Shown here: piece by piece, positions 1 to 45,742 of the stretch
Position numbering within the stretch: position 1 is the first letter of the stretch
Layout of the letters: each line of letters opens with the position of its first letter
IMG/VR virus record: IMGVR_UViG_3300009085_001438
Reading direction: 5' to 3' (one strand)
Source of the DNA: a virus
Length of the DNA: 45,742 nt
Translations under genes and position numbers: made by a program
Notes under the pieces: model-generated
Seen by the model: the letters and a program-made list of their open reading frames with translations, nothing else
The model's database searches: none
Told to the model about the DNA's origin: nothing

Positions 1-83
1 ACTTGCAGTTCGGCTACTTCCTTAATTATTGCTTCTTCAGTCTCACATTCTTTAATAGCAAAATCGCCAGAGTAGCTATCCAT
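1..83 (-). CDS. hypothetical protein, N-terminal part only (gene continues past window start)
   Basis: ATG at 83..81 (minus) follows a weak SD (TAGGAT). Reads MDSYSGDFAIKECETEEAIIKEVAELQ... and runs off the window. Confidence 0.3.
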   Translation of the reverse strand, partial: MDSYSGDFAIKECETEEAIIKEVAELQ

Positions 84-124
84 GAGACATCCTAGCACAT
101 AATCCTCAGAAAATGGCTTATGGG

Positions 125-742
125 CTATAAGGAAATACTTGGTTGCTTGATTCTCCGCTTTACACATAGCTTGCTTATCTCCGATTCTAATGCATATTTC
201 TGAATTACGTGCCGCTTGTTTCTAGCTTTCAGCAATGCAACAACCTCACTTAATGTTAATTTACCGAATGGAAATACTTCATCATAAAAAGCTGGCACAT
301 GAGTGTATCCATGTTTACCTTCCAAAATTCTATGAGCTAGTAATACCTGCTTTCCAAAACCTTTTTCTAAGCACTTTAGATCATTTATCACCTCTTCCTG
401 ATCTCCAGTCCAGCGTGATACTTGCAATTTCATAGCTGTGACTGTTTCGAGGTGCTGCAATTCATGTGCAACTACTCCTGTTAATGCTTCTTCATTTAAA
501 TCCCAAAGAGCGTTGTACACAAAAAATAAGTACTGTTTTAAAATTGTGCCGTTTAAAGAAAGCACTGTGCTAGCAGCAGCAAAGTCAGACCGATAAGGCT
601 CAAGGCTTAAAGATGCGCACTTGTCTACAAGGTACTCAAATGTGCCTGTGTATATAGATACAATATCACTATTAAAATTGAATAAATCCTGATACCGTGT
701 GTAAATTTTATGTATTCGTTTTCTAAACCCTTCGAGTGTCAT
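125..742 (-). CDS. putative zinc metallopeptidase (HExxH motif)
   Basis: 205-aa ORF containing VVAHELQHLE (HExxH). No other family signature recognised. Confidence 0.35.
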   Translation of the reverse strand: MTLEGFRKRIHKIYTRYQDLFNFNSDIVSIYTGTFEYLVDKCASLSLEPYRSDFAAASTVLSLNGTILKQYLFFVYNALWDLNEEALTGVVAHELQHLETVTAMKLQVSRWTGDQEEVINDLKCLEKGFGKQVLLAHRILEGKHGYTHVPAFYDEVFPFGKLTLSEVVALLKARNKRHVIQKYALESEISKLCVKRRIKQPSISL

Positions 743-1041
743 GCAATCACCACCTGCCGAAGACAGTTTAGTGTTTCATAAACTGTTTTCATACTATCTG
801 CTAGCAATTGATCCTGTTGCGGAGTGCGGGCTGTGTTTAGAATAATTAAATGTTGAATATGATTGCGAGCGTGCAACGCAGCAGTCACAAATTGCTGCTT
901 CTGCTTAGCACATCCTTTTTTAGCTCTGCACTTTCTTAAAAGAAGCACATCATTTACATTGAAAGGGTATTGAGCTTTTAGTTCGTCATATTTAGTATCT
1001 TTTTTCATATTTAAGCCCTCCATATTAACAATATTATACAT
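739..1041 (-). CDS. hypothetical protein
   Basis: 100-aa minus-strand ORF in the co-directional packed array, overlapping its neighbours by 4 nt. Confidence 0.4.
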   Translation of the reverse strand: MYNIVNMEGLNMKKDTKYDELKAQYPFNVNDVLLLRKCRAKKGCAKQKQQFVTAALHARNHIQHLIILNTARTPQQDQLLADSMKTVYETLNCLRQVVIA

Positions 1042-1074
1042 AGAGTGCTTGCAAAGATCCAGTATTTCATTAAA

Positions 1075-1314
1075 TTAAAGTGCTTGTTTAGAAGCTGCTT
1101 TTAGTTTTTCTTCCTCCACCATCTGTGTAGCTAGCAAATGAAGCTTCAGGAACTCTCCTCTTTGCTTAAATTTAGAACTTACATGAGTGTATTCAAAGAC
1201 TTCAATCATTCCAGCTAACTTGCCAACAAGAAATAAAAACTCGGATTGGCACATCTCAGCTTGATGCTCTTTAAGAAAAAGAACTAGATTGTTAATCTTT
1301 GTTTTATACGACAT
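1075..1314 (-). CDS. hypothetical protein
   Basis: 79-aa minus-strand ORF. Confidence 0.4.
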   Translation of the reverse strand: MSYKTKINNLVLFLKEHQAEMCQSEFLFLVGKLAGMIEVFEYTHVSSKFKQRGEFLKLHLLATQMVEEEKLKAASKQAL

Positions 1315-1317
1315 TTG

Positions 1318-1566
1318 TTATCTTTCTATATGCAATAAGTCATATTTATCCCAACAGCATTTTGGCTGTGCATCCGAAAATAGAAAAACATGTCTTTTGT
1401 CCTTGTGCACATACTCACAAGAATCTTTACTGTTATTAGCAATTTGCACACCCTCGGTGTGTGCACTCAATGTAACAGTGTATTTGTTATCAGGCGTAGC
1501 AACTTTTACACTTCCATCGTCGTTTACACTAACTTGCAATTTTCCGTCAAACACTGACACACTCAT
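1318..1566 (-). CDS. hypothetical protein
   Basis: 82-aa minus-strand ORF. Confidence 0.4.
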   Translation of the reverse strand: MSVSVFDGKLQVSVNDDGSVKVATPDNKYTVTLSAHTEGVQIANNSKDSCEYVHKDKRHVFLFSDAQPKCCWDKYDLLHIER

Positions 1567-1568
1567 TG

Positions 1569-1994
1569 TTACTCTCCTAATCTACGTTTAACGGTAATTT
1601 GAAGTTCAGCTTCAACGCATTGTGTAGGTTCACATTCATGCAGTTGCTCTGTATTGATCTCCATGTAGCTGCCGTTAATTTTTGAAGGAGCCCATTCATT
1701 ATATCTAGATAACCATTTTGGCATTTCTTGATAGATTACTAGCTTTTTATTCCAATCCCTTGCTAAGAATGCTTGTAAGTTAGCTACATCCGTATACTGG
1801 AAGCGTAGTCTGTATTGCTTTGCAGATTTCTCCGGATTCTGAAGAGCCCATATTTCTTGGATTCTACGTAAAGCCTCTTTTGCAATCTTTTCATCCGTTT
1901 GCAGTTGAACAATAGCGCAATCCGGGGTTACTGTAATAACCATAGGTACTCTCCTTTTAAATTGTTTCCGGAAATGCTTGCAGTAAATCAACAT
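1569..1994 (-). CDS. hypothetical protein
   Basis: 141-aa ORF; true start may be an internal Met. Confidence 0.4.
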   Translation of the reverse strand: MLIYCKHFRKQFKRRVPMVITVTPDCAIVQLQTDEKIAKEALRRIQEIWALQNPEKSAKQYRLRFQYTDVANLQAFLARDWNKKLVIYQEMPKWLSRYNEWAPSKINGSYMEINTEQLHECEPTQCVEAELQITVKRRLGE

Positions 1995-2514
1995 CTACTA
2001 AGTTAGAAATATCAACATCTTTTACGTATGCAAATTGCTCAGCTTTCCCTGAAAATGTAAATACAGAAACCCATTTAAGTTCACAGTGCTTGCACATCGT
2101 ATGTACCTGTGTTTCTTGTCCACTTGCTTGACTGTTCAGCATTTGCAATTGAGTAGAGCCGCAATGTGCACACTGTTTTCTTTCAAAAGCACCTTCATGC
2201 ATTTTCTGTGTTAATCGAGCACGCAGCCTTGTTTGGGTATCAAAGTGGTGCTCGTCAACGGTATAGAAAGTATGCCCGCAAGGTAGGTAAAGATCTGGTG
2301 CATATATAGAAATTGTGTCCACCACTACTTTCAAAACGCATCCTTCCCAGCTTGTTTCAATTACATCTCCAACTTTGCAGTCTAATGGTACATAAGATCC
2401 TAGCAATATGCGCCCGCCTGTAATCGAAGTGCATAAGGCAATATAGCGATACTCTTTTGGGATTTCCGTTCCTTTGTAAACAACTTTGTGCAGCATTTTA
2501 AGATTAAGCAGCAT
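1957..2514 (-). CDS. zinc-ribbon containing hypothetical protein
   Basis: 185 aa. CAHCGS...CKHCELKW forms a paired CxxC zinc ribbon. Confidence 0.45.
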   Translation of the reverse strand: MLLNLKMLHKVVYKGTEIPKEYRYIALCTSITGGRILLGSYVPLDCKVGDVIETSWEGCVLKVVVDTISIYAPDLYLPCGHTFYTVDEHHFDTQTRLRARLTQKMHEGAFERKQCAHCGSTQLQMLNSQASGQETQVHTMCKHCELKWVSVFTFSGKAEQFAYVKDVDISNLVDVDLLQAFPETI

Positions 2515-2535
2515 TTCCCTCTCCCAATTTAGAAA

Positions 2536-2570
2536 GCAGCCTCGGCAAACCCGAGGCTGCTCTAGTATTG
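2536..2570 (-). terminator. hairpin GCAGCCTCGG-loop-CCGAGGCTGC followed on the minus strand by a TTTCT run
   Basis: 10-bp perfect GC-rich stem seen directly. It lies downstream of the 2571..2828 structured region and immediately upstream of the 1957..2514 start. Confidence 0.4.
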
Positions 2571-2828
2571 TCCCGGGAAAACCCCTGGGACGTAGCAGGA
2601 GGCGTTTTGAAGCTTTTTCTTCCTAGGTAAGATGCTTCCACTCACCGGAACATCAAGTGTGCCCCGGGAAAACGTCTCCAACACTGAAGCGCACTCAACA
2701 CGCTTCAGCTACCGCAGTTGCTAGTATGGTATTATTCAGACTGCAACTCCGGTTCATCAGGCACCCCTTGACATTACTCAGCATCAAGAGGTGCCTACAT
2801 AGCTAACATTCATCATTTTTCTCTCCAG
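2571..2828 (-). ncRNA. candidate structured noncoding RNA (no ORF, GC-rich, multiple hairpins)
   Basis: 258 bp with no ORF on either strand in an otherwise fully coding region. Contains a 15-bp stem hairpin (AGGCACCTCTTGA...TCAAGGGGTGCCT), the hairpin CTGAAGCG-N8-CGCTTCAG, and a repeated GTTTTCCCGGG motif. Bounded downstream by the 2536..2570 terminator hairpin. Confidence 0.2.
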
Positions 2829-3404
2829 TTACCTCTTCATAGCTTCAAAAATATCAAGCATTTCATCTACGTGCACAAGCACTTCCCGGTACCCACTGTC
2901 ATGCCCGTGATCCCAGCAATAAGCTTCTGCTATTTTTGCAGCCTTTGGAGTTGCACCAGCTCGGATGAAAAGAGTGCAAATATCTTCATGAAAACGTGCT
3001 GTTTTAAGACTGCTTTTATGTCTCCATGCAAGGCGAGCTTCCTGCAGATCAGCCGAGTTTGATACTGTTTGCTTAGTTGGGTAAGGATCCGTGCTGTCAT
3101 ACTCAAGTGCATCTATTTTCTTTTTTAACGTTTCCGTGCACGTAACTTCGGTACACTGGTATACTTCGTATTCACCTGCAGGTACATCTTGCACTCTATG
3201 AGCAATCTTAGTTACAGTAACATCAAACGTGTAGTTACCGGTGTTTAATACCTCCACCGCACCTTCATAGGATGAGAGGTATTCATAACTTACAAGGAGA
3301 ACCTTTCCTCCTTTTTTCCCAGTAGCAACAGCGTAACTTGAATATCTTGTCGGCAGTTCATTTGCGATCATGGTGCATACATGTTCAACATTGATCTGGG
3401 ACAT
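2829..3404 (-). CDS. hypothetical protein; C-terminal domain paralogous to 3549..3878
   Basis: 191 aa. The C-terminus FHEDICTLFIRAGATPKAAKIAEAYCWDHGHDSGYREVLVH aligns with the FHEDLYQAFIGLGATPRAAAVAASISWQDGHSYGFDEVLSH region of the neighbouring gene. Confidence 0.5.
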   Translation of the reverse strand: MSQINVEHVCTMIANELPTRYSSYAVATGKKGGKVLLVSYEYLSSYEGAVEVLNTGNYTFDVTVTKIAHRVQDVPAGEYEVYQCTEVTCTETLKKKIDALEYDSTDPYPTKQTVSNSADLQEARLAWRHKSSLKTARFHEDICTLFIRAGATPKAAKIAEAYCWDHGHDSGYREVLVHVDEMLDIFEAMKR

Positions 3405-3451
3405 TGTGCGTTCCTCCTTTAGTTTGTTAGCTTTATCCTCACTACCATTAT

Positions 3452-3493
3452 GTATTAATTATACCAACAAACCAGGAAGAAATCAAGTGTTTT
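3452..3493 (-). promoter_or_regulatory. conserved promoter element copy A (minus strand: CTTGATT-N17-TATAAT, extended -10 TGg)
   Basis: -35 TTGATT (rc of 3481..3486), 17-nt spacer, -10 TATAAT (rc of 3458..3463). One member of a 10-copy repeat family. Confidence 0.5.
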
Positions 3494-3548
3494 GTAGTAT
3501 AAAATGCAAATATTTAGACTTTCAGTTATTATAAAGCACTTACTACAT

Positions 3549-3878
3549 TCATTTATCCTGCATTGCAAGAATTAAAGGGGCAAGGTCCTCTGCATGACTT
3601 AGTACTTCGTCAAAACCGTAGCTGTGACCATCTTGCCAACTAATACTAGCAGCTACTGCAGCAGCTCTTGGCGTAGCTCCGAGACCAATAAAAGCTTGGT
3701 AGAGATCCTCATGGAATTGACTGTCACAAGCACACTGTTTCTGCTGCCACTTGTTCCGGCTAGCTTTTAACTCCACAACTGTCCCGGTAGTTGGATATGG
3801 AGTAGTGTTTGTGTATTGGTTATCTCGAATTTTTTCTTTCATCGTTTCGAAGTCCATAGTACAATCCTCCGTAAGCAA
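3549..3878 (-). CDS. hypothetical protein; paralog of the C-terminal domain of 2829..3404
   Basis: 109 aa sharing the PYPT...FHED...GATP.AA....W.DGH..G..EVL.H motif block with the adjacent gene. Confidence 0.5.
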   Translation of the reverse strand: MLTEDCTMDFETMKEKIRDNQYTNTTPYPTTGTVVELKASRNKWQQKQCACDSQFHEDLYQAFIGLGATPRAAAVAASISWQDGHSYGFDEVLSHAEDLAPLILAMQDK

Positions 3879-3895
3879 TATGTGAGCATAAAAAG

Positions 3896-3968
3896 AGCTG
3901 GCGGCGGGCTACGATCCCACGGCCTCTCGCTTACAAGGCGAGTGCTCTACCAACTGAGCTACACCAGC
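3896..3968 (-). tRNA. tRNA-Thr (anticodon UGU)
   Basis: Minus-strand read GCTGGTG TA GCTC AGTTGGTA GAGC A CTCGC CTTGTAA GCGAG AGGCC GTGGG ATCGTAG CCCGC CGCCAGC T. Perfect 7-bp acceptor, 4-bp D stem, 5-bp anticodon stem, loop CU-UGU-AA. Atypical T-loop ATCGTAG (A54/T58 instead of T54/A58). Confidence 0.7.
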
Positions 3969-3979
3969 TAACCAATTCT

Positions 3980-4015
3980 GCCTTAATTATACCAGTAATG
4001 GAAAAAATCAAGCTT
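3980..4015 (-). promoter_or_regulatory. conserved promoter element copy B (extended -10 TGgTATAAT; -35 TTGATT at only 14-nt spacing)
   Basis: rc of 3986..3991 is TATAAT, preceded by TGg. Sits directly upstream of tRNA-Thr. Confidence 0.45.
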
Positions 4016-4016
4016 T

Positions 4017-6203
4017 TTACACCGGAATTAAATCTTCCTTTAAAGTGATAGTGTATGTAATATCTCCTAATGTCATAGAGTTATTTTCTCTAGACGTGAA
4101 CTCGTCGAACCACTTGTTACCTAAGATGATTGCAAATTTAGTACGCTGCACTTTAGCTCGAAGTGTTGCCAACTCCTTTTGGAGCTTCTTTAACCTACTA
4201 TCTACTTGGGCTAAAGCACTTGAAATGTTTGCACCTTGCACAAATGCACTACTCCAACGAGTAAGTTCCGGCTGTAAAAGCTGCTCTCTTGGGGTGAGTT
4301 TTTTAGATGCAGTAACTTTATGGATAACATCTTCCACTTTTGGTAATGAACTCAAACCCGACATAGAAACCGTAAAAACTTTGGCATAATAGGAATCTGT
4401 AGCTGCTAGGTCTTCTTTTGGCGGGTTAAACCCATTATTCGTTACACCATGCTCTTTAAGATATTCAATTTGATCACTTGTAAGTCCTTCCAACCCGTGC
4501 CGTGTCACAAATACGCCAGCTGTGTCATAAGATGTCTTTAAATACTTTAACACTTTAACCGAAGCTTGCAATTGCAGCATCTTATAGGTATTTTCAAAGA
4601 AAGCGACAGCTGATGTATGACCTTTAGCAATAGCTCGATTCATCACAGGCACTTTGGTTAAATACACTTCGTACACTTCATCCTCTTTCCAGGTTCTGGA
4701 CTGGTCTATCATACCTTCATGCCAGAGTTTTAAAAAGGTAACCTCGGACATTGACATAGGTAGCACTTCTACGTTAGGAAAGCCGTCCCTAACAATAGCA
4801 TAGTTCCTATAGATCCAAGTTGGAAACCAAAGCTCCTTAAATCCCTTTTCCTTGTAGTTTCGTCTTAGCTTAATTTTACCATCGAATCGGGTGAGCACGG
4901 AAAGGTTTAACATCTTTTCATTCCAGGTCACTGAAGCAAACGGGCATTTAACACCACTGTTTGCAACAAAGTCCGGGTAGCCTTCTTTTGTAACAGAAGG
5001 AACTCCAATACGCTTATACTGAAAAGCTGGATGCTGAGGGTAGAAATAAGCATTAGGATCTTCAAGTAACAAATCGACTGCATCTAACAAACAGAATGCA
5101 TCTTCTTTTGGCAAATGTGAAGTGGATCGGCCGTTAATGAAGCGTTTGTTGTGCTCAGAAATTGCACTTTGGAGTCTCTTCTCTACCACACCATATTCAT
5201 CATTAGTGAAAGCATTACTTGTAATGTCAATCAGAGCTTTATCTCCTAAAGTACCTAGCACTTCCAGGGCAACATCAGATTGCATGCGCTGCAAAAGCAC
5301 TAACGCAGCTGCATATGAGCCTTTAACTAATGACTCCGCTTTCCCATTCTGTACATTAGCATCAGTGAATTTTACTTCAGTGCCTTTAGGTGTAGTTGTT
5401 AGAGCATAAAGATACTCTTTCCCTCTACCCCTAGCAACTGTAAAACTAATGCTACCCTTATCATCCGGCTGGTATATATTAACACCAGCTCTAGTTAAAC
5501 TAAACAGAAGCGAAGCACCCTGAAATTCTAAAACATCCACTGAAATCCGGTCACTCTCAACAGAACTTGTTACAAAATCAGTTAACGCAATATCAAATTT
5601 TTCCAAATTATCACTGTGCGTCAAAGAACCCCCGAAAGCTTCAGCCATTTGCGACATTAACTCTTTGTTGTAGTAGTTTCCGTAACCTACCAAAAGGCTC
5701 GCTGTGATAGTTGGACTCACTTCTTTGATAGCCTTAAAAATAGCAATTTTTTCCTTCGGGTAGCTACTAACCACTGGGTAACCGTCTGTGAAAAAACACA
5801 AAGCAAATCGATTACTAAAGATCTGAAGATCCTCGGTAATCGTTTTAGTAGCTGCTAAGATCTCTGAAAAGCAGGTCAAATCTACAGTTGTGCTATTGTT
5901 ACGTATAGCTTGTTCCAGAATAGCATAATCGCTGTCATCAGCTATCTTGAACCCTTTAAGAATGAAGTTGAATTTACCTTCTCCACTAAACCACCCAATA
6001 GTGATAGTGTCTCCAACAGGTAACTTTTTAGCACGCACAATAAGATCCTGCACCAAATCAGGTAGTGTATCATACATAGAACCGGATCTATCATAGATCC
6101 AAATATGGTTAGTTCTACCTACTTCTTCTTTAGTTTCTTCAGGCTTAGTGTTGATCTCTTGCTGAACTAAAAATAAGTGATCTCTAATCTGCAAATATTT
6201 CAT
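4017..6203 (-). CDS. von Willebrand factor A (vWA) domain protein, 728 aa
   Basis: N-terminal HIWIYDRSGSM (DxSxS MIDAS motif) followed by a vWA-like alpha/beta region. The C-terminal ~500 aa have no recognisable motif. AGGAG-type SD. Confidence 0.6.
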   Translation of the reverse strand: MKYLQIRDHLFLVQQEINTKPEETKEEVGRTNHIWIYDRSGSMYDTLPDLVQDLIVRAKKLPVGDTITIGWFSGEGKFNFILKGFKIADDSDYAILEQAIRNNSTTVDLTCFSEILAATKTITEDLQIFSNRFALCFFTDGYPVVSSYPKEKIAIFKAIKEVSPTITASLLVGYGNYYNKELMSQMAEAFGGSLTHSDNLEKFDIALTDFVTSSVESDRISVDVLEFQGASLLFSLTRAGVNIYQPDDKGSISFTVARGRGKEYLYALTTTPKGTEVKFTDANVQNGKAESLVKGSYAAALVLLQRMQSDVALEVLGTLGDKALIDITSNAFTNDEYGVVEKRLQSAISEHNKRFINGRSTSHLPKEDAFCLLDAVDLLLEDPNAYFYPQHPAFQYKRIGVPSVTKEGYPDFVANSGVKCPFASVTWNEKMLNLSVLTRFDGKIKLRRNYKEKGFKELWFPTWIYRNYAIVRDGFPNVEVLPMSMSEVTFLKLWHEGMIDQSRTWKEDEVYEVYLTKVPVMNRAIAKGHTSAVAFFENTYKMLQLQASVKVLKYLKTSYDTAGVFVTRHGLEGLTSDQIEYLKEHGVTNNGFNPPKEDLAATDSYYAKVFTVSMSGLSSLPKVEDVIHKVTASKKLTPREQLLQPELTRWSSAFVQGANISSALAQVDSRLKKLQKELATLRAKVQRTKFAIILGNKWFDEFTSRENNSMTLGDITYTITLKEDLIPV

Positions 6204-6222
6204 AGTTACATCCCCATTTCAA

Positions 6223-6483
6223 TTAAAAAAGAACGAGTTGATCCTCATCATCCCCTTCAATTTTGGTTTCCCACCCAGCTTCTTCGTATTTTTCTACCAG
6301 TGCCTCTCCTACACTCTCCGAGAGCTCTGATAAATCAACCACAATGCGTTTACCTTTGGTGTACTTTTCTTGCAAGATCTGGTCAATATACTGCTCTACA
6401 AGTGCGCACAGCACCTCTTCACTAATCTCAATGTCTATATCATGTAGTGCACCGCCCACTAATTTTTCTCTATTTAAAGCCAT
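6223..6483 (-). CDS. small acidic hypothetical protein (tandem paralog A)
   Basis: 86 aa MALNREKLVGG...KGKRIVVDLSELSES...AGWETKIEGDDEDQLVLF, clearly paralogous to 6512..6778. Confidence 0.5.
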   Translation of the reverse strand: MALNREKLVGGALHDIDIEISEEVLCALVEQYIDQILQEKYTKGKRIVVDLSELSESVGEALVEKYEEAGWETKIEGDDEDQLVLF

Positions 6484-6511
6484 TTTTTCTCCAATACTTT
6501 TAACAAGTTAA

Positions 6512-6778
6512 TTAAAAAAGGATTAATTGCTCTTCTTCCGTATCAACTTTAACTTCCCACCCCGCCTCCGCATAACGATCCTGCAGTATGTCTAGCCAAT
6601 CATCTGAGTCCTCAGATCGAAGCTCTGATAAATCAATCACAATGCGTTTTCCCTTTGCAGGTGCAGTTCGCAGAAAAGCATCAATTTGCTCCTCAATAAA
6701 CGTAATTACATCATCTACGGATATGCGTACATCTATAGTATCTATTTTGCCCGAAATGTCTTCTCGTTTTAGAGCCAT
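6512..6778 (-). CDS. small acidic hypothetical protein (tandem paralog B)
   Basis: 88 aa MALKREDISGK...KGKRIVIDLSELRSE...AGWEVKVDTEEEQLILF. Confidence 0.5.
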   Translation of the reverse strand: MALKREDISGKIDTIDVRISVDDVITFIEEQIDAFLRTAPAKGKRIVIDLSELRSEDSDDWLDILQDRYAEAGWEVKVDTEEEQLILF

Positions 6779-6779
6779 C

Positions 6780-7925
6780 TTAACTCCTTTCTCTAACGAC
6801 TTTCTTCAGCACCACATCAGATAGATAATTTAAGGATGCTGATCCATCATTATTAAAATACCAGATATTTCCATGATCATCTTGCTCAAGCGCTTTTGCT
6901 AAAATGCTTACCTTCTCTTCACACGTGCATTGACTAGCTAATCGTTTATGAATTTGCATTTGATCCAATCCGCGCTTTATTAGCCGCTCCATTTGTAAGT
7001 GAGCCGGACAAGCAACAACTAGCACATTATTATTACAAATGTGGTTAAGGTGTACTTCAGCTATGAGTGCGAAATTTAACACATACAACCCAGGACCTTC
7101 CGATAATTTAGCACGAATGCCATGTAATGTGCAAGGTGTTAAAAGAGTTGTCAGTGTTTTAACTGCTGAGGAACTCCCAAACACCTTTTCAGCTAACACT
7201 TTGCTGTTGATTGTTTCTGTTTTTGGATTTAGGATAATCTCCTTTCCAAAAGCTCTTATAACCTTTTGACGAGCTTCCATATACATGGCATTGCATGTAG
7301 AGTGATAAATTTCTTGAGTAATTTCATCCAAGTCAATCTCGTAAAACGGTATGGAAGATGTAGAGGTGTGTATATCTCGAAGCTTAGCTGTTATGTAGCT
7401 CTTTCCCACTCCGATTTCACCTGTAACACCTAAAATGTACTGCTTGTTTACTTTTGCTTCCAATGCTTCTTTCACTGCAAGAGGTGCACGAGGCGTAATA
7501 TCCAGGTGTAACTTTACCCTTTGTTTGAGTGTGGTGGATGATAGATCTGCATATGCAGGATCTGTGGGTAAAAATATTGTTTGAATATCTGGAGCTAGGA
7601 AAGCATTAACTTTGTACAGGGCACTTTCTGCTTCATAATCTTTCGCATTTCGGAGTCCACGCACAATTGTTTTTGCTCCAATTGTTTTCGCAAAATCTAC
7701 GGTTAACCCAGTGTAGGAACGGACACGTACATTAGGGAGATGTTTTAATGCATGTACTGCTAATGTTAATCTGTCAGCAATATTGAGAGTGGCTACCTTA
7801 TCCTCACTAGCTCCCAGCCCAACAAATACTGAGCCGAACATTGAAGCGGTACGTTCAATGATGTTTATGTGCCCTTGATGAATGGGATCCCCGCTTATTG
7901 GAATTAAACAAATACTAGTCTGCAC
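6780..7925 (-). CDS. coaDE: bifunctional phosphopantetheine adenylyltransferase / dephospho-CoA kinase (CoaD-CoaE fusion)
   Basis: N-term IPISGDPIHQGHINIIERTA matches the PPAT (T/H)xGH nucleotidyltransferase signature (E. coli YPGTFDPITNGHLDIIERA). C-term YILGVTGEIGVGKSY is a P-loop, and NVLVVACPAHLQMERLIKRG matches CoaE (YIVALTGGIGSGKST ... RVLVVDVSPETQLKRTMQRD). GTG start with AAGGAGG SD. Confidence 0.8.
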   Translation of the reverse strand: MQTSICLIPISGDPIHQGHINIIERTASMFGSVFVGLGASEDKVATLNIADRLTLAVHALKHLPNVRVRSYTGLTVDFAKTIGAKTIVRGLRNAKDYEAESALYKVNAFLAPDIQTIFLPTDPAYADLSSTTLKQRVKLHLDITPRAPLAVKEALEAKVNKQYILGVTGEIGVGKSYITAKLRDIHTSTSSIPFYEIDLDEITQEIYHSTCNAMYMEARQKVIRAFGKEIILNPKTETINSKVLAEKVFGSSSAVKTLTTLLTPCTLHGIRAKLSEGPGLYVLNFALIAEVHLNHICNNNVLVVACPAHLQMERLIKRGLDQMQIHKRLASQCTCEEKVSILAKALEQDDHGNIWYFNNDGSASLNYLSDVVLKKVVRERS

Positions 7926-8193
7926 ACAGCCTCCTTATTGCAGCTTTTAATTGGCTGCATAAAGTTTTCTTAGCTGTAACCGGGACGTGCAAACGTAAAT
8001 CCAGCTGATATGCATCAGTCAAGTCATGTGCAACTGAAACTAGCGTCCGATTGTCTTTTAGTTCATCAACTAACCACTTGAGCAAACTAAGTGCTTGATA
8101 CGTCACTTCATTTGAGCTAGTTACACCTAAAGCGTACTGCAGCTCTTTCATGAAATCTGCATTTACCTTAAAGTGCACTTCTACTTTTTTCAT
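7915..8193 (-). CDS. hypothetical protein
   Basis: Minus ORF; likely start at Met16 (MKKVEVHF) preceded by GGAGAAAT. Confidence 0.4.
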   Translation of the reverse strand: MKKVEVHFKVNADFMKELQYALGVTSSNEVTYQALSLLKWLVDELKDNRTLVSVAHDLTDAYQLDLRLHVPVTAKKTLCSQLKAAIRRLCAD

Positions 8194-8411
8194 TATTTCT
8201 CCGCCAAACAATCTCCATTGGTGCAATAAACATCCCAAGCATACTTACATACTTTATTATCTTTACAGATATAGCATGTGTAGTTTTCTTTAGCTAACGG
8301 AGGGTCATCAGACACTAGCTCCTCTTCAGCCACTTGTGCTTGAGCTTCATACACCTTTTTGAGGTTTTCTAAGTAATCTTTTGTGACCTTAATCTGTATT
8401 CGTTTTTGCAT
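8193..8411 (-). CDS. Cys-rich small hypothetical protein
   Basis: 72 aa containing CYICKDNKVCKYAWDVYCTNGDC. Confidence 0.4.
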   Translation of the reverse strand: MQKRIQIKVTKDYLENLKKVYEAQAQVAEEELVSDDPPLAKENYTCYICKDNKVCKYAWDVYCTNGDCLAEK

Positions 8412-8841
8412 TTATATTTTCACATACCGGAGAATCCGTCGGATTTGCTGTCTGCCATTGCCAAACAATAATTGCTACAGCTTGTCTTGAAACTAACACA
8501 CCGCCAGCTGTTTCTACTAGTTTAGCTATCTTTGCAACCTCTTCAAGCAAACTTGGAGCAATATCAGCTTGGGAAGCTACTCCTAGTACATTCTTAAGCG
8601 CATTTAAAGTCAACCAGTTCATGTGATTTCCCTCCTTAAGCAGCCCTTTTAAATCTTCCCAAATATGAGAATTTAAAATAAACCGCATTGCTTGTCTGTA
8701 GTTATACCCAAGACGTTGTGGGTGAGTTTTATTTGTTTTAAACATCCATCCATAAGGATACTTTCGACAGAAGTACACCTCACATGGATACTCTAATTTC
8801 TTTGAAAGCTCTGTTTGGAGTTGAATTGATAACTGAGACAT
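8389..8841 (-). CDS. hypothetical protein
   Basis: 150-aa ORF. Confidence 0.45.
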   Translation of the reverse strand: MSQLSIQLQTELSKKLEYPCEVYFCRKYPYGWMFKTNKTHPQRLGYNYRQAMRFILNSHIWEDLKGLLKEGNHMNWLTLNALKNVLGVASQADIAPSLLEEVAKIAKLVETAGGVLVSRQAVAIIVWQWQTANPTDSPVCENINAKTNTD

Positions 8842-8844
8842 GAG

Positions 8845-9045
8845 CTACACCTTAGCTACCCATTCAACGTTTTCCCAACGTTCTTCAGGCCCAAATTCAT
8901 CAGGGTACCAAACGCCCCAGCGTTGCTTAATTGTTGCTCTTTCTAACCAACGAAATTCATCGTTAAGAATCATAGGTAGTAGTAAAAATTTAGTAATAAT
9001 GCGAGTATCACCTAGCTTTGGTCTAGCTTTAAGTTGATATTTCAT
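8845..9045 (-). CDS. hypothetical protein
   Basis: 66-aa ORF. Confidence 0.4.
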   Translation of the reverse strand: MKYQLKARPKLGDTRIITKFLLLPMILNDEFRWLERATIKQRWGVWYPDEFGPEERWENVEWVAKV

Positions 9046-9299
9046 GCTTTCACCCGGGCTAAATCACATGCATTTAAAAACTCACAAGTATTGCAATCAT
9101 CAGGGCAGCAAGCTTGTCTGCACTGTTCTATTAAGTTTTGCACTGCATCTGCACATTCATCATACGCTTGAATTGCATCAACACGTTGAGCTAAGTCTCT
9201 TTTCAGTACGAAATCTTGGCGCAAAGAGTTTAAGCTTTTCAGAACGCCCAAATCGTTATTCATTTTGCACTCCTTCAAGATAAACGAATTGAAACTCAT
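9042..9299 (-). CDS. Cys-rich hypothetical protein
   Basis: 85 aa with multiple Cys (CRQACCPDDCNTCEFLNAC). Confidence 0.4.
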   Translation of the reverse strand: MSFNSFILKECKMNNDLGVLKSLNSLRQDFVLKRDLAQRVDAIQAYDECADAVQNLIEQCRQACCPDDCNTCEFLNACDLARVKA

Positions 9300-9573
9300 A
9301 GCTTATTTGATAACTTAACGGCTTAAATGTTTCAAAAAAACATTTCGTTTCATCTATGAGATCCCATACACCGCACTCGTCTTCCACAAACAAAGTACCT
9401 TTAACGGCTACGGTTTTTTTGATTTCATTGAAACAGAGCTCAAATGGAGTGTTTTGAAAATAAATGCATTGGCACGTTGTAAAGCTTGGCGTATTTTTAG
9501 CAAAAAGCACTTTAACACAACTAAACAGCAAGATACATGCAACTAAAAGATTAATGATTTTTTTCTTTTGCAT
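9256..9573 (-). CDS. secreted or lipoprotein-like hypothetical protein
   Basis: N-terminal MQKKKIINLLVACILLFSCVKVLFA looks like a signal peptide with a lipobox-like LFSC. Confidence 0.45.
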   Translation of the reverse strand: MQKKKIINLLVACILLFSCVKVLFAKNTPSFTTCQCIYFQNTPFELCFNEIKKTVAVKGTLFVEDECGVWDLIDETKCFFETFKPLSYQISYEFQFVYLEGVQNE

Positions 9574-9591
9574 ATTAACTTCTATCCTTAG

Positions 9592-10485
9592 TTAGGTTGT
9601 TTTTTCTCTATTCCTTTTTGCTAGAGTTTCAAAGTGTGCTGCTTCTAACGCATTCGTTTTCTCCTTCTTACTGCATCTCCAACATACGCTTTGCACCTCC
9701 CCGTGTCTCTTTGTTCTCATAAAATTGCGCTTTGGTTGCTTACATATAGGACAAATACCTGTTAACATATTTCTCGTTACCTTTTGATCTGAGTCTAGCA
9801 CGTACTCATCTATAGCTTGTATTAGTTGTTTAACCTGCTCCGAAGTAAATGCTTCTTTTCGTTTCGTGCATCTACTAACTTGCCAATGTTTAATATAGAT
9901 TTGCTCCGCTTGTTTTACATAATCAAATACTTGGCAATAGCCAAGAGGTAGGGTTTTAAATCTAATGCTCTTATTTTTTGCAAGTACCGTTTGCAAAATA
10001 CGCTGCTCAAACACAACAGTGTTTAAATCATTAGCTTCAATCCATTGATCTATTAAAGATTTTACATTTGCATTGTTTGCAAAATACAACGTACCACTTA
10101 AAAGATGGTTAATGTGATTGATAAAAGCTGCAATATCAACTTGCATACCACTCAAAGTATCAAATAATTCTGGGTAACACTCCACCGTCGCATCAGCATC
10201 TAAAAAGACAACCGGGGTATTCACTCTGCTAAGAGCACGTTTTATAAAACGTGCTTTATAATCCGTGCAAGCTTTCCAGCTACCTAAATTAGGAATACCT
10301 TCAATATAGTAACTTAGTGGTAAAGCTTTTAAACTAGCTAATAACCGATATACAGCATCAATATACTCTTTTTCAAAGGTAAAATAGGAAATAATCGTAA
10401 ATTTAGCATTATCATTTCTGCGCGAAAATACATTAATCATTGTAGTATTGCTCTTTAATGTTACCATTTTTATGGGATACTGCAT
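9592..10485 (-). CDS. putative nucleotide-sugar glycosyltransferase (DxD) with C-terminal zinc finger
   Basis: VVFLDADATVECYPELF is a DxD motif. C-terminal CPICKQ...CWRCSKKEK forms a zinc ribbon. Confidence 0.45.
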   Translation of the reverse strand: MQYPIKMVTLKSNTTMINVFSRRNDNAKFTIISYFTFEKEYIDAVYRLLASLKALPLSYYIEGIPNLGSWKACTDYKARFIKRALSRVNTPVVFLDADATVECYPELFDTLSGMQVDIAAFINHINHLLSGTLYFANNANVKSLIDQWIEANDLNTVVFEQRILQTVLAKNKSIRFKTLPLGYCQVFDYVKQAEQIYIKHWQVSRCTKRKEAFTSEQVKQLIQAIDEYVLDSDQKVTRNMLTGICPICKQPKRNFMRTKRHGEVQSVCWRCSKKEKTNALEAAHFETLAKRNREKTT

Positions 10486-10792
10486 GCATAAAAATAGTGT
10501 CGATAAGTAATAGAATCGTTGTTAAAGGAGCTAAGCAGTTAAGAACTTTCATATATTCTAGAGTGCCTAACATGGGTTCCAAAAAGCGCTTACAGACTAG
10601 CCAACCTACCACTATCCAAACTGTAACAGTCCATACAGATAATATGAGTGCTGTAATAGTAAACCAAGGTTTTACCGGCCTGCATTTACCCAGTCTTTCT
10701 TCTGCGCGTATAAGGCTATACCGGCCTGCACCAATAATCAAACTAATAAATGCTACCAATAATAAAATTTGACTTGAAACATTTGAAAGCAT
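10433..10792 (-). CDS. membrane protein (multi-TM)
   Basis: 119 aa carrying three hydrophobic helices. Confidence 0.4.
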   Translation of the reverse strand: MLSNVSSQILLLVAFISLIIGAGRYSLIRAEERLGKCRPVKPWFTITALILSVWTVTVWIVVGWLVCKRFLEPMLGTLEYMKVLNCLAPLTTILLLIDTIFMHAVSHKNGNIKEQYYND

Positions 10793-10803
10793 GCGTTTCT
10801 CCT

Positions 10804-11004
10804 TTATTTTTTACGAGCGTTGCCTGGGCTAGCATAACCGGAATTAGCCCAACCTTCTCCTTGGAGTATAAAAGAAGCAGCTGCAATTAACCGTTCAATT
10901 TCTGTACCTTCACATTTTGGACAAATAGTAAGTTTTGGTTCCGTGACTTGTTGCACTACCTCAAATATACCGCATTGTTTGCATTGGTAGTCATATGTTG
11001 GCAT
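10804..11004 (-). CDS. FmdB-family zinc-ribbon protein
   Basis: MPTYDYQCKQCGIFEV...CPKCEG is the typical FmdB regulatory zinc-ribbon architecture. Confidence 0.55.
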   Translation of the reverse strand: MPTYDYQCKQCGIFEVVQQVTEPKLTICPKCEGTEIERLIAAASFILQGEGWANSGYASPGNARKK

Positions 11005-11020
11005 ATTTGACCCTTTCCTT

Positions 11021-11275
11021 TTAATGAGAAATGATGCGGGGAGGTGCAGAGTGATAAGTCTGTTGAGCTAAGCTTATTGCTGCTTTCTGAGTCGACACAC
11101 ACTGTGTGCAATAGTGCAGTTCATTAAGCACTCCCCAAATACCTAGTCTTCGTCCATGTATTTGAACCATCCAGCCGGGTTCCCTGCGAAATTCCCTGCG
11201 GCAATTACAGCACACTTTCCAAAGAAACCACGGCCAAATTTTTTTAGCTGTAAAATATGGATCACTTCGTTTCAT
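11021..11275 (-). CDS. Cys-rich hypothetical protein
   Basis: 84 aa with CCNCRRE...CTQC. Confidence 0.35.
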   Translation of the reverse strand: MKRSDPYFTAKKIWPWFLWKVCCNCRREFRREPGWMVQIHGRRLGIWGVLNELHYCTQCVSTQKAAISLAQQTYHSAPPRIISH

Positions 11276-11571
11276 AAATGGACCGTTTTTTCTGTGTTAA
11301 TGGTGTATTTACCTGCACTACTCACCGTGACTGTGGCTTCTCCATTTTGAATTGTTACCGTAAACTGTAAGTTTAAATTAAGTAGCTCTGCAATATCTAT
11401 GCATTCTTCAACTGTTAAACTTTTACAGCCGCCTCGCATTTCCAGAGCAATTGGTATTACATTAAGGTGCGAACAGACAAAAGACTCACCTAATTCATCA
11501 ATTGCTTTATCAATGTGTGGTTGTAATGCTTTCGCTATTCGTTCTTTTAAAATACATTTACTGTTGTCCAT
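11272..11571 (-). CDS. hypothetical protein
   Basis: 99-aa ORF. Confidence 0.4.
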   Translation of the reverse strand: MDNSKCILKERIAKALQPHIDKAIDELGESFVCSHLNVIPIALEMRGGCKSLTVEECIDIAELLNLNLQFTVTIQNGEATVTVSSAGKYTINTEKTVHL

Positions 11572-11581
11572 AAAATCTCCT

Positions 11582-12169
11582 TCATGCTGCTGTCCAACCT
11601 ACCTTTTTATCTATATTTACAAAGGTTGCGGGTTGAAAATCAAAATAAGGCATGAGTTTTTTCAGCTCCTCTTTGTAATCGAGCAGTAACTTATCATAGC
11701 TTATTGTGCCTACGTTACATGCAGCAAGGTTAAGCCAAGAATCTACATGTCTTTGATGAAAAGTGCTTGGCACATCCATCACACGCCGAAATAAGGAGTC
11801 CACTTGTATAACTTCTGTTTCATCTACTAATGTGCTTCTTTTTGCAAGTACACCTGCTCCTTGATTAGCAGTCCACATATCGCAATACCTTGTTGTTAAG
11901 AACTGCTCAAAACTCTCAGCTTGCAATCCGAAGCGTCTCCTCATAACCCAAACGGATTTTGCTACATTCTCAAACACACGATATGTATATACAAATAAAG
12001 TATTAGCGTGAGATTGCACTAGCTGCTCTGCTGCTTCACCCCAGCGGTGCCCTCCATAAAACTGAACATAGTTAGATGTGTCAAAAAAATTAGCAGCAAT
12101 TAGTGCTGCTAGATAATGACTTCCGGATCTAGGATGAGACATAACTTGTACATTAGCGTAAGTTCTCAT
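11582..12169 (-). CDS. sulfotransferase-family protein
   Basis: MSHPRSGSHYL matches the sulfotransferase 5'-PSB loop (PRSGS[TH]). A downstream R....S block resembles the 3'-PB motif. Confidence 0.5.
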   Translation of the reverse strand: MRTYANVQVMSHPRSGSHYLAALIAANFFDTSNYVQFYGGHRWGEAAEQLVQSHANTLFVYTYRVFENVAKSVWVMRRRFGLQAESFEQFLTTRYCDMWTANQGAGVLAKRSTLVDETEVIQVDSLFRRVMDVPSTFHQRHVDSWLNLAACNVGTISYDKLLLDYKEELKKLMPYFDFQPATFVNIDKKVGWTAA

Positions 12170-12549
12170 AGTGCTTTCTCTTTAAGAATGAACTTTTCTT
12201 TCAAGGCTTCAATAAGAGTAAAAAATTTAGCGTGAGTTGCATAATTATAATTTAGCTGAACAGCGTCATCCAAATCAAACGCCTTCTTTAGAGTTTTGAT
12301 AAGAATGTCCAGTTGCGAGTGTAAGTACTGTTCTAATAGGGGGCTTCTTCCGCCCGCCACCTCATCCCACAAACTCGTATATATCAATTTTTTGACCATA
12401 CTCCTATCTGAGTAGTTAACCCGCAATACAGCTACAATCAACTCACAAAGAGCTTCAAGAAATTTTTCTTCATAATTTTCTTCACAGAAGCATCCTGTGC
12501 CTGGCCTATAGAAATCCATATCTTCCTTTCTTACGTGCACGCCCACCAA
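12166..12549 (-). CDS. hypothetical protein
   Basis: 127-aa ORF. Confidence 0.4.
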   Translation of the reverse strand: MVGVHVRKEDMDFYRPGTGCFCEENYEEKFLEALCELIVAVLRVNYSDRSMVKKLIYTSLWDEVAGGRSPLLEQYLHSQLDILIKTLKKAFDLDDAVQLNYNYATHAKFFTLIEALKEKFILKEKAL

Positions 12550-12791
12550 AATCTTGTTTCAAGCTCTTGATTTGCTGCAAGCCATCTTTGCACTGCATCT
12601 TCTCCATCGCAAGCTTTGCACACTAAAAAATTGCCATAAGCACTACTATGCACCCAACGCCAAATGTCTCCAACTGCAAATGGGTGTCCGCAAAGATAGC
12701 ATTTAAATCGCTTACCCCTAGCCACTCCGCCCCAGGGAGCGTGGAGATCTGCTTCGGTTGCAATTCTAGGTTTTTGATCAGTGAAACTCAT
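12531..12791 (-). CDS. Cys/His-rich hypothetical protein
   Basis: 86 aa with CYLCGHPF...CKACDG. Confidence 0.4.
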   Translation of the reverse strand: MSFTDQKPRIATEADLHAPWGGVARGKRFKCYLCGHPFAVGDIWRWVHSSAYGNFLVCKACDGEDAVQRWLAANQELETRFWWACT

Positions 12792-12792
12792 A

Positions 12793-12972
12793 TTAATGCC
12801 AAGCTCCGCAGGCGCAGGGTCCTTTAGTCACATCGCAGTGCCCCCCAAACCTTCCCTCTAATTCTTCCATTTTTAATGGATCAACTGCCCCATTTTCATC
12901 AGTTGCATACGCTAGCACATCATTAAAGGTGTTACCTACGGTTTCTTTTTTTGATGCATCATCTTTACTCAT
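12793..12972 (-). CDS. hypothetical protein
   Basis: Likely start at MSKDDASKKE, preceded by AAAGGAG. Confidence 0.35.
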   Translation of the reverse strand: MSKDDASKKETVGNTFNDVLAYATDENGAVDPLKMEELEGRFGGHCDVTKGPCACGAWH

Positions 12973-12974
12973 TC

Positions 12975-13562
12975 TTATTCTCCTTTCAAGAGTCTGAATT
13001 GAGCTAATGACTCTAATAGCTCTAATTGACTTAAACACTCTTCCATAGTGGAGCCCACTGACACCACTCCATGAAAAGGGATTACAATTAGCGGTTGCTC
13101 TTTGAGTGCATGCAGGAACGCCATACTCCTTATAGTTTCTCCATAATCTTCTAGAATTTGAATCTTAGGCAATAACCATTTCGTTTCATGATTGTATGGG
13201 ACCAAATTAGCACTATTTTTGCTGTTCTCACTAAAATACATGGTAGTGTAAGGAGGATGTGCATGAATAACAACACACGGCGTGCCCCACTTCTTATGAA
13301 TTTCACAGTGCATGGGAGTCTCTGCAGAGGGTTTGAAATCACTTCTATATGCAGGAATCGTTCCATCTAACGTGACCTTACCAATATCTTCTACAACTTT
13401 TAAAAAGCCTAAATGACTCCCGGATCGTGTAATGTAGATTTGTGGTTCCGCATTTCCTTGTATGTGTAGAGGCACTGAACAAGATATATTGCCTCCTGTA
13501 GAGAGTACTAAGCGTCTCTCATATAGCGTCTTTCCCAGTTCTACTAAATTGCCACCCATCAT
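12975..13562 (-). CDS. class II aldolase/adducin-family protein (FucA / ribulose-5-P 4-epimerase / MTRu-1-P dehydratase fold)
   Basis: STGGNISCSV..., VVIHAHPPYTT (the HxH metal site) and VIPFHGVVSVGSTMEE align with FucA GTAGNVSVR, VVHNHAVHCT and LLQHHGLIACEVNLE. Confidence 0.7.
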   Translation of the reverse strand: MMGGNLVELGKTLYERRLVLSTGGNISCSVPLHIQGNAEPQIYITRSGSHLGFLKVVEDIGKVTLDGTIPAYRSDFKPSAETPMHCEIHKKWGTPCVVIHAHPPYTTMYFSENSKNSANLVPYNHETKWLLPKIQILEDYGETIRSMAFLHALKEQPLIVIPFHGVVSVGSTMEECLSQLELLESLAQFRLLKGE

Positions 13563-13667
13563 TTGCTTACCCTCTTAGTTTAGACTCGTAATACCATTTT
13601 ACAATTAACCATACAACACCCCACACAACAAGAACAGCTGCATGAACGCACGCCACCTCTAAAATAC

Positions 13668-14081
13668 TCACGTTTGAAGAAATGCACATGCAGCACACTC
13701 ACATCTATGTTTCTTTTTTGTACACGCATACCACACTAGTGCACTAGCTAAACTGATAACAACTGTACCAAATACCCACCAAGGTACCACACCACACTGT
13801 GCGCATAGAATTAATGCTCCAAAACCGCAAAGCTTTAATAAGCAAAAAAGAAGCCCGAATTTTACATACGGCACTGGCACATTAAATGCAGGTGATAGCT
13901 TGTCTGCATACTGATAAGCTTTTTTAATTTCTCGACCGAGCTCTGTGTTGATTTCTTGGTTTAAGGCTACACGCTCAAGCCACACCTTACACTCATCTTT
14001 TATTAAATCCGGGGTTAATTCGTACTCTTCATAAAATTGACCTAAATAATAAATGAGAGCTAATTTATCTCTTTGCGTCAT
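13668..14081 (-). CDS. membrane protein
   Basis: 137 aa with a hydrophobic C-terminal half (LLFCLLKLCGFGALILCAQCGVVPWWVFGTVVISLASALVWY). Confidence 0.4.
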   Translation of the reverse strand: MTQRDKLALIYYLGQFYEEYELTPDLIKDECKVWLERVALNQEINTELGREIKKAYQYADKLSPAFNVPVPYVKFGLLFCLLKLCGFGALILCAQCGVVPWWVFGTVVISLASALVWYACTKKKHRCECAACAFLQT

Positions 14082-14437
14082 TTAGGCAGCTCCTCTAGGA
14101 TGAATGCACCTTTTATCTCTAGTTTGACTGCAACTGTTTTTATCTTGCGGTACCAGCTGTGCGCGGGCACATAAGGTCTTTTACAAAGCCAAGATGTTTT
14201 AATGTATTTTGGTTCAATGTGGGCTAATTCTTTAGGGTCCTCAATGCTATCAAAGGTACACCCCCATTGAACTTCTTCAGCCGTCATCTCTACCATGCTT
14301 TCTTCTGGAGATTTAAATAACAGAATGTTTTGAAAGTGGCGTTCTGTTGAACCTGCGCCCGCTGGTAACTCTCTTAAAACAGCAAACCCATCACGAATAA
14401 AAAACTCGGCATTGTCTATTACTTTAGAGTGCTTCAT
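14078..14437 (-). CDS. hypothetical protein
   Basis: 119-aa ORF. Confidence 0.4.
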   Translation of the reverse strand: MKHSKVIDNAEFFIRDGFAVLRELPAGAGSTERHFQNILLFKSPEESMVEMTAEEVQWGCTFDSIEDPKELAHIEPKYIKTSWLCKRPYVPAHSWYRKIKTVAVKLEIKGAFILEELPK

Positions 14438-14442
14438 GTAAT

Positions 14443-15012
14443 TTATCCCTTAAGGCTTTCTGTAATATGTTTATCCACAGCTCCTTCATTGGTATTGTAT
14501 CCACCTGCGTATATCCCAGCCTTTTCACTGGCACTAATCACAAATTGACCTGCACAAGCTCCCACTTCAAGAATCACTGGACCGTTCAAAACATAAATAA
14601 GCCCGTTCACATGACCTTTAAACCCGGAATCATACAAACCACTCGTTACTAAAACACCGTTACGATTCAAACTGGACCTAGTTTGTACCCATCCTGCAAA
14701 CCCTTCAGGCATTTCCACATAAAGATCCGTTGTGTAATCATATACTCCAAGCTTTAAGTACCAACTTCTGTAATCCGCTGTTATCTCCTTTTTATCTGGA
14801 GTCGTGCCTATTACAAGTCTTCTTACATGAGGCTGTACTAGCTTACGTGGCCTATGCTTCTTATCCTTTGCAGTAATAATACACGTAGAATTTGAATCTA
14901 ACTCATACAACGCATGTACCGGAATATCTATGCCATTTGGTTGAATTTGTGCATCTTTGATATTACCTCTCAACCAACCTTCAACTATTGCTTTTTTTGG
15001 ATTTATAAACAT
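14443..15012 (-). CDS. dcd: dCTP deaminase / dUTPase-superfamily protein
   Basis: MFINPKKAIVEGWLRGNIKDAQIQPNGIDIPV aligns with E. coli Dcd [35 protein letters not shown]. Downstream TRSSLNRNGVLV matches GRSSLARLGLMV. Start placed at the internal Met matching the Dcd N-terminus. Confidence 0.7.
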   Translation of the reverse strand: MFINPKKAIVEGWLRGNIKDAQIQPNGIDIPVHALYELDSNSTCIITAKDKKHRPRKLVQPHVRRLVIGTTPDKKEITADYRSWYLKLGVYDYTTDLYVEMPEGFAGWVQTRSSLNRNGVLVTSGLYDSGFKGHVNGLIYVLNGPVILEVGACAGQFVISASEKAGIYAGGYNTNEGAVDKHITESLKG

Positions 15013-15523
15013 GTGACTTACCCTGCTTTCTTCGTGCTTTACGTAAAAAATACAAATCTCCAATTACTTTTATTTCCATAAAAACAAAAACAAATAAAAC
15101 ACTAAATGTTGAATGCACAGCTAGCTGTAAGAGAAAAAATGCAATTACAAGAGAATGCCAAAACACTGCAGTACTTAATACCATTTGGAGTAAGAGTTTG
15201 CACCTGTCTGCCAATTGCAAGCATACATTCCTTTACTAAAAAGCTTGTCTAATTCCTGTAATAAATTTTATATAACAACAATTGACCTCTGTAACAGTGC
15301 CGGCTTCTCTCTCGATAATCCCGCAAAGCTCATCCTCCCTGACTGTTCTAGTCCATTCAATCCTTTAACGTGTAACATAATTACTTCTCCTGCTTACTTA
15401 TTATTGTGCTGATTTTCACACGCTTCACAGGTGCACTCTACGCATAGCACTGCACCACACTTTTCACACACACATACGTATCAGCTTCTTCCACTTCTTC
15501 TAAGCAATTACTGCAAATTTCCA

Positions 15524-16165
15524 TCAGATTCCTTTCTCGGATATAGCATTTTTAACGTTTTCGTAAAACTCTAACTTTGCATGATCTTCCTTGTCCAAAA
15601 ATGCCCCGGAGAGCTTAGTGGTTTTCATTACGCTAGGGTGTTCCACACCTCGCAATTTAACACACAAATGCTGAGCTGAAATATGCACTGCTACCCCGAG
15701 ATTGCCCTCACACACTTTATCAATGTATTGATGAATTTGCATTGTGAGTTCTTCTTGAATTTGAGGTCTTCTTGCAAACCACTCCACTATTCTATTTATT
15801 TTACTTAACCCAATCACTTTACTATCTGGCGTAGGTATGTAAGCTACATACGCGTGGCCAAAAAAACTCACATGGTGGTGTGCACAAAAACTATTCACTG
15901 TAATATTACCTTGAAACACCATACCATCATAGTGATTCATATTATCAAAAGCTGTAATAACAGGAGGTGTTGTGTAGCATCCTTGGGCGATTTCATTAAG
16001 CCACATTTTTGCAACCCGCTTAGGTGTGTCTTTCATGTTTGGATCCGCTTGCCAGTTAAACCCAAGAGCATCTAAAAACTTTGCGTATGCAGCTTCAGCT
16101 AAACGCAACCTTGTTTTAATTGCTTCTTGTGAAAGTATTTCGTTGCTATTACAAAACTCTAACAC
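15524..16165 (-). CDS. folE: GTP cyclohydrolase I
   Basis: HHVSFFGHAYVAYIP...SKVIGLSKINRIVEWFARRPQIQEEL...HLCVKLRG matches the FolE core (CEHHLV..G.A.VAYIP...GLSKINRIV..FA.RPQVQE). Confidence 0.9.
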   Translation of the reverse strand: MLEFCNSNEILSQEAIKTRLRLAEAAYAKFLDALGFNWQADPNMKDTPKRVAKMWLNEIAQGCYTTPPVITAFDNMNHYDGMVFQGNITVNSFCAHHHVSFFGHAYVAYIPTPDSKVIGLSKINRIVEWFARRPQIQEELTMQIHQYIDKVCEGNLGVAVHISAQHLCVKLRGVEHPSVMKTTKLSGAFLDKEDHAKLEFYENVKNAISEKGI

Positions 16166-16176
16166 TCTTCTTCCTC

Positions 16177-17079
16177 CTACTGTCTAAGTAATTTTGCACA
16201 GTGTATCTGGTAGGCACATAAGTTGTGGTCCAACAGTTCAAAACTAGTTGCACGCACAGGGCAAATATCAATCCCACCTCGTCTCGTGTAAACAGCTGCT
16301 ACCATTAAATCCGAAGGTTTGCAATAGGTAAACAATCTTTGATAAATCATTTCTACAACTTCTTCATGAAAATGGTTTTCATTCCTGAATGAAACAATGT
16401 ACTGCAGCAAAGACAACTCAGATAATTTGTGGTAGGAACGCATGTATACAAATAACGTGCCCCAATCAGGCTGATGAGTAATTTTACAGTTGCTCCGAAG
16501 TACATTAGTTGTGCATGCAAGGATGTTTGGTGCATCTTGTTCCACGCTTTGTAATAGTGCGGGATCCTCTTTGAAAGATGTAAACTTGATGCCACCTACT
16601 CCTTCTAATTGTTCCAGCACTGTCCATTCACGTTGAAAAACAGGTGCGTTGCCTGCTTCTTCAAAATATTCCACAGCTACTCGCACCTCTAAAAGTTCAC
16701 TCAGATCCCTTCGAATACAAGCAAGCACGCCTCGCAATGCCTCATCTTTTGTAGGCCCCATCTGTGTCATGTTGAATGAATTTAAGTACAGCTTTAAGCT
16801 CTTACTCTCTACTATATACTGACTATAAGATGGGTAGACGATTTTAGCCACTCCGCTTACAGGTAAATTATTATTGGTAAGAAAACTCACTTCGTAAGCA
16901 TTCCACACATCGTACCCAATAAATGGAAGATCAGTATCCTCTATACCGTACTGCAATCTATTTTCCGAACGCGGAACGCGAACTAGAACGCTAGGATCAT
17001 ATTTTACAGGTGCGTCAACGCGTTTACCTAAAATGTGCTCTTCAGCTTTGGTGGCTGTTTTTGGTGTTGGTTTTAACAT
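16177..17079 (-). CDS. queF: NADPH-dependent 7-cyano-7-deazaguanine (preQ0) reductase, type II (two-domain)
   Basis: ESKSLKLYLNSFN (the QueF motif), SNCKITHQPDWGT (catalytic Cys / QPDW), YIVSFRNENHFHE and YTRRGGIDICP align end to end with E. coli YqcD/QueF. Confidence 0.9.
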   Translation of the reverse strand: MLKPTPKTATKAEEHILGKRVDAPVKYDPSVLVRVPRSENRLQYGIEDTDLPFIGYDVWNAYEVSFLTNNNLPVSGVAKIVYPSYSQYIVESKSLKLYLNSFNMTQMGPTKDEALRGVLACIRRDLSELLEVRVAVEYFEEAGNAPVFQREWTVLEQLEGVGGIKFTSFKEDPALLQSVEQDAPNILACTTNVLRSNCKITHQPDWGTLFVYMRSYHKLSELSLLQYIVSFRNENHFHEEVVEMIYQRLFTYCKPSDLMVAAVYTRRGGIDICPVRATSFELLDHNLCAYQIHCAKLLRQ

Positions 17080-17090
17080 AATTAATTCCT

Positions 17091-17906
17091 TTAAAAAGCT
17101 TTATAGTTTACGTATTCTCCATAATTTACAAACTCTCTGAACCGTTGTATATTGTGCATGATACGCTCTACATCTTGATTCCCTTTTGGTTCATAATTTA
17201 ACAATTCAGGTATTTTAATTGATTTCTTTTCCCATAAGCCGAAATCGTCATATTCAATTCCACAAATTCCGTGCACGATAGGTGAAGAGGTGTCTAAAGA
17301 TCTAATCCACTTATACGGAGCATAAAAACTGAACTCTCTTGGATTAGAAGCTCCTAGCAAATGATGAGGTTTTTCGGTATTTATAATGCCATCTTTAGCT
17401 AACTTACCTAATAAACCAATTCGCCCTAACATCCAGGAAATGCATTTACTAGGATGAGGGGTACTTTTCTCGTAATAACTATAATCAAAGCTAATGCCGA
17501 TCTTATCTACATGTGCATCCATGTATTTATAACATTTTACAATTTCTTCATAAGTTTTTCCTTGGACTACTCCAATCTTTTTTCCAGGTAAATTGTATTT
17601 AGCTAACCACATTTGACAGTTTTCTATAGTGCGATTACAGTCTTCAAGCACATCCGGGATAATATAGTAAGTAGGTTGAAGCTTCTCTATCCAAGAAGCA
17701 TAATTATCTCCAGAGTAAGCTTGCCCGAGCTCTTGAACGCTATTATCTAAAATCACCTCTCGCCCAAGTTTAAGACATTTACTAAAAAAGTCTCGGTACT
17801 TTGCACACTCTGAAAAGAGGTGCACAAGCGCGTAATCATAATCATTAAAATACAAGCTTGCCTCTAAGAAACTTAAAGGAGCTTCGTGGGATATCTTAAT
17901 AGACAT
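17091..17906 (-). CDS. dpdA: TGT-family (tRNA-guanine transglycosylase-like) protein lacking the zinc subdomain; DpdA-like DNA 7-deazaguanine transglycosylase candidate
   Basis: VILDNSVQELG resembles TGT LTDSGGFQ. GVVQGKTYEE resembles GIVQGGVFEN. EKPHHLLGASNP resembles DKPRYLMGVGKP. IRSLDTSSPIV resembles IDMFDCVLPT. No CxCxxC...H zinc site. Sits immediately downstream of folE-queF. Confidence 0.55.
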   Translation of the reverse strand: MSIKISHEAPLSFLEASLYFNDYDYALVHLFSECAKYRDFFSKCLKLGREVILDNSVQELGQAYSGDNYASWIEKLQPTYYIIPDVLEDCNRTIENCQMWLAKYNLPGKKIGVVQGKTYEEIVKCYKYMDAHVDKIGISFDYSYYEKSTPHPSKCISWMLGRIGLLGKLAKDGIINTEKPHHLLGASNPREFSFYAPYKWIRSLDTSSPIVHGICGIEYDDFGLWEKKSIKIPELLNYEPKGNQDVERIMHNIQRFREFVNYGEYVNYKAF

Positions 17907-17908
17907 AG

Positions 17909-18304
17909 TTAACTTTTCCTTCTGAAAAAAGCTTTTGTGGTTCTAATTGCTTTACAGATAGTAGTACCAATTACTCTAAAGTCATCCCCAAAACCAAAAT
18001 CTTCCGTAATGTGCCTCATCGGCGGAGGCGTGGGAGGTGGCGGAGGTGTGTGACTCTGTCCTATACCTCCTTTTGGAGCTTTCGGTTCTACTTCCACTGC
18101 ACCTTTTGGCTGGTATCCGCAAATGTTTGCAAGATCATGGGCTTGTTGCTCTACTAGATTTAAAACAGTGTTTGCTCTGCTTCGAATCTTTTTAATCTGC
18201 TCTTGCTCCTCTGAAGTGCACTCCTCCCACACACTTTCAGAGTAACGCTCTGAATCAGGCAAGTAAGAGAGTAGTTCTTGACATAAATCTTTCAAAACTT
18301 TCAT
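17909..18304 (-). CDS. hypothetical protein with a poly-proline tract
   Basis: 131 aa containing HTPPPPPTPPPMRH. Confidence 0.4.
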   Translation of the reverse strand: MKVLKDLCQELLSYLPDSERYSESVWEECTSEEQEQIKKIRSRANTVLNLVEQQAHDLANICGYQPKGAVEVEPKAPKGGIGQSHTPPPPPTPPPMRHITEDFGFGDDFRVIGTTICKAIRTTKAFFRRKS

Positions 18305-18315
18305 TTGATTTACCT

Positions 18316-19140
18316 CTAAGAAAGTGTAATGTGTATAATATCTTGTATTTCGGGGTTGCCATATGTTGCATGGCCTGTTCGAACAACTAAATTTGGAAGT
18401 GCATAATAGGTGCCAGCACTATGCGTGTGCCCGCACAGCACGGTAAGGTTTTTAGCAGGAAAGGCTTTCATTACTTCTTTTAACGTGTCTCCAACAGCTT
18501 TACAACTAAAATGAGGCAAATAATAGTCTGAAGAAGCGTGGCCCTGATGCCAAGCAGCTTCTGCAAACGGAGGCACATGCATTACCGCAAAAACATGATC
18601 ATACTCCTTAAATGCTTCTAACAAAGCAGTGCGAAACAACGCTGCTGATTCATCTCCTAGAGCATTTAACTTTCTAAGACGCTCTTCTTTAGTAAGATAC
18701 TGCAACTCTTTAATTTGATAGTAATCATTAAGGGTTACGCTTGAATTTTTATAGTCTCCATAGCGGCCATCCGCCCAGGAGTCGTACCCGATCAAGCAAA
18801 CCCTTGTAGATAGAGGCACTAGACCTTTAAATGGCAAATAAAATAACCAGGATTCCTGGGGGATTTCTACAACCGCTTCTCGCGTTTTGCTTATTGAACT
18901 ACCATAACAATCATGGTTACCTAGCACAAAATAGATTGGAGTACGTACTATATTAGCTAACAAGTTTAAATCATGACACAAACGCGTGCTTGTAGATATG
19001 TCTCCACTAATAATAATGCCAGCTAGTAATAAATTATCTAACCGTGCACCGAGTAGTTTAATTTCATCTATGGTGCAGTGATCTAAATGTATATCAGTTA
19101 ACCAAGCTAATTTCACGTTTACTCTTCCTATAAATTTCAA
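18316..19140 (-). CDS. calcineurin-like metallophosphoesterase
   Basis: Motif series LTDIHLD (DxH), GDISTS (GD), GNHD, HVPPF and GHTHS. Confidence 0.8.
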
Positions 19141-20087
19141 CCAAGTAAAAAAGCTGTATATGTTTTTCGCAGTCCCTCGCCAAGTGTTGTAGTATGGTGC
19201 CAGCCTAGCTTATGTATTTTAGATACATCTAATTCTTTTTTAGGTGTGCCATCCGGTTTAGATGTGTCATAAATTATTTTACCAGAATAACCAACCACAT
19301 CTCTAATCTTCTCTGCAAGATCCTTAATAGAAATTGACTCTCCTGTGCCTACATTGATTGGCTCGGAGGAATTATAATTCTCTAACAAGAAAACACACGC
19401 ATCAGCTAGATCATCTACATACAAAAATTCTCGTAAAGCTTTACCTGTTCCCCACACTGCAACTTCAGGCTTTCGCTTTATTTTAGCTTCATGGAATTTT
19501 CTTATTAATGCAGGTAATACATGTGCATTTTCTAAGTGGTAGTTATCCCTTGGCCCATAGAGATTTGTAGGCATAGCACAAATAAAGTTTGTACTGTATT
19601 GCTTGTTGTAAGCTTGGCACATCTTGATACCGGCAATTTTAGCTACCGCATATGCTTCATTAGTCTCTTCTAGGGGACCTGTAAGTAGGTATTCCTCTTT
19701 AATTGGCTGCGGGCAATCTCGAGGGTAAATGCAGGAACTGCCAAGAAAGAGGAGTTTTTTTACTCCATAAACATTAGCAGCATTAATTACATTAGTTTGA
19801 ATCATTAAGTTATGATAGATGAAGTCTGCCGGGTAAGTGCTGTTCGCATAAATGCCTCCTACTTTAGCTGCCGCTAAAATAATATACTCCGGCTTTTCAT
19901 AATCTATCACTTTATGTACAACAGCTTGGTCAGCTAGATCAAACTCAATGTGCGGTTTTATAACAACATCTCGATACCCGTTCAGTGCTAATTTCCGCAC
20001 AATAGCTGAACCCACTAACCCAGTGTGCCCCATCACAAAAATTTTACTGCACTTATCCATGTTACTCTTGCTCACCTTCAAGTGCAT
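19137..20087 (-). CDS. fcl: GDP-L-fucose synthase (GDP-4-keto-6-deoxy-D-mannose 3,5-epimerase/4-reductase)
   Basis: [47 protein letters not shown] and [30 protein letters not shown] are almost collinear with E. coli Fcl ([29 protein letters not shown]). Confidence 0.9.
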
Positions 20088-20445
20088 TAATGCGGTCTAT
20101 ACATTTCTCTACATAATCATTTGAGGCACGTAAATCCTCGGGCATAGCCACTACCTCATCTTGAAAAACATACATGCCAGCAGGCGTACCTACTAATTTC
20201 CAGTTCTGCTCTCCTAGGAACTTTACGATCTGCCAAAATACTAAAAACGCTTCATCGGCTGTAGTAGTTAAGCCTCTAATTACCGCACAAATAGGCTGCA
20301 CCGGACTGCCTTTTATTTCAATACTATTTGCAGAAATGTTTAACGTAGTCTGTACAAAAGTTAAAACCGCGCTAAGAAAACCTGGTTTAGTGGTGACAAT
20401 CTCTACAAGACCGTTTCCTGAAAAGACTTGTGTAACATAAAACAT
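20062..20445 (-). CDS. hypothetical protein
   Basis: ORF with likely start MFYVTQVF, preceded by GGAGA that overlaps the upstream stop codon. Confidence 0.45.
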
Positions 20446-20446
20446 A

Positions 20447-20951
20447 TTAATCTCCTTTTTGATAATATTTCCCTGCAGCAAATGCTCTTATAGTAGCTAC
20501 TCTAGCTATTAAATCTGCTTCCCATGCACAATTCCAAACGCGATGGCCGTCTACTATTTCTGGCAAATTTAGCTTAGGGCTTAATGGGTTTAAGAAACAA
20601 TGATTGATCCGTTCTAAGATTTGTTCAACATCTACTACATCTGCACGCATAGCTAACTCTGAAAATTCATGAAACAGCCCCATGAATTGGTGCTGGTACT
20701 TCTTTGTTATAGCTATGTTGTCTACCCAAGGACCTAAACAATTGCATGTAATACGATCCTTGGACAGCCAAGCAATTACTTTTTTAGCTGTACGTGTGGA
20801 GCAACGTACAGCTAAATCATCGTTCTCTCGAAAGAAATGCCAATAAGGATCTTTTGATAGTACCGCTACCCAAAGATTTTTAAAAAATCTTTCGTGATTT
20901 ACAATATGATTAAAGAGGTATCACTAAATTTTGCATTTTAACTCTTGCCAT
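20447..20951 (-). pseudogene. gene interrupted by an apparent +1 frameshift at CUU-UAA (13-codon leader ORF plus ~155-codon open +1 frame)
   Basis: AGGAGGTG-N7-ATG opens MARVKMQNLVIPL*. The +1 frame is open from that stop through ...KDPYWHFFRENDDLAVRC...MGLFHEF...YYQKGD* and contains no ATG, GTG or TTG before the track's 78-aa Met. Confidence 0.35.
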
Positions 20952-21029
20952 AAACACACCTCCTGTGAATAATTTTAATCAATTTACAGATTTTAGTGTG
21001 AAATGTTGGGAGGAAACAAAGAAAAAGCG

Positions 21030-21058
21030 GGAAGAGCTTTCCCGCTTTTTATGTGATA
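21030..21058 (-). terminator. rho-independent terminator (GCGGGAA-GAGC-TTCCCGC followed by a T-run; bidirectional)
   Basis: Perfect 7-bp GC stem. On the minus strand it is followed by TTTTTCTTTG, directly downstream of the 21072..21434 stop. Confidence 0.5.
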
Positions 21059-21071
21059 GGATTAGTTGAAG

Positions 21072-21434
21072 CTATTTAAAAATCTTACCTTTAACTGTGA
21101 CTTTAGCAGGCCATACGATACCTATGTAGGGCCCAGCAACCTTGTCTGTTTTACCTTTTTTCAGCTCTTCCTTAAGTTCCTGTACCGCTTCTGGTTCAGT
21201 GGAACAGCTATGAGAGGACATCATAATATGTCCGTACCGATCAAAAACTTCATAATGAAACCCTCCACCGAAATTTGCCGGCATCTCTTTTCGATTATTA
21301 ATTGGTTGGATTTCAGGAGTTCTAACTCTACCTCGCCAAGAGCACTCAGCACATGCTTGTTGCAACTTTCTTCCAGCCACCCAACAGTCGTGTAACTCAG
21401 TAGATCCACATTTAGGACAAGCTTTTACTTTCAT
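21072..21434 (-). CDS. zinc-ribbon hypothetical protein
   Basis: MKVKACPKCGSTEL...CAECSWRG. Confidence 0.45.
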   Translation of the reverse strand: MKVKACPKCGSTELHDCWVAGRKLQQACAECSWRGRVRTPEIQPINNRKEMPANFGGGFHYEVFDRYGHIMMSSHSCSTEPEAVQELKEELKKGKTDKVAGPYIGIVWPAKVTVKGKIFK

Positions 21435-21449
21435 CTTCGTTTCTCCAGG

Positions 21450-21947
21450 CTAATTGACCATAATAAGTGTGGTTGACCCTGGTGCATAATCAACCACATT
21501 AACATTCGGAAACACACTTAACACTATGTTTAAATAGGTGTCCCAGTCCCCACCGCCTCTGCAACACCCCATGAACTTAGGCATAAACAGAGCACAAAAC
21601 TTTGACATAACAGGATGGGTTTTGAGCTCCTCTAAAGCAATACGCACCTTATCATACTTTGTTGGCATTTCGTTACAGCACTGTAAGCATTGCCCGAAAA
21701 TATTAGCTACATAAACGTTCTTCCTTATCTCTACCAGCTGAGCTTTACCCAGTAACTCTTCTGAGGTGAATTGATTACACAGATCTAAATATTCTTTGTA
21801 CACTTTCGGCCATTTTTGCCTTATAGATAAAGCTATTCCTGCACCCATGATACCTTGGTTATTCACTTGATGCATTAAAACAAGAGGTAACGTAGAGTCT
21901 TGAATAACATCTGGAACTACTAATAAATCACCCTTCCAGGTTTTCAT
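21450..21947 (-). CDS. Macro-domain (ADP-ribose binding / ADP-ribosyl hydrolase-like) protein
   Basis: LVLMHQVNNQGIMGAGIALSIRQKWP matches the macro-domain N...G.MGAGIA core, as in OARD1/TARG1 CRMGAGIA and nsP3 NAAN..L.GGGV...KKWP. 165 aa. Confidence 0.65.
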   Translation of the reverse strand: MKTWKGDLLVVPDVIQDSTLPLVLMHQVNNQGIMGAGIALSIRQKWPKVYKEYLDLCNQFTSEELLGKAQLVEIRKNVYVANIFGQCLQCCNEMPTKYDKVRIALEELKTHPVMSKFCALFMPKFMGCCRGGGDWDTYLNIVLSVFPNVNVVDYAPGSTTLIMVN

Positions 21948-22090
21948 TTAGCACTCCTTTTTGTTACATGATGTTTTTGACCGCTCTCGGATGCTGGCCA
22001 CGACGCAGGCATACGCCTGCCCCGCAGCCTGGATTTGAACCACCGCCCGCCGTGCATCTCTAGTTTAACGGGAAGAGTAGTCTTAGATTT

Positions 22091-22309
22091 TTACGTTTCA
22101 TCCTCTTCATCTTCAAAATAATCGTCTGCATACAAGCAAGCTTTGTGCTCTTTATCAAAAGCATCAATGAGACTGTACCACTTCTCCCATTGCTTATCAG
22201 CAGCTTCTGCTGATACCACTTCACCAGAATCTAATGTCTCTCCTGTAAGAGGCAATTCTGCACTGATGGAACTCCCGCAAATTCCGCATCTATGTACTTG
22301 CGTAGTCAT
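22091..22309 (-). CDS. small acidic zinc-ribbon protein
   Basis: 72 aa containing HRCGICGSS. Confidence 0.4.
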   Translation of the reverse strand: MTTQVHRCGICGSSISAELPLTGETLDSGEVVSAEAADKQWEKWYSLIDAFDKEHKACLYADDYFEDEEDET

Positions 22310-22669
22310 TTAAATCTCTCCGTTAACTTTACTAGCCCGGTTATATTTAACATCTAAATAAGCAAAACTTTGGCCTGGGTCCTTTGATTGGCACGCTTGT
22401 AATAGGTCTTTTAAAATATTTTGGATGTTCTCAGGAGCAAAAGAGTATAAAAGGCCTAAAGCTCCTTTTACTAGAACATCAGGATCTACATTTAGGAGTA
22501 GTTGTTTAACGTTGTCTATGGTAGCGGGCCGTAGTTCCCTTAAATTTAAAATAACATTACACGCTCCTGTTGTGGTGGATAAGTCAAGTGTTTCTGTTAA
22601 TAAAGCTGTTTCTAGTAAATCTCGTACCTCTTGGATTTGAGTTTCCCGTAACACAAAAACTTGCTGCAT
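22310..22669 (-). CDS. hypothetical protein
   Basis: 119-aa ORF preceded by promoter copy I. Confidence 0.45.
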   Translation of the reverse strand: MQQVFVLRETQIQEVRDLLETALLTETLDLSTTTGACNVILNLRELRPATIDNVKQLLLNVDPDVLVKGALGLLYSFAPENIQNILKDLLQACQSKDPGQSFAYLDVKYNRASKVNGEI

Positions 22670-22697
22670 AAATATTTCCTCCTTCTTATTTTATTTA

Positions 22698-22735
22698 TTG
22701 TATAATATAACCTTTTTAGCTAAAAATCCAGTATA
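22698..22735 (-). promoter_or_regulatory. conserved promoter element copy I (CTGGATTTT variant of the -35)
   Basis: rc of 22725..22730 is TGGATT, 17-nt spacer, rc of 22702..22707 is TATTAT. Confidence 0.4.
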
Positions 22736-22781
22736 AAATAAGAAGATGAGTGGTATACAGCTTCCCAACAGAAGTTATATT

Positions 22782-23036
22782 TTAATCTTCTTCAGCGTCA
22801 TACTCTTCTTTATCAATAAGATGAAGAAGCTGATTAGTGTCAAATTCTACTTCTACAAGCCTATTTCCCGGGTTGCTAGATATTCCGAATTTATGCTGCA
22901 CGAAAACTGTTTGAGCTATAAAGCAACCCTGCTGATCCATCTCCTGCTTTGTCCGCTTCACTATACCTACTCCATCAGGTGTTCTGACAAAATCACCCTG
23001 TTCAAATAGCCTAACGAGCATTCTTTCAGTTTTCAT
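22782..23036 (-). CDS. hypothetical protein
   Basis: 84-aa ORF. Confidence 0.4.
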   Translation of the reverse strand: MKTERMLVRLFEQGDFVRTPDGVGIVKRTKQEMDQQGCFIAQTVFVQHKFGISSNPGNRLVEVEFDTNQLLHLIDKEEYDAEED

Positions 23037-23061
23037 AATTTAATCCCTTTCATATTTACTG

Positions 23062-23472
23062 TTATTGTGCATTCTTTAATGCTGCAACCACTTTTCCTGC
23101 TTCCAGCTTATACCGGCCACCTTGAGATCCTTCAACAATAATAGGGTATTTATGGTATTGAAGTTTCAAACCAACAATCTTTACACTTTTACCATCTACG
23201 GTAATGCGCTTTCCAAGATCTTCGGGTTTCATACCAAACATTGTAGCATAATGCCGAAAATCAGATTCCATCATAGCATCCTGTGAAACGACGGGTGCAG
23301 CTGAAGTAGGAGGCACTTCTTCGATAGCGCGGCCCTCAACTCTTACCCGAAAGAACCGCTGACCAAAACGCATAGTGCCTGTCGTAGTTACTAACCCATA
23401 CTTCTGCCCAACTTCTGCAACAGCCTTTTCCAGGTCTTCATGGAGTTTCTTTATCGTTGAGCGGTCTAACAT
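23062..23472 (-). CDS. hypothetical protein
   Basis: 136-aa ORF downstream of promoter copy C. Confidence 0.45.
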   Translation of the reverse strand: MLDRSTIKKLHEDLEKAVAEVGQKYGLVTTTGTMRFGQRFFRVRVEGRAIEEVPPTSAAPVVSQDAMMESDFRHYATMFGMKPEDLGKRITVDGKSVKIVGLKLQYHKYPIIVEGSQGGRYKLEAGKVVAALKNAQ

Positions 23473-23504
23473 TTTGTTTTTCCTCCTTTTGTATGCTCCT
23501 ATTA

Positions 23505-23548
23505 TGTATTAATTATACATACAAATAAGGAGAAAATCCAGTGTTTAT
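23505..23548 (-). promoter_or_regulatory. conserved promoter element copy C
   Basis: TGGATT-N16-TATAAT, then the conserved leader TAATACATAATAGGAGCATACAAAAGGAGGAAAAAC, nearly identical to copy H. Confidence 0.5.
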
Positions 23549-23557
23549 GCAAAACCT

Positions 23558-24178
23558 CTAATAAATAGCTCCGCTTTTGTACACAGAAACTATTTCATCT
23601 CTAGTTAAAAGTGCACAAGCTTTAACACCTACTTTTTCAATATTAGCCATCCCATCATTTTCTTGCCGATCCACTACAACAATAGCATGCTCTACAATTA
23701 ATCCAAATTCACGAGCTTTTTCAATGGCTGTAATTGTAGAAGCACCAGTTGTAACTACATCATCTACGATTACTGCATGCTCGCCTGGAACAACCGGGCC
23801 TTCTATACTTTTTTTAGTCCCATGATCCTTTTGGGCTTTACGCACAATAAAAGCTTTAACCACCTTTCCCGGACCGCCTGTGCGTAAAAGCTCCATCTGA
23901 TAATAAAAAGCTACAGCAGTCGCAATAGGATCAGCACCCATTGTCAACCCGCCAACGGCTTCAAAATGCACATCTTTCAAGATTTCCGTTGTCATGGTAG
24001 CAATCAAATGCATGCCGGATGGGTGCAGTGTGGCTTTACGACAATCAATATAATAGTTGCTTAACCCGCCTGAAGAAAGAGTGAATGGAGTTTCTTCATT
24101 GTACAGAAAAGCCTTTGTAGATATTAATAATTGAATTAAGGCATCTTTTTGAGATTGTAATGTAGACAATTGCGACAT
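23558..24178 (-). CDS. pyrE: orotate phosphoribosyltransferase
   Basis: FTLSSGGLSNYYIDCRKA, KAQKDHGTKKSIEG and AVIVDDVVTTGASTITAIEKAREFGLIVEHAIVVVDRQE align with E. coli PyrE (FTLKSGRKSPYFFN; KEAKDHGEGGNLVG; VMLVDDVITAGTAI...LISLDRQE). Confidence 0.8.
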   Translation of the reverse strand: MSQLSTLQSQKDALIQLLISTKAFLYNEETPFTLSSGGLSNYYIDCRKATLHPSGMHLIATMTTEILKDVHFEAVGGLTMGADPIATAVAFYYQMELLRTGGPGKVVKAFIVRKAQKDHGTKKSIEGPVVPGEHAVIVDDVVTTGASTITAIEKAREFGLIVEHAIVVVDRQENDGMANIEKVGVKACALLTRDEIVSVYKSGAIY

Positions 24179-24187
24179 GTTATCTCC

Positions 24188-24436
24188 TTAAAATTGCTTA
24201 GCTTGCTGAAGATTGTTTCTCATTTGATTAAGATGCTCGTGTGCTTCTTCAAGTCTTTTTTGCCAATATGTAATTAAAGCTGATTTTGCTTCTTCACGTG
24301 TTCGGCGATACCATGTCCATTTTGAATTTTTTGGCACAATTTCATCTTTAATTGTTAAGTAACCATCACTTATTGAACCTTCTGCTATGATTTGCTCAAT
24401 AGCATTTGAAAAAGCACATGCTCTGTACCAAAGCAT
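24188..24436 (-). CDS. hypothetical protein
   Basis: 82-aa ORF. Confidence 0.4.
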   Translation of the reverse strand: MLWYRACAFSNAIEQIIAEGSISDGYLTIKDEIVPKNSKWTWYRRTREEAKSALITYWQKRLEEAHEHLNQMRNNLQQAKQF

Positions 24437-24457
24437 AATTCCTAACCTTTCTAAGCT

Positions 24458-24691
24458 CTAGCTCTCCCCTAAAAGCTCATTATAATTTTCCTCTAGTTGT
24501 TCGCATTTACCTTGAAGAGAGTCATAATCTTGTTGAAGATCATGAAACTGATCTTGTAAATTTTTAAGTTCTTCTTTCAATGTAGCCGCAGTATCCCTTT
24601 CTGCATTAAGCTCTCTGAGTGCTTCACAAACCGGGCAGCTTGTGCGGTCCTCAATACACACTTCTTCATGTCCATCATTACAAAGATACAT
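24458..24691 (-). CDS. coiled-coil hypothetical protein with N-terminal Cys cluster
   Basis: 77 aa: CIEDRTSCPVCEAL followed by a heptad-like region. Confidence 0.4.
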   Translation of the reverse strand: MYLCNDGHEEVCIEDRTSCPVCEALRELNAERDTAATLKEELKNLQDQFHDLQQDYDSLQGKCEQLEENYNELLGES

Positions 24692-24703
24692 TAGCTAACC
24701 CTC

Positions 24704-25804
24704 CTAATTTGTTGTTAAAAATGCTTGAAATAACCTTTCTTTTGCACTATCAGTCATGTTATAGATAAAATCCCCTAATTTCGCCCCTTTTCGAAGAGCA
24801 AACATGATGTGCTGTACTGGACCTTTCACAGCTAAAGCAAACTCTTTCTGATCCTCAATGCAGTTCGTGCATGTGAATAATCTACCAACCTCTTTTACAA
24901 TAGCTGCGTAAGCAGTTACGTAAGGTTGAAAATACTCCCGATCTTCAGGGAAAGAACTCAGGTACTCCTCATGGTCTTGAGAGCATACTAACGATACAAT
25001 TCTCTTAACTGACAATACTCCATTACATCTTAAGTGTGCAACAGCTAAATAAGCTGGATTTTTAACTTTTATCCGCCATTGCTTCTCGGGCCAATAGCAC
25101 ACATAACCCTCATCCAAAGGAGGTAATTCTCTTAAGGATTCTACAAGCTGAGGTATGGTGTCAAAGCGAAAATAAGGCGGTATGGAAACATTGAACTGTT
25201 TAGCGTAATACTCAAGATCCGCTAAGGCTATATCTTTGCCTGTTACACGATTCCGGGCATTTAACAAATAAATATCAGGGTTAGAATATCTCGTAACAAT
25301 TCGCGTCTCAGGAGAAACTAATTCAAATGAAAAAGTTAGATCTTCTGGTAAAACCATGCGCTGAAAAAAATCTTGGGTAGTTGCACCCAGCACACCTTCA
25401 AAAATAGATCTAAAGGAGTTACCTAAAGCAGAGTTCCCCTCTGCGAATGCCATACTACGCGTACTGCATTCCCATTGGTTAGCATGGTATACATTAAGCA
25501 AAGATCCGTCTATCTTTTTAAAGCAAAATGCTTGTGTGATGGCAAATTCTTCGTGTTTTGGATCTTCCGTGTAATTAAAAAACCTATCAAAAGGCCGGCA
25601 CAAAACTCTATAATCAGGTAGGGATAGAATTAAACCTCGGCACTCTCTAACAATCGGATCATGCTTTGGGGATTCAATTTGATCATAGTTTAACACAGCT
25701 CGATCATCATAATACCGCACTTCAATGTGCAAAGTGTCTTCTAAAGATTTCAAAGGGTGTGTTTTTAGGTACTTTAAGATTTCCATGTGAGTCGGGTTCT
25801 CCAA
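24704..25804 (-). CDS. RNA ligase, T4 Rnl1 family
   Basis: ECRGLIL, RPFDRFFNY and FKKIDGSLLNVY (nucleotidyltransferase motif I KxDG) align with T4 Rnl1 ECRGIMF, RPMEKFFNL and LTKEDGSLVSTY. Similar length (366 aa). Confidence 0.75.
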   Translation of the reverse strand: MENPTHMEILKYLKTHPLKSLEDTLHIEVRYYDDRAVLNYDQIESPKHDPIVRECRGLILSLPDYRVLCRPFDRFFNYTEDPKHEEFAITQAFCFKKIDGSLLNVYHANQWECSTRSMAFAEGNSALGNSFRSIFEGVLGATTQDFFQRMVLPEDLTFSFELVSPETRIVTRYSNPDIYLLNARNRVTGKDIALADLEYYAKQFNVSIPPYFRFDTIPQLVESLRELPPLDEGYVCYWPEKQWRIKVKNPAYLAVAHLRCNGVLSVKRIVSLVCSQDHEEYLSSFPEDREYFQPYVTAYAAIVKEVGRLFTCTNCIEDQKEFALAVKGPVQHIMFALRKGAKLGDFIYNMTDSAKERLFQAFLTTN

Positions 25805-26229
25805 CCTAATTCAAGTTCAATACACCGCATACCAGGCTTAGTATCTAAGTAAGCTTCCAACACCTTAACGTTTGTAGGGCACACATTAGTTAGAGCTAAT
25901 AACTTGCGATTATTATAGAGGATAGCTACCTCTTGAGCAACTGCATTGGGCTGTCTTTTTGCTTTATATTCCCAATCTTGAAGTGCATTCACTACTTGCC
26001 AATCCACATCTAGAGTAAAATGCAGATTGCCGGAACCCCGGCTATTAACTAAAAAAAGATTATCCGACTCACACTGAATCACACCTTCTGCATATGCATG
26101 CTGAACAAGATATTTACGATCTACTTTTTCCAAGCCTAATTCACGTAAGAATTGAGCTTCCTGATCCGGTGTTCTTGGAATTTCTAAAGAAACTCTAGTA
26201 TTAGGTATTTTTAGCATCAACACAAACAT
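25774..26229 (-). CDS. hypothetical protein
   Basis: 151 aa downstream of promoter copy J. Its end overlaps the RNA ligase start. Confidence 0.45.
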   Translation of the reverse strand: MFVLMLKIPNTRVSLEIPRTPDQEAQFLRELGLEKVDRKYLVQHAYAEGVIQCESDNLFLVNSRGSGNLHFTLDVDWQVVNALQDWEYKAKRQPNAVAQEVAILYNNRKLLALTNVCPTNVKVLEAYLDTKPGMRCIELELGWRTRLTWKS

Positions 26230-26254
26230 CTTTTTCTCCGAACTTAACTAGCTT

Positions 26255-26295
26255 GTGTCCTAATTATACACGTATCAGCTGGAAAAAACAAGGCT
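26255..26295 (-). promoter_or_regulatory. conserved promoter element copy J (TTGTTT-N17-TATAAT)
   Basis: rc of 26286..26291 is TTGTTT, 17-nt spacer, rc of 26263..26268 is TATAAT, followed by TAGGACACAAG (as TAAGACATAAT in other copies). Confidence 0.5.
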
Positions 26296-26296
26296 T

Positions 26297-26710
26297 TTAC
26301 TGCTTACAAAACTGCGATATGTTAGCTGTGCGGGTTTGAACCTTTTCTGCTAAACGTGCTAGAAATACTTGCAAAAACTCGAAGTTGGTCACCGATACAA
26401 ACATTACATTGTTTACATGACTTTTACTATAGTAGCACATGCTGTATTCAATAAACTCTACCGCTGACATGCATAAGCTAATAGGTAAGACTAGCGTGTT
26501 CAATGCATACAGTGTAAGAGGTTGCCCATTTATCTCAATTACAGTTATCATCTGCATTCGTTGGGTAGCTAAGTTTATTCCCTGCTCTTCATTAAATGCT
26601 TCTTTCTTAGAACATCTACACCAACCAAACCTCAAACACCCATCGTCATCTATATCTGCCACGAATAACCCGACAGGTTTTTGTTTTTCCCGTATCCATT
26701 GAATCACCAT
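26297..26710 (-). CDS. hypothetical protein
   Basis: 137-aa ORF. Confidence 0.45.
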   Translation of the reverse strand: MVIQWIREKQKPVGLFVADIDDDGCLRFGWCRCSKKEAFNEEQGINLATQRMQMITVIEINGQPLTLYALNTLVLPISLCMSAVEFIEYSMCYYSKSHVNNVMFVSVTNFEFLQVFLARLAEKVQTRTANISQFCKQ

Positions 26711-27399
26711 AATTCCTGCTCCAAAACTGCTGAGATGTAATTGTAAAGAAGTTCCGGCAGAGCCTCTCTAGATTGCTCTACGTGCATGTGCTCACTTAAG
26801 ATAAGTGCTTTTTCTTTGCACCACTCCAAGCAATTAGCTACTATAAGATCTGCTCTTGAAGCTTTTCTACTCTCTCTTGCAATCTGTAAGAGCTCTTCTT
26901 CAGATTTGCCCACTTCTAATTTGAATTTCACAAGAAAGCCTCTGTAACCCCACTCACCCCGGATTTTATCTATAAGTTTCGGTGTTTGTTCAAGTTCAAG
27001 AAATAACTTAGAGTGTTTTGAGGAGATTTTAGTAGCAGCATCCACTTGCTGCAAAGACACTCCATCGTCTTGGAACGTGTGTGTTGCTACCACTCTATAG
27101 TCACTTACTGCAGCTGAGTGAACAACAGCATCATAATTTCCTGCCTGGATTTGAGTCTGCATTAAAGCAGCTAATTCATCAAATGTTCTGTAAGGGAACA
27201 CCACCTTTGGATGGTGCTTATAATTATAATGTGTTGCTTTAGCTAATTCCGGGTTAGATGTTATCAAAGTAACATTAGCGTTTTGGCTTGCAAAATACTC
27301 AGCAATCATTGACCCCGTGGTGCCTTTAAAAATGTTTGTAATAGCACGTACTTTATCAATAGGTGTTTGTGTAGCTCCAGCTGTTATTAGAACACGCAT
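26704..27399 (-). CDS. coaB: phosphopantothenate-cysteine ligase (CoaB domain, stand-alone)
   Basis: MRVLITAGATQTPIDKVRAITNIFKGTTGSMIA...ANVTLITS aligns with the E. coli Dfp CoaB half [32 protein letters not shown]...ANVTLVSG. Start set at MRVLITAG, preceded by AAAAGGAA. Confidence 0.85.
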   Translation of the reverse strand: MRVLITAGATQTPIDKVRAITNIFKGTTGSMIAEYFASQNANVTLITSNPELAKATHYNYKHHPKVVFPYRTFDELAALMQTQIQAGNYDAVVHSAAVSDYRVVATHTFQDDGVSLQQVDAATKISSKHSKLFLELEQTPKLIDKIRGEWGYRGFLVKFKLEVGKSEEELLQIARESRKASRADLIVANCLEWCKEKALILSEHMHVEQSREALPELLYNYISAVLEQELW

Positions 27400-27412
27400 A
27401 AAATTTCCTTTT

Positions 27413-27748
27413 TCATATTTGTAGCATGCCAGAAGGCTGCTGAATAATAGGTTTTGGATACCAGTCAAACACATCTAATAATGTTTTTTGCAGAATACAG
27501 AGTGGGCGCATCTCCCGGCTCTCTACAATCACTTTGGGGTAATCAAACACTAAATTACCAACTCGGTCCGATATGGTGATATTGCGCAAATAGAGTTGCG
27601 GTTGATCCTGAACAACACAACTTAACATAAACACCGCAGTTGCACATGCAAGAACAGCACTCCAATACATACTCCGACGATCTTTATAGATACCGTATCC
27701 AAAATACACTAAACCTGCTAGCAAGTACAGCAATGCAAGGAGATCCAT
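27413..27748 (-). CDS. small membrane protein
   Basis: MDLLALLYLLAGLVYFGYGIY...AVLACATAVFMLSCVV gives two TM helices. Confidence 0.4.
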   Translation of the reverse strand: MDLLALLYLLAGLVYFGYGIYKDRRSMYWSAVLACATAVFMLSCVVQDQPQLYLRNITISDRVGNLVFDYPKVIVESREMRPLCILQKTLLDVFDWYPKPIIQQPSGMLQI

Positions 27749-27841
27749 TTAATTTATTCCTTATAGATGATCAAGTTGCTAATCACTAAGCTAACACTAG
27801 ATAAGAGCGGGGGGTGGCTCTCATCTAGCGTGATTGTAATG

Positions 27842-27997
27842 CTACAAAGTAACGTTAGCGTCTGCAGCTGGAGTATTGCTATCCAGTAATTCCACCTGAG
27901 CCGGAGCTTCAACTTGAGTTTCAGACCGTCCGCAACCAAAAGTTCCGATTGTTAAAACAAAAACAACTAAAAGCAACATGCAAGTAAATTTCTTCAT
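27842..27997 (-). CDS. small putative lipoprotein (51 aa), below the ORF-track cutoff
   Basis: CAGGAGAAAATAT-ATG start. Reads MKKFTCMLLLVVFVLTIGTFGC|GRSETQ..., a signal peptide ending at Cys. Confidence 0.4.
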   Translation of the reverse strand: MKKFTCMLLLVVFVLTIGTFGCGRSETQVEAPAQVELLDSNTPAADANVTL

Positions 27998-28070
27998 ATA
28001 TTTTCTCCTGAAAAGTTAAATTACATAAAAAATTAAAAGGAACCCAAACTAACAAGAGACGCTGTGCACA

Positions 28071-28610
28071 TCACCTCTTTTTGTTTAGCTGTTCTTGAAT
28101 GAAAGCTATAACGTCTTTGGTGGAAGGTAATTTACCTATACCTACCGCACCACACACTAAATGGCCCGTACCGGGCTCCATAATTGTCCACCCAAAGCTT
28201 TTTAATGTATTTACATTTCTCTGTGTAATTGGATTTAACCACATGTTAGTATTCATAGCTGGAAAGAGAAACAACTTATGCACTGAATACTCTACTGCTA
28301 CAATTGTGGATGTTGGTAAATCGTCTGCAATACCTGCAGCTATTTTTGCTATAATGTTAGCTGTAGCTGGTGCAACTATGATTATCTTATTATGCTGTGC
28401 TGCATGCACATGCACTGGTGTATTTTTATCGTCCACGTACAGTGTATCACAAATATTTGCTAAAGAAGCTTCCGTGACAAAATTCAAAGCCTCTTTAGTA
28501 GCCATAGCATTCACTTCACATAATAAGGCTTTTTGTAAGCCGGAAATTATATCCAAACTCTTGTATGCAGCTATTCCTCCGGACACTACTACCAATATAG
28601 GTGAACTCAT
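28071..28610 (-). CDS. coaC: phosphopantothenoylcysteine decarboxylase (CoaC flavoprotein, stand-alone)
   Basis: MSSPILVVVSGGIAAYKSLDI...VAPATANIIAKIAAGIADDL...FPAMNTNMW aligns with the Dfp N-terminal domain KKIVLGVSGGIAAYK...LAPATADLIARVAAGMANDL...LPAMNQQMY. Start placed at the internal Met, preceded by AGGAGG, which gives a 4-nt overlap with the upstream gene. Confidence 0.85.
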   Translation of the reverse strand: MSSPILVVVSGGIAAYKSLDIISGLQKALLCEVNAMATKEALNFVTEASLANICDTLYVDDKNTPVHVHAAQHNKIIIVAPATANIIAKIAAGIADDLPTSTIVAVEYSVHKLFLFPAMNTNMWLNPITQRNVNTLKSFGWTIMEPGTGHLVCGAVGIGKLPSTKDVIAFIQEQLNKKR

Positions 28611-29050
28611 TTTGTGCCTCCTAGCAACATGTCTTGGAGGAAAGGGTCTGTAGCGTGATTTGCAAGACATTCAGCAGCTACACTCTTGTTTACCGCAAGG
28701 GCTGCTCTTGCAATTCTATCAGTTACATTTGCACCTAAGCTTAATAGTTCTTCAATAATTTCAGCTGTAATGCGCCGCCGCTCACCTAAAATAAAACAAT
28801 CTGTTTTCCACTTCCGGAACTCACCAAGTTTGTGGGGGTTCTCATACACTTGAGATTCCGGAGTAAGTGTTACGGACCTAATCCAAGGCCCATACTCTAA
28901 AAATGCCAATATATCTTCACGTGCAAAATACATTCCACCAGGTGCACAATCTCCGGAAGGATTAAATGGAAGTGCATCTTTATTGAAACCTGTGCGGTAT
29001 TGCATACCTCCATGTTTTTCATCTTCCTTTAAAATCTTGTAGTTTTGCAT
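28607..29050 (-). CDS. hypothetical protein
   Basis: 147-aa ORF. Confidence 0.45.
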   Translation of the reverse strand: MQNYKILKEDEKHGGMQYRTGFNKDALPFNPSGDCAPGGMYFAREDILAFLEYGPWIRSVTLTPESQVYENPHKLGEFRKWKTDCFILGERRRITAEIIEELLSLGANVTDRIARAALAVNKSVAAECLANHATDPFLQDMLLGGTK

Positions 29051-29059
29051 AGCACCCCT

Positions 29060-29497
29060 CTAAAAAAGGTCCATCACCTGCTGAGTGGTAAGTTTCAGCA
29101 CTGGGAAACTCCAACCTCTCGACGGACTCTCATTCCAGCCCACAGCACAATGATTTTTCAACAAACACCAACTATAAACATGTTTATGAGTCCCTGGCCA
29201 AGGTTTCCACTGCTCATCTTGCTGTAACGAGTACTCTTTCAACACGTTTGTGTGAAGTAGCTTCTCCACTTTTTTAGGTACTTCTGCACCTTCAGGGAGC
29301 CAATCACGTAGTTCAGCGGTGCGTGTTAGTGCTAAGGACACCTCTTCCACTTCCTCATTAAATTCCACATGTAAAGTGGTTGGATCAGGGTTTACAAAAT
29401 CCAGCTTTTGGCATGTGGAGGTGTACACTCCTCTACCTCTGTGCTGATGAATTATAACGGTACCGCCAAGCAAGCGTTTTTTATCTTGAATTTGCAT
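29060..29497 (-). CDS. hypothetical protein
   Basis: 145-aa ORF. Confidence 0.45.
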   Translation of the reverse strand: MQIQDKKRLLGGTVIIHQHRGRGVYTSTCQKLDFVNPDPTTLHVEFNEEVEEVSLALTRTAELRDWLPEGAEVPKKVEKLLHTNVLKEYSLQQDEQWKPWPGTHKHVYSWCLLKNHCAVGWNESPSRGWSFPVLKLTTQQVMDLF

Positions 29498-29507
29498 GGT
29501 TTTCTCC

Positions 29508-29714
29508 TTATCTTTTAATTACTTCCGGCTCTATACCAAAATGTTCTCTCACGTACTCTACTCCTTTACCTTTTGGAGCATCAAATCTAATACTTAGTGG
29601 AGTTGAATCCACTTCTTTTGGAAAAGGAGAGGGTAAGTCAGTCAAAATTGATACATAATCACCACGTCCTGGTGCGATAAGAACTGTAATTTTTGTAATG
29701 TTCAGTTTGTCCAT
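29508..29714 (-). CDS. hypothetical protein
   Basis: 68-aa ORF downstream of promoter copy D. Confidence 0.4.
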   Translation of the reverse strand: MDKLNITKITVLIAPGRGDYVSILTDLPSPFPKEVDSTPLSIRFDAPKGKGVEYVREHFGIEPEVIKR

Positions 29715-29744
29715 GTCTCTCTCTCCTTCTTTTGTAGGTGTATG

Positions 29745-29785
29745 TTTAAATTACACATACAAAAGCTGGGAAGATCCAGTTTTCA
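29745..29785 (-). promoter_or_regulatory. conserved promoter element copy D (degenerate: CTGGAT-N18-TGTAAT)
   Basis: rc of 29774..29779 is CTGGAT and rc of 29750..29755 is TGTAAT. Confidence 0.35.
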
Positions 29786-29791
29786 TGTGGT

Positions 29792-30373
29792 TTATTTTAC
29801 TAAAGGTTTATCTTGCTCTAAACGCTCGATTTTTTCCGTAAACTCTGGCCACTGTGAAAGTATACCCTTTGCCCATTGGTCCACTTGAAATTCCTTAGCT
29901 AAATTGAAAAAGAACTTCCAGCATTGCTCAGTTTCTATTCGGATCCTAGCTGCGAAGTTCTTTTGAGCATTTGTTTGAGCTTTTCGCCATAAGATTTCGG
30001 AGACAAATTGATGGGAGTTAACCGGCGGTATTTTAACACCAAGACTTGCACTATTGAGATTAGCTCTGTAGAGATTGGTTCGGTAGAGAACAGCTTGATA
30101 GAGGTTGGCTTGATAGAGGTTGGCTTGGTAAAGGTCAGCGCCTGCAAGATTAGCTTCTTGCAAATTTGCCATCTCAAGACTTACTCCTCTAAGAGCAGCA
30201 TTTTGCAAATCAGCTCCTTGCAAATCAGCTCCTTGCAAGTTAGCTTGATAAAAATTAGCTCCTTGCAAGTTAGCTTGATAAAAATTAGCTCCTTGCAAGT
30301 TAACTTGACAAAAATCAAGATTATCAGTTTCAAACAAAACAATATTTGGATCAAATCTGTTAACTATTTTCAT
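29792..30373 (-). CDS. pentapeptide-repeat protein (Qnr/MfpA-like)
   Basis: About 20 consecutive A(N/D)LxxA(N/D)L pentapeptides (ANLQGANFYQANLQGANFYQANLQGADLQGADLQNAALRG...ANLYQANLYQAVLYRTNLYRANL). Confidence 0.85.
   Translation of the reverse strand: MKIVNRFDPNIVLFETDNLDFCQVNLQGANFYQANLQGANFYQANLQGADLQGADLQNAALRGVSLEMANLQEANLAGADLYQANLYQANLYQAVLYRTNLYRANLNSASLGVKIPPVNSHQFVSEILWRKAQTNAQKNFAARIRIETEQCWKFFFNLAKEFQVDQWAKGILSQWPEFTEKIERLEQDKPLVK
30040..30335. repeat. tandem 15-nt (pentapeptide-encoding) DNA repeats inside the pentapeptide-repeat gene
   Basis: Reiterated ttgcaag-ttagcttgataaaaattagctcc units are visible in the sequence. They are coding, not CRISPR. Confidence 0.7.
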
Positions 30374-30564
30374 TTAACACCTCCTTCTTGAAGCGCTGTG
30401 CAGATGATTTGTTCAAATTCTGATTTCGAATAGCTTTTTACCAGCTCTTGCATTAACTTATCAATGTTCACACTTGTTAACGTAACATTCAAGCTACTTG
30501 CTTGAGTAGCAGCTGCTACGGAACTACATTCAATATCTAAATGTCCTAAGAATCTCATACTCAC
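30370..30564 (-). CDS. hypothetical protein
   Basis: 64-aa ORF. Confidence 0.35.
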   Translation of the reverse strand: MSMRFLGHLDIECSSVAAATQASSLNVTLTSVNIDKLMQELVKSYSKSEFEQIICTALQEGGVK

Positions 30565-30570
30565 CTCTTT

Positions 30571-30819
30571 TTACTTAGATACTAATTTGTTTTTTAAAAG
30601 CAAGCTAAAGTTTTTCTTAAAATCTTTATTTGAGGTTGGTTTGGAAATTCTCCAACCAAAGGAGTATAACGTAATTTGTTCCGGACCGCAATTAAACTGC
30701 AACCCTTCCGCCCAATGAATTGTAACTTCGCCAGTTACTCCACACCTCTCAAACATCCGCTTAACTTGAGCTAAAAGTGCACTGCCAAGCTGTTCCAATT
30801 GCTGAGTTGTAGTATCCAT
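30571..30819 (-). CDS. hypothetical protein
   Basis: 82-aa ORF. Confidence 0.4.
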   Translation of the reverse strand: MDTTTQQLEQLGSALLAQVKRMFERCGVTGEVTIHWAEGLQFNCGPEQITLYSFGWRISKPTSNKDFKKNFSLLLKNKLVSK

Positions 30820-30832
30820 AGAGAGCTCCTTT

Positions 30833-31156
30833 CTACATGGTTACGCAATGCACCACATTCCAATAGCCTTGAGGGCGTGTTGTTAACGCTTTTCCTTTTT
30901 TACCACGAGCATTTAATAACTCAGTGCCGCCACCTGGACGGATACATATATGTCTCCGAGTCCTGTACAAATAAGCCGCTGTACCATCATCCTTTTTTAA
31001 ACCCACTTCCGTTCTCACAAACACTAAAGCACTTCTCGGTTGATGTTCCGTCACTTCAAACGTTTTGTATTCATGCTCTTCCGGGTGACCATAACTATCA
31101 TGGTCCAAAATATCCACTTTTAATTGATCAATAATTGCTTGCTGCTTCTTGGTCAT
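30833..31156 (-). CDS. hypothetical protein
   Basis: 107-aa ORF downstream of promoter copy E. Confidence 0.45.
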   Translation of the reverse strand: MTKKQQAIIDQLKVDILDHDSYGHPEEHEYKTFEVTEHQPRSALVFVRTEVGLKKDDGTAAYLYRTRRHICIRPGGGTELLNARGKKGKALTTRPQGYWNVVHCVTM

Positions 31157-31177
31157 AGCACACTCCTTCTTTATTTT

Positions 31178-31218
31178 CTTTAATTATACCAAGAAAGTAA
31201 GCAAAAATCAAGTTTTTT
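31178..31218 (-). promoter_or_regulatory. conserved promoter element copy E (TTGATT-N17-TATAAT)
   Basis: rc of 31206..31211 is TTGATT and rc of 31183..31188 is TATAAT. Confidence 0.5.
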
Positions 31219-31226
31219 ACATTATT

Positions 31227-31622
31227 TCAGTAACATTTCTGGAGCACTGCATAAAGATCTTCCAACGTATCCTCTTCCACCCCTGTTATTTCAATCTCAT
31301 GCGGTGTATCTTGAGTGTAATCAAACTTAAAATCCACCCCACAGCATGTTATTTTATATATTTCATTTAACACATCAAGCGGTGTGCATATAGTAGTTAA
31401 ATCTTTTTCTCGCAATCTAACCGCTATTTCTACTCTACCGCACCGGGCACGTGCAGACCCTACAATGATAGAGCCGACCGTGTAGTTTGTGCAGTTATCT
31501 AACTCATCATTTAGAATAGCTATATAACTGGAATTATTAATTGCTGTTGCTATTTTCTCTAGCACTAAAGGAACAACGGGATAGTGGTGACTAATGTGCA
31601 GCACTGTATTGTATATTAACAT
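31227..31622 (-). CDS. hypothetical protein (tandem paralog of 31624..32055)
   Basis: GSARARCGRVEIAVRLREKDLTTICTPLDVLNEIYKITCCGVDFKF aligns with DSIRARGTRLEAAIKLNPEALKGVCTPTEILNETFKVRCCGLQFTF. Confidence 0.5.
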   Translation of the reverse strand: MLIYNTVLHISHHYPVVPLVLEKIATAINNSSYIAILNDELDNCTNYTVGSIIVGSARARCGRVEIAVRLREKDLTTICTPLDVLNEIYKITCCGVDFKFDYTQDTPHEIEITGVEEDTLEDLYAVLQKCY

Positions 31623-31623
31623 T

Positions 31624-32055
31624 TTATTTTATGTGGTTATCTAAAACACAGTGCGCGTCGTGTAATGAACCGGGTAAAAAAGACGTTATTTTTGCACGTC
31701 CTTTTGCATAAGCTTCTAACCCGGAGATCTGATCCTCCGGACAAGTACTAGCAAACGTAAACTGCAACCCGCAACAACGCACTTTAAATGTTTCATTTAA
31801 AATTTCTGTAGGTGTGCATACACCTTTCAAAGCCTCAGGGTTCAATTTAATTGCTGCTTCTAAACGCGTACCACGTGCTCGAATTGAATCAGGAATAACA
31901 CATCCAAGACCTATGGAACCATCTGCACTATCAATTAAAAGAGCTATTTGGTTTAGATTAACTTCTAGCTCCTTTAAAGCGTGCAATTCCACAGGCATAC
32001 TATTATTACCTAAGTAAAGAGTTGTGTTGAAAATCCTCCATCCAAGTTGTGTCAT
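31624..32055 (-). CDS. hypothetical protein (tandem paralog of 31227..31622)
   Basis: See the paralog entry; 143 aa. Confidence 0.5.
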   Translation of the reverse strand: MTQLGWRIFNTTLYLGNNSMPVELHALKELEVNLNQIALLIDSADGSIGLGCVIPDSIRARGTRLEAAIKLNPEALKGVCTPTEILNETFKVRCCGLQFTFASTCPEDQISGLEAYAKGRAKITSFLPGSLHDAHCVLDNHIK

Positions 32056-32076
32056 CTTGATCTCCTTAAAGGGTTT

Positions 32077-32502
32077 TCACACAAACGCCACTGATGAAAA
32101 AGGTTGTAAGTTAACAGGGTCATAGCACACAATGTCAAACTCTTTTTTACAAGCGATACATTGCAGTCTATATTGCCCAGTTTCTGGTTTCCACACTAAA
32201 TTTTGATGACTACATGCACGCTTTTGCGTCGTTTGTTCTTCTGATGTCTCGGCACATAATTCGTCTAGATCATCCTCGGTAACCTCTTTTACCGCAGGCA
32301 TAACTAAGCTAGCTGCTTCTTCTACTCTATCTTCAGCAGCTAAAATGTTTTTGAAACTTTGCACAAGTTTCTGAATGTATTCTTGTTTCTTGTTTTCATC
32401 CCGAGCAAAAAGAACAGCTTTGCCGAATAATTTAAACACAAATCCTTGAAACTTTCCACCCAAATTCATAGGAGTACAAGTAAGAGCTTGTTCGTTATCC
32501 AT
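32077..32502 (-). CDS. hypothetical protein with C-terminal Cys cluster
   Basis: 141 aa; C-terminus reads CSHQNLVWKPETGQYRLQCIACKKEFDIVCYD. Confidence 0.45.
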   Translation of the reverse strand: MDNEQALTCTPMNLGGKFQGFVFKLFGKAVLFARDENKKQEYIQKLVQSFKNILAAEDRVEEAASLVMPAVKEVTEDDLDELCAETSEEQTTQKRACSHQNLVWKPETGQYRLQCIACKKEFDIVCYDPVNLQPFSSVAFV

Positions 32503-32515
32503 GTTGCACCTCTAT

Positions 32516-34396
32516 TTAATGGGTTGTTAGAAACGTTTCTAATATTTTACAATACTCCGGGTATAATATTTCATCTATGTTTGCAATTGATATAGCTACA
32601 TTATGCTGGGTGCAAATTTCTACAAACCGCTGGGGAGAAATTTTAGTATGGTGTAGTAACTCTTGAATAACAGCTTTAAACAGGTCCACATGTTTTAGTA
32701 AAATTCCATATGCTTCAGACGTAGCTGTGCATACAATAGCTTCTATAGTGTTGTTTGTAAGCTGCATATCTGTGTTAAATTTAGAAGCTCCCTCTAAAGA
32801 AGACGCAACCGTTTTACTTACCCTATTAAAAAATCCATACTCCCGTTCTAACCGAGCTACAAGTTTTGTAGCTTGATCAATATCAGCTACACACCCTGCA
32901 GTCCGTTTTTCTTCTCCGAATACTAATCGCTCAGCCTGGGTGCCGGCCATCAGCACTGCAAGTTTTTTCAGCTCCCACTCTTTACACGTGCAACGCATGT
33001 GCTGCCCTATGAACCCTTCAGCATCACCGCAGGTGTTACTAACAATTTGCGTCGGAGCTCTATTAAATAAAACTGCATACACTGTAGCATGCCCCGCTTC
33101 GTGCACGCTGATGCTAGCTTGTTTATCCACCTCTAAACTGCGTTTGTGCCTCAGAGCGTCTAAGGACCCAATATATTTAACTCGCTCTACACATTCCCCA
33201 ATCTGAGCTTCAATATGCTGACCCTCATATTTAATAGAAACTCGAGTAATGTTTGATGTAAAAGCTTTTAACAGAAAGTGCGGGAGATTTGCTTCTAACA
33301 CTTCAGTAATTGTAGAGAACACTGGACGTGTGCCTTGTGCTGGGAACACTCCATTCCTATATATTAACTCTATCACACTTGCATCCACATCTATCTTAAT
33401 ACCAAACTGGTCAGATAAACGCGAAACAATTTCCTCAATTTTTCGTTTTATAATTACTTGAAATGCTTTTTTATTTAATGAGGGATACGTAATGTGTATG
33501 TTACCTAAACGAGCTATCTGTTCTGGTTTAAACCGTCTGCGGAGTGCTTTTTTGACATCTACTAATGTAACTTGCTGAGCTGCTGCCCAGTACGCGTCAG
33601 CATCTGTATCTGCTTCTCCAACATCTTGAGCAATCTCATAAGCTTCATCTAAATTACCAGATACAAAAATGAGCAATTTAGAGTAATCCTCGTGATTGTA
33701 GACTGTCTTACTCTCCATTTGCTGAGCGATTAACTCTAACAGCGCAGCATCATCCCATGCAGCTATCTCCTCCAAACTAGCTTCAATGCGGAGCATTTTC
33801 TTCAAGTATCTTAATTGGTAGTAAGATGGGGATGTATCCTCCTCACCCTTACTGTGTTTTTTAATTTTCTTTGCTTTCTTGTTCCATAGAATTTGAAATA
33901 AATATTCCATAGAAGCTCTGGGGAGTTTACCATCACTAAGAAGAGTCCAGATGTCTTGAAAAGTATCACAATCGGTTATTTCGTGCCCTTCTTCATCTAC
34001 AGTGCGAAATCGCTGCAACTCATCTAACAAAAGAACTCCAGGTTTGCCCGGTTCAATGTTATCATTTTCCCTTAGGAGACCTCCAATACTACTTTGGTAT
34101 GAAAAGGAATCCCGATTAGCTGGGCCTGCATTGGTTAACTCAATTTCACAAAAACGGTCTGCAAAATCTAGATGCTTCACCAACTTACGCACTAGATCTG
34201 TTTTGCCGACTCCGGTAGGCCCCCACAAATTCACAATAGTAGGTCTGAGTAACAGTTCCGGCATAATAAACCAAGTACGCACATTATGAAGGATTTTATC
34301 AATAACACTATCAATTCCTACAAAATCTTCTTTTAAACGCACGCCAGCCTCTTGCAACACGGCATTTTTTGCTCTGAATAACTGTTGATCAAACAT
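32516..34396 (-). CDS. soluble AAA+ ATPase fused to an FtsH-type (M41) zinc metalloprotease domain
   Basis: Walker A NLWGPTGVGKTDLVRKL and Walker B GVLLLDELQRF. C-terminal region carries VHEAGHATVYAVLF (HEAGH, the FtsH/M41 zinc motif). No TM segment at the N-terminus. Confidence 0.7.
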   Translation of the reverse strand: MFDQQLFRAKNAVLQEAGVRLKEDFVGIDSVIDKILHNVRTWFIMPELLLRPTIVNLWGPTGVGKTDLVRKLVKHLDFADRFCEIELTNAGPANRDSFSYQSSIGGLLRENDNIEPGKPGVLLLDELQRFRTVDEEGHEITDCDTFQDIWTLLSDGKLPRASMEYLFQILWNKKAKKIKKHSKGEEDTSPSYYQLRYLKKMLRIEASLEEIAAWDDAALLELIAQQMESKTVYNHEDYSKLLIFVSGNLDEAYEIAQDVGEADTDADAYWAAAQQVTLVDVKKALRRRFKPEQIARLGNIHITYPSLNKKAFQVIIKRKIEEIVSRLSDQFGIKIDVDASVIELIYRNGVFPAQGTRPVFSTITEVLEANLPHFLLKAFTSNITRVSIKYEGQHIEAQIGECVERVKYIGSLDALRHKRSLEVDKQASISVHEAGHATVYAVLFNRAPTQIVSNTCGDAEGFIGQHMRCTCKEWELKKLAVLMAGTQAERLVFGEEKRTAGCVADIDQATKLVARLEREYGFFNRVSKTVASSLEGASKFNTDMQLTNNTIEAIVCTATSEAYGILLKHVDLFKAVIQELLHHTKISPQRFVEICTQHNVAISIANIDEILYPEYCKILETFLTTH

Positions 34397-35008
34397 TTAC
34401 TCACCTCGAATATGGGCAATTGTAGACCATTTGAGTCGCGCTATTTGACGAAGTTGTTCGTCAGTGCATTTCTTGAGAAATGACACTGTTTTTGGATCCG
34501 ATGGATATCCAGATCCAAAATCTCCATAAGTTTGACGCAAACCGCTGATTACATGATCTCGTAATACTTTTGCAACAATAGAAGCAGCAGAAACCACTAC
34601 GTAATTCTGATCTGCTTTATTTTCTGCACAGATCTTAATCGATGGCTCTACTAAGCTCTGGATTGTGTCATTATACGTAATCAATCCCTTGCCGCTTGCT
34701 GGAGCATCAATATATGCAATATCCGGTACTAAAGCTCTCACAATTTTTACATCAGCTTGAAGAGTTAACTCATTTAAGTTACCTGCATCAATCTCTTCAA
34801 CACCGATGTAAAAAACACAAAATGCTTTTACGTGTCTTAGTATGTGTAAAAACAAAACATTACGCTTATGCGGTGAAAGCAGTTTTGAGTCCTTAACACC
34901 TAATTCTCGTAAAAGTACCTCCTTATTGCTATCAATGCAAACTCCTGCAACGACCATTGGACCGATTACACAACCGCGCCCGGCTTCATCCACACCTGCA
35001 ATATTCAT
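34397..35008 (-). CDS. rnhB: ribonuclease HII
   Basis: MNIAGVDEAGRGCVIGPMVVAGV matches the RNase HII N-terminal catalytic motif (GxDEAGRGp..GP.V.A.V). 203 aa. Confidence 0.85.
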   Translation of the reverse strand: MNIAGVDEAGRGCVIGPMVVAGVCIDSNKEVLLRELGVKDSKLLSPHKRNVLFLHILRHVKAFCVFYIGVEEIDAGNLNELTLQADVKIVRALVPDIAYIDAPASGKGLITYNDTIQSLVEPSIKICAENKADQNYVVVSAASIVAKVLRDHVISGLRQTYGDFGSGYPSDPKTVSFLKKCTDEQLRQIARLKWSTIAHIRGE

Positions 35009-35317
35009 CTAAGCACTCGGCACGCTTTTACCTTGAAGCACGCACTCACTTTGCACATTGCGCTTCAAATTTTCTACAACTTTTTCTTGTAAATTAGGCG
35101 TGTTCTGCGTGCACTTCGTGCAAAGCCCATAAACAATGCACCGCTGCTTACCTGCGGCAGTGCCAAAAGAAGAATCTGATGTTAACAAAATACCCTTCGT
35201 GTTCGTCTCTTCACCACATAGTACACACGGCATAACAGGCGTGTTTTTTACTGCATTTATAAGGTCCTGTAAAGCTTCTTTAGAAGTTTTCGCTGATGAT
35301 TGGACTCTTTTATTCAT
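35009..35317 (-). CDS. zinc-ribbon hypothetical protein
   Basis: 102 aa with PCVLCGEE...CTKCTQ. Confidence 0.4.
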   Translation of the reverse strand: MNKRVQSSAKTSKEALQDLINAVKNTPVMPCVLCGEETNTKGILLTSDSSFGTAAGKQRCIVYGLCTKCTQNTPNLQEKVVENLKRNVQSECVLQGKSVPSA

Positions 35318-43304: not shown

Positions 43305-43775
43305 TTAGTACCGGTTCCGCCCGAAAGCTAGTTCACATTTACTTGCTTTTCTACAATTCTTTTCGTGGAACAGTGGCACTCTCTTATCAGCGTGCTTTTC
43401 CATCAACCACTTACCGCCGATACCCTCAGCTGAATGAAGGTTCATCCAAGTGTCCCACCGGCGAGTTGTGCCGGTTTGAAACCGGGTCATAAGAATAATC
43501 TTAGCACCTTGTGTTGTAGTCAAAGCGTACCTGTACCAGCACTTTTGCGTTCTATAATAGATTGAATCCTTATCGCAAGCCCAAGCTACCAAGTTCTTAC
43601 GGATATCATTATCAAAAATTTCAATGGCCTTAGTGCCTATGTACTCTCCATTATCATGGTCGAAAACTTTGTCATGAGCACTAAACCACTCATTTTGTTC
43701 CTCAGTTAACCAATTCTCCGGGGTAAAAAGCTCAGCTAACTCCTTGGGGTCTGTGAAGAAATATCTGCTTGCCAT
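43305..43775 (-). CDS. hypothetical protein
   Basis: 156-aa ORF downstream of promoter copy G, preceded by GAAAGGAGAT. Confidence 0.45.
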   Translation of the reverse strand: MASRYFFTDPKELAELFTPENWLTEEQNEWFSAHDKVFDHDNGEYIGTKAIEIFDNDIRKNLVAWACDKDSIYYRTQKCWYRYALTTTQGAKIILMTRFQTGTTRRWDTWMNLHSAEGIGGKWLMEKHADKRVPLFHEKNCRKASKCELAFGRNRY

Positions 43776-43857
43776 AGGGATCTCCTTTCGAGAATTGTCA
43801 TGCTTGGTACCAGGACATTTGGTCAGCTTGAGCTGTTTGCATTCACTTACTAACTAA

Positions 43858-43905
43858 TTATGTCTTAATTATACATACAAACAGAGGGAAAATCAAGTGT
43901 TTTTA
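43858..43905 (-). promoter_or_regulatory. conserved promoter element copy G (TTGATT-N17-TATAAT)
   Basis: rc of 43891..43896 is TTGATT and rc of 43868..43873 is TATAAT, followed by TAAGACATAATTAG. Confidence 0.5.
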
Positions 43906-44076
43906 CACATTCAATTGAGCTTCTATAAATGTGATTAACTCACGGCACTCTACTTCCTGCTGAAACAAGTCACTAATGTAGTCCGTATTGGGCTCCCCGC
44001 CATCCTGAAAATACTGGCTAATATCCTCTTGCAAATTTTGCAGCCGAGCTTTTGCGTTTTTTAACTCGCACTCCAT
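43903..44076 (-). CDS. small hypothetical protein (57 aa), below the ORF-track cutoff
   Basis: AAAAGGAGGAAGTGCA-ATG start. Reads MECELKNAKARLQNLQEDISQYF... The stop immediately abuts promoter copy G. Confidence 0.35.
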   Translation of the reverse strand: MECELKNAKARLQNLQEDISQYFQDGGEPNTDYISDLFQQEVECRELITFIEAQLNV

Positions 44077-44102
44077 TGCACTTCCTCCTTTTGTATGCTC
44101 TA

Positions 44103-44150
44103 TTATGTCTTAATTATATATATACAAACAGGGGGAAAATCAAGTGTTTC
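44103..44150 (-). promoter_or_regulatory. conserved promoter element copy H
   Basis: rc of 44138..44143 is TTGATT and TATAAT/TATATA lies 17-19 nt downstream. Its leader is nearly identical to copy C (GAGCATACAAAAGGAGGAAG). Confidence 0.5.
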
Positions 44151-44170
44151 TTTACCAAATACCTAAGTGT

Positions 44171-44404
44171 TTATGCAGTTTTTTGCTCCTTTAACCTTTT
44201 TAATTCAGCTGCTGCATCATTAAGCTTCTTACATGTTTGATCTAACACGTGCCAATGAGATTCAATTTGCTTCTCCGATTGCATAAGCTTATCCTGAAGA
44301 GCTTCAATAGTAGTTGCACTTTTATTAAGTGCTACAACAAGCTCCTCGGGTGTAAAATTTTTAATGTTTTGTGCAATTTCTTGAACTATTTTCCCATCTA
44401 TCAT
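44171..44404 (-). CDS. coiled-coil hypothetical protein
   Basis: 77 aa, preceded by an AAGGAGAT SD. Confidence 0.5.
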   Translation of the reverse strand: MIDGKIVQEIAQNIKNFTPEELVVALNKSATTIEALQDKLMQSEKQIESHWHVLDQTCKKLNDAAAELKRLKEQKTA

Positions 44405-44657
44405 TGCGGGATCTCCTTATCTTAAGTTTCTTTTCATAATTTTCTACCATATCCAATACTCTATCATGCTCTATATGATTGACTCGTAGTGCAATTAACC
44501 TCCATCCCCACTTTTCAATATCAATACCCTTAAAAAGATGCGTTTCTGCACACTTAACAAGAAAAGCATCTCGTTTTGCTTCTGGAAAGTAAAAGTGCAC
44601 GCACCATCCAAAAGGAGCTACTATAATGATTAACTTGTTATATAAAATTATACGCAT
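44361..44657 (-). CDS. hypothetical protein (weak)
   Basis: 98-aa ORF overlapping its neighbour by 44 nt, with a poor SD. Confidence 0.3.
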   Translation of the reverse strand: MRIILYNKLIIIVAPFGWCVHFYFPEAKRDAFLVKCAETHLFKGIDIEKWGWRLIALRVNHIEHDRVLDMVENYEKKLKIRRSRNDRWENSSRNCTKH

Positions 44658-44679
44658 GACTGTTCCCGCTTTCCTTAAA

Positions 44680-44884
44680 CTAAGATTGAGAACCGGGATG
44701 CTGGTGTATCATAGTTTCATCAAACTTACGTGTGTAATACTCTTGAAATTCATTATCATAATTATGATGCCAACCAAAATTAGGGCATTTTGGATTTGTG
44801 CAAGTGTTCATGTAATCAAATGCCTTATCTGAACCTGTCCCTACAACAAGGCATCCGCATTCCTTGCAAATGCCGTCAATCCAT
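44680..44884 (-). pseudogene. Cys-rich zinc-ribbon-like gene apparently disrupted by a 1-nt frameshift at its start (GGAG-N7-ATG GAT TGA; ~68-codon open +1 frame)
   Basis: The +1 frame reads (M)IDGICKECGCLVVGTGSDKAFDYMNTCTNPKCPNFGWHHNYDNEFQEYYTRKFDETMIHQHPGSQS* and has no in-frame start. Deleting one G from ATGG restores M-IDGICKEC. Confidence 0.3.
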
Positions 44885-44900
44885 TACCTAACTCCTTCAC

Positions 44901-45137
44901 TTAGTTTAAAACAAGTTTATTTATCTTTTTGAGCAATACATGAAGCTGTTTGCCTGTCGTAGGTTTAGGGCACTCTTCAGCTGGAATGATTCTATAGCTA
45001 TGTCCATAAGCTTGCACGCTAGCAACTTTACAACTCTCTTCAAAGGACACTTCTACATAAGCAAGTTTAAAGTTCAATAAACAGCGATATATGGTGCCTT
45101 CTATTAAAGCTTTACACTTGTTACAGCTTTTTTTCAT
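44901..45137 (-). CDS. hypothetical protein
   Basis: 78-aa ORF. Confidence 0.45.
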   Translation of the reverse strand: MKKSCNKCKALIEGTIYRCLLNFKLAYVEVSFEESCKVASVQAYGHSYRIIPAEECPKPTTGKQLHVLLKKINKLVLN

Positions 45138-45168
45138 CTAATGTCCTTTTTTTGTGAAACATCTCTTT

Positions 45169-45405
45169 TTACTTAGAGTTCTCTTTTTCCAACTTTTTCA
45201 ACTCTTCGATAACTGCTTGCACCTTTTTGATCTTCTCATCATCCCCTCTATTGGGATAATCTCCGCTTTCATAGCCCTCGACATAAAACATAATACCGTT
45301 TATCATGATACCCACTGGGATATCTGTTGTATGGCCTTTGCAGCCGTCGGGGGTGCAATACTCAGGGCAATCATACTCATAATATTCAATATCATCGATC
45401 TCCAT
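45169..45405 (-). CDS. acidic hypothetical protein
   Basis: 78-aa ORF containing CPEYCTPDGCKGH. Confidence 0.4.
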   Translation of the reverse strand: MEIDDIEYYEYDCPEYCTPDGCKGHTTDIPVGIMINGIMFYVEGYESGDYPNRGDDEKIKKVQAVIEELKKLEKENSK

Positions 45406-45655
45406 CTTTGTCCTTCTTTCTTACAGGAGTTACTAGTACTTCCATTATTTTGCCTTCTCCCGTTTCCTCCGCGTATTTTCCGCCATCTGGAAAGCATAAT
45501 TGCACCTGTAGCTTAGTAGCCCAAACACACTCAAACTGCTGCGTTTTAGCGTTCCAAAAAGCCCACATTTCTTGAGCTTTAGATTGCGTCTCTTCCGGGA
45601 TAATAAGGTGTGATACGGTTACTGCCATGTTAGCCCCTTTCGGTATTACGAGCAT
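45392..45655 (-). CDS. hypothetical protein
   Basis: 87-aa ORF. Confidence 0.4.
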   Translation of the reverse strand: MLVIPKGANMAVTVSHLIIPEETQSKAQEMWAFWNAKTQQFECVWATKLQVQLCFPDGGKYAEETGEGKIMEVLVTPVRKKDKDGDR

Positions 45656-45742
45656 CTCTAATCTTTCGCCCTAGCTGGTAACCCAATTTCCGAGATACGG
45701 AAGCTACATGCCTAAGCCCTCTAATATATTCCACGATTAACA

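Follow-up and report, generated by a model that had tools for sequence, protein, structure and literature searches.

Viral DNA of 45,742 nt (IMG/VR record IMGVR_UViG_3300009085_001438; hereafter the window, meaning the full stretch) carries genes for a GDP-L-fucose synthase (Fcl), a sulfotransferase (ST), a glycosyltransferase (GT) and a class II aldolase-fold enzyme. The locus raises the question of whether these enzymes act together on a glycan, as an earlier note on the sequence had suggested. The window is part of the genome of a very large phage, and every gene in it lies on one strand. All four enzyme open reading frames were found on the minus strand (Table 1). Profiles, family alignments and structure models bore out the four enzyme identities that the note had assigned, and the match of the four frames to their enzyme families is far beyond chance.

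Table 1. Features of the locus, with positions in the window
Coordinates	Strand	Feature	Basis
9592..10485	-	GT: GT-A fold glycosyltransferase, PF03407 (Nucleotid_trans) type, 297 aa	homologues, DxD motif, AF2 model and Foldseek
9673..9756	-	CxxC...CxxC zinc ribbon in the basic C-terminal GT tail, ~ residues 244-271	sequence
10433..10792	-	119-aa protein with 3-4 hydrophobic helices	directly upstream of GT, overlapping GT
11582..12169	-	ST: minimal PAPS-type sulfotransferase, 195 aa	family motifs, family profile, AF2 model and Foldseek
12975..13562	-	class II aldolase-fold, metal-dependent enzyme	PF00596, 2irp alignment
19137..20087	-	Fcl: GDP-L-fucose synthase (Fcl/WcaG/GMER)	NF047922, solved homologues, motifs
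20447..20951	-	homologue of the conserved 156-176-aa protein of relatives	homology; reading frame interrupted

Judged by its sequence, Fcl is a GDP-L-fucose synthase. It matched solved enzymes of this function with E 7e-109 (7ll6) and 4e-106 (E. coli 1bws), and its alignment to the NCBIfam equivalog NF047922 was full-length (14-314 to 3-302/308), narrowly missing the cut-off (472.6 bits; cut-off 500). In the alignment with the solved enzymes, Fcl retains the motifs GSSCIYP, YAVAK and HVLPAL, and we take the roles of the catalytic Ser/Cys, Tyr-x3-Lys and His to be those of the E. coli enzyme. The Fcl stop overlaps the start of a downstream metallophosphoesterase gene. The earlier observation that gmd is not seen in the window held up: no Gmd homologue was found in the 45.7 kb by tblastn (E>5) or by phmmer, which returned nothing.

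Sequence and model together identify ST as a real small PAPS-type sulfotransferase whose activity is predicted. Like PAPS sulfotransferases (PF00685 Sulfotransfer_1, PF13469 Sulfotransfer_3 and the cytosolic SULTs), it has a 5'-PSB loop, an R-x7-S 3'-PB motif and the fold of that group, and a His lying between the two motifs is near-invariant; the solved SULTs, whose matched chains measure 250-300 aa, are ~100 residues longer. Unlike members of the named Pfam families, it scores below the gathering cut-off when searched alone, with PF13469 as the only match (E 0.014; 16.1 bits; cut-off 27). Its family, which includes 170 relatives, gave a clearer result: PF00685 was matched by 76 of 84 members at E<=0.01, and the family profile matched solved SULTs at E 1.5e-15. 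In that comparison the 5'-PSB loop, HPRSGSH (residues 12-18), aligned with PKSGTHW of SULT7A1, and the family consensus YIxRNFxDVxxS aligned with RNPKDTAVS. R14 and G16 of the loop are invariant across 84 sequences. The earlier note had allowed that the motif might be a chance match lacking 3'-PB residues; both residues of the 3'-PB motif, R64-x7-S72, proved invariant in the same 84 sequences. The AF2 model (pLDDT 97, pTM 0.92) had only PAPS sulfotransferases among its top 50 Foldseek matches in the PDB, with query-normalised TM-scores of 0.48-0.57. The nearly invariant H41 lies between the two PAPS motifs, 23 residues ahead of R64, and is a candidate catalytic His; the catalytic base in SULTs is His, and the equivalent His-Arg spacing in SULT1E1 is 22. 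Near the C-terminus, KKVGW holds a near-invariant G191. The statement that sulfotransferases are rare in phages was overstated. The family of the window ST had no match among 50,697 GenBank phage records, but other sulfotransferases have been annotated in cyanophages, Xanthomonas phage FoX4, many uncultured Caudovirales and giant viruses (PMC10580990 and database annotations).

The GT is, by the same two kinds of evidence, a GT-A glycosyltransferase. The window protein alone failed the profile searches that had been proposed for it, with no direct match in Pfam, PHROG or NCBIfam, but its 21 homologues supported the assignment: 10 of them matched PF03407 at E<=0.01 (best 4.9e-8), three carry a precomputed PF03407 annotation, and both aspartates of the DxD motif DADA (D96 and D98) are invariant in all 21. 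Some homologues are fused to SAM methyltransferases. The AF2 model (pLDDT 85.9 overall, >90 over residues ~21-200) gave 164 Foldseek PDB matches (E<=1e-3). A64R, GT6, GT8, LH3 and LARGE1 headed the list and are all GT-A; the best was the capsid glycosyltransferase A64R of chlorovirus PBCV-1 (2p72; E 6e-8), with GT6/GT8 enzymes next. The fold is of the retaining type and the enzyme is described as soluble. The JGI gene call is 282 aa long, starting from M16, and M16 at 10440 is likely the true start; the catalytic domain covers ~ residues 17-210. The C-terminal zinc finger that had been noticed on the GT is present as a CxxC...CxxC sequence, and was modelled as two short strands at 255-268 (pLDDT ~58-67). 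It is homologous to residues 56-99 of a stand-alone 134-aa protein in contig L012 (E 1.4e-4), and among the homologues examined only the window protein has it fused to the GT. The sole GenBank phage match for the GT family comes from an uncultured 462-kb phage.

The aldolase-fold enzyme scored 106.3 bits against PF00596 (E 2.2e-30; cut-off 22.2). Its closest solved relative is Aquifex aq_1979 (2irp; E 1.3e-9), and the metal ligands in PSAET, HAHPP and HGV align with the SAE, HxH and HG positions of 2irp. Its scores for the specific equivalogs FucA, MtnB and AraD all fell far short of the cut-offs, with FucA_Meth the best at 78.4 bits (cut-off 250), then 59.1 for MtnB (137) and 22.4 for AraD (389). 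Its gene occupies a lineage-specific block between FolE and ST. It is missing from all related phage contigs, had no match in phage or IMG/VR searches, and in contig L019 FolE directly abuts ST with no such block in between. Its inclusion in the toolkit was not borne out, and because it is absent from the relatives the enzyme probably stands outside the module of Fcl, ST and GT.

For these three, gene order in related contigs tells otherwise, and the genes appear linked. In contigs L012-14 the order is Fcl, a 176-aa protein, ST, a 119-aa membrane protein and GT; in L018 and L028 it is Fcl, the 176-aa protein and ST, and an Fcl homologue adjoins ST, with the 176-aa protein in between, in L013, L018 and L028. 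Contigs L001/L002 have a 94-aa homologue, ST, a 74-aa protein and GT. Amino-acid identity among these relatives is only 40-55%. The conserved protein of 156-176 aa, which has no Pfam or PDB match, sits directly upstream of ST in the relatives. In its window homologue the frame breaks near 20910: the ATG at 20951 is followed by 13 codons and a TAA, and homology resumes in the +1 frame. In L012-14 a protein of identical length takes the place of the window's 119-aa protein, lying between ST and GT; sequence similarity between the two is undetectable, and no Pfam family was found for the window protein. Beyond these relatives, a GT-family gene overlaps the gene of a non-orthologous ST subfamily in contig L004, and in L003 the GT clusters with Sulfotransfer_3, Capsule_synth, PS_pyruv_trans and radical SAM enzymes and GT2. 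In another viral contig (L063) the GT family lies ~7 kb from Fcl, and a 743-aa Marseillevirus "glycosyltransferase" contains an ST-like domain. Bacterial homologues of ST have GT2 enzymes within a few genes, and those of GT sit in polysaccharide loci. The accessory glycan toolkit of the earlier note survives for Fcl, ST and GT, which appear linked, are adjacent in related contigs and, in the case of the GT family, found with non-orthologous STs elsewhere, but not for the aldolase.

We give about an even chance to the reading that Fcl, ST and GT, with the aldolase excluded, form a phage-borne module by which a sulfated glycoconjugate is made or remodelled inside the cell during infection. The product would most likely be a sulfated, possibly fucose-containing glycoconjugate. 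In the first step, the host or a gene outside the 45.7-kb fragment would supply GDP-4-keto-6-deoxymannose and PAPS. Fcl, whose enzyme identity is well founded, would then turn the keto-sugar into GDP-L-fucose. The soluble GT-A enzyme, with the fold and DxD motif for such a reaction, would transfer a sugar to an acceptor, either a glycan or a protein, and the 195-aa ST, with its PAPS motifs and fold, would O-sulfate that glycan. We propose that the conserved 156-176-aa protein, plus the small membrane protein in some lineages, belong to the module. Within this reading, a host envelope polysaccharide or lipid-linked precursor is a tentative candidate for the carrier and a virion protein an unlikely one.

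Several observations count against the module. Its three genes span 10.5 kb in the window, with a DNA-modification cluster in between. Gmd lies within 8 kb at 57 of 80 IMG/VR Fcl loci and is absent here, and a Pfam scan, which covered all minus-strand window ORFs of at least 110 aa, found no PAPS-synthesis genes. The fold of the GT differs from that of most known fucosyltransferases. Contig L017 has two tandem STs of the window family with no GT nearby, a SNF2 helicase and an RNA polymerase subunit adjoining them. An HNH endonuclease gene cuts short the Fcl homologue of contig L013, in which ST and GT are intact, so a phage supply of fucose is dispensable.

There is a small but real probability that no common pathway exists, and that a huge phage carries Fcl, ST, GT and the aldolase as unconnected accessory genes, neighbours in relatives through inherited order in one phage group. 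The contigs with ST and GT are indeed related, having in common homologues of a 728-aa protein, CoaDE, a macro-like protein and FolE; they are perhaps of common ancestry, in which case some of the shared order may have been passed down without reflecting a joint function. Intervening genes differ between lineages, and the co-orientation of the enzyme genes is uninformative because all window genes lie on one strand. Yet ST and GT have stayed no more than ~1 kb apart wherever a lineage offers enough downstream sequence, despite identity of 40-55% and turnover of the intervening genes, and that this one GT family pairs with non-orthologous STs in L004 and L003 also speaks against mere inheritance.

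Between Fcl and ST the window holds a 7-deazaguanine DNA-modification cluster (FolE, QueF and DpdA), which the earlier note had not mentioned. Its DpdA shares 55% identity with the protein annotated as DNA guanine transglycosylase in Flavobacterium phage immuto_2-6A, and 44% with a hypothetical protein from Campylobacter phage CP220. It is mainly because this cluster separates Fcl and ST that hypermodified DNA stays alive as a target. On this reading, DpdA, QueF and FolE would install 7-aminomethyl-7-deazaguanine (dPreQ1) in the phage DNA; ST and the GT, the latter with a basic zinc ribbon in its tail, would decorate that or another base with sugar or sulfate. We regard this as improbable. The FolE that abuts ST in L019 is 67% identical to that of the window, the GT C-terminus has a net charge of ~+9 over its last 92 residues, and the helicase and polymerase neighbours of the L017 STs fit the same idea. 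Proven DNA-modifying phage GT-A enzymes likewise have PBCV-1 A64R as top match (bioRxiv 10.1101/2023.12.21.572611). On the other side, L001 and L012-14 carry the ST-GT pair but show no deazaguanine gene, the sequence being short for most of these contigs; two lineages have a multi-pass membrane protein between ST and GT; in bacteria, homologues of both enzymes occur in polysaccharide rather than DNA-modification loci; the Pfam scan of minus-strand window ORFs of at least 110 aa found no 5hmC- or 5hmU-generating enzymes of the kind that go with known DNA GTs; and sulfated DNA bases are not known. The specific form in which Fcl, ST and GT surround FolE, QueF and DpdA as a DNA-hypermodification island, the 7-aminomethyl-7-deazaguanine placed by DpdA being further glycosylated and/or sulfated, is highly improbable; if true, DNA would for the first time be known to contain a sulfated or deoxyhexose-bearing purine.

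That the compound sulfated by ST and glycosylated by GT is of low molecular weight, for instance a metabolite, signal or toxin, and not a polymer is also hardly probable: the best sequence and fold matches of ST are cytosolic SULTs acting on small molecules, and the antibiotic sulfotransferases StaL, Teg12 and Teg14 are among its weaker matches, but ST is shorter than the matched SULT chains and its bacterial relatives sit in GT2-rich polysaccharide loci.

The sulfated-glycoconjugate module can be compared with several known systems. Enzymes of PF03407/CAZy GT77 (Dictyostelium AgtA and plant RGXT) are DxD GT-A enzymes like the window GT. The two GT77 activities that have been characterised each attach a sugar to an L-fucose acceptor, which would fit the neighbouring Fcl; no solved GT77 structure was among the Foldseek matches listed for the GT. 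Virion glycosylation in mycobacteriophages is not known to involve a nucleotide-sugar synthase or sulfotransferase; these phages and their hosts are unrelated to the window phage, and no structural genes were seen in the window. There, according to Freeman et al. 2023 (cited in PMC12619734), phage glycosyltransferases act in the cytoplasm, attaching sugars to proteins of the capsid and tail tube. The GT-A enzymes of phage DNA glycan hypermodification (Pyle et al.), like the window GT, have PBCV-1 A64R as their best match and sit in DNA-modification gene clusters. The window GT also lies near such genes, but of the 7-deazaguanine type, whereas what defines the enzymes of Pyle et al. is the presence next door of C5-methyltransferase/5mYOX or thymidylate-synthase-like genes making 5hmC; the window has none, the Pfam scan of minus-strand ORFs of at least 110 aa revealing no C5-MT/5mYOX and no dCMP/dUMP hydroxymethylase.

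Closer in content are the glycan or "LPS" islands of cyanomyoviruses (S-SCSM1, P-SSM2 and S-SRM01), in which the Fcl of cultured phages is 55-57% identical to that of the window and is accompanied by glycosyltransferases, fucosyltransferases and methyltransferases. Sulfotransferases are annotated in cyanophages S-SCSM1 and P-SSM7, that of S-SCSM1 lying outside the ~79 kb inspected around the Fcl island, and in S-SRM01 (PMC10580990). The cyanomyovirus Fcl is paired with Gmd and has a wcaG RNA motif ahead of it, whereas the window has neither. As in the window, PBCV-1 encodes a GDP-L-fucose synthase and soluble DxD GT-A glycosyltransferases, and among solved structures domain 1 of A64R matches the fold of the window GT best, at a sequence identity of only ~15%. 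A064R of PBCV-1 is fused to a SAM methyltransferase (PMC5408694), an arrangement that some homologues of the window GT also have. PBCV-1 differs in being a eukaryotic giant virus with both GMD and GMER, which the window, lacking Gmd, does not match, and in having the capsid protein Vp54 as its target. ST belongs to the window set, whereas glycan sulfation goes unmentioned in the PBCV-1 review, where "sulfat" occurs solely in SDS-PAGE (PMC5408694). The module proposed here would be a variant of virus-encoded glycan machinery with a sulfotransferase in the set.

All four ORFs that an earlier note had grouped as a glycan and sulfation toolkit, namely a sulfotransferase (ST), a GT-A glycosyltransferase (GT), a GDP-L-fucose synthase (Fcl) and a class II aldolase-fold protein, are present in the window at the positions given there (see table). 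As a single sequence, ST found nothing usable in Pfam, PHROGs or NCBIfam and only chance-level PDB matches with phmmer, and its E-value on PF13469 was 0.014, under threshold. An exhaustive HMMER search, with ST and its single close relative as the query, gathered 170 relatives. Only four columns are invariant in an 84-sequence ST alignment: two in the HPRSGSH loop (R14, G16) and the R-x7-S pair R64 and S72. The first two belong to the 5'-phosphosulfate binding motif of PAPS sulfotransferases and the last two to the 3'-phosphate binding motif; their invariance disposes of the concern, raised in the note itself, that the motif was a chance match. PF00685 was matched by 76/84 family members, the family profile reached solved cytosolic sulfotransferases at E 1.5e-15 with both motifs aligned, and the best 50 PDB matches of the AlphaFold model (pLDDT 97) were all PAPS sulfotransferases (50/50). 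Judged by alignment and predicted structure, the window ST is a genuine and unusually small sulfotransferase. The family had no representative among GenBank phages, and the ST type of contig L003 likewise matched no phage. Two tandem ST-family copies occur in a 183-kb IMG/VR viral contig (L017, 9992–11219), flanked by an SNF2-type helicase and by genes including those for a GNAT-like protein and an RNA polymerase beta-type subunit; the window GT family is not represented nearby.

Positions of features in the window
Feature	Position	Strand	Remark
tRNA-Thr	3895-3968		
CoA biosynthesis genes	6780-7925, 26704-27474, 28071-28670	-	
105-aa ORF	9256-9573	-	
GT	9592-10485	-	
FmdB-type zinc-ribbon protein	10804-11004	-	66 aa; PF09723 E 4.6e-16
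ST	11582-12169	-	195 aa
Aldolase	12975-13562	-	
dCTP-deaminase/dUTPase-like gene	14443-15063	-	
FolE	15524-16165	-	
QueF	16177-17079	-	300 aa
DpdA	17091-17906	-	
Metallophosphoesterase	18316-19140	-	
Fcl	19137-20087	-	
Member of the 156-176-aa family	20447-20951	-	broken at 20900-20960
Macro-domain-like protein	21450-21947	-	165 aa; weak Pfam match, E 0.0085
Phosphoribosyltransferase-like protein, T4 Rnl1-type RNA ligase, pentapeptide-repeat protein	23558-25804, 29792-30373	-	
FtsH-like, RNase HII and RdgC-like proteins	32516-36471	-	626, 203 and 384 aa; three neighbours
Homologue of eukaryotic major vault protein	37947-40343	-	798 aa; MVP_shoulder E 7.6e-28, Vault_3
tRNA-Asn	42139-42212		
tRNA-Glu	42761-42836		

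Direct searches with GT (Pfam, PHROGs, NCBIfam) gave no family match, and PDB phmmer reached chance level only. The GT family profile also drew only chance matches from PDB sequences; since the sequence profile was uninformative, a comparison of folds was needed. The GT model (pLDDT 85.9) has a GT-A fold, and the closest solved fold was the PBCV-1 capsid glycosyltransferase A64R; next came retaining GT6 and GT8 enzymes. Among 21 GT homologues, D96-A-D98 is invariant and PF03407 is matched by 10. The C-terminal zinc finger described in the note is there as a CxxC...CxxC ribbon, which stands as a separate protein in relatives. GT homologues also occur fused to SAM methyltransferase domains (Caballeronia, metagenomes) or to MptE-like domains (P0014-P0018, P0011, P0013), and the 462-kb phage LR756500 has one within an ORF of about 840 aa (L015, 9248–11767). 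Directly downstream of GT in the window is the 105-aa ORF, for which no family was found; LLFSC, resembling a lipoprotein signal, closes its N-terminal hydrophobic segment, and its product may be secreted or reside in the envelope.

In L001, the 52-kb contig with the closest ST homologue, a GT homologue lies one gene downstream of ST, and directly upstream is a homologue of ORF 20447-20951, which belongs to a conserved family of 156-176-aa proteins with no relative in Pfam or PDB. A third lineage (L012-14; L018 and L028 for the first three genes) has the order Fcl, a 176-aa homologue of the same ORF, ST, a 119-aa multi-pass membrane protein and GT, and 3' of GT come a 164-aa protein and then a 134-aa protein with a zinc ribbon. 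Upstream of GT, the window likewise has a membrane protein of 119 aa in the matching place; it shows no sequence similarity to that of L012, and the two are counterparts by position only. The GT family adjoins STs of other subfamilies as well, and at locus L004 the ST and GT genes overlap. In L003, GT is part of a polysaccharide-type cluster with a sulfotransferase, Capsule_synth, PS_pyruv_trans, radical SAM enzymes and GT2. An ST-like domain is also present within a 743-aa 'glycosyltransferase' of Marseillevirus. Bacterial GT homologues have GT2, polysialyltransferase-like, LicD and methyltransferase genes as neighbours, and Desulfobacterota ST homologues have GT2 enzymes within a few genes. 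From the gene order in relatives, the other ST subfamilies beside the GT family and the bacterial polysaccharide contexts, we conclude that ST and GT would work together on a glycan as a functional pair, with Fcl and the 156-176-aa protein as its frequent companions. We give an even chance to the reading that Fcl, ST and GT make up a sulfated glycoconjugate module. Set beside this linkage, the alternative that the genes share no pathway is unlikely.

Several other features of these intervals were recorded. The FmdB-type zinc-ribbon protein and several other small Cys-rich ORFs lie between ST and GT. A GtrA-like flippase identity for the 119-aa membrane protein was dropped, being without Pfam support. 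ORF 20447-20951 has an ATG at 20951 behind a strong AGGAGG site and reads 13 codons to a TAA; from CTT_TAA_T onward the homology runs in the +1 frame, and the two pieces together are as long as the homologues. An indel or pseudogene would explain the break, as would a prfB-like +1 frameshift site.

The aldolase is a clear PF00596 member with aligned metal ligands, and no specific equivalog was reached. The note had called it FucA-like; a link to fucose through FucA fails, as the scores are far under the equivalog cut-offs. FucA is a catabolic enzyme and is unrelated to GDP-fucose use. The aldolase is absent from every relative, and no homologue was found in GenBank phages or in an IMG/VR pattern scan. 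In locus L019, a FolE 67% identical to that of the window directly abuts ST, while in the window a 3.4-kb stretch comes between them, with the dUTPase-like gene and two small genes, then the aldolase, then a further three small genes. Because relatives lack it, the aldolase was rejected as a member of the module, and we treat it as a putative lineage-specific insertion. The interpretation in the note is partly borne out: the toolkit stands for Fcl, ST and GT, by their identities and their linkage in relatives, and is unsupported for the aldolase.

Fcl matched solved GDP-L-fucose synthases at E 7e-109 with conserved catalytic motifs, and its NCBIfam equivalog score of 472.6 bits is slightly under the cut-off of 500. 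As the note had observed, no Gmd was found in the window; a bona fide Gmd lies within 8 kb at 57/80 viral Fcl loci. PAPS-synthesis genes (cysC/N/D, sat) were absent among all minus-strand ORFs of at least 110 aa in the window, so the host, or the remainder of a far larger genome, would have to provide both supplies. In L013 (162–2150), as in L021, the Fcl homologue stops after about 190 residues and an RRXRR-HNH endonuclease gene follows, which in L013 looks like a mobile insertion that destroyed Fcl. Fcl is intact in L028, of the same lineage. Since ST and GT are intact in L013 despite the shortened Fcl, phage-made fucose is not obligatory for the pair. The wcaG RNA motif is absent upstream of the window Fcl. 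L028 (279–749) has a counterpart of the macro-domain-like protein, 48% identical and lying just upstream of Fcl.

A 7-deazaguanine DNA-modification cluster, missing from the earlier note, lies between Fcl and ST (14443-19140, minus strand). At 55% identity, its DpdA resembles a protein annotated as DNA guanine transglycosylase (DpdA) in Flavobacterium phage immuto_2-6A, and Campylobacter phage CP220 has a hypothetical protein 44% identical to the window DpdA. QueC, QueD and QueE are absent from the window, and the presence of QueF suggests DNA of the preQ1 type. GT and ST might then act on deazaguanine DNA, an idea kept alive by the position of FolE-QueF-DpdA, by A64R being also the best match of DNA-modifying phage GT-A enzymes, by the basic zinc ribbon of the GT tail and by the helicase and RNA polymerase subunit adjoining the tandem STs of L017. 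However, the available DNA of other lineages has the ST-GT pair without deazaguanine genes, bacterial homologues are housed in polysaccharide loci, a membrane protein lies inside the pair and the window is without 5hmC or 5hmU machinery; we therefore consider hypermodification of DNA by this pair quite improbable. Modification of a small molecule is just as improbable.

The window is a complete JGI metagenome contig of 45,742 bp with a GC content of about 0.39, and all ORFs accepted as real genes are on the minus strand. Its phage-like features are three tRNAs, a T4-type RNA ligase and a 728-aa phrog_2426 protein common to Ackermannviridae, PBS1/AR9 and Rhizobium myoviruses. The vault-like protein shares 46% identity with proteins from uncultured huge phages (LR756500, LR756501 and LR756503; 462 kb, 735 kb), with no further match among GenBank phages, and Fcl is 59% identical to that of the 735-kb phages LR756501/LR756503. 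Since these relatives sit in phages of 462-735 kb, the window is probably a piece of a very large phage. No near-identical DNA was found in 50,697 GenBank phage records queried with the 9-21 kb region. Among the CoA gene products, one joins a CoaD-like cytidylyltransferase to CoaE, and the others are a CoaB-like DFP domain and a CoaC-like flavoprotein. L001 carries the CoaD-CoaE fusion too, and GenBank phage matches of the fusion span the N-terminal half only. The FtsH-like protein has AAA+ and M41 peptidase domains.

The ST family and its GT partner yield a concrete two- or three-gene unit open to expression and assay. If this unit makes a sulfated glycan on the host surface or on virions, sulfation would join the known phage chemistry for receptor alteration or particle shielding; should it instead modify deazaguanine DNA, that would be a DNA modification of a new class. 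Chloroviruses are an established case of viruses that encode glycan machinery with an Fcl (PMC5408694). In cyanomyoviruses, the annotated Fcl is paired with Gmd amid fucosyltransferases and other GTs, whereas the window has no Gmd. The S-SCSM1 sulfotransferase was not within the approximately 79 kb inspected around the glycan island. Several phages and giant viruses have annotated sulfotransferases; such annotations recur, with a function stated to be unclear (PMC10580990), and our literature search found no characterised one. New here are a defined minimal ST family, compact at 195 aa with intact PAPS-binding motifs, and the fact that it is repeatedly paired with a single GT-A family. Phages and bacteria both have this GT-A family together with sulfotransferases, and a giant virus has it fused to one.

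Follow-up and report, generated by a model that had tools for sequence, protein, structure and literature searches.

A three-gene cluster encoding a minimal transglycosylase, a preQ0 reductase and a GTP cyclohydrolase very probably constitutes a DpdA3-type 7-deazaguanine DNA-modification module in the viral record IMGVR_UViG_3300009085_001438 (45,742 nt; this whole stretch is referred to here as the window). The region from 15524 to 17906 is occupied by exactly three co-directional minus-strand ORFs, in the order DpdA3-QueF-FolE, with QueF directly after DpdA3 (Table 1). A preliminary description of this region had proposed preQ1-type 7-deazaguanine modification of phage DNA, in agreement with what has been published on the function of the nearest characterised homologues. 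Our results bear directly on gene identities, motifs, fold and family membership, while the substrate, DNA as the site of action, the extent of replacement and the final base are the parts of this reading that we infer.

Table 1. Features of the module and its surroundings in the window
Feature	Position	Strand	Remarks
dCTP-deaminase/dUTPase-fold protein	14443..15063	(-)	about 460 nt downstream of FolE
FolE, GTP cyclohydrolase I	15524..16165	(-)	213 aa; first 7-deazaguanine synthesis step
QueF, bimodular (type II) NADPH-dependent preQ0 reductase	16177..17079	(-)	300 aa; preQ1 base producer
DpdA3-type 7-deazaguanine transglycosylase	17091..17906	(-)	271 aa; minimal Zn-less TGT-fold TIM barrel
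131-aa ORF, proline-rich linker	17909..18304	(-)	stop 2 nt before DpdA3 start
Calcineurin-like metallophosphoesterase	18316..19140	(-)	PF00149 2.1e-9; same tight gene string
GDP-L-fucose-synthase-like SDR (Fcl)	19137..20087	(-)	same gene string
Terminator-like hairpin, strong	21022..21050	(-)	12-bp stem then T-run

The 271-aa protein is a member of the DpdA3 subfamily, as defined by Hutinet 2023 from the founders phiST CGPG_00065, the CP220 homologue and immuto gp206. In tblastn comparisons it shares 55% identity with the DpdA3 of immuto (E 9e-89), 44% with that of CP220 (1e-48) and 25% with that of phiST (8e-6). Foldseek comparison in BFVD gave a TM of 0.83/0.86 to the 259-aa phiST protein (gp042 = CGPG_00065, matched by position and length) and of 0.6 or less to other phage TGT/DpdA types, so that the protein groups with the DpdA3 DNA-modification subfamily (TM 0.83-0.90) and not with bona fide TGTs (TM 0.6 or less). 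The features by which the subfamily is defined, namely homology to the founders, a TGT-type TIM barrel with catalytic aspartates and the company of viral 7-deazaguanine genes, are all found here. As candidates for catalysis we name D54 (LDNS) as general acid/base, D85 (PD) in base recognition and D205 (SLDTSSP) as nucleophile, together with Q115-G116 and H182-L-L-G185. The three aspartates are conserved in 71 representatives at 35-55% identity, and D205 aligns with the nucleophile Asp256 of DpdA (position by count on the printed alignment), the DpdA residue roles being those given in PMC10164549.

Pfam TGT (PF01702) gives no match to the 271-aa protein at the gathering threshold, and in relatives its best E is 0.034, with 7 of 40 members matched, level with an unrelated GAF match. 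Searches of Pfam, NCBIfam and PDB sequences with the single sequence and two profiles returned nothing significant (profile against PDB, E 0.18). In hhalign, the family profiles line up with the single E. coli Tgt sequence at the TGT motifs GxxQG and KPxxLxG, at a probability of only 11-32%, which gives a motif correspondence and not a proof. Since the sequence links to TGT are sub-threshold, membership of the TGT superfamily rests on predicted structure and motifs, which together point to such a member. The CxCxxC zinc motif is present in 0 of 71 family members, whose only conserved cysteine is C125, and the tail beyond the nucleophile Asp has a median length of 57 aa in the family versus 111 in E. 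coli Tgt, where CDCYTC stands at residue 302. The earlier call of a Zn-less TGT-fold transglycosylase of the DNA type was right, and of the two outcomes named as refuting it, grouping with tRNA enzymes and a hidden zinc subdomain, neither was found on examination. That description did not recognise the family as DpdA3. The pI and charge of the DpdA3 family give no hint for or against DNA binding, since E. coli Tgt is just as acidic.

Like bacterial Tgt (PF01702), the protein combines a TIM-barrel fold with the catalytic motif order D...D...QG...xLxG...D; unlike Tgt, it has no zinc subdomain, is about 100 residues shorter at 12% identity, and carries ISFDY rather than GGLAVGE in the loop past strand 6. 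Bacterial DpdA (Salmonella Montevideo, PDB 7ui4) inserts preQ0 into DNA as part of the Dpd restriction-modification system and modifies under 0.1% of G. It differs in having about 415 aa, a CXCX2CX22H zinc site, insertions Ins1-Ins8 and a DpdB ATPase partner, whereas the window protein has 271 aa, neither zinc site nor insertions, and 15% identity to it.

Both pathway enzymes of the trio had been correctly named beforehand. FolE matches PF01227 (E 3.7e-48) and keeps the zinc-ligand motifs CAHHH and HLCVK, which align with E. coli C110/H113/C181. It matches the E. coli and Yersinia FolE structures at E about 1e-35 and is 52% identical to immuto FolE (tblastn), with an NCBIfam equivalog score of 179.8, under the cutoff of 202. 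QueF contains both Pfam domains (QueF_N, 4.4e-31; QueF, 1.2e-22), can be aligned from end to end with V. cholerae QueF 3bp1 (E 5.7e-49) and is 48% identical to immuto QueF (tblastn). The NADPH motif ESKSLKLY, the catalytic-Cys motif SNCKITHQPDWG and NHFHEE all align with 3bp1, and these are the hallmark motifs of the two-domain enzyme. Its score against the NCBIfam equivalog TIGR03138 is 251.7 bits, under the trusted cutoff of 293.45, a shortfall that is expected of a divergent phage QueF homologue; two of three phage QueFs tested complemented an E. coli delta-queF strain (PMC10516641).

The spacers between DpdA3, QueF and FolE are 11 nt each, with SD-like AGGA and GGAGG sequences inside them, and the GTG start codon of FolE stands 8 nt past a GGAGG. 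The three genes had been called translationally coupled; the arrangement is looser than that, as the genes do not overlap, and coupling is only a deduction from spacing. Close packing continues outside the trio, with the 131-aa ORF just ahead of the DpdA3 ATG and the FolE TGA overlapping the start codon (ATG) of a small ORF rich in Cys. The 131-aa ORF has no Pfam, PHROG or NCBIfam match and occurs solely on this phage's own contigs; by position it is co-transcribed with the module. Between the metallophosphoesterase gene and the stop of the upstream SDR gene there is a 4-nt overlap, and the metallophosphoesterase has no orthologue among 80 related loci. A link between it and the DpdA3 module is possible, if weakly supported. 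The corresponding place in other DpdA3 phages is taken by a phosphohydrolase with another fold, the analogous neighbours of DpdA3 being the HD-domain gp055 of CP220, the PRA-PH gp208 of immuto and the MazG gp039 of phiST. The Fcl-like SDR scores 472.6 bits against NCBIfam GDPFucSynFcl (cutoff 500) and matches PF01370 at 1.2e-67, and homologues occur in or near the DpdA3 clusters of eight related loci (L007, L014, L022, L026, L044, L045, L068, L071). Downstream of FolE, the dUTPase-fold protein (PF22769 DCD, 1.2e-11; PRK02253 dUTPase, 1.5e-20, below its cutoff) is probably a nucleotide-pool enzyme; in six related DpdA3 loci (L022, L055, L057, L074, L078, L080) its homologues are flanked by QueC and QueD.

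The terminator search was a consensus scan only and gave 11 terminator-like sites, against 5.7 +/- 2.8 expected; the strong hairpin in Table 1 is likely to be the upstream boundary of the module's transcription unit. Because promoter-like sites were no commoner than in shuffled sequence, this hairpin is the only regulatory element reported. No preQ1 riboswitch or other Rfam element was found for the operon, the only Rfam matches being three tRNAs.

As the preliminary description had stated, queC, queD and queE are absent from the window: Pfam scans, covering nearly all window ORFs of about 100 aa or more, and six-frame tblastn with diverse queries found none in 45.7 kb. Most relatives hold all three within 10 kb of DpdA3. 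A 728-aa ORF matches phrog_2426 (1.5e-127), with homologues in 504 phage records, those listed having genomes of 150-250 kb. Together with the three tRNAs, one of them tRNA-Asn(GTT), and genes densely packed on one strand, this is the picture of a contig that is probably a fragment of a large, uncultured myovirus-like phage genome of 150 kb or more. Frequent SD sites in the window suggest a non-Bacteroidota host. Searches of other assemblies through the DpdA3 gene and the contig end genes returned only shorter fragments of the same contig, and megablast of a phage collection with the region gave no match. Among the candidates that we rejected, the ORF at 9592-10485 was considered as an HD/kinase homologue of CP220 gp055 and of the L014 kinase, but the BLASTP match covers 61 residues only, and the kinase reading was also dropped on account of a DxD glycosyltransferase-like motif. 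Likewise, the PRTase at 23558-24178 has no detectable similarity to the PRTase preceding FolE in relatives and was discarded as its orthologue.

The closest characterised system is that of immuto (Hutinet 2023, NAR 51:9214, PMC10516641), which shares with the window not only the three orthologous proteins but also the minimal Zn-less DpdA3 architecture, the preQ1-type pathway and a large phage genome. Unlike the window, the immuto cluster is interleaved with a DpdN formyltransferase, an AAA_28 kinase, a MazG-like PRA-PH and a PRTase, and has QueC, QueD and QueE within 16 kb; tblastn found counterparts of none of these in the window. Since, outside the trio, only the dUTPase-fold and Fcl-like genes have homologues in the 80 DpdA3 loci, the genome backbones are unrelated. 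The DpdA3 proteins of Campylobacter phage CP220 (gp056) and Cellulophaga phage phiST (gp042) belong to the same protein subfamily as the window protein, but these phages end at CDG-derived bases and have no QueF (PMC10516641), whereas the window QueF directs the pathway to preQ1. Phages that combine DpdA1 or DpdA2 with QueF (Cellulophaga phiSM, Vibrio VH7D) resemble the window in pairing a phage QueF with a DNA transglycosylase for dPreQ1-type DNA, base-level reduction by phage QueF having been validated by complementation (PMC10516641). Their DpdA is of another subfamily, with a TM of 0.6 or less between the window protein and such proteins in BFVD, and their preQ1 is a small fraction of G (Table 1 of PMC10516641, counts per 10^6 nucleotides), versus the 100% expected for DpdA3.

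In the proposed pathway, FolE would convert GTP to dihydroneopterin triphosphate, which would be carried to preQ0 by QueD, QueE and QueC, coming either from another part of the phage genome or from the host queuosine pathway. The phage QueF would then reduce preQ0 with NADPH to the free base preQ1, and DpdA3 would place the deazaguanine into phage DNA while releasing guanine, presumably by the double displacement of TGT and DpdA, in which D205 would be the nucleophile and D54 the general acid/base. If the three DpdA3 phages analysed are a guide, replacement of guanine would be essentially complete and the modified DNA would be protected from restriction enzymes with G in their sites. All three tested DpdA3 phages have 100% guanine replacement: immuto DNA contains fdPreQ1 and phiST DNA dDG, with no dG peak in either, and CP220 is cited as 100% dADG (PMC10516641). 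Reconstitution of a DpdA3 in E. coli failed, and no DpdA3 has been shown biochemically to act on DNA or at all (PMC10516641).

Which base the module finally yields is less secure than its identity and general function. Because the contig shows no detectable formyl-, methyl- or acetyl-transferase, the simplest predicted product is un-capped 2'-deoxy-7-aminomethyl-7-deazaguanine (dPreQ1), an assignment that we hold tentatively and at somewhat below even confidence. Of the earlier deduction that queF predicts dPreQ1, the preQ1-type pathway stands, but dPreQ1 as the final base is just the simplest prediction. Within the family, a genome with un-capped dPreQ1 would be out of the ordinary, because nearly all QueF-bearing relatives carry an amine-tailoring gene adjoining DpdA3. 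Our survey covered 80 related viral loci with 84 DpdA3 sequences, in which DpdA3 clusters with QueF (70 of 84 sequences), FolE, QueC, QueD and QueE, and DpdN adjoins DpdA3 in 72 of the 84. Among the few relatives lacking DpdN, L075 carries a gene of the PF03692 YkgJ/DpdM type that overlaps the start of DpdA3, and in three others GNAT acetyltransferase domains occur next to DpdA3, with a strong match in L059 and weak ones in L014 and L088. For immuto, which has the same three genes, dPreQ1 had been predicted and 100% fdPreQ1, made via DpdN, was found (PMC10516641). The window being only part of a much larger genome, the same module could thus serve a capped preQ1 (formyl-, methyl-, acetyl- or other), with the tailoring enzyme off-contig or in an unannotated ORF, an outcome that we regard as quite conceivable though not the expected one. 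Against it, PF00551, PF03692/DUF3109 and GNAT domains are absent from every scanned window ORF, and tblastn with DpdN, DpdM-like and GNAT queries yielded no match beyond two weak ones rejected on inspection, one of them the ORF at 21450-21947 (DpdM-like, tblastn E 0.06), which has a macrodomain-like GIMGAGIA motif and lacks CxxCxxCC. On this contig the mark of fdPreQ1 systems (PF00551 DpdN) gave no tblastn match to the immuto or L091 DpdN at E<0.3, and that of mdPreQ1 systems (the DUF3109/YkgJ-type CxxCxxCC DpdM, PF03692) is likewise missing from the window. Moreover, the tailoring gene immediately adjoins DpdA3 in relatives, a place taken by QueF in the window, and L021 and L023 also show no tailoring gene. 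The module is unusual solely in missing the amine-capping enzyme of nearly all relatives and is otherwise an ordinary new member of the family.

The site of exchange can also be read differently. In an unlikely pre-replicative scheme, DpdA3 would swap guanine not on DNA but on a free nucleotide (e.g. dGMP from dGTP via a phosphohydrolase), after which the modified dNMP would be re-phosphorylated and incorporated by the phage polymerase, and this would account for 100% replacement. In each of the three characterised DpdA3 phages, DpdA3 has as neighbours a P-loop kinase-like gene and a gene for an NTP pyrophosphohydrolase or HD phosphohydrolase: the HD and P-loop gp055 and the Tmk-like gp057 in CP220, the PRA-PH/MazG-like gp208 and AAA_28 gp203 in immuto (conserved in 44 and 70 of the 84 sequences, respectively), and the MazG gp039 and ATPase gp041 in phiST. 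Moreover, neither the Zn subdomain nor the Ins8 appendage of bacterial DpdA is present in DpdA3, and the window module is flanked by the metallophosphoesterase and the dUTPase-fold gene. However, this scheme draws on gene neighbourhood alone, the pI comparison being uninformative, and MazG, dUTPase and kinase genes are commonplace in phage replication modules. No kinase or MazG homologue was found near the window DpdA3 by tblastn, and the phosphoesterase, lacking an orthologue in related loci, may be adjacent by chance. DpdA1, DpdA2 and bacterial DpdA act on DNA, and those who first described the family favour insertion after replication (PMC10516641). More improbable still is the wider proposal that all DpdA3 proteins are minimal exchangers of free guanine deoxynucleotides and that this contig carries a stripped-down version giving an un-capped, positively charged dPreQ1 genome; that version would comprise the metallophosphoesterase, DpdA3, QueF, FolE and the dUTPase-fold protein. 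We consider it very improbable that the genes serve tRNA and not DNA, with the phage raising preQ1 supply and using the TGT-like protein for queuosine modification of host or phage tRNAs. In favour of this are the queuosine-pathway chemistry, the contig-encoded tRNA-Asn(GTT), which is a queuosine-family tRNA, and the TGT-like fold.

With DNA insertion retained as the preferred reading, the window adds one more uncultured phage to the published DpdA3 family, and indicates that the DpdA3/QueF/FolE trio can occupy a genome backbone unrelated to that of immuto-like phages. It represents a minimal case, being among the few sampled DpdA3 and QueF clusters with no detectable capping gene, kinase or MazG-type gene beside DpdA3. 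As such it offers, at modest value, a compact construct for reconstituting a DpdA3 and deciding between DNA and nucleotide as substrate, and would also test whether a genome can bear bare dPreQ1 at every G. Finally, the relatives surveyed suggest that phage DNA may contain further preQ1 derivatives not yet described, such as an N-acetyl form made by GNAT enzymes.

FolE, QueF and a DpdA-like transglycosylase, the three minus-strand genes recognized in the preliminary description, were recovered as the same reading frames, and their identities, motifs, fold and family membership proved correct. FolE matches PF01227 (E 3.7e-48) and, in alignment with E. coli FolE structures, conserves the zinc-ligand motifs CAHHH and HLCVK. 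QueF has both domains (QueF_N, 4.4e-31; QueF, 1.2e-22) and aligns over its full length with Vibrio cholerae QueF 3bp1 (E 5.7e-49), with ESKSLKLY (NADPH motif), SNCKITHQPDWG (catalytic-Cys motif) and NHFHEE all conserved. Both proteins score under the NCBIfam equivalog cutoffs, as expected for divergent phage copies. In two related loci, L091 and L092, FolE2 (PF02649, GCHY-1) replaces FolE at the same cluster position, a non-orthologous displacement.

The trio is tightly packed, with 11-nt spacers that carry SD-like AGGA and GGAGG sequences, and is surely co-transcribed; the genes had been called 'translationally coupled', of which the packing stands while coupling itself we only infer. The gene string extends further, as the stop of a 131-aa ORF lies 2 nt ahead of DpdA3 and, upstream of that ORF, a metallophosphoesterase and a GDP-fucose-synthase-like SDR have reading frames overlapping by 4 nt. 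At the other end, the FolE stop (TGA) and the start codon (ATG) of a small Cys-rich ORF overlap. A frame change at a (TG)5 run interrupts this ORF; with its two frames joined, it would encode a zinc-ribbon-like peptide of ~47 aa with multiple CxxC motifs. The region is identical in sequence in an independent Logan assembly (L002).

The third protein has no Pfam or NCBIfam match, its sole match being phrog_19058 (function unknown). Neither its own sequence nor two profiles of its family gave a significant match among PDB sequences, and Pfam TGT appears in its relatives at noise level only (best E 0.034). An AlphaFold2 model built with 40 homologues is confident (pLDDT 87.6, pTM 0.87), and in Foldseek every one of its top 50 PDB matches is a tRNA-guanine transglycosylase (best E 2.5e-8), clear model-based evidence for a TGT-type barrel. 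Across 71 DpdA3 representatives of 35-55% identity, two aspartates never vary, D54 (LDNS) and D85 (PD), and a third, D205 (SxDTSxP), is kept in 70; Q115-G116 is nearly invariant, and the HLLG motif has H182, L184 and G185 invariant and L183 nearly so. The top PDB sequence match of the family profile is DpdA, a weak alignment (E 0.18) pairing HLLG...SxDTSxP with VHLLG...SIDSTTP; counted on the printed alignment, with the expression tag allowed for, the residue opposite D205 is Asp256, the catalytic nucleophile of DpdA (PMC10164549). With E. coli Tgt, hhalign pairs GVVQGKTYEEI/GIIQGSVYEDL and KPHHLLG/KPRYLMG. On re-inspection for a zinc subdomain, the CxCxxC motif was absent from every one of the 71 representatives and the tail beyond the nucleophile measured ~57 residues versus 111 in Tgt, so that 'Zn-less TGT-fold transglycosylase' is the correct label.

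Among phage proteins of this fold, the model superposes on the 259-aa phiST protein with TM 0.83/0.86, versus only 0.45-0.6 for other phage TGT/DpdA types. CP220, phiST and immuto are the phages that defined the DpdA3 subfamily, and guanine is fully replaced in all three, by dADG, dDG and fdPreQ1, respectively (PMC10516641). The family is large: grouping at 90% identity gives 3,742 clusters, and 50% identity leaves 2,919 representatives (E <=1e-3). Its members are nearly all ~260-290 aa and lack the appendages with which DpdA and TGT bind nucleic acid. The window system is of a kind already published in 2023 (PMC10516641), and can serve as a minimal case for testing DpdA3 together with QueF.

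In the proposed pathway, FolE would channel GTP into deazapurine synthesis, preQ0 would come from off-contig phage genes or from the host, and QueF would reduce it to the preQ1 base; base-level preQ0 reduction has been demonstrated for phage QueFs (PMC10516641). DpdA3 would then exchange guanine for this base in DNA, presumably completely, by Asp-nucleophile double displacement. QueC, QueD and QueE, expected to lie outside the window, indeed have no homologues in it: Pfam scans covering almost every ORF of at least ~100 aa and six-frame tblastn with diverse queries found none, and the same two approaches found none of DpdN, DpdM, GNAT, MazG/PRA-PH or NMP kinases. We compared 80 related IMG/VR loci (84 sequences), where the canonical order, kept in the closest non-identical homologues (59%), is QueC ... 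QueD QueE ... PRTase FolE PRA-PH DpdA3 DpdN kinase QueF ... PolA. Only five genes are common to the window and these loci, namely the trio plus the dUTPase-fold and Fcl-like genes, which places the module in an unrelated backbone. In several relatives (e.g. L044, L048) queCDE and FolE were not found within 10 kb on either side, so dispersal of the pathway is not unusual. GDP-mannose/fucose-type genes (MannoseP_isomer cupin, PMM, Fcl/epimerase-like SDRs) recur in or near DpdA3 clusters of unrelated phages.

The simplest final base to predict from the contig is bare dPreQ1; it would be atypical for the family and is our tentative choice. A preQ1 derivative capped by an off-contig or unrecognized enzyme is nearly as likely. 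DpdN occurs in 72 of the 84 related sequences (kinase and QueF in 70 each), and relatives without it mostly carry another candidate tailoring gene by DpdA3: a YkgJ/DpdM-type gene in L075 hints at fully methylated mdPreQ1, and GNAT domains in L059, L014 and L088 hint at a DNA base not yet described, N-acetyl-preQ1. In showing no tailoring gene, the window has just two counterparts among them, L021 and L023.

A second rival reading turns on the true substrate of DpdA3. A pre-replicative role, at the nucleotide level, seems rather improbable for the enzyme, yet stays admissible given that an NTP pyrophosphohydrolase or HD phosphohydrolase and a P-loop kinase-like gene flank DpdA3 in all three characterized phages, that the appendages are missing, and that reconstitution has never been achieved for any DpdA3 (PMC10516641). 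The hydrolase folds differ (HD in CP220, PRA-PH/MazG-like in immuto, MazG in phiST), and these neighbours suggest that one branch of the pathway may work on the nucleotide pool. The window itself argues weakly for such a role through its adjoining, non-conserved metallophosphoesterase and nearby dUTPase-fold gene, but has no kinase. Action on tRNA is unlikely because the zinc subdomain is missing and the subfamily is consistently tied to DNA modification. We retain exchange in DNA, with bare dPreQ1 as its tentative product.

The window spans the complete contig, which is viral; other assemblies contain just shorter pieces of it. A 728-aa ORF matches phrog_2426 (1.5e-127), and its homologues occur in 504 phage records, those listed having genomes of 150-250 kb; together with three tRNAs and dense genes on one strand, this implies a genome much larger than 45.7 kb. 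The tRNAs are tRNA-Thr(TGT), tRNA-Glu(TTC) and tRNA-Asn(GTT), the last a member of the queuosine-modified set. Of 67 genes of at least 80 aa, 34 (51%, versus 14% background) have an SD-core motif upstream, which suggests a host outside Bacteroidota that relies on Shine-Dalgarno initiation. In this it would differ from Flavobacterium and Cellulophaga, in which the closest cultured DpdA3 phages grow. A vault-like ORF lacks any PHROG match. Two further ORFs, without Pfam matches, show motifs by eye: macrodomain-like GIMGAGIA in one, and in the other a glycosyltransferase-like DxD (VVFLDADA) followed by a C-terminal Cys4 ribbon.

Positions of features in the window and in related DpdA3 loci
Feature	Sequence	Position	Strand	Remarks
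DpdA3	window	17091-17906	-	271 aa
QueF	window	16177-17079	-	300 aa
FolE	window	15524-16165	-	213 aa, GTG start
Small Cys-rich ORF	window	15385-15526	-
Fcl-like SDR	window	19137-20087	-	gene type found in/near DpdA3 clusters
Terminator-like hairpin, strong	window	21022-21050		plausible upstream boundary of gene string
Cytidylyltransferase (PPAT-like)+CoaE fusion	window	6780-7925	-	coenzyme A biosynthesis
DFP/CoaB-type domain protein	window	26704-27474	-	coenzyme A biosynthesis
Flavoprotein (CoaC-type), separate gene	window	28071-28670	-	coenzyme A biosynthesis
DxD/Cys4 ORF	window	9592-10485	-
GIMGAGIA ORF	window	21450-21947	-
T4 Rnl1-type RNA ligase	window	24704-25804	-
Pentapeptide-repeat protein	window	29792-30373	-	1e-37
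FtsH-like AAA+ and M41 peptidase protein	window	32516-34396	-	626 aa
Major-vault-protein-like	window	37947-40343	-	798 aa; MVP_shoulder 7.6e-28, Vault_3 1.8e-7 (Pfam)
tRNA-Asn(GTT)	window	42139-42212	-	phage-encoded
DpdA3, phosphohydrolase, P-loop kinase-like	L087 (CP220)	7862-10355
DpdA3, phosphohydrolase, P-loop kinase-like	L001 (immuto)	19279-22002
DpdA3, phosphohydrolase, P-loop kinase-like	L093 (phiST)	3097-5259
YkgJ/DpdM-type CxxCxxCC gene	L075	8128-8799		overlaps DpdA3 start
GNAT domain, strong	L059	3327-4853		adjoins DpdA3
GNAT domain, weak	L014	6123-7079		fused to AAA_28 kinase
GNAT domain, weak	L088	4161-5099		fused to AAA_28 kinase
FolE2	L091	6475-7497
FolE2	L092	1607-2629
GDP-mannose/fucose-type genes	L088	1601-2643, 11909-12838
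GDP-mannose/fucose-type genes	L090-L092

Follow-up and report, generated by a model that had tools for sequence, protein, structure and literature searches.

Introduction

In E. coli and most bacteria, CoaB and CoaC are combined in one bifunctional protein, CoaBC (Dfp), whereas Streptococcus and Enterococcus have split CoaB and CoaC. Patescibacteria (CPR) also encode separate CoaB and CoaC, in the order coaB then coaC and without inserted genes, and they share with DPANN a CoaD-CoaE fusion of about 380 aa. Eukaryotic COASY holds PPAT and DPCK in one polypeptide. In viruses, late steps of cofactor pathways are found as auxiliary metabolic genes (AMGs), among them the NAD+ salvage genes of large phages, and coaD and coaE, which are listed among the abundant virome AMGs (PMC11097641). 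Several surveys use 'Pantothenate and CoA biosynthesis' as an AMG category. Microcystis phage MaAM05 has an annotated coaD alone, as do Caulobacter phages whose genomes are about 300 kb or larger. A literature search did not identify a paper on a multi-step CoA pathway in phages: the AMG reports give single genes, and the AMG literature that was found neither describes a four-step CoA set nor tests the function of one.

Published huge-phage genomes nonetheless already contain such a set, which has passed without comment. The 735-kb huge phage LR756501/LR756503 of the Mahaphage clade encodes the four activities, in LR756501 as a CoaC-M23 fusion, CoaB, CoaD and CoaE. The GenBank record of LR756501 is unannotated, and the main text of Al-Shayeb et al. 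2020 (PMC7162821) does not mention CoA.

Here, we analyse a 45,742-nucleotide stretch of viral DNA (IMG/VR record IMGVR_UViG_3300009085_001438, hereafter the window), which encodes the same four predicted activities as this Mahaphage, so that its gene set is not unique. As in LR756501 (locus L009, 7950-9727), coaC lies upstream of coaB. In other respects the two differ. LR756501 has, joined to its CoaC, an M23-like domain that the window CoaC lacks, its coaD and coaE overlap as two distinct genes (locus L125, 3950-5013) instead of forming one fusion, and its CoaB is of the 'NIS[ST]G' type and only 32% identical to the 'NIFKG' CoaB of the window. CoaC is 41% identical between the two, and a vault-like protein 46%. 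The Patescibacteria genes resemble those of the window in the separation of coaB and coaC, in the 'NIFKG' type of CoaB (52.5% identity to L005) and in the domain order of the CoaD-CoaE fusion (32-40% identity, DPANN included). However, the gene order is opposite to that of the window, where coaC precedes coaB and two small ORFs intervene, the CoaC proteins are only 31% identical, and the Patescibacteria and DPANN loci have a cellular context, whereas that of the window is phage-like. Compared to bifunctional Dfp, the predicted chemistry and folds are the same, and the order of coaC and coaB mirrors the N-to-C domain order, but the window has two genes, with the small ORFs between them.

Results

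The original prediction, made without database searches, held that the window encodes CoaB and CoaC as separate genes. Both ORFs are present on the minus strand, and Pfam DFP and Flavoprotein match them above cut-off. CoaB, a stand-alone PPCS-like protein of 231 aa, is encoded at 26704..27399. The full ORF extends from 26704 to 27474; within it, translation probably begins with the ATG at 27399, the start that JGI also called, which has an AGGA motif on its 5' side. Over residues 26-216 of the long ORF, DFP (PF04127) scores 101 bits, where the cut-off is 22 (9.5e-29). All sequence matches in the PDB are PPCS. The best solved structure for this protein is the stand-alone S. pneumoniae CoaB (2gk4), which is matched by the CoaB family profile with 3.4e-38. 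In the AF2 model (pLDDT 90.1, pTM 0.87), CoaB has the PPCS fold. All of the top 50 PDB matches in a Foldseek search are PPCS (TM about 0.65-0.78), including the proteins from S. pneumoniae, yeast (Cab2), M. smegmatis, E. coli and human.

Residues R18, N22, D100 and K124 of CoaB do not vary across the family alignment. The active site of E. coli CoaB includes Arg206, Asn210, the AAVADY motif and Lys289. R18, N22 and the AAVSDY motif with D100 align directly with the first three of these, whereas K124, in a KISS motif, is placed no more than about 3 residues away from K289, in a stretch rich in indels. The family has N-I-F-K-G in place of the usual N-x-S-[ST]-G, with F-K-G replacing S-[ST]-G after the asparagine. 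We know of no characterised member of this 'NIFKG' family. The protein stays below the NCBIfam equivalog cut-offs (TIGR02114 coaB_strep, 125.1 against 217.2; NF005231, 131.5 against 265), and by sequence it is a separate subfamily rather than an equivalog of the streptococcal enzyme.

CoaC (28071..28610, minus strand) is a stand-alone HFCD flavoprotein of 179 aa and of a phage-type lineage, with an AGGAGG motif 5' of its start. The Flavoprotein family (PF02441) is matched with 91.7 bits against 22.7 (4.9e-26), while the next-best families other than CoaC remain below 31 bits. As in the case of CoaB, the score against the streptococcal equivalog model is below the cut-off (TIGR02113 coaC_strep, 124.1 against 261.4). 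In the PDB, the protein matches CoaC and related HFCD enzymes exclusively; the top-ranking entries are CoaBC of M. smegmatis and HAL3a of A. thaliana, and not EpiD. H67, N120 (in PAMNTNMW) and C153 do not vary across 13 relatives. By alignment, their counterparts in AtHAL3a are the catalytic His, the Asn of PAMNxxMW and the clamp Cys, numbered His90, Asn142 and Cys175 in the literature. The clamp Cys, present in AtHAL3a and Dfp, is a feature of PPC decarboxylases and is absent from EpiD and MrsD, the related HFCD enzymes that act on peptidyl-cysteine. In view of the conserved clamp Cys, a peptide decarboxylase of the EpiD/MrsD type is unlikely. The profiles, motifs and, for CoaB, the modelled fold thus support the assignment of the two proteins as a predicted PPCS (EC 6.3.2.5) and a predicted PPC decarboxylase (EC 4.1.1.36), and not as unrelated flavodoxin-like proteins.

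Between coaC and coaB, the original prediction placed a small membrane protein and a small lipoprotein. Two small ORFs are indeed found there on the minus strand, both of them called by JGI. The first (27413..27748, 111 aa) has two N-terminal hydrophobic segments in the hydropathy profile, and has neither a Pfam match above threshold nor a PHROG match. The second (27842..27997, 51 aa) has an AGGAG motif upstream and a signal-peptide-like N-terminus followed by a Cys, but its lipobox is loose (TFGC), so that the description as a lipoprotein is less secure; Pfam and PHROG gave no family matches for it. Among relatives, the genes found between coaC and coaB differ and are unrelated. Searching all six frames with a relaxed HMM detected no M23-like remnant between the two genes, and the window as a whole is free of M23-like sequence. 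Promoter predictions in the region 25500-30500 were at chance level, and the few terminator-like sites in it are mostly inside genes.

The last two activities are encoded by a single minus-strand gene (6780..7925, 381 aa). This gene had been predicted to encode a PPAT-DPCK fusion, and both halves pass the NCBIfam equivalog cut-offs. The CoaD (PPAT, EC 2.7.7.3) domain, residues 1-160 (7446..7925), scores 135.6 bits against TIGR01510 (cut-off 103.3), and the CoaE (DPCK, EC 2.7.1.24) domain, residues 161-381 plus the stop codon (6780..7445), scores 78.9 bits against TIGR00152 (cut-off 65.55), with a Pfam CoaE match of 1.5e-19. At E<=1e-6, the fusion has 38 PDB matches, which are PPAT or DPCK. The CoaD half accounts for 34 PPAT entries, with E-values down to 1.6e-30, and the matches of the CoaE half include the DPCK domain of mouse CoA synthase (2f6r). 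An assignment of the CoaD half as an NMNAT is rejected, because TIGR01510 is passed and none of the 38 matches is an NMNAT. In the alignment, SGDPIxxGH (here SGDPIHQGH), R92 and S129-S130 (SST) are invariant in the CoaD half, and the P-loop residues G166, T168, G169 and K175 together with D200 in the CoaE half, where GVTGEIGVGKS and IDLD are conserved. The fusion has the domain order of COASY. However, its PPAT half is of the bacterial CoaD type (TIGR01510), unlike that of COASY, and the fusion is therefore independent of the COASY event.

Taken together, the predicted coverage of all four steps from 4'-phosphopantothenate to CoA holds in profile and motif comparisons and, for CoaB, in the modelled fold. 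Pantothenate kinase had been noted as missing, and in accordance with this, none of the about 87 minus-strand ORFs of the window has a Pfam family match to pantothenate kinase, the Pan enzymes, ACP or PPTase. The CoA set therefore depends on the host or on a part of the genome outside the window. No partner gene that would consume CoA or ACP, and so could account for the heavy CoA or acyl-carrier demand suggested in the original prediction, is present in the window.

The claim that the genes are phage-encoded is supported by phage protein families and by the relatives of CoaC and of the vault-like protein, although capsid, portal and terminase genes were not found in the 45.7-kb window. All genes are on the minus strand and densely packed, and the majority have no Pfam family; ribosomal or other housekeeping genes were not found. 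A vWA protein belongs to phrog_2426 (1.5e-127) and has full-length homologues in 494 phage records, and phrog_562 and phrog_19058 are also represented. Further genes encode a T4-type RNA ligase, three tRNAs and a DpdA-like protein with 54.5% identity to a Flavobacterium phage gene. The vault-like protein is 45-46% identical to those of the huge phages LR756500 and LR756501 (462 kb and 735 kb). The window thus shares phage-specific genes and genome style with the huge-phage (Mahaphage-related) lineage. A phage origin is well supported by this homology and genome style, and the contig most likely derives from the genome of a large tailed phage, probably a huge one.

A Bacteroidota host, by analogy with the Mahaphages, is made less plausible by the strong use of Shine-Dalgarno motifs (55% of starts, against 14% in the background). 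Identical or near-identical copies occur in two other datasets; samples with identical contigs are JGI 3300027972 and SRR5468435. These only close copies are 99.9-100% identical, and the one substitution is in coaC. Searching metagenomes with the left-end protein in order to extend the contig found nothing. With the vault-like protein, 16 loci were obtained, which contain neither CoA genes nor other genes in common with the window.

Single-protein scans of IMG/VR with CoaB or with the fusion retrieved no relatives, and alignment-based scans were needed. These identified CoaC on 29 or more contigs and the CoaD-CoaE fusion on at least 6. CoaC of the window is 41-54% identical to the CoaC proteins of the phage-like contigs and LR756501. 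At most of the CoaC loci coaB is nearby, and in one (L013) coaB, coaC and coaDE are contiguous. CoaC is joined or adjacent to an M23-peptidase-like domain with a conserved HxxxD motif in many related phages; to our knowledge, this domain has no place in CoA synthesis. Outside the CoA genes, there is essentially no synteny between the window and the other CoA-bearing viral contigs. The view that viral encoding of most of the CoA pathway is unusual is thus correct only in part: no PHROG family covers CoaB or CoaC, and the CoaD-CoaE fusion is absent from GenBank phage records, but LR756501 and dozens of IMG/VR contigs encode these four activities, and coaD and coaE are on the AMG lists.

Discussion

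It is likely that the window belongs to a large and probably huge tailed phage and contains an auxiliary metabolic module that leads from 4'-phosphopantothenate to CoA in four steps. Bacterial CoaB enzymes use CTP as the activating nucleotide. In the module, CoaB would activate 4'-phosphopantothenate with a nucleotide and then ligate cysteine, and CoaC, an FMN enzyme, would decarboxylate the cysteine moiety to yield 4'-phosphopantetheine. PPAT, as the N-terminal half of the fusion, would adenylylate this product to dephospho-CoA, and DPCK, as the C-terminal half, would phosphorylate the 3'-OH of dephospho-CoA to complete CoA. We infer that the proteins are active, that they are expressed in infection and that the phage benefits. 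Expression of the module could keep up or raise the supply of CoA and 4'-phosphopantetheine without reliance on the host enzymes that act after pantothenate kinase. The module would be fed by host phosphopantothenate or by salvaged phosphopantetheine.

The enzymes could also be genuine and yet work for something other than bulk supply of CoA. PPAT might make dephospho-CoA, or place phosphopantetheine on the 5' ends of RNA in CoA-RNA capping, or CoaB and CoaC might act on another carboxylate or on a peptide, as EpiD and MrsD do on peptidyl-cysteine. We consider this improbable. Post-transcriptional capping of RNA with CoA has been reported for PPAT (PMC10761072), and the window contains an RNA ligase gene. 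The M23-like domain fused or adjacent to CoaC in related phages is a hint of a peptide-linked activity, and CoaB and CoaC are under their equivalog cut-offs. However, Cys153 of CoaC is kept in every relative, the best matches of CoaC are CoaBC and HAL3a instead of EpiD, and the window itself has no M23-like sequence. Moreover, the four consecutive steps occur together in the window and in LR756501, and contiguously in L013.

Large phages accumulate host-derived genes, and the CoA genes could be recently captured, neutral passengers without a role in infection. The apparently different sources of CoaB and CoaC would fit such a history, as would the different, unrelated inserts between coaC and coaB among relatives. 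Yet all ORFs are intact, the catalytic residues are conserved and Shine-Dalgarno-like motifs precede the starts. Dozens of viral contigs that are otherwise unrelated, and have hardly any further genes in common with the window, also bear the set. In addition, the apparent replacement of coaB implies retention of the function, and passenger genes are on all these grounds very improbable. The least probable reading is that the contig is not viral, but DNA of a cell with a small genome, for example one of the Patescibacteria, or a non-phage mobile element, so that the CoA genes would be housekeeping genes. In a neighbour-joining tree, the window CoaB is nested among Patescibacteria CoaB proteins, its nearest named relatives (48-55% identity). 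Separate coaB and coaC genes occur in Patescibacteria, CoaD-CoaE fusions are common in Patescibacteria and DPANN MAGs, peptide-pattern scans of IMG/VR did not turn up the window, and a structural phage gene is lacking from it. Against this stand the single-strand organisation of about 87 genes, mostly without Pfam family, the absence of housekeeping genes from the window, the three phage-specific PHROG families, and the vault-like protein and CoaC, which are closest to huge phages and phage-like contigs. The Patescibacteria loci are cellular-looking and have the opposite gene order.

The combination of a phage-type CoaC with a Patescibacteria-like CoaB suggests that, in the lineage of the window, coaB was replaced while coaC was kept. 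Two CoaB clades pair with one CoaC lineage, which fits retention of an activity and not of a particular gene. Recurrence across otherwise unrelated large phages, together with the apparent replacement of coaB, suggests selection for the CoA function. As a far more speculative and on balance unlikely extension, large phages of several lineages may repeatedly build and keep a phosphopantothenate-to-CoA module, swapping in a foreign coaB, and in relatives fusing CoaC to an M23-like domain, since the supply of CoA and 4'-phosphopantetheine is contested in infection. The contest could arise by host shutdown or depletion of CoA, or by use of dephospho-CoA or CoA as an RNA cap or protein modifier. 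If so, CoA would be a second cofactor battleground beside NAD+.

The chemistry of the module itself is textbook, and the window is a good illustration of a pattern that has received little discussion, rather than a system of a new kind. With four activities in three genes, it offers a handle on why large phages with long infections need their own cofactor supply. Provided that the enzymes are active, the phage would rebuild CoA from phosphopantothenate without host CoaBC, CoaD and CoaE, and phage takeover of metabolism would reach a central acyl-carrier cofactor.

Identity of the CoA biosynthesis genes

The open reading frames of the original prediction are present on the minus strand at the predicted places, and the end coordinate of coaC agrees. 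The coaB ORF spans 26704-27474, but the likely start is the ATG at 27399 (the JGI gene call), which is preceded by AGGA at a distance of 8 nt and yields a protein of 231 aa; the longer version, extending to 27474, would overlap the upstream ORF. The coaC gene (28071-28610, minus strand, 179 aa) has AGGAGG before its start, and the coaD-coaE fusion (6780-7925, minus strand, 381 aa) a GTG start after AAGGAGG. Two small ORFs, both JGI-called genes on the minus strand, lie between coaC and coaB, as had been noticed. The ORF at 27413-27748 (111 aa, two hydrophobic segments) is reasonably called a membrane protein, whereas the description of the other, at 27842-27997 (51 aa, with a signal-like N-terminus followed by TFGC), as a lipoprotein is a loose call. 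Pfam and PHROG searches gave no family for either.

CoaB matches Pfam DFP, and all eight PDB sequences matched by the protein and its family profile are phosphopantothenoylcysteine synthetases (PPCS). An AlphaFold model (27 sequences) has a pLDDT of 90, and its best 50 Foldseek matches in the PDB are all PPCS. R18, N22, D100 (AAVSDY) and K124 (KISS) are invariant in the family alignment; the subfamily of the window's CoaB has N-I-F-K-G in place of the N-x-S-[ST]-G of characterised enzymes. CoaC matches Pfam Flavoprotein; among solved structures it is closest to M. smegmatis CoaBC (CoaC half) and A. thaliana HAL3a. The catalytic His, motif Asn and clamp Cys of HAL3a correspond to its H67, N120 (PAMNTNMW) and C153, all of them invariant in 13 relatives. 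In published work on HAL3a and Dfp, the clamp Cys is the residue that sets PPC decarboxylases apart from EpiD and MrsD, which decarboxylate peptides. Both proteins score far under the streptococcal NCBIfam equivalog cut-offs and are thus members of the enzyme families outside those curated subfamilies. The claim of stand-alone coaB and coaC genes is borne out.

The N-terminal half of the fusion passes the equivalog TIGR01510 (pantetheine-phosphate adenylyltransferase, PPAT; 135.6 bits, cut-off 103.3), and the C-terminal half TIGR00152 (dephospho-CoA kinase, DPCK; 78.9, cut-off 65.55). All 38 distinct PDB sequences matched at E<=1e-6 are PPAT or DPCK, and none is an NMNAT, the other family considered for the N-terminal half. 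Across 18 aligned fusion proteins, the SGDPIxxGH motif, RGLR arginine and SS(T) motif of the PPAT half are invariant, as are the P-loop and IDxD aspartate of the DPCK half. The observation and enzyme assignments of the original prediction are correct, and the identity and conservation of the genes are established.

A Pfam scan of every minus-strand ORF of at least 45 aa in the window found no pantothenate kinase family, no PanB, PanC, PanD or PanE, and no acyl carrier protein or phosphopantetheinyl transferase. The window is one entire 45.7-kb contig and clearly part of a genome, so the predicted absence of pantothenate kinase holds for the window and cannot be extended to the phage.

Phage context and host

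About 87 genes, the majority without a Pfam family, lie on one strand and fill 91% of the window, which has a uniform GC content of 37-41%. Scattered between the protein genes, and on their strand (minus), are three tRNA genes, for Thr (TGT, 3895-3968), Asn (GTT, 42139-42212) and Glu (TTC, 42761-42836). A 728-aa vWA protein (4017-6203; phrog_2426, E 1.5e-127) is matched along its whole length by homologues from 494 phage records, of which those of Klebsiella and Salmonella phages are the most numerous and which include AR9/PBS1 and Rhizobium phages. A T4-type RNA ligase is also encoded. A DpdA-like protein (17091-17906, minus; phrog_19058) shares 54.5% identity with the protein labelled "DNA guanine transglycosylase" in Flavobacterium phage immuto. 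Together with dCTP-deaminase-like (14443-15063), GTP cyclohydrolase I FolE (15524-16165) and QueF-like nitrile reductase (16177-17079) genes, all on the minus strand, it probably forms a 7-deazaguanine DNA-modification cluster (14443-17906), with which no QueC, QueD or QueE was recognised. The gene at 37947-40343 encodes a vault-like protein of 798 aa, which has the shoulder and repeat domains of the major vault protein. Full-length alignment gives 45-46% identity to proteins of the huge phages LR756500 (462 kb) and LR756501 (735 kb); identity to proteins on 16 metagenome contigs is 36-57%. The vault-like gene of LR756500 is directly preceded by coaB.

Nucleic-acid and proteostasis genes are grouped at 32516-36471, namely an FtsH-like AAA+/M41 peptidase protein (32516-34396), RNase HII (34397-35008) and an RdgC-like protein (35317-36471). 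The gene for a 193-aa pentapeptide-repeat protein (29792-30373; Pfam Pentapeptide, 2.5e-37) has higher coordinates than coaC and precedes it by about 1.2 kb in the order of transcription. The fusion is followed directly by two tandem small paralogues without a family (6223-6483 and 6512-6778; 86 and 88 aa, 43% identity), after which comes the vWA gene. Metabolic-looking genes at 12975-13562, 18316-20087 and 23558-24178 encode a class II aldolase/adducin-domain protein, a metallophosphoesterase, an NAD-dependent sugar epimerase/dehydratase and a phosphoribosyltransferase-domain protein.

Shine-Dalgarno-like cores (GGAG, GAGG or AGGA) are found 4-16 nt upstream of 48 of the 87 first start codons (55%), versus 14% of all ATGs. 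Strong Shine-Dalgarno use fits poorly with a Bacteroidota host, and this frequency thus argues against a host of that type, despite phage relatives for which Bacteroidetes are predicted. Such hosts (Bacteroidetes/Bacteroidota) are predicted for the Mahaphages, the clade of LR756501 (PMC7162821). Contigs from two other datasets, L001 (JGI 3300027972, 4.7 kb, 99.9% identical to 25067-29725) and L003 (SRR5468435, 6.0 kb, 100% identical to 3019-9002), indicate that the same phage is present in several samples.

CoA genes in other viruses

The suggestion that the gene set is unusual among viruses holds in part. CoaB and CoaC match no PHROG family, and none of the GenBank phage records matches the fusion protein over 80% of its length, the "phage" matches in that collection being mostly short, unannotated records resembling host DNA. 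However, the set recurs. LR756501 encodes CoaC fused to an M23-like domain with CoaB immediately after (locus L009, 7950-9727), and overlapping coaD and coaE genes elsewhere (locus L125, 3950-5013), and hence all four activities in one genome, whereas in the window CoaC is unfused and coaD and coaE form one gene. CoA is not mentioned in the main text of the LR756501 paper (PMC7162821). In pattern-limited scans of IMG/VR, at least 6 viral contigs of 74-312 kb carried the coaD-coaE fusion and at least 29, many of 100-435 kb, carried CoaC. By an HMM scan, almost all of these loci have a coaB no more than 10 kb from coaC, and one contig (L013) has contiguous coaB-coaC-coaDE. Beyond the CoA genes, these contigs have next to nothing in common with the window. 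Surveys of auxiliary metabolic genes (AMGs) list "Pantothenate and CoA biosynthesis" as a category, and coaD and coaE are among the abundant virome AMGs (PMC11097641); the searchable literature yielded no description of a multi-step viral CoA pathway. The CoA enzymes of the window are standard, and their combination is already in public huge-phage genomes, where it has barely been discussed.

Probable mosaic origin

Judged by identity (54% to contig L002, 47% to L007, 41% to LR756501, 31% to a Patescibacteria CoaC), the CoaC of the window is of a lineage known from phage-like contigs. The CoaBs paired with this lineage are usually of the "NIS[ST]G" type, which forms a clade of viral-contig sequences only in a neighbour-joining tree. 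The window's CoaB, of the "NIFKG" type, is 32-34% identical to them and 52.5% identical to a Patescibacteria CoaB, and nests with the CoaB of phage-like contig L008 among Patescibacteria-labelled sequences in the unbootstrapped tree. In Patescibacteria genomes, coaB and coaC are adjacent in that order in an ordinary cellular context, whereas in the window coaC is upstream and two ORFs intervene. The simplest reading is that coaB would have been replaced in this phage lineage and coaC kept.

Related large-phage contigs carry an M23-peptidase-like domain (~180 aa, conserved HxxxD and MLH motifs) fused to or directly beside CoaC, usually between coaC and coaB (L009 7950-9059 in LR756501; L002 4909-5460; loci L016-L025, L029, L041 and L042). 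There is no trace of it in the window, and coaB replacement would explain why unrelated small genes stand in its place. Beside or between coaC and coaB, L007 (7451-9951) and L008 (5419-8054) have a PP2C phosphatase gene and a ~560-aa kinase-like gene, a pair without counterpart in the window. For the fusion, 32-40% identical to fusions scattered in Patescibacteria, DPANN archaea, Fibrobacterota, Bacteroidota, Planctomycetota and other MAGs, a donor cannot be assigned.

Proposed role of the CoA genes

The evidence best fits an auxiliary metabolic module, which would convert 4'-phosphopantothenate to CoA during infection; its enzymes would be active and expressed, and would benefit the phage. 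It is less likely that the contig is of cellular origin. The case for phage DNA is strong but indirect, since no capsid, portal or terminase gene was found within the 45.7-kb window, and the phage context of the CoA genes is well supported. Neutral carriage of the genes is also less likely; their ORFs are intact and have conserved catalytic residues.

The enzymes could instead have a non-canonical role, acting on another substrate, as the M23-like partner in relatives may hint; to our knowledge, this domain has no role in CoA synthesis. PPAT-mediated CoA capping of RNA (PMC10761072) would be another such role. Both are less likely than an auxiliary CoA module. The CoA enzymes would act as phage auxiliary genes, to which the apparent replacement of coaB and the association of CoaC with an M23-like domain in relatives add interest.

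Follow-up and report, generated by a model that had tools for sequence, protein, structure and literature searches.

A dispersed family of sigma70-like promoter elements, probably read by the host polymerase, in a contig of an uncultured large phage

Organization of the contig

The DNA analyzed here (the window) is an entire JGI metagenome contig of 45,742 bp, and is part of the genome of an uncultured large phage. In the segment shown, two 90%-identical copies of an intergenic element lie 247 nt apart on either side of a single 57-aa ORF (43903-44076), and further copies are dispersed through the window. The window is ~39% GC, with negative GC skew throughout, and its ~85-90 ORFs and three tRNA genes (Thr, Asn, and Glu) are all on the minus strand; ~10% of the sequence is non-coding. 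Pfam matches identify a CoaBC-type flavoprotein (DFP), a PPAT-CoaE fusion, GTP cyclohydrolase I, a QueF-like protein, a dCTP deaminase-like protein, RNase HII, a T4-type RNA ligase, an FtsH-like AAA protease, an RdgC-like protein, a pentapeptide-repeat protein, and a 798-aa major-vault-protein-like protein, and these recognizable products have auxiliary functions typical of large phages. No window protein matches the Pfam families of sigma factors, RNA polymerases, or known appropriation factors, nor AsiA- or MotA-like families, and the sole DNA-binding candidate is one weak HTH_3 match. A megablast comparison of 9.7 kb of the window with 50,697 phage records returned no match.

Several other features of the window are worth noting. 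The 798-aa protein (37947-40343, minus strand) has major-vault-protein shoulder and repeat domains (7.6e-28), and thousands of ~50% identical homologues are present in bacteria (Polyangiales, Planctomycetota, and others) and in huge phages; it is unusual for a phage to carry a vault-protein-like gene. The protein is 46% identical to proteins of the uncultured huge phages LR756500 (462 kb) and LR756501 (735 kb). A second large protein, of 728 aa, has 28% identical homologues in AR9/PBS1, and also in many other large phages. The genes for GTP cyclohydrolase I and the QueF-like protein (15524-17079), taken with the PTPS/QueD genes carried by two relatives described below (L060 and L061), suggest a 7-deazaguanine (queuosine-precursor) pathway, which may serve DNA modification; if it does, promoters read by the host polymerase would themselves be modified. 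Tandem small paralogues at 6223-6483/6512-6778 (91% identity across a 35-nt stretch) and at 2829-3404/3549-3878 (with a C-terminal domain in common) point to local gene duplication in the region. Downstream of gene 2829-3404 is a 314-nt GC-rich gap without an ORF (2515-2828, minus strand), whose predicted fold has an MFE of -129 kcal/mol (z -6.6 versus shuffles) and includes a terminal 13-bp GC hairpin; an Rfam search of this gap matched no family, and it is a candidate structured non-coding RNA. Segments resembling the T arm of a tRNA (GGTTCAAATCC and GGTTCAACTCC) lie within GC-rich sequence in two other gaps (21948-22090 and 41959-42138, minus strand); neither ARAGORN nor Rfam calls them in these gaps, and they are possibly degraded tRNA genes or tRNA-like structures.

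An extended intergenic element at eleven sites

The initial annotation described ten copies of a conserved promoter-like element. Reading the sites directly, we found the element at all ten coordinates on the minus (coding) strand, and it also emerges independently from a generic repeat finder, where it tops the dispersed repeats of the window (families D2, D3, and D16). The pattern CTKGATY-N17-TRTAMT has seven matches in the window, all on the minus strand, where shuffles predict 0.03. The annotation had proposed a motif search with the consensus as a check, and a two-block weight-matrix scan of the window cleanly separates 11 sites, scoring 22 to 52 bits, from the next best site at 10.7 bits and the best plus-strand site at 8.8 bits. 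The additional site, at 1021-1069, had been missed and is recovered both by a loose regular expression and by the weight matrix. In leave-one-out scoring, nine of the ten claimed copies are robust (23.6 to 49.3 bits), the eleventh copy scores 17.5 bits, and the copy at 22698-22735 is weak (5.0 bits); the background, from 200 first-order Markov-simulated windows, has a maximum of 20.6 bits and a mean maximum of 11.4 bits.

All 11 copies lie between genes on the coding strand; none is on the plus strand or inside coding sequence, and each precedes a minus-strand gene or tRNA, as had been claimed for the original ten. The predicted start is followed by a Shine-Dalgarno (SD) sequence and ATG at 18 to 86 nt or, at one copy, by tRNA-Thr at 11 nt. 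The existence of the family, its statistics, and the position and orientation of its members are matters of direct observation, as is its conservation in relatives (see below). A generic sigma70 consensus scanner found no excess of sites over shuffles (36 versus 52.6, 8 versus 15.9, and 44 versus 46.3), and what stands out in the window is the extended family only, not general promoter-likeness.

Anatomy of the element

With the copies aligned at the -35, their consensus reads (G)TAAAAA(C/G)(A/G)C-T(T/G)GAT(T/C)TT(C/T)C-N10-(T)(A/G)TG-TATAAT-TAA(G/T)AC-ATAAT, with the A-tract at -44 to -38. The most informative positions are C(-36) and G(-33), the T-tract that follows the -35, the hexamer of the -10, and the CA of the predicted start; in the weight matrix, information is high at -42 to -40, -36, -29 to -27, and -6 to +4. 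The -10 given in the initial annotation, TATAAT, is perfect in eight copies, and the other three have TATACT, TGTAAT, and TATATT. The -35 is TTGATT in five copies (a 4/6 match to TTGACA), TGGAT(T/C) in five (3/6), and TTGTTT in one, such that position -34 is T in six copies and G in five, and neither the canonical C at -31 nor the A at -30 occurs in any of the 11. The reported spacing of 16 to 18 nt describes the eight copies with 17-nt spacers, but not the copies at 44143 (19 nt), 22730 (15 nt), and 4011 (14 nt, the tRNA-Thr copy, which has a proper TGn). An extended -10 TG was said to be frequent; however, it is correctly placed (TGnTATAAT) in only 3 of the 11 copies (31211, 4011, and 3486), and in most copies lacking a proper TGn the TG lies directly against the -10 hexamer (TGTATAAT). 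Sequence varies in the mid-spacer, except that five copies (44143, 43896, 23540, 3486, and 29778) form a subfamily with a common TTTGTATG. In four copies, the TAA stop codon of the upstream gene lies within the conserved GTAAAA.

A significant hairpin is present at only one copy (37937), with the other leaders folding like shuffles, and the best inverted-repeat arms within the elements are 4 to 5 nt, the same as in random segments of the window. Leader folding and the inverted-repeat background therefore rule out a stem-loop or a dyad operator as a component of the element.

The individual copies

The copies are described here in descending order of coordinate, all on the minus strand, with leave-one-out scores in parentheses and with the gene that each is predicted to drive. 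The copy at 44101..44151 has TTGATT at 44143, a 19-nt spacer, and TATAAT (42.7 bits), and precedes the 57-aa ORF (43903-44076). Relative to its neighbor it has a TA insertion in the spacer, and its predicted start is the A of CATAAT, near 44106. At 44152-44170 (minus strand) there is a partial second copy of its 5' end, ~24 nt upstream (AAACACTTAGGT versus AAACACTTGATT), which may have been left behind by recombination or slippage between copies of the promoter. The neighboring copy at 43856..43904 (43896 copy; TTGATT-17-TATAAT; 49.3 bits) is the closest of the copies to the consensus, contains the TAA stop of the upstream ORF inside its A-tract, and is predicted to drive a 156-aa gene (43305-43775) through an 86-nt leader.

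The copy at 37897..37945 (37937 copy; TGGATT-17-TATACT; 33.2 bits) is directly 3' of the stop codon of the 798-aa vault-protein-like gene, and ahead of gene 37479-37835. It is associated with the single significant hairpin (37858..37910, minus strand), which has a 22-bp outer stem and a dG of -30.9 kcal/mol (z -6.5; an equally good fold in 0 of 200 shuffles). The 5' arm of this hairpin includes the conserved TTAAGACATAAG of the 37937 copy, and the structure may act as a 5' stabilizer or attenuator.

Five copies lie in the central part of the window. Those at 31171..31219 (31211 copy; TTGATT-17-TGGTATAAT, a proper extended -10; 29.5 bits), 29738..29786 (29778 copy; TGGATC-17-TGTAAT; 24.9 bits), and 26251..26299 (TTGTTT-17-TATAAT; 23.6 bits) precede, respectively, a 107-aa gene (30833-31156) with a 20-nt leader, a 68-aa gene (29508-29714) with downstream CoaBC-type genes, and a 151-aa gene (25774-26229) with the RNA ligase gene. 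The copy at 23500..23548 (23540 copy; TGGATT-17-TATAAT; 44.6 bits), ahead of a 136-aa gene (23062-23472), has a leader, ATAATAGGAGCATACAAAAGGAGGAA, that nearly matches the leader of the 44143 copy; promoter, leader, and SD are common to the two over ~75 nt, and the downstream proteins are unrelated. The initial annotation assigned a shared leader extending to the SD to copies "C and H", which by list order are those at 22698 and 37903. The leaders of these two are not common, and the actual pair is 23505-23548 and 44103-44150. The copy at 22692..22738 (22730 copy; TGGATT-15-TATATT), upstream of a 119-aa gene (22310-22669), is a doubtful member of the family, scoring 22.1 bits when part of the matrix training set and 5.0 bits when left out.

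The remaining three copies are at the other end of the window. At 3974..4019 (4011 copy; 37.7 bits), ahead of tRNA-Thr (3895-3968) and overlapping the stop codon of the 728-aa gene, TTGATT is only 14 nt from TGGTATAAT, and this is therefore probably an extended -10 promoter. The copy at 3446..3494 (3486 copy; TTGATT-17-TGGTATAAT; 35.0 bits) precedes a 191-aa gene (2829-3404), and the eleventh copy, at 1021..1069 (TGGATC-17-TATAAT; 17.5 bits), precedes an 89-aa gene (739-1008).

Distribution and transcription units

The copies are grouped at 1.0 to 4.0 kb (three), 22.7 to 31.2 kb (five), and 37.9 to 44.1 kb (three), leaving a 17-kb stretch (~4.0 to 22.7 kb) without any copy, which includes the genes for PPAT/CoaE, dCTP deaminase, an aldolase, FolE, QueF, an epimerase, and a phosphoesterase. 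There are three strong intrinsic terminators on the coding strand, at 21022-21050, 41978-42016, and ~2527-2555, the first two of which have z scores of about -5.2 to -5.6. Because the 17-kb stretch has no copy and a strong terminator (21022-21050) at its upstream end, other promoters must exist, and the genes from 4.0 to 20.7 kb must be served by another promoter type. A search by k-mer enrichment for a second motif shared among the gaps lacking the element found nothing convincing.

Most copies begin ~5 to 20 nt after the upstream stop codon with no terminator between, so that upstream transcripts probably read through them, and the copies are probably internal boosters in a long co-directional array and not the heads of isolated units. 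The earlier proposal that the family defines the transcription-unit architecture is thus overstated, given both the 17-kb stretch without a copy and the probable read-through into most copies. The further suggestions of one temporal class and of possible help from a phage factor also reach past what the evidence supports.

Conservation in relatives

Of the relatives, a 122.8-kb Logan contig (L040; SRR33452760_9552) is closest, with 66% amino acid identity in the 798-aa protein. In the 21.8 kb scanned, it has one near-perfect copy of the element, TAAAAAGCTTGATTTTTTCC-ttcaatgt-ATGTATAATTAAGACATAAT, in which both blocks are identical to window copies and the mid-spacer differs, indicating that conservation is at the contact points and does not merely reflect recent duplication. 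The L040 copy is intergenic and ahead of an 86-aa gene whose product aligns full-length and collinearly with that of window gene 739-1008, behind the eleventh copy (24% identical; pairwise E 1e-8); the two genes are probable orthologues. L040 also has a different intergenic repeat, ~AAGGTTnnyTnCAGCAAAyAAA, in at least 10 copies in the 21.8 kb (e.g., 3060-3085, 4100-4126, 4560-4585, 5006-5030, 7911-7935, and 12375-12400), often beside tRNA genes. The window lacks this repeat, which may represent a second class of promoter or a site of processing.

Three other contigs (L059, L060, and L061), encoding homologues of the 728-aa protein with 50 to 54% amino acid identity, each carry a similar promoter once or twice per ~20 kb, of the form AAAAnnGTTGA(C/T)TTTTC-N-TATAATTAAkACATAAT, some having a canonical TTGACT (C at -31). 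The -35 box and T-tract recur in relatives spanning 31 to 44% GC, and conservation of the contact blocks persists across phages whose proteins are strongly diverged. In the annotated parts of the relatives there are no sigma, RNA polymerase, AsiA, or MotA-like genes. More widely, the 18-mer GTATAATTAAKACATAAT, which spans the -10 and start region, is present in 21 further IMG/VR contigs, of which one (L005) is a distant relative, and about half of these contigs have TTGACT or TTGACA 17 nt upstream. Because the 18-mer lies behind canonical -35s elsewhere, the downstream block is generic to primary-sigma promoters and not specific to this phage.

We found the family itself in no other genome: two exact-pattern scans of IMG/VR yielded nothing beyond single sigmaA-type promoters, most of them unrelated, and with the 798-aa protein as a guide, scans of IMG/VR, JGI metagenomes, and GTDB genomes returned only relatives of at most 57% identity, none having the motif. 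No such family is present in 42 kb of phage LR756500 (24% GC), whose 46% identical version of the 798-aa protein was noted above. Assemblies of the same phage from two other samples are 99.9 to 100% identical to the window with no indels; the eight SNPs between the window and one of these (L057) are all outside the two promoter copies covered, and are too few to be informative. The phage is present at the sites sampled as JGI 3300027972 and SRR5468435.

Probable recognition by the host polymerase

The elements are probably strong, constitutive-type promoters, most likely read directly by holoenzyme containing the host primary sigma (sigma70/sigmaA) and most plausibly early in infection; the reading polymerase, start site, strength, and timing are all predicted from the motif. 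The A-tract at about -44 to -38 would serve the alpha C-terminal domain as a proximal UP-element subsite, CT(T/G)GAT(T/C) would be the -35 element contacted by sigma region 4, and the 17-nt spacer would fix the geometry. TG or TGn would act as the -16/extended -10 and TATAAT as the -10, contacting sigma regions 3 and 2, with TAAGAC forming a putative AT-rich discriminator and C-A(+1)TAAT providing a pyrimidine/purine start ~7 nt past the -10. Collectively, the copies would reinforce transcription along the long co-directional gene array.

The sigma70-like reading of the initial annotation is well borne out by the anatomy of the element, its position and orientation, and its conservation in relatives. 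Recognition by the host polymerase specifically would be consistent with the 17-nt spacing, the TATAAT, the SD and ATG or tRNA downstream, the blocks preserved in relatives, and the lack of a sigma or RNA polymerase domain in the window. Nonetheless, some features count against it. The -35 is systematically off TTGACA and alternates between T and G at -34, which is unusual for sigma region 4 alone, and could result either from common descent or from a different reader. The upstream part of the spacer has a conserved TTTC/TTCC at -29 to -26 that is not a classical contact, and three copies have spacers of 14, 15, and 19 nt. Furthermore, some huge phages encode their own sigma70 (PMC7162821), and the window is only part of a genome.

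These features raise the question as to whether the promoters are instead read by a phage-directed polymerase, using either a phage sigma70-family factor or host sigma with an activator bound at CT(T/G)GATTTTC, ~-36 to -26 (sigma appropriation), which would make them a phage-specific, possibly middle, promoter class. The -35 region is conserved as a 10- to 11-nt box, with C at -36 and G at -33 invariant, only T or G at -34, and C at -31 and A at -30 never present; this box recurs with its T-tract in relatives of 31 to 44% GC, and huge phages are known that encode AsiA-like proteins as well as sigma70 (PMC7162821). Still, we consider such a reader unlikely, as neither the window nor the annotated parts of its relatives has a sigma, RNA polymerase, AsiA, or MotA-like match, the 17-nt spacing with a perfect TATAAT is enough for recognition by a primary sigma, relatives have a canonical TTGACT in the same context, and the box is unlike the T4 MotA box, (a/t)(a/t)(a/t)TGCTTtA (PMC2988021). 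A more specific version, that the box CT(T/G)GAT(T/C)TT(C/T)C and the invariant start region define a promoter class of one clade (the window contig, L040 and L060 of Logan SRR33452760, and L059 and L061 of JGI) whose reader is a phage sigma70 homologue or a sigma-appropriating activator, is rather unlikely.

The elements might also be mainly sites of recombination, or "regulatory cassettes", in which 45 to 75 nt of shared promoter and leader mediates the insertion, deletion, and shuffling of small genes, with promoter activity moving with the cassette. This would fit the near-identical pair bracketing the 57-aa ORF, the ~75 nt of promoter, leader, and SD that the 23540 and 44143 copies share ahead of unrelated proteins, the upstream stop codon embedded in GTAAAA in four copies, the abundance in the region of small ORFs without Pfam families, and the precedent of promoter-early stem-loop (PeSL) elements (PMC2839356). 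However, the stem-loop that defines such cassettes is missing, only one copy has a significant hairpin, the 4- to 5-nt inverted repeats are no better than in random window segments, and the other assemblies of this phage, at 99.9 to 100% identity, display no gain or loss of cassettes. As the main explanation it is quite improbable; a secondary role in recombination is possible and would be compatible with host-read promoters without replacing them. Similarly, the subfamily sharing TTTGTATG in its spacer resembles a set of recent copies, and the similarity as a whole could be the trace of a recently duplicated intergenic segment without a selected function. This is very improbable, as conservation is concentrated in the two polymerase-contact blocks while the mid-spacer varies, all 11 copies have the same orientation and the same distance logic to the SD and ATG, and a phage with 66% protein identity (L040) retains both blocks around a different spacer.

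With recognition by the host polymerase as the preferred reading, the copies mark eleven probable transcription starts and provide an annotation handle for this phage and its relatives, a motif for scanning the rest of the genome, and corrected gene starts (e.g., 739-1008 and 37479-37835). The primary-sigma geometry, together with strong AAGGAGG ribosome-binding sites, gives a hint as to the type of host, and suggests that at least the auxiliary-gene region within the window depends on the host polymerase. The promoter family does not itself open a new question.

Comparison with known promoter systems

Multi-copy promoter motifs are familiar from several phage systems. The early promoters read by the virion RNA polymerases of phiKZ-like and AR9 jumbo phages, AAATATATATTAT-N6-G, are a single AT-rich block with neither a -35 nor a 17-nt spacer, and are read by a phage multisubunit polymerase (PMC5312081). 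Like the window element, they are a strongly conserved, AT-rich motif of early type that occurs in multiple copies in a large phage, and at the level of the phage there is a tie to AR9/PBS1 through the 28% identical homologues of the 728-aa protein. The window element has two parts at a fixed 17-nt spacing, and its -35 box contains G/C, which rules out a promoter of this type. T4 middle promoters, in which a MotA box ((a/t)(a/t)(a/t)TGCTTtA) centered at -30 replaces the -35 (PMC2988021), are likewise ruled out, as the window box, CT(T/G)GATTTTC, lacks TGCTT.

Closer resemblances are seen with the PeSL cassettes of the T4-type phages RB49 and phi1 (PMC2839356). In both cases a repeated sigma70-like promoter with an AT-rich upstream tract spans the interval from the stop codon of a small gene to the next SD, one pair of copies brackets a single small ORF, and some leaders are shared, but the stem-loop terminator/attenuator that defines PeSLs is absent from 10 of the 11 window copies.

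Gram-positive sigmaA promoters reportedly have upstream A-tracts and a -16 (TRTG) region (Helmann 1995; Voskuil and Chambliss 1998). The window element is similar to these in having TTGAnn-17-TATAAT, with an A-tract close ahead of the -35 and T(A/G)TG immediately before the -10, followed by strong AAGGAGG ribosome-binding sites. It differs in that the TG of most copies is against the hexamer, one base closer than in the canonical TRTGn.

The closest analogue is the set of early promoters of T4. Multi-copy, over-determined early promoters are textbook phage biology. Those of T4 are "uber" promoters with UP, -35, TGn, and -10 sequences plus extra consensus regions, which are read by the unmodified host sigma70 polymerase and outcompete host promoters (PMC2988021). 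The window element departs from them in its -35 (TTGATT or TGGATT, and not the T4 early consensus), in having a correctly placed TGn in only 3 of 11 copies, and in that no Alt-like ADP-ribosyltransferase is seen in the window. What the two have in common are many copies, a near-consensus -10, a -35, an upstream tract rich in A/T, and conservation at positions beyond the hexamers, as well as a co-oriented placement ahead of small, mostly uncharacterized and auxiliary genes. In these respects the family is an ordinary one, of a promoter kind long known from phages such as T4.
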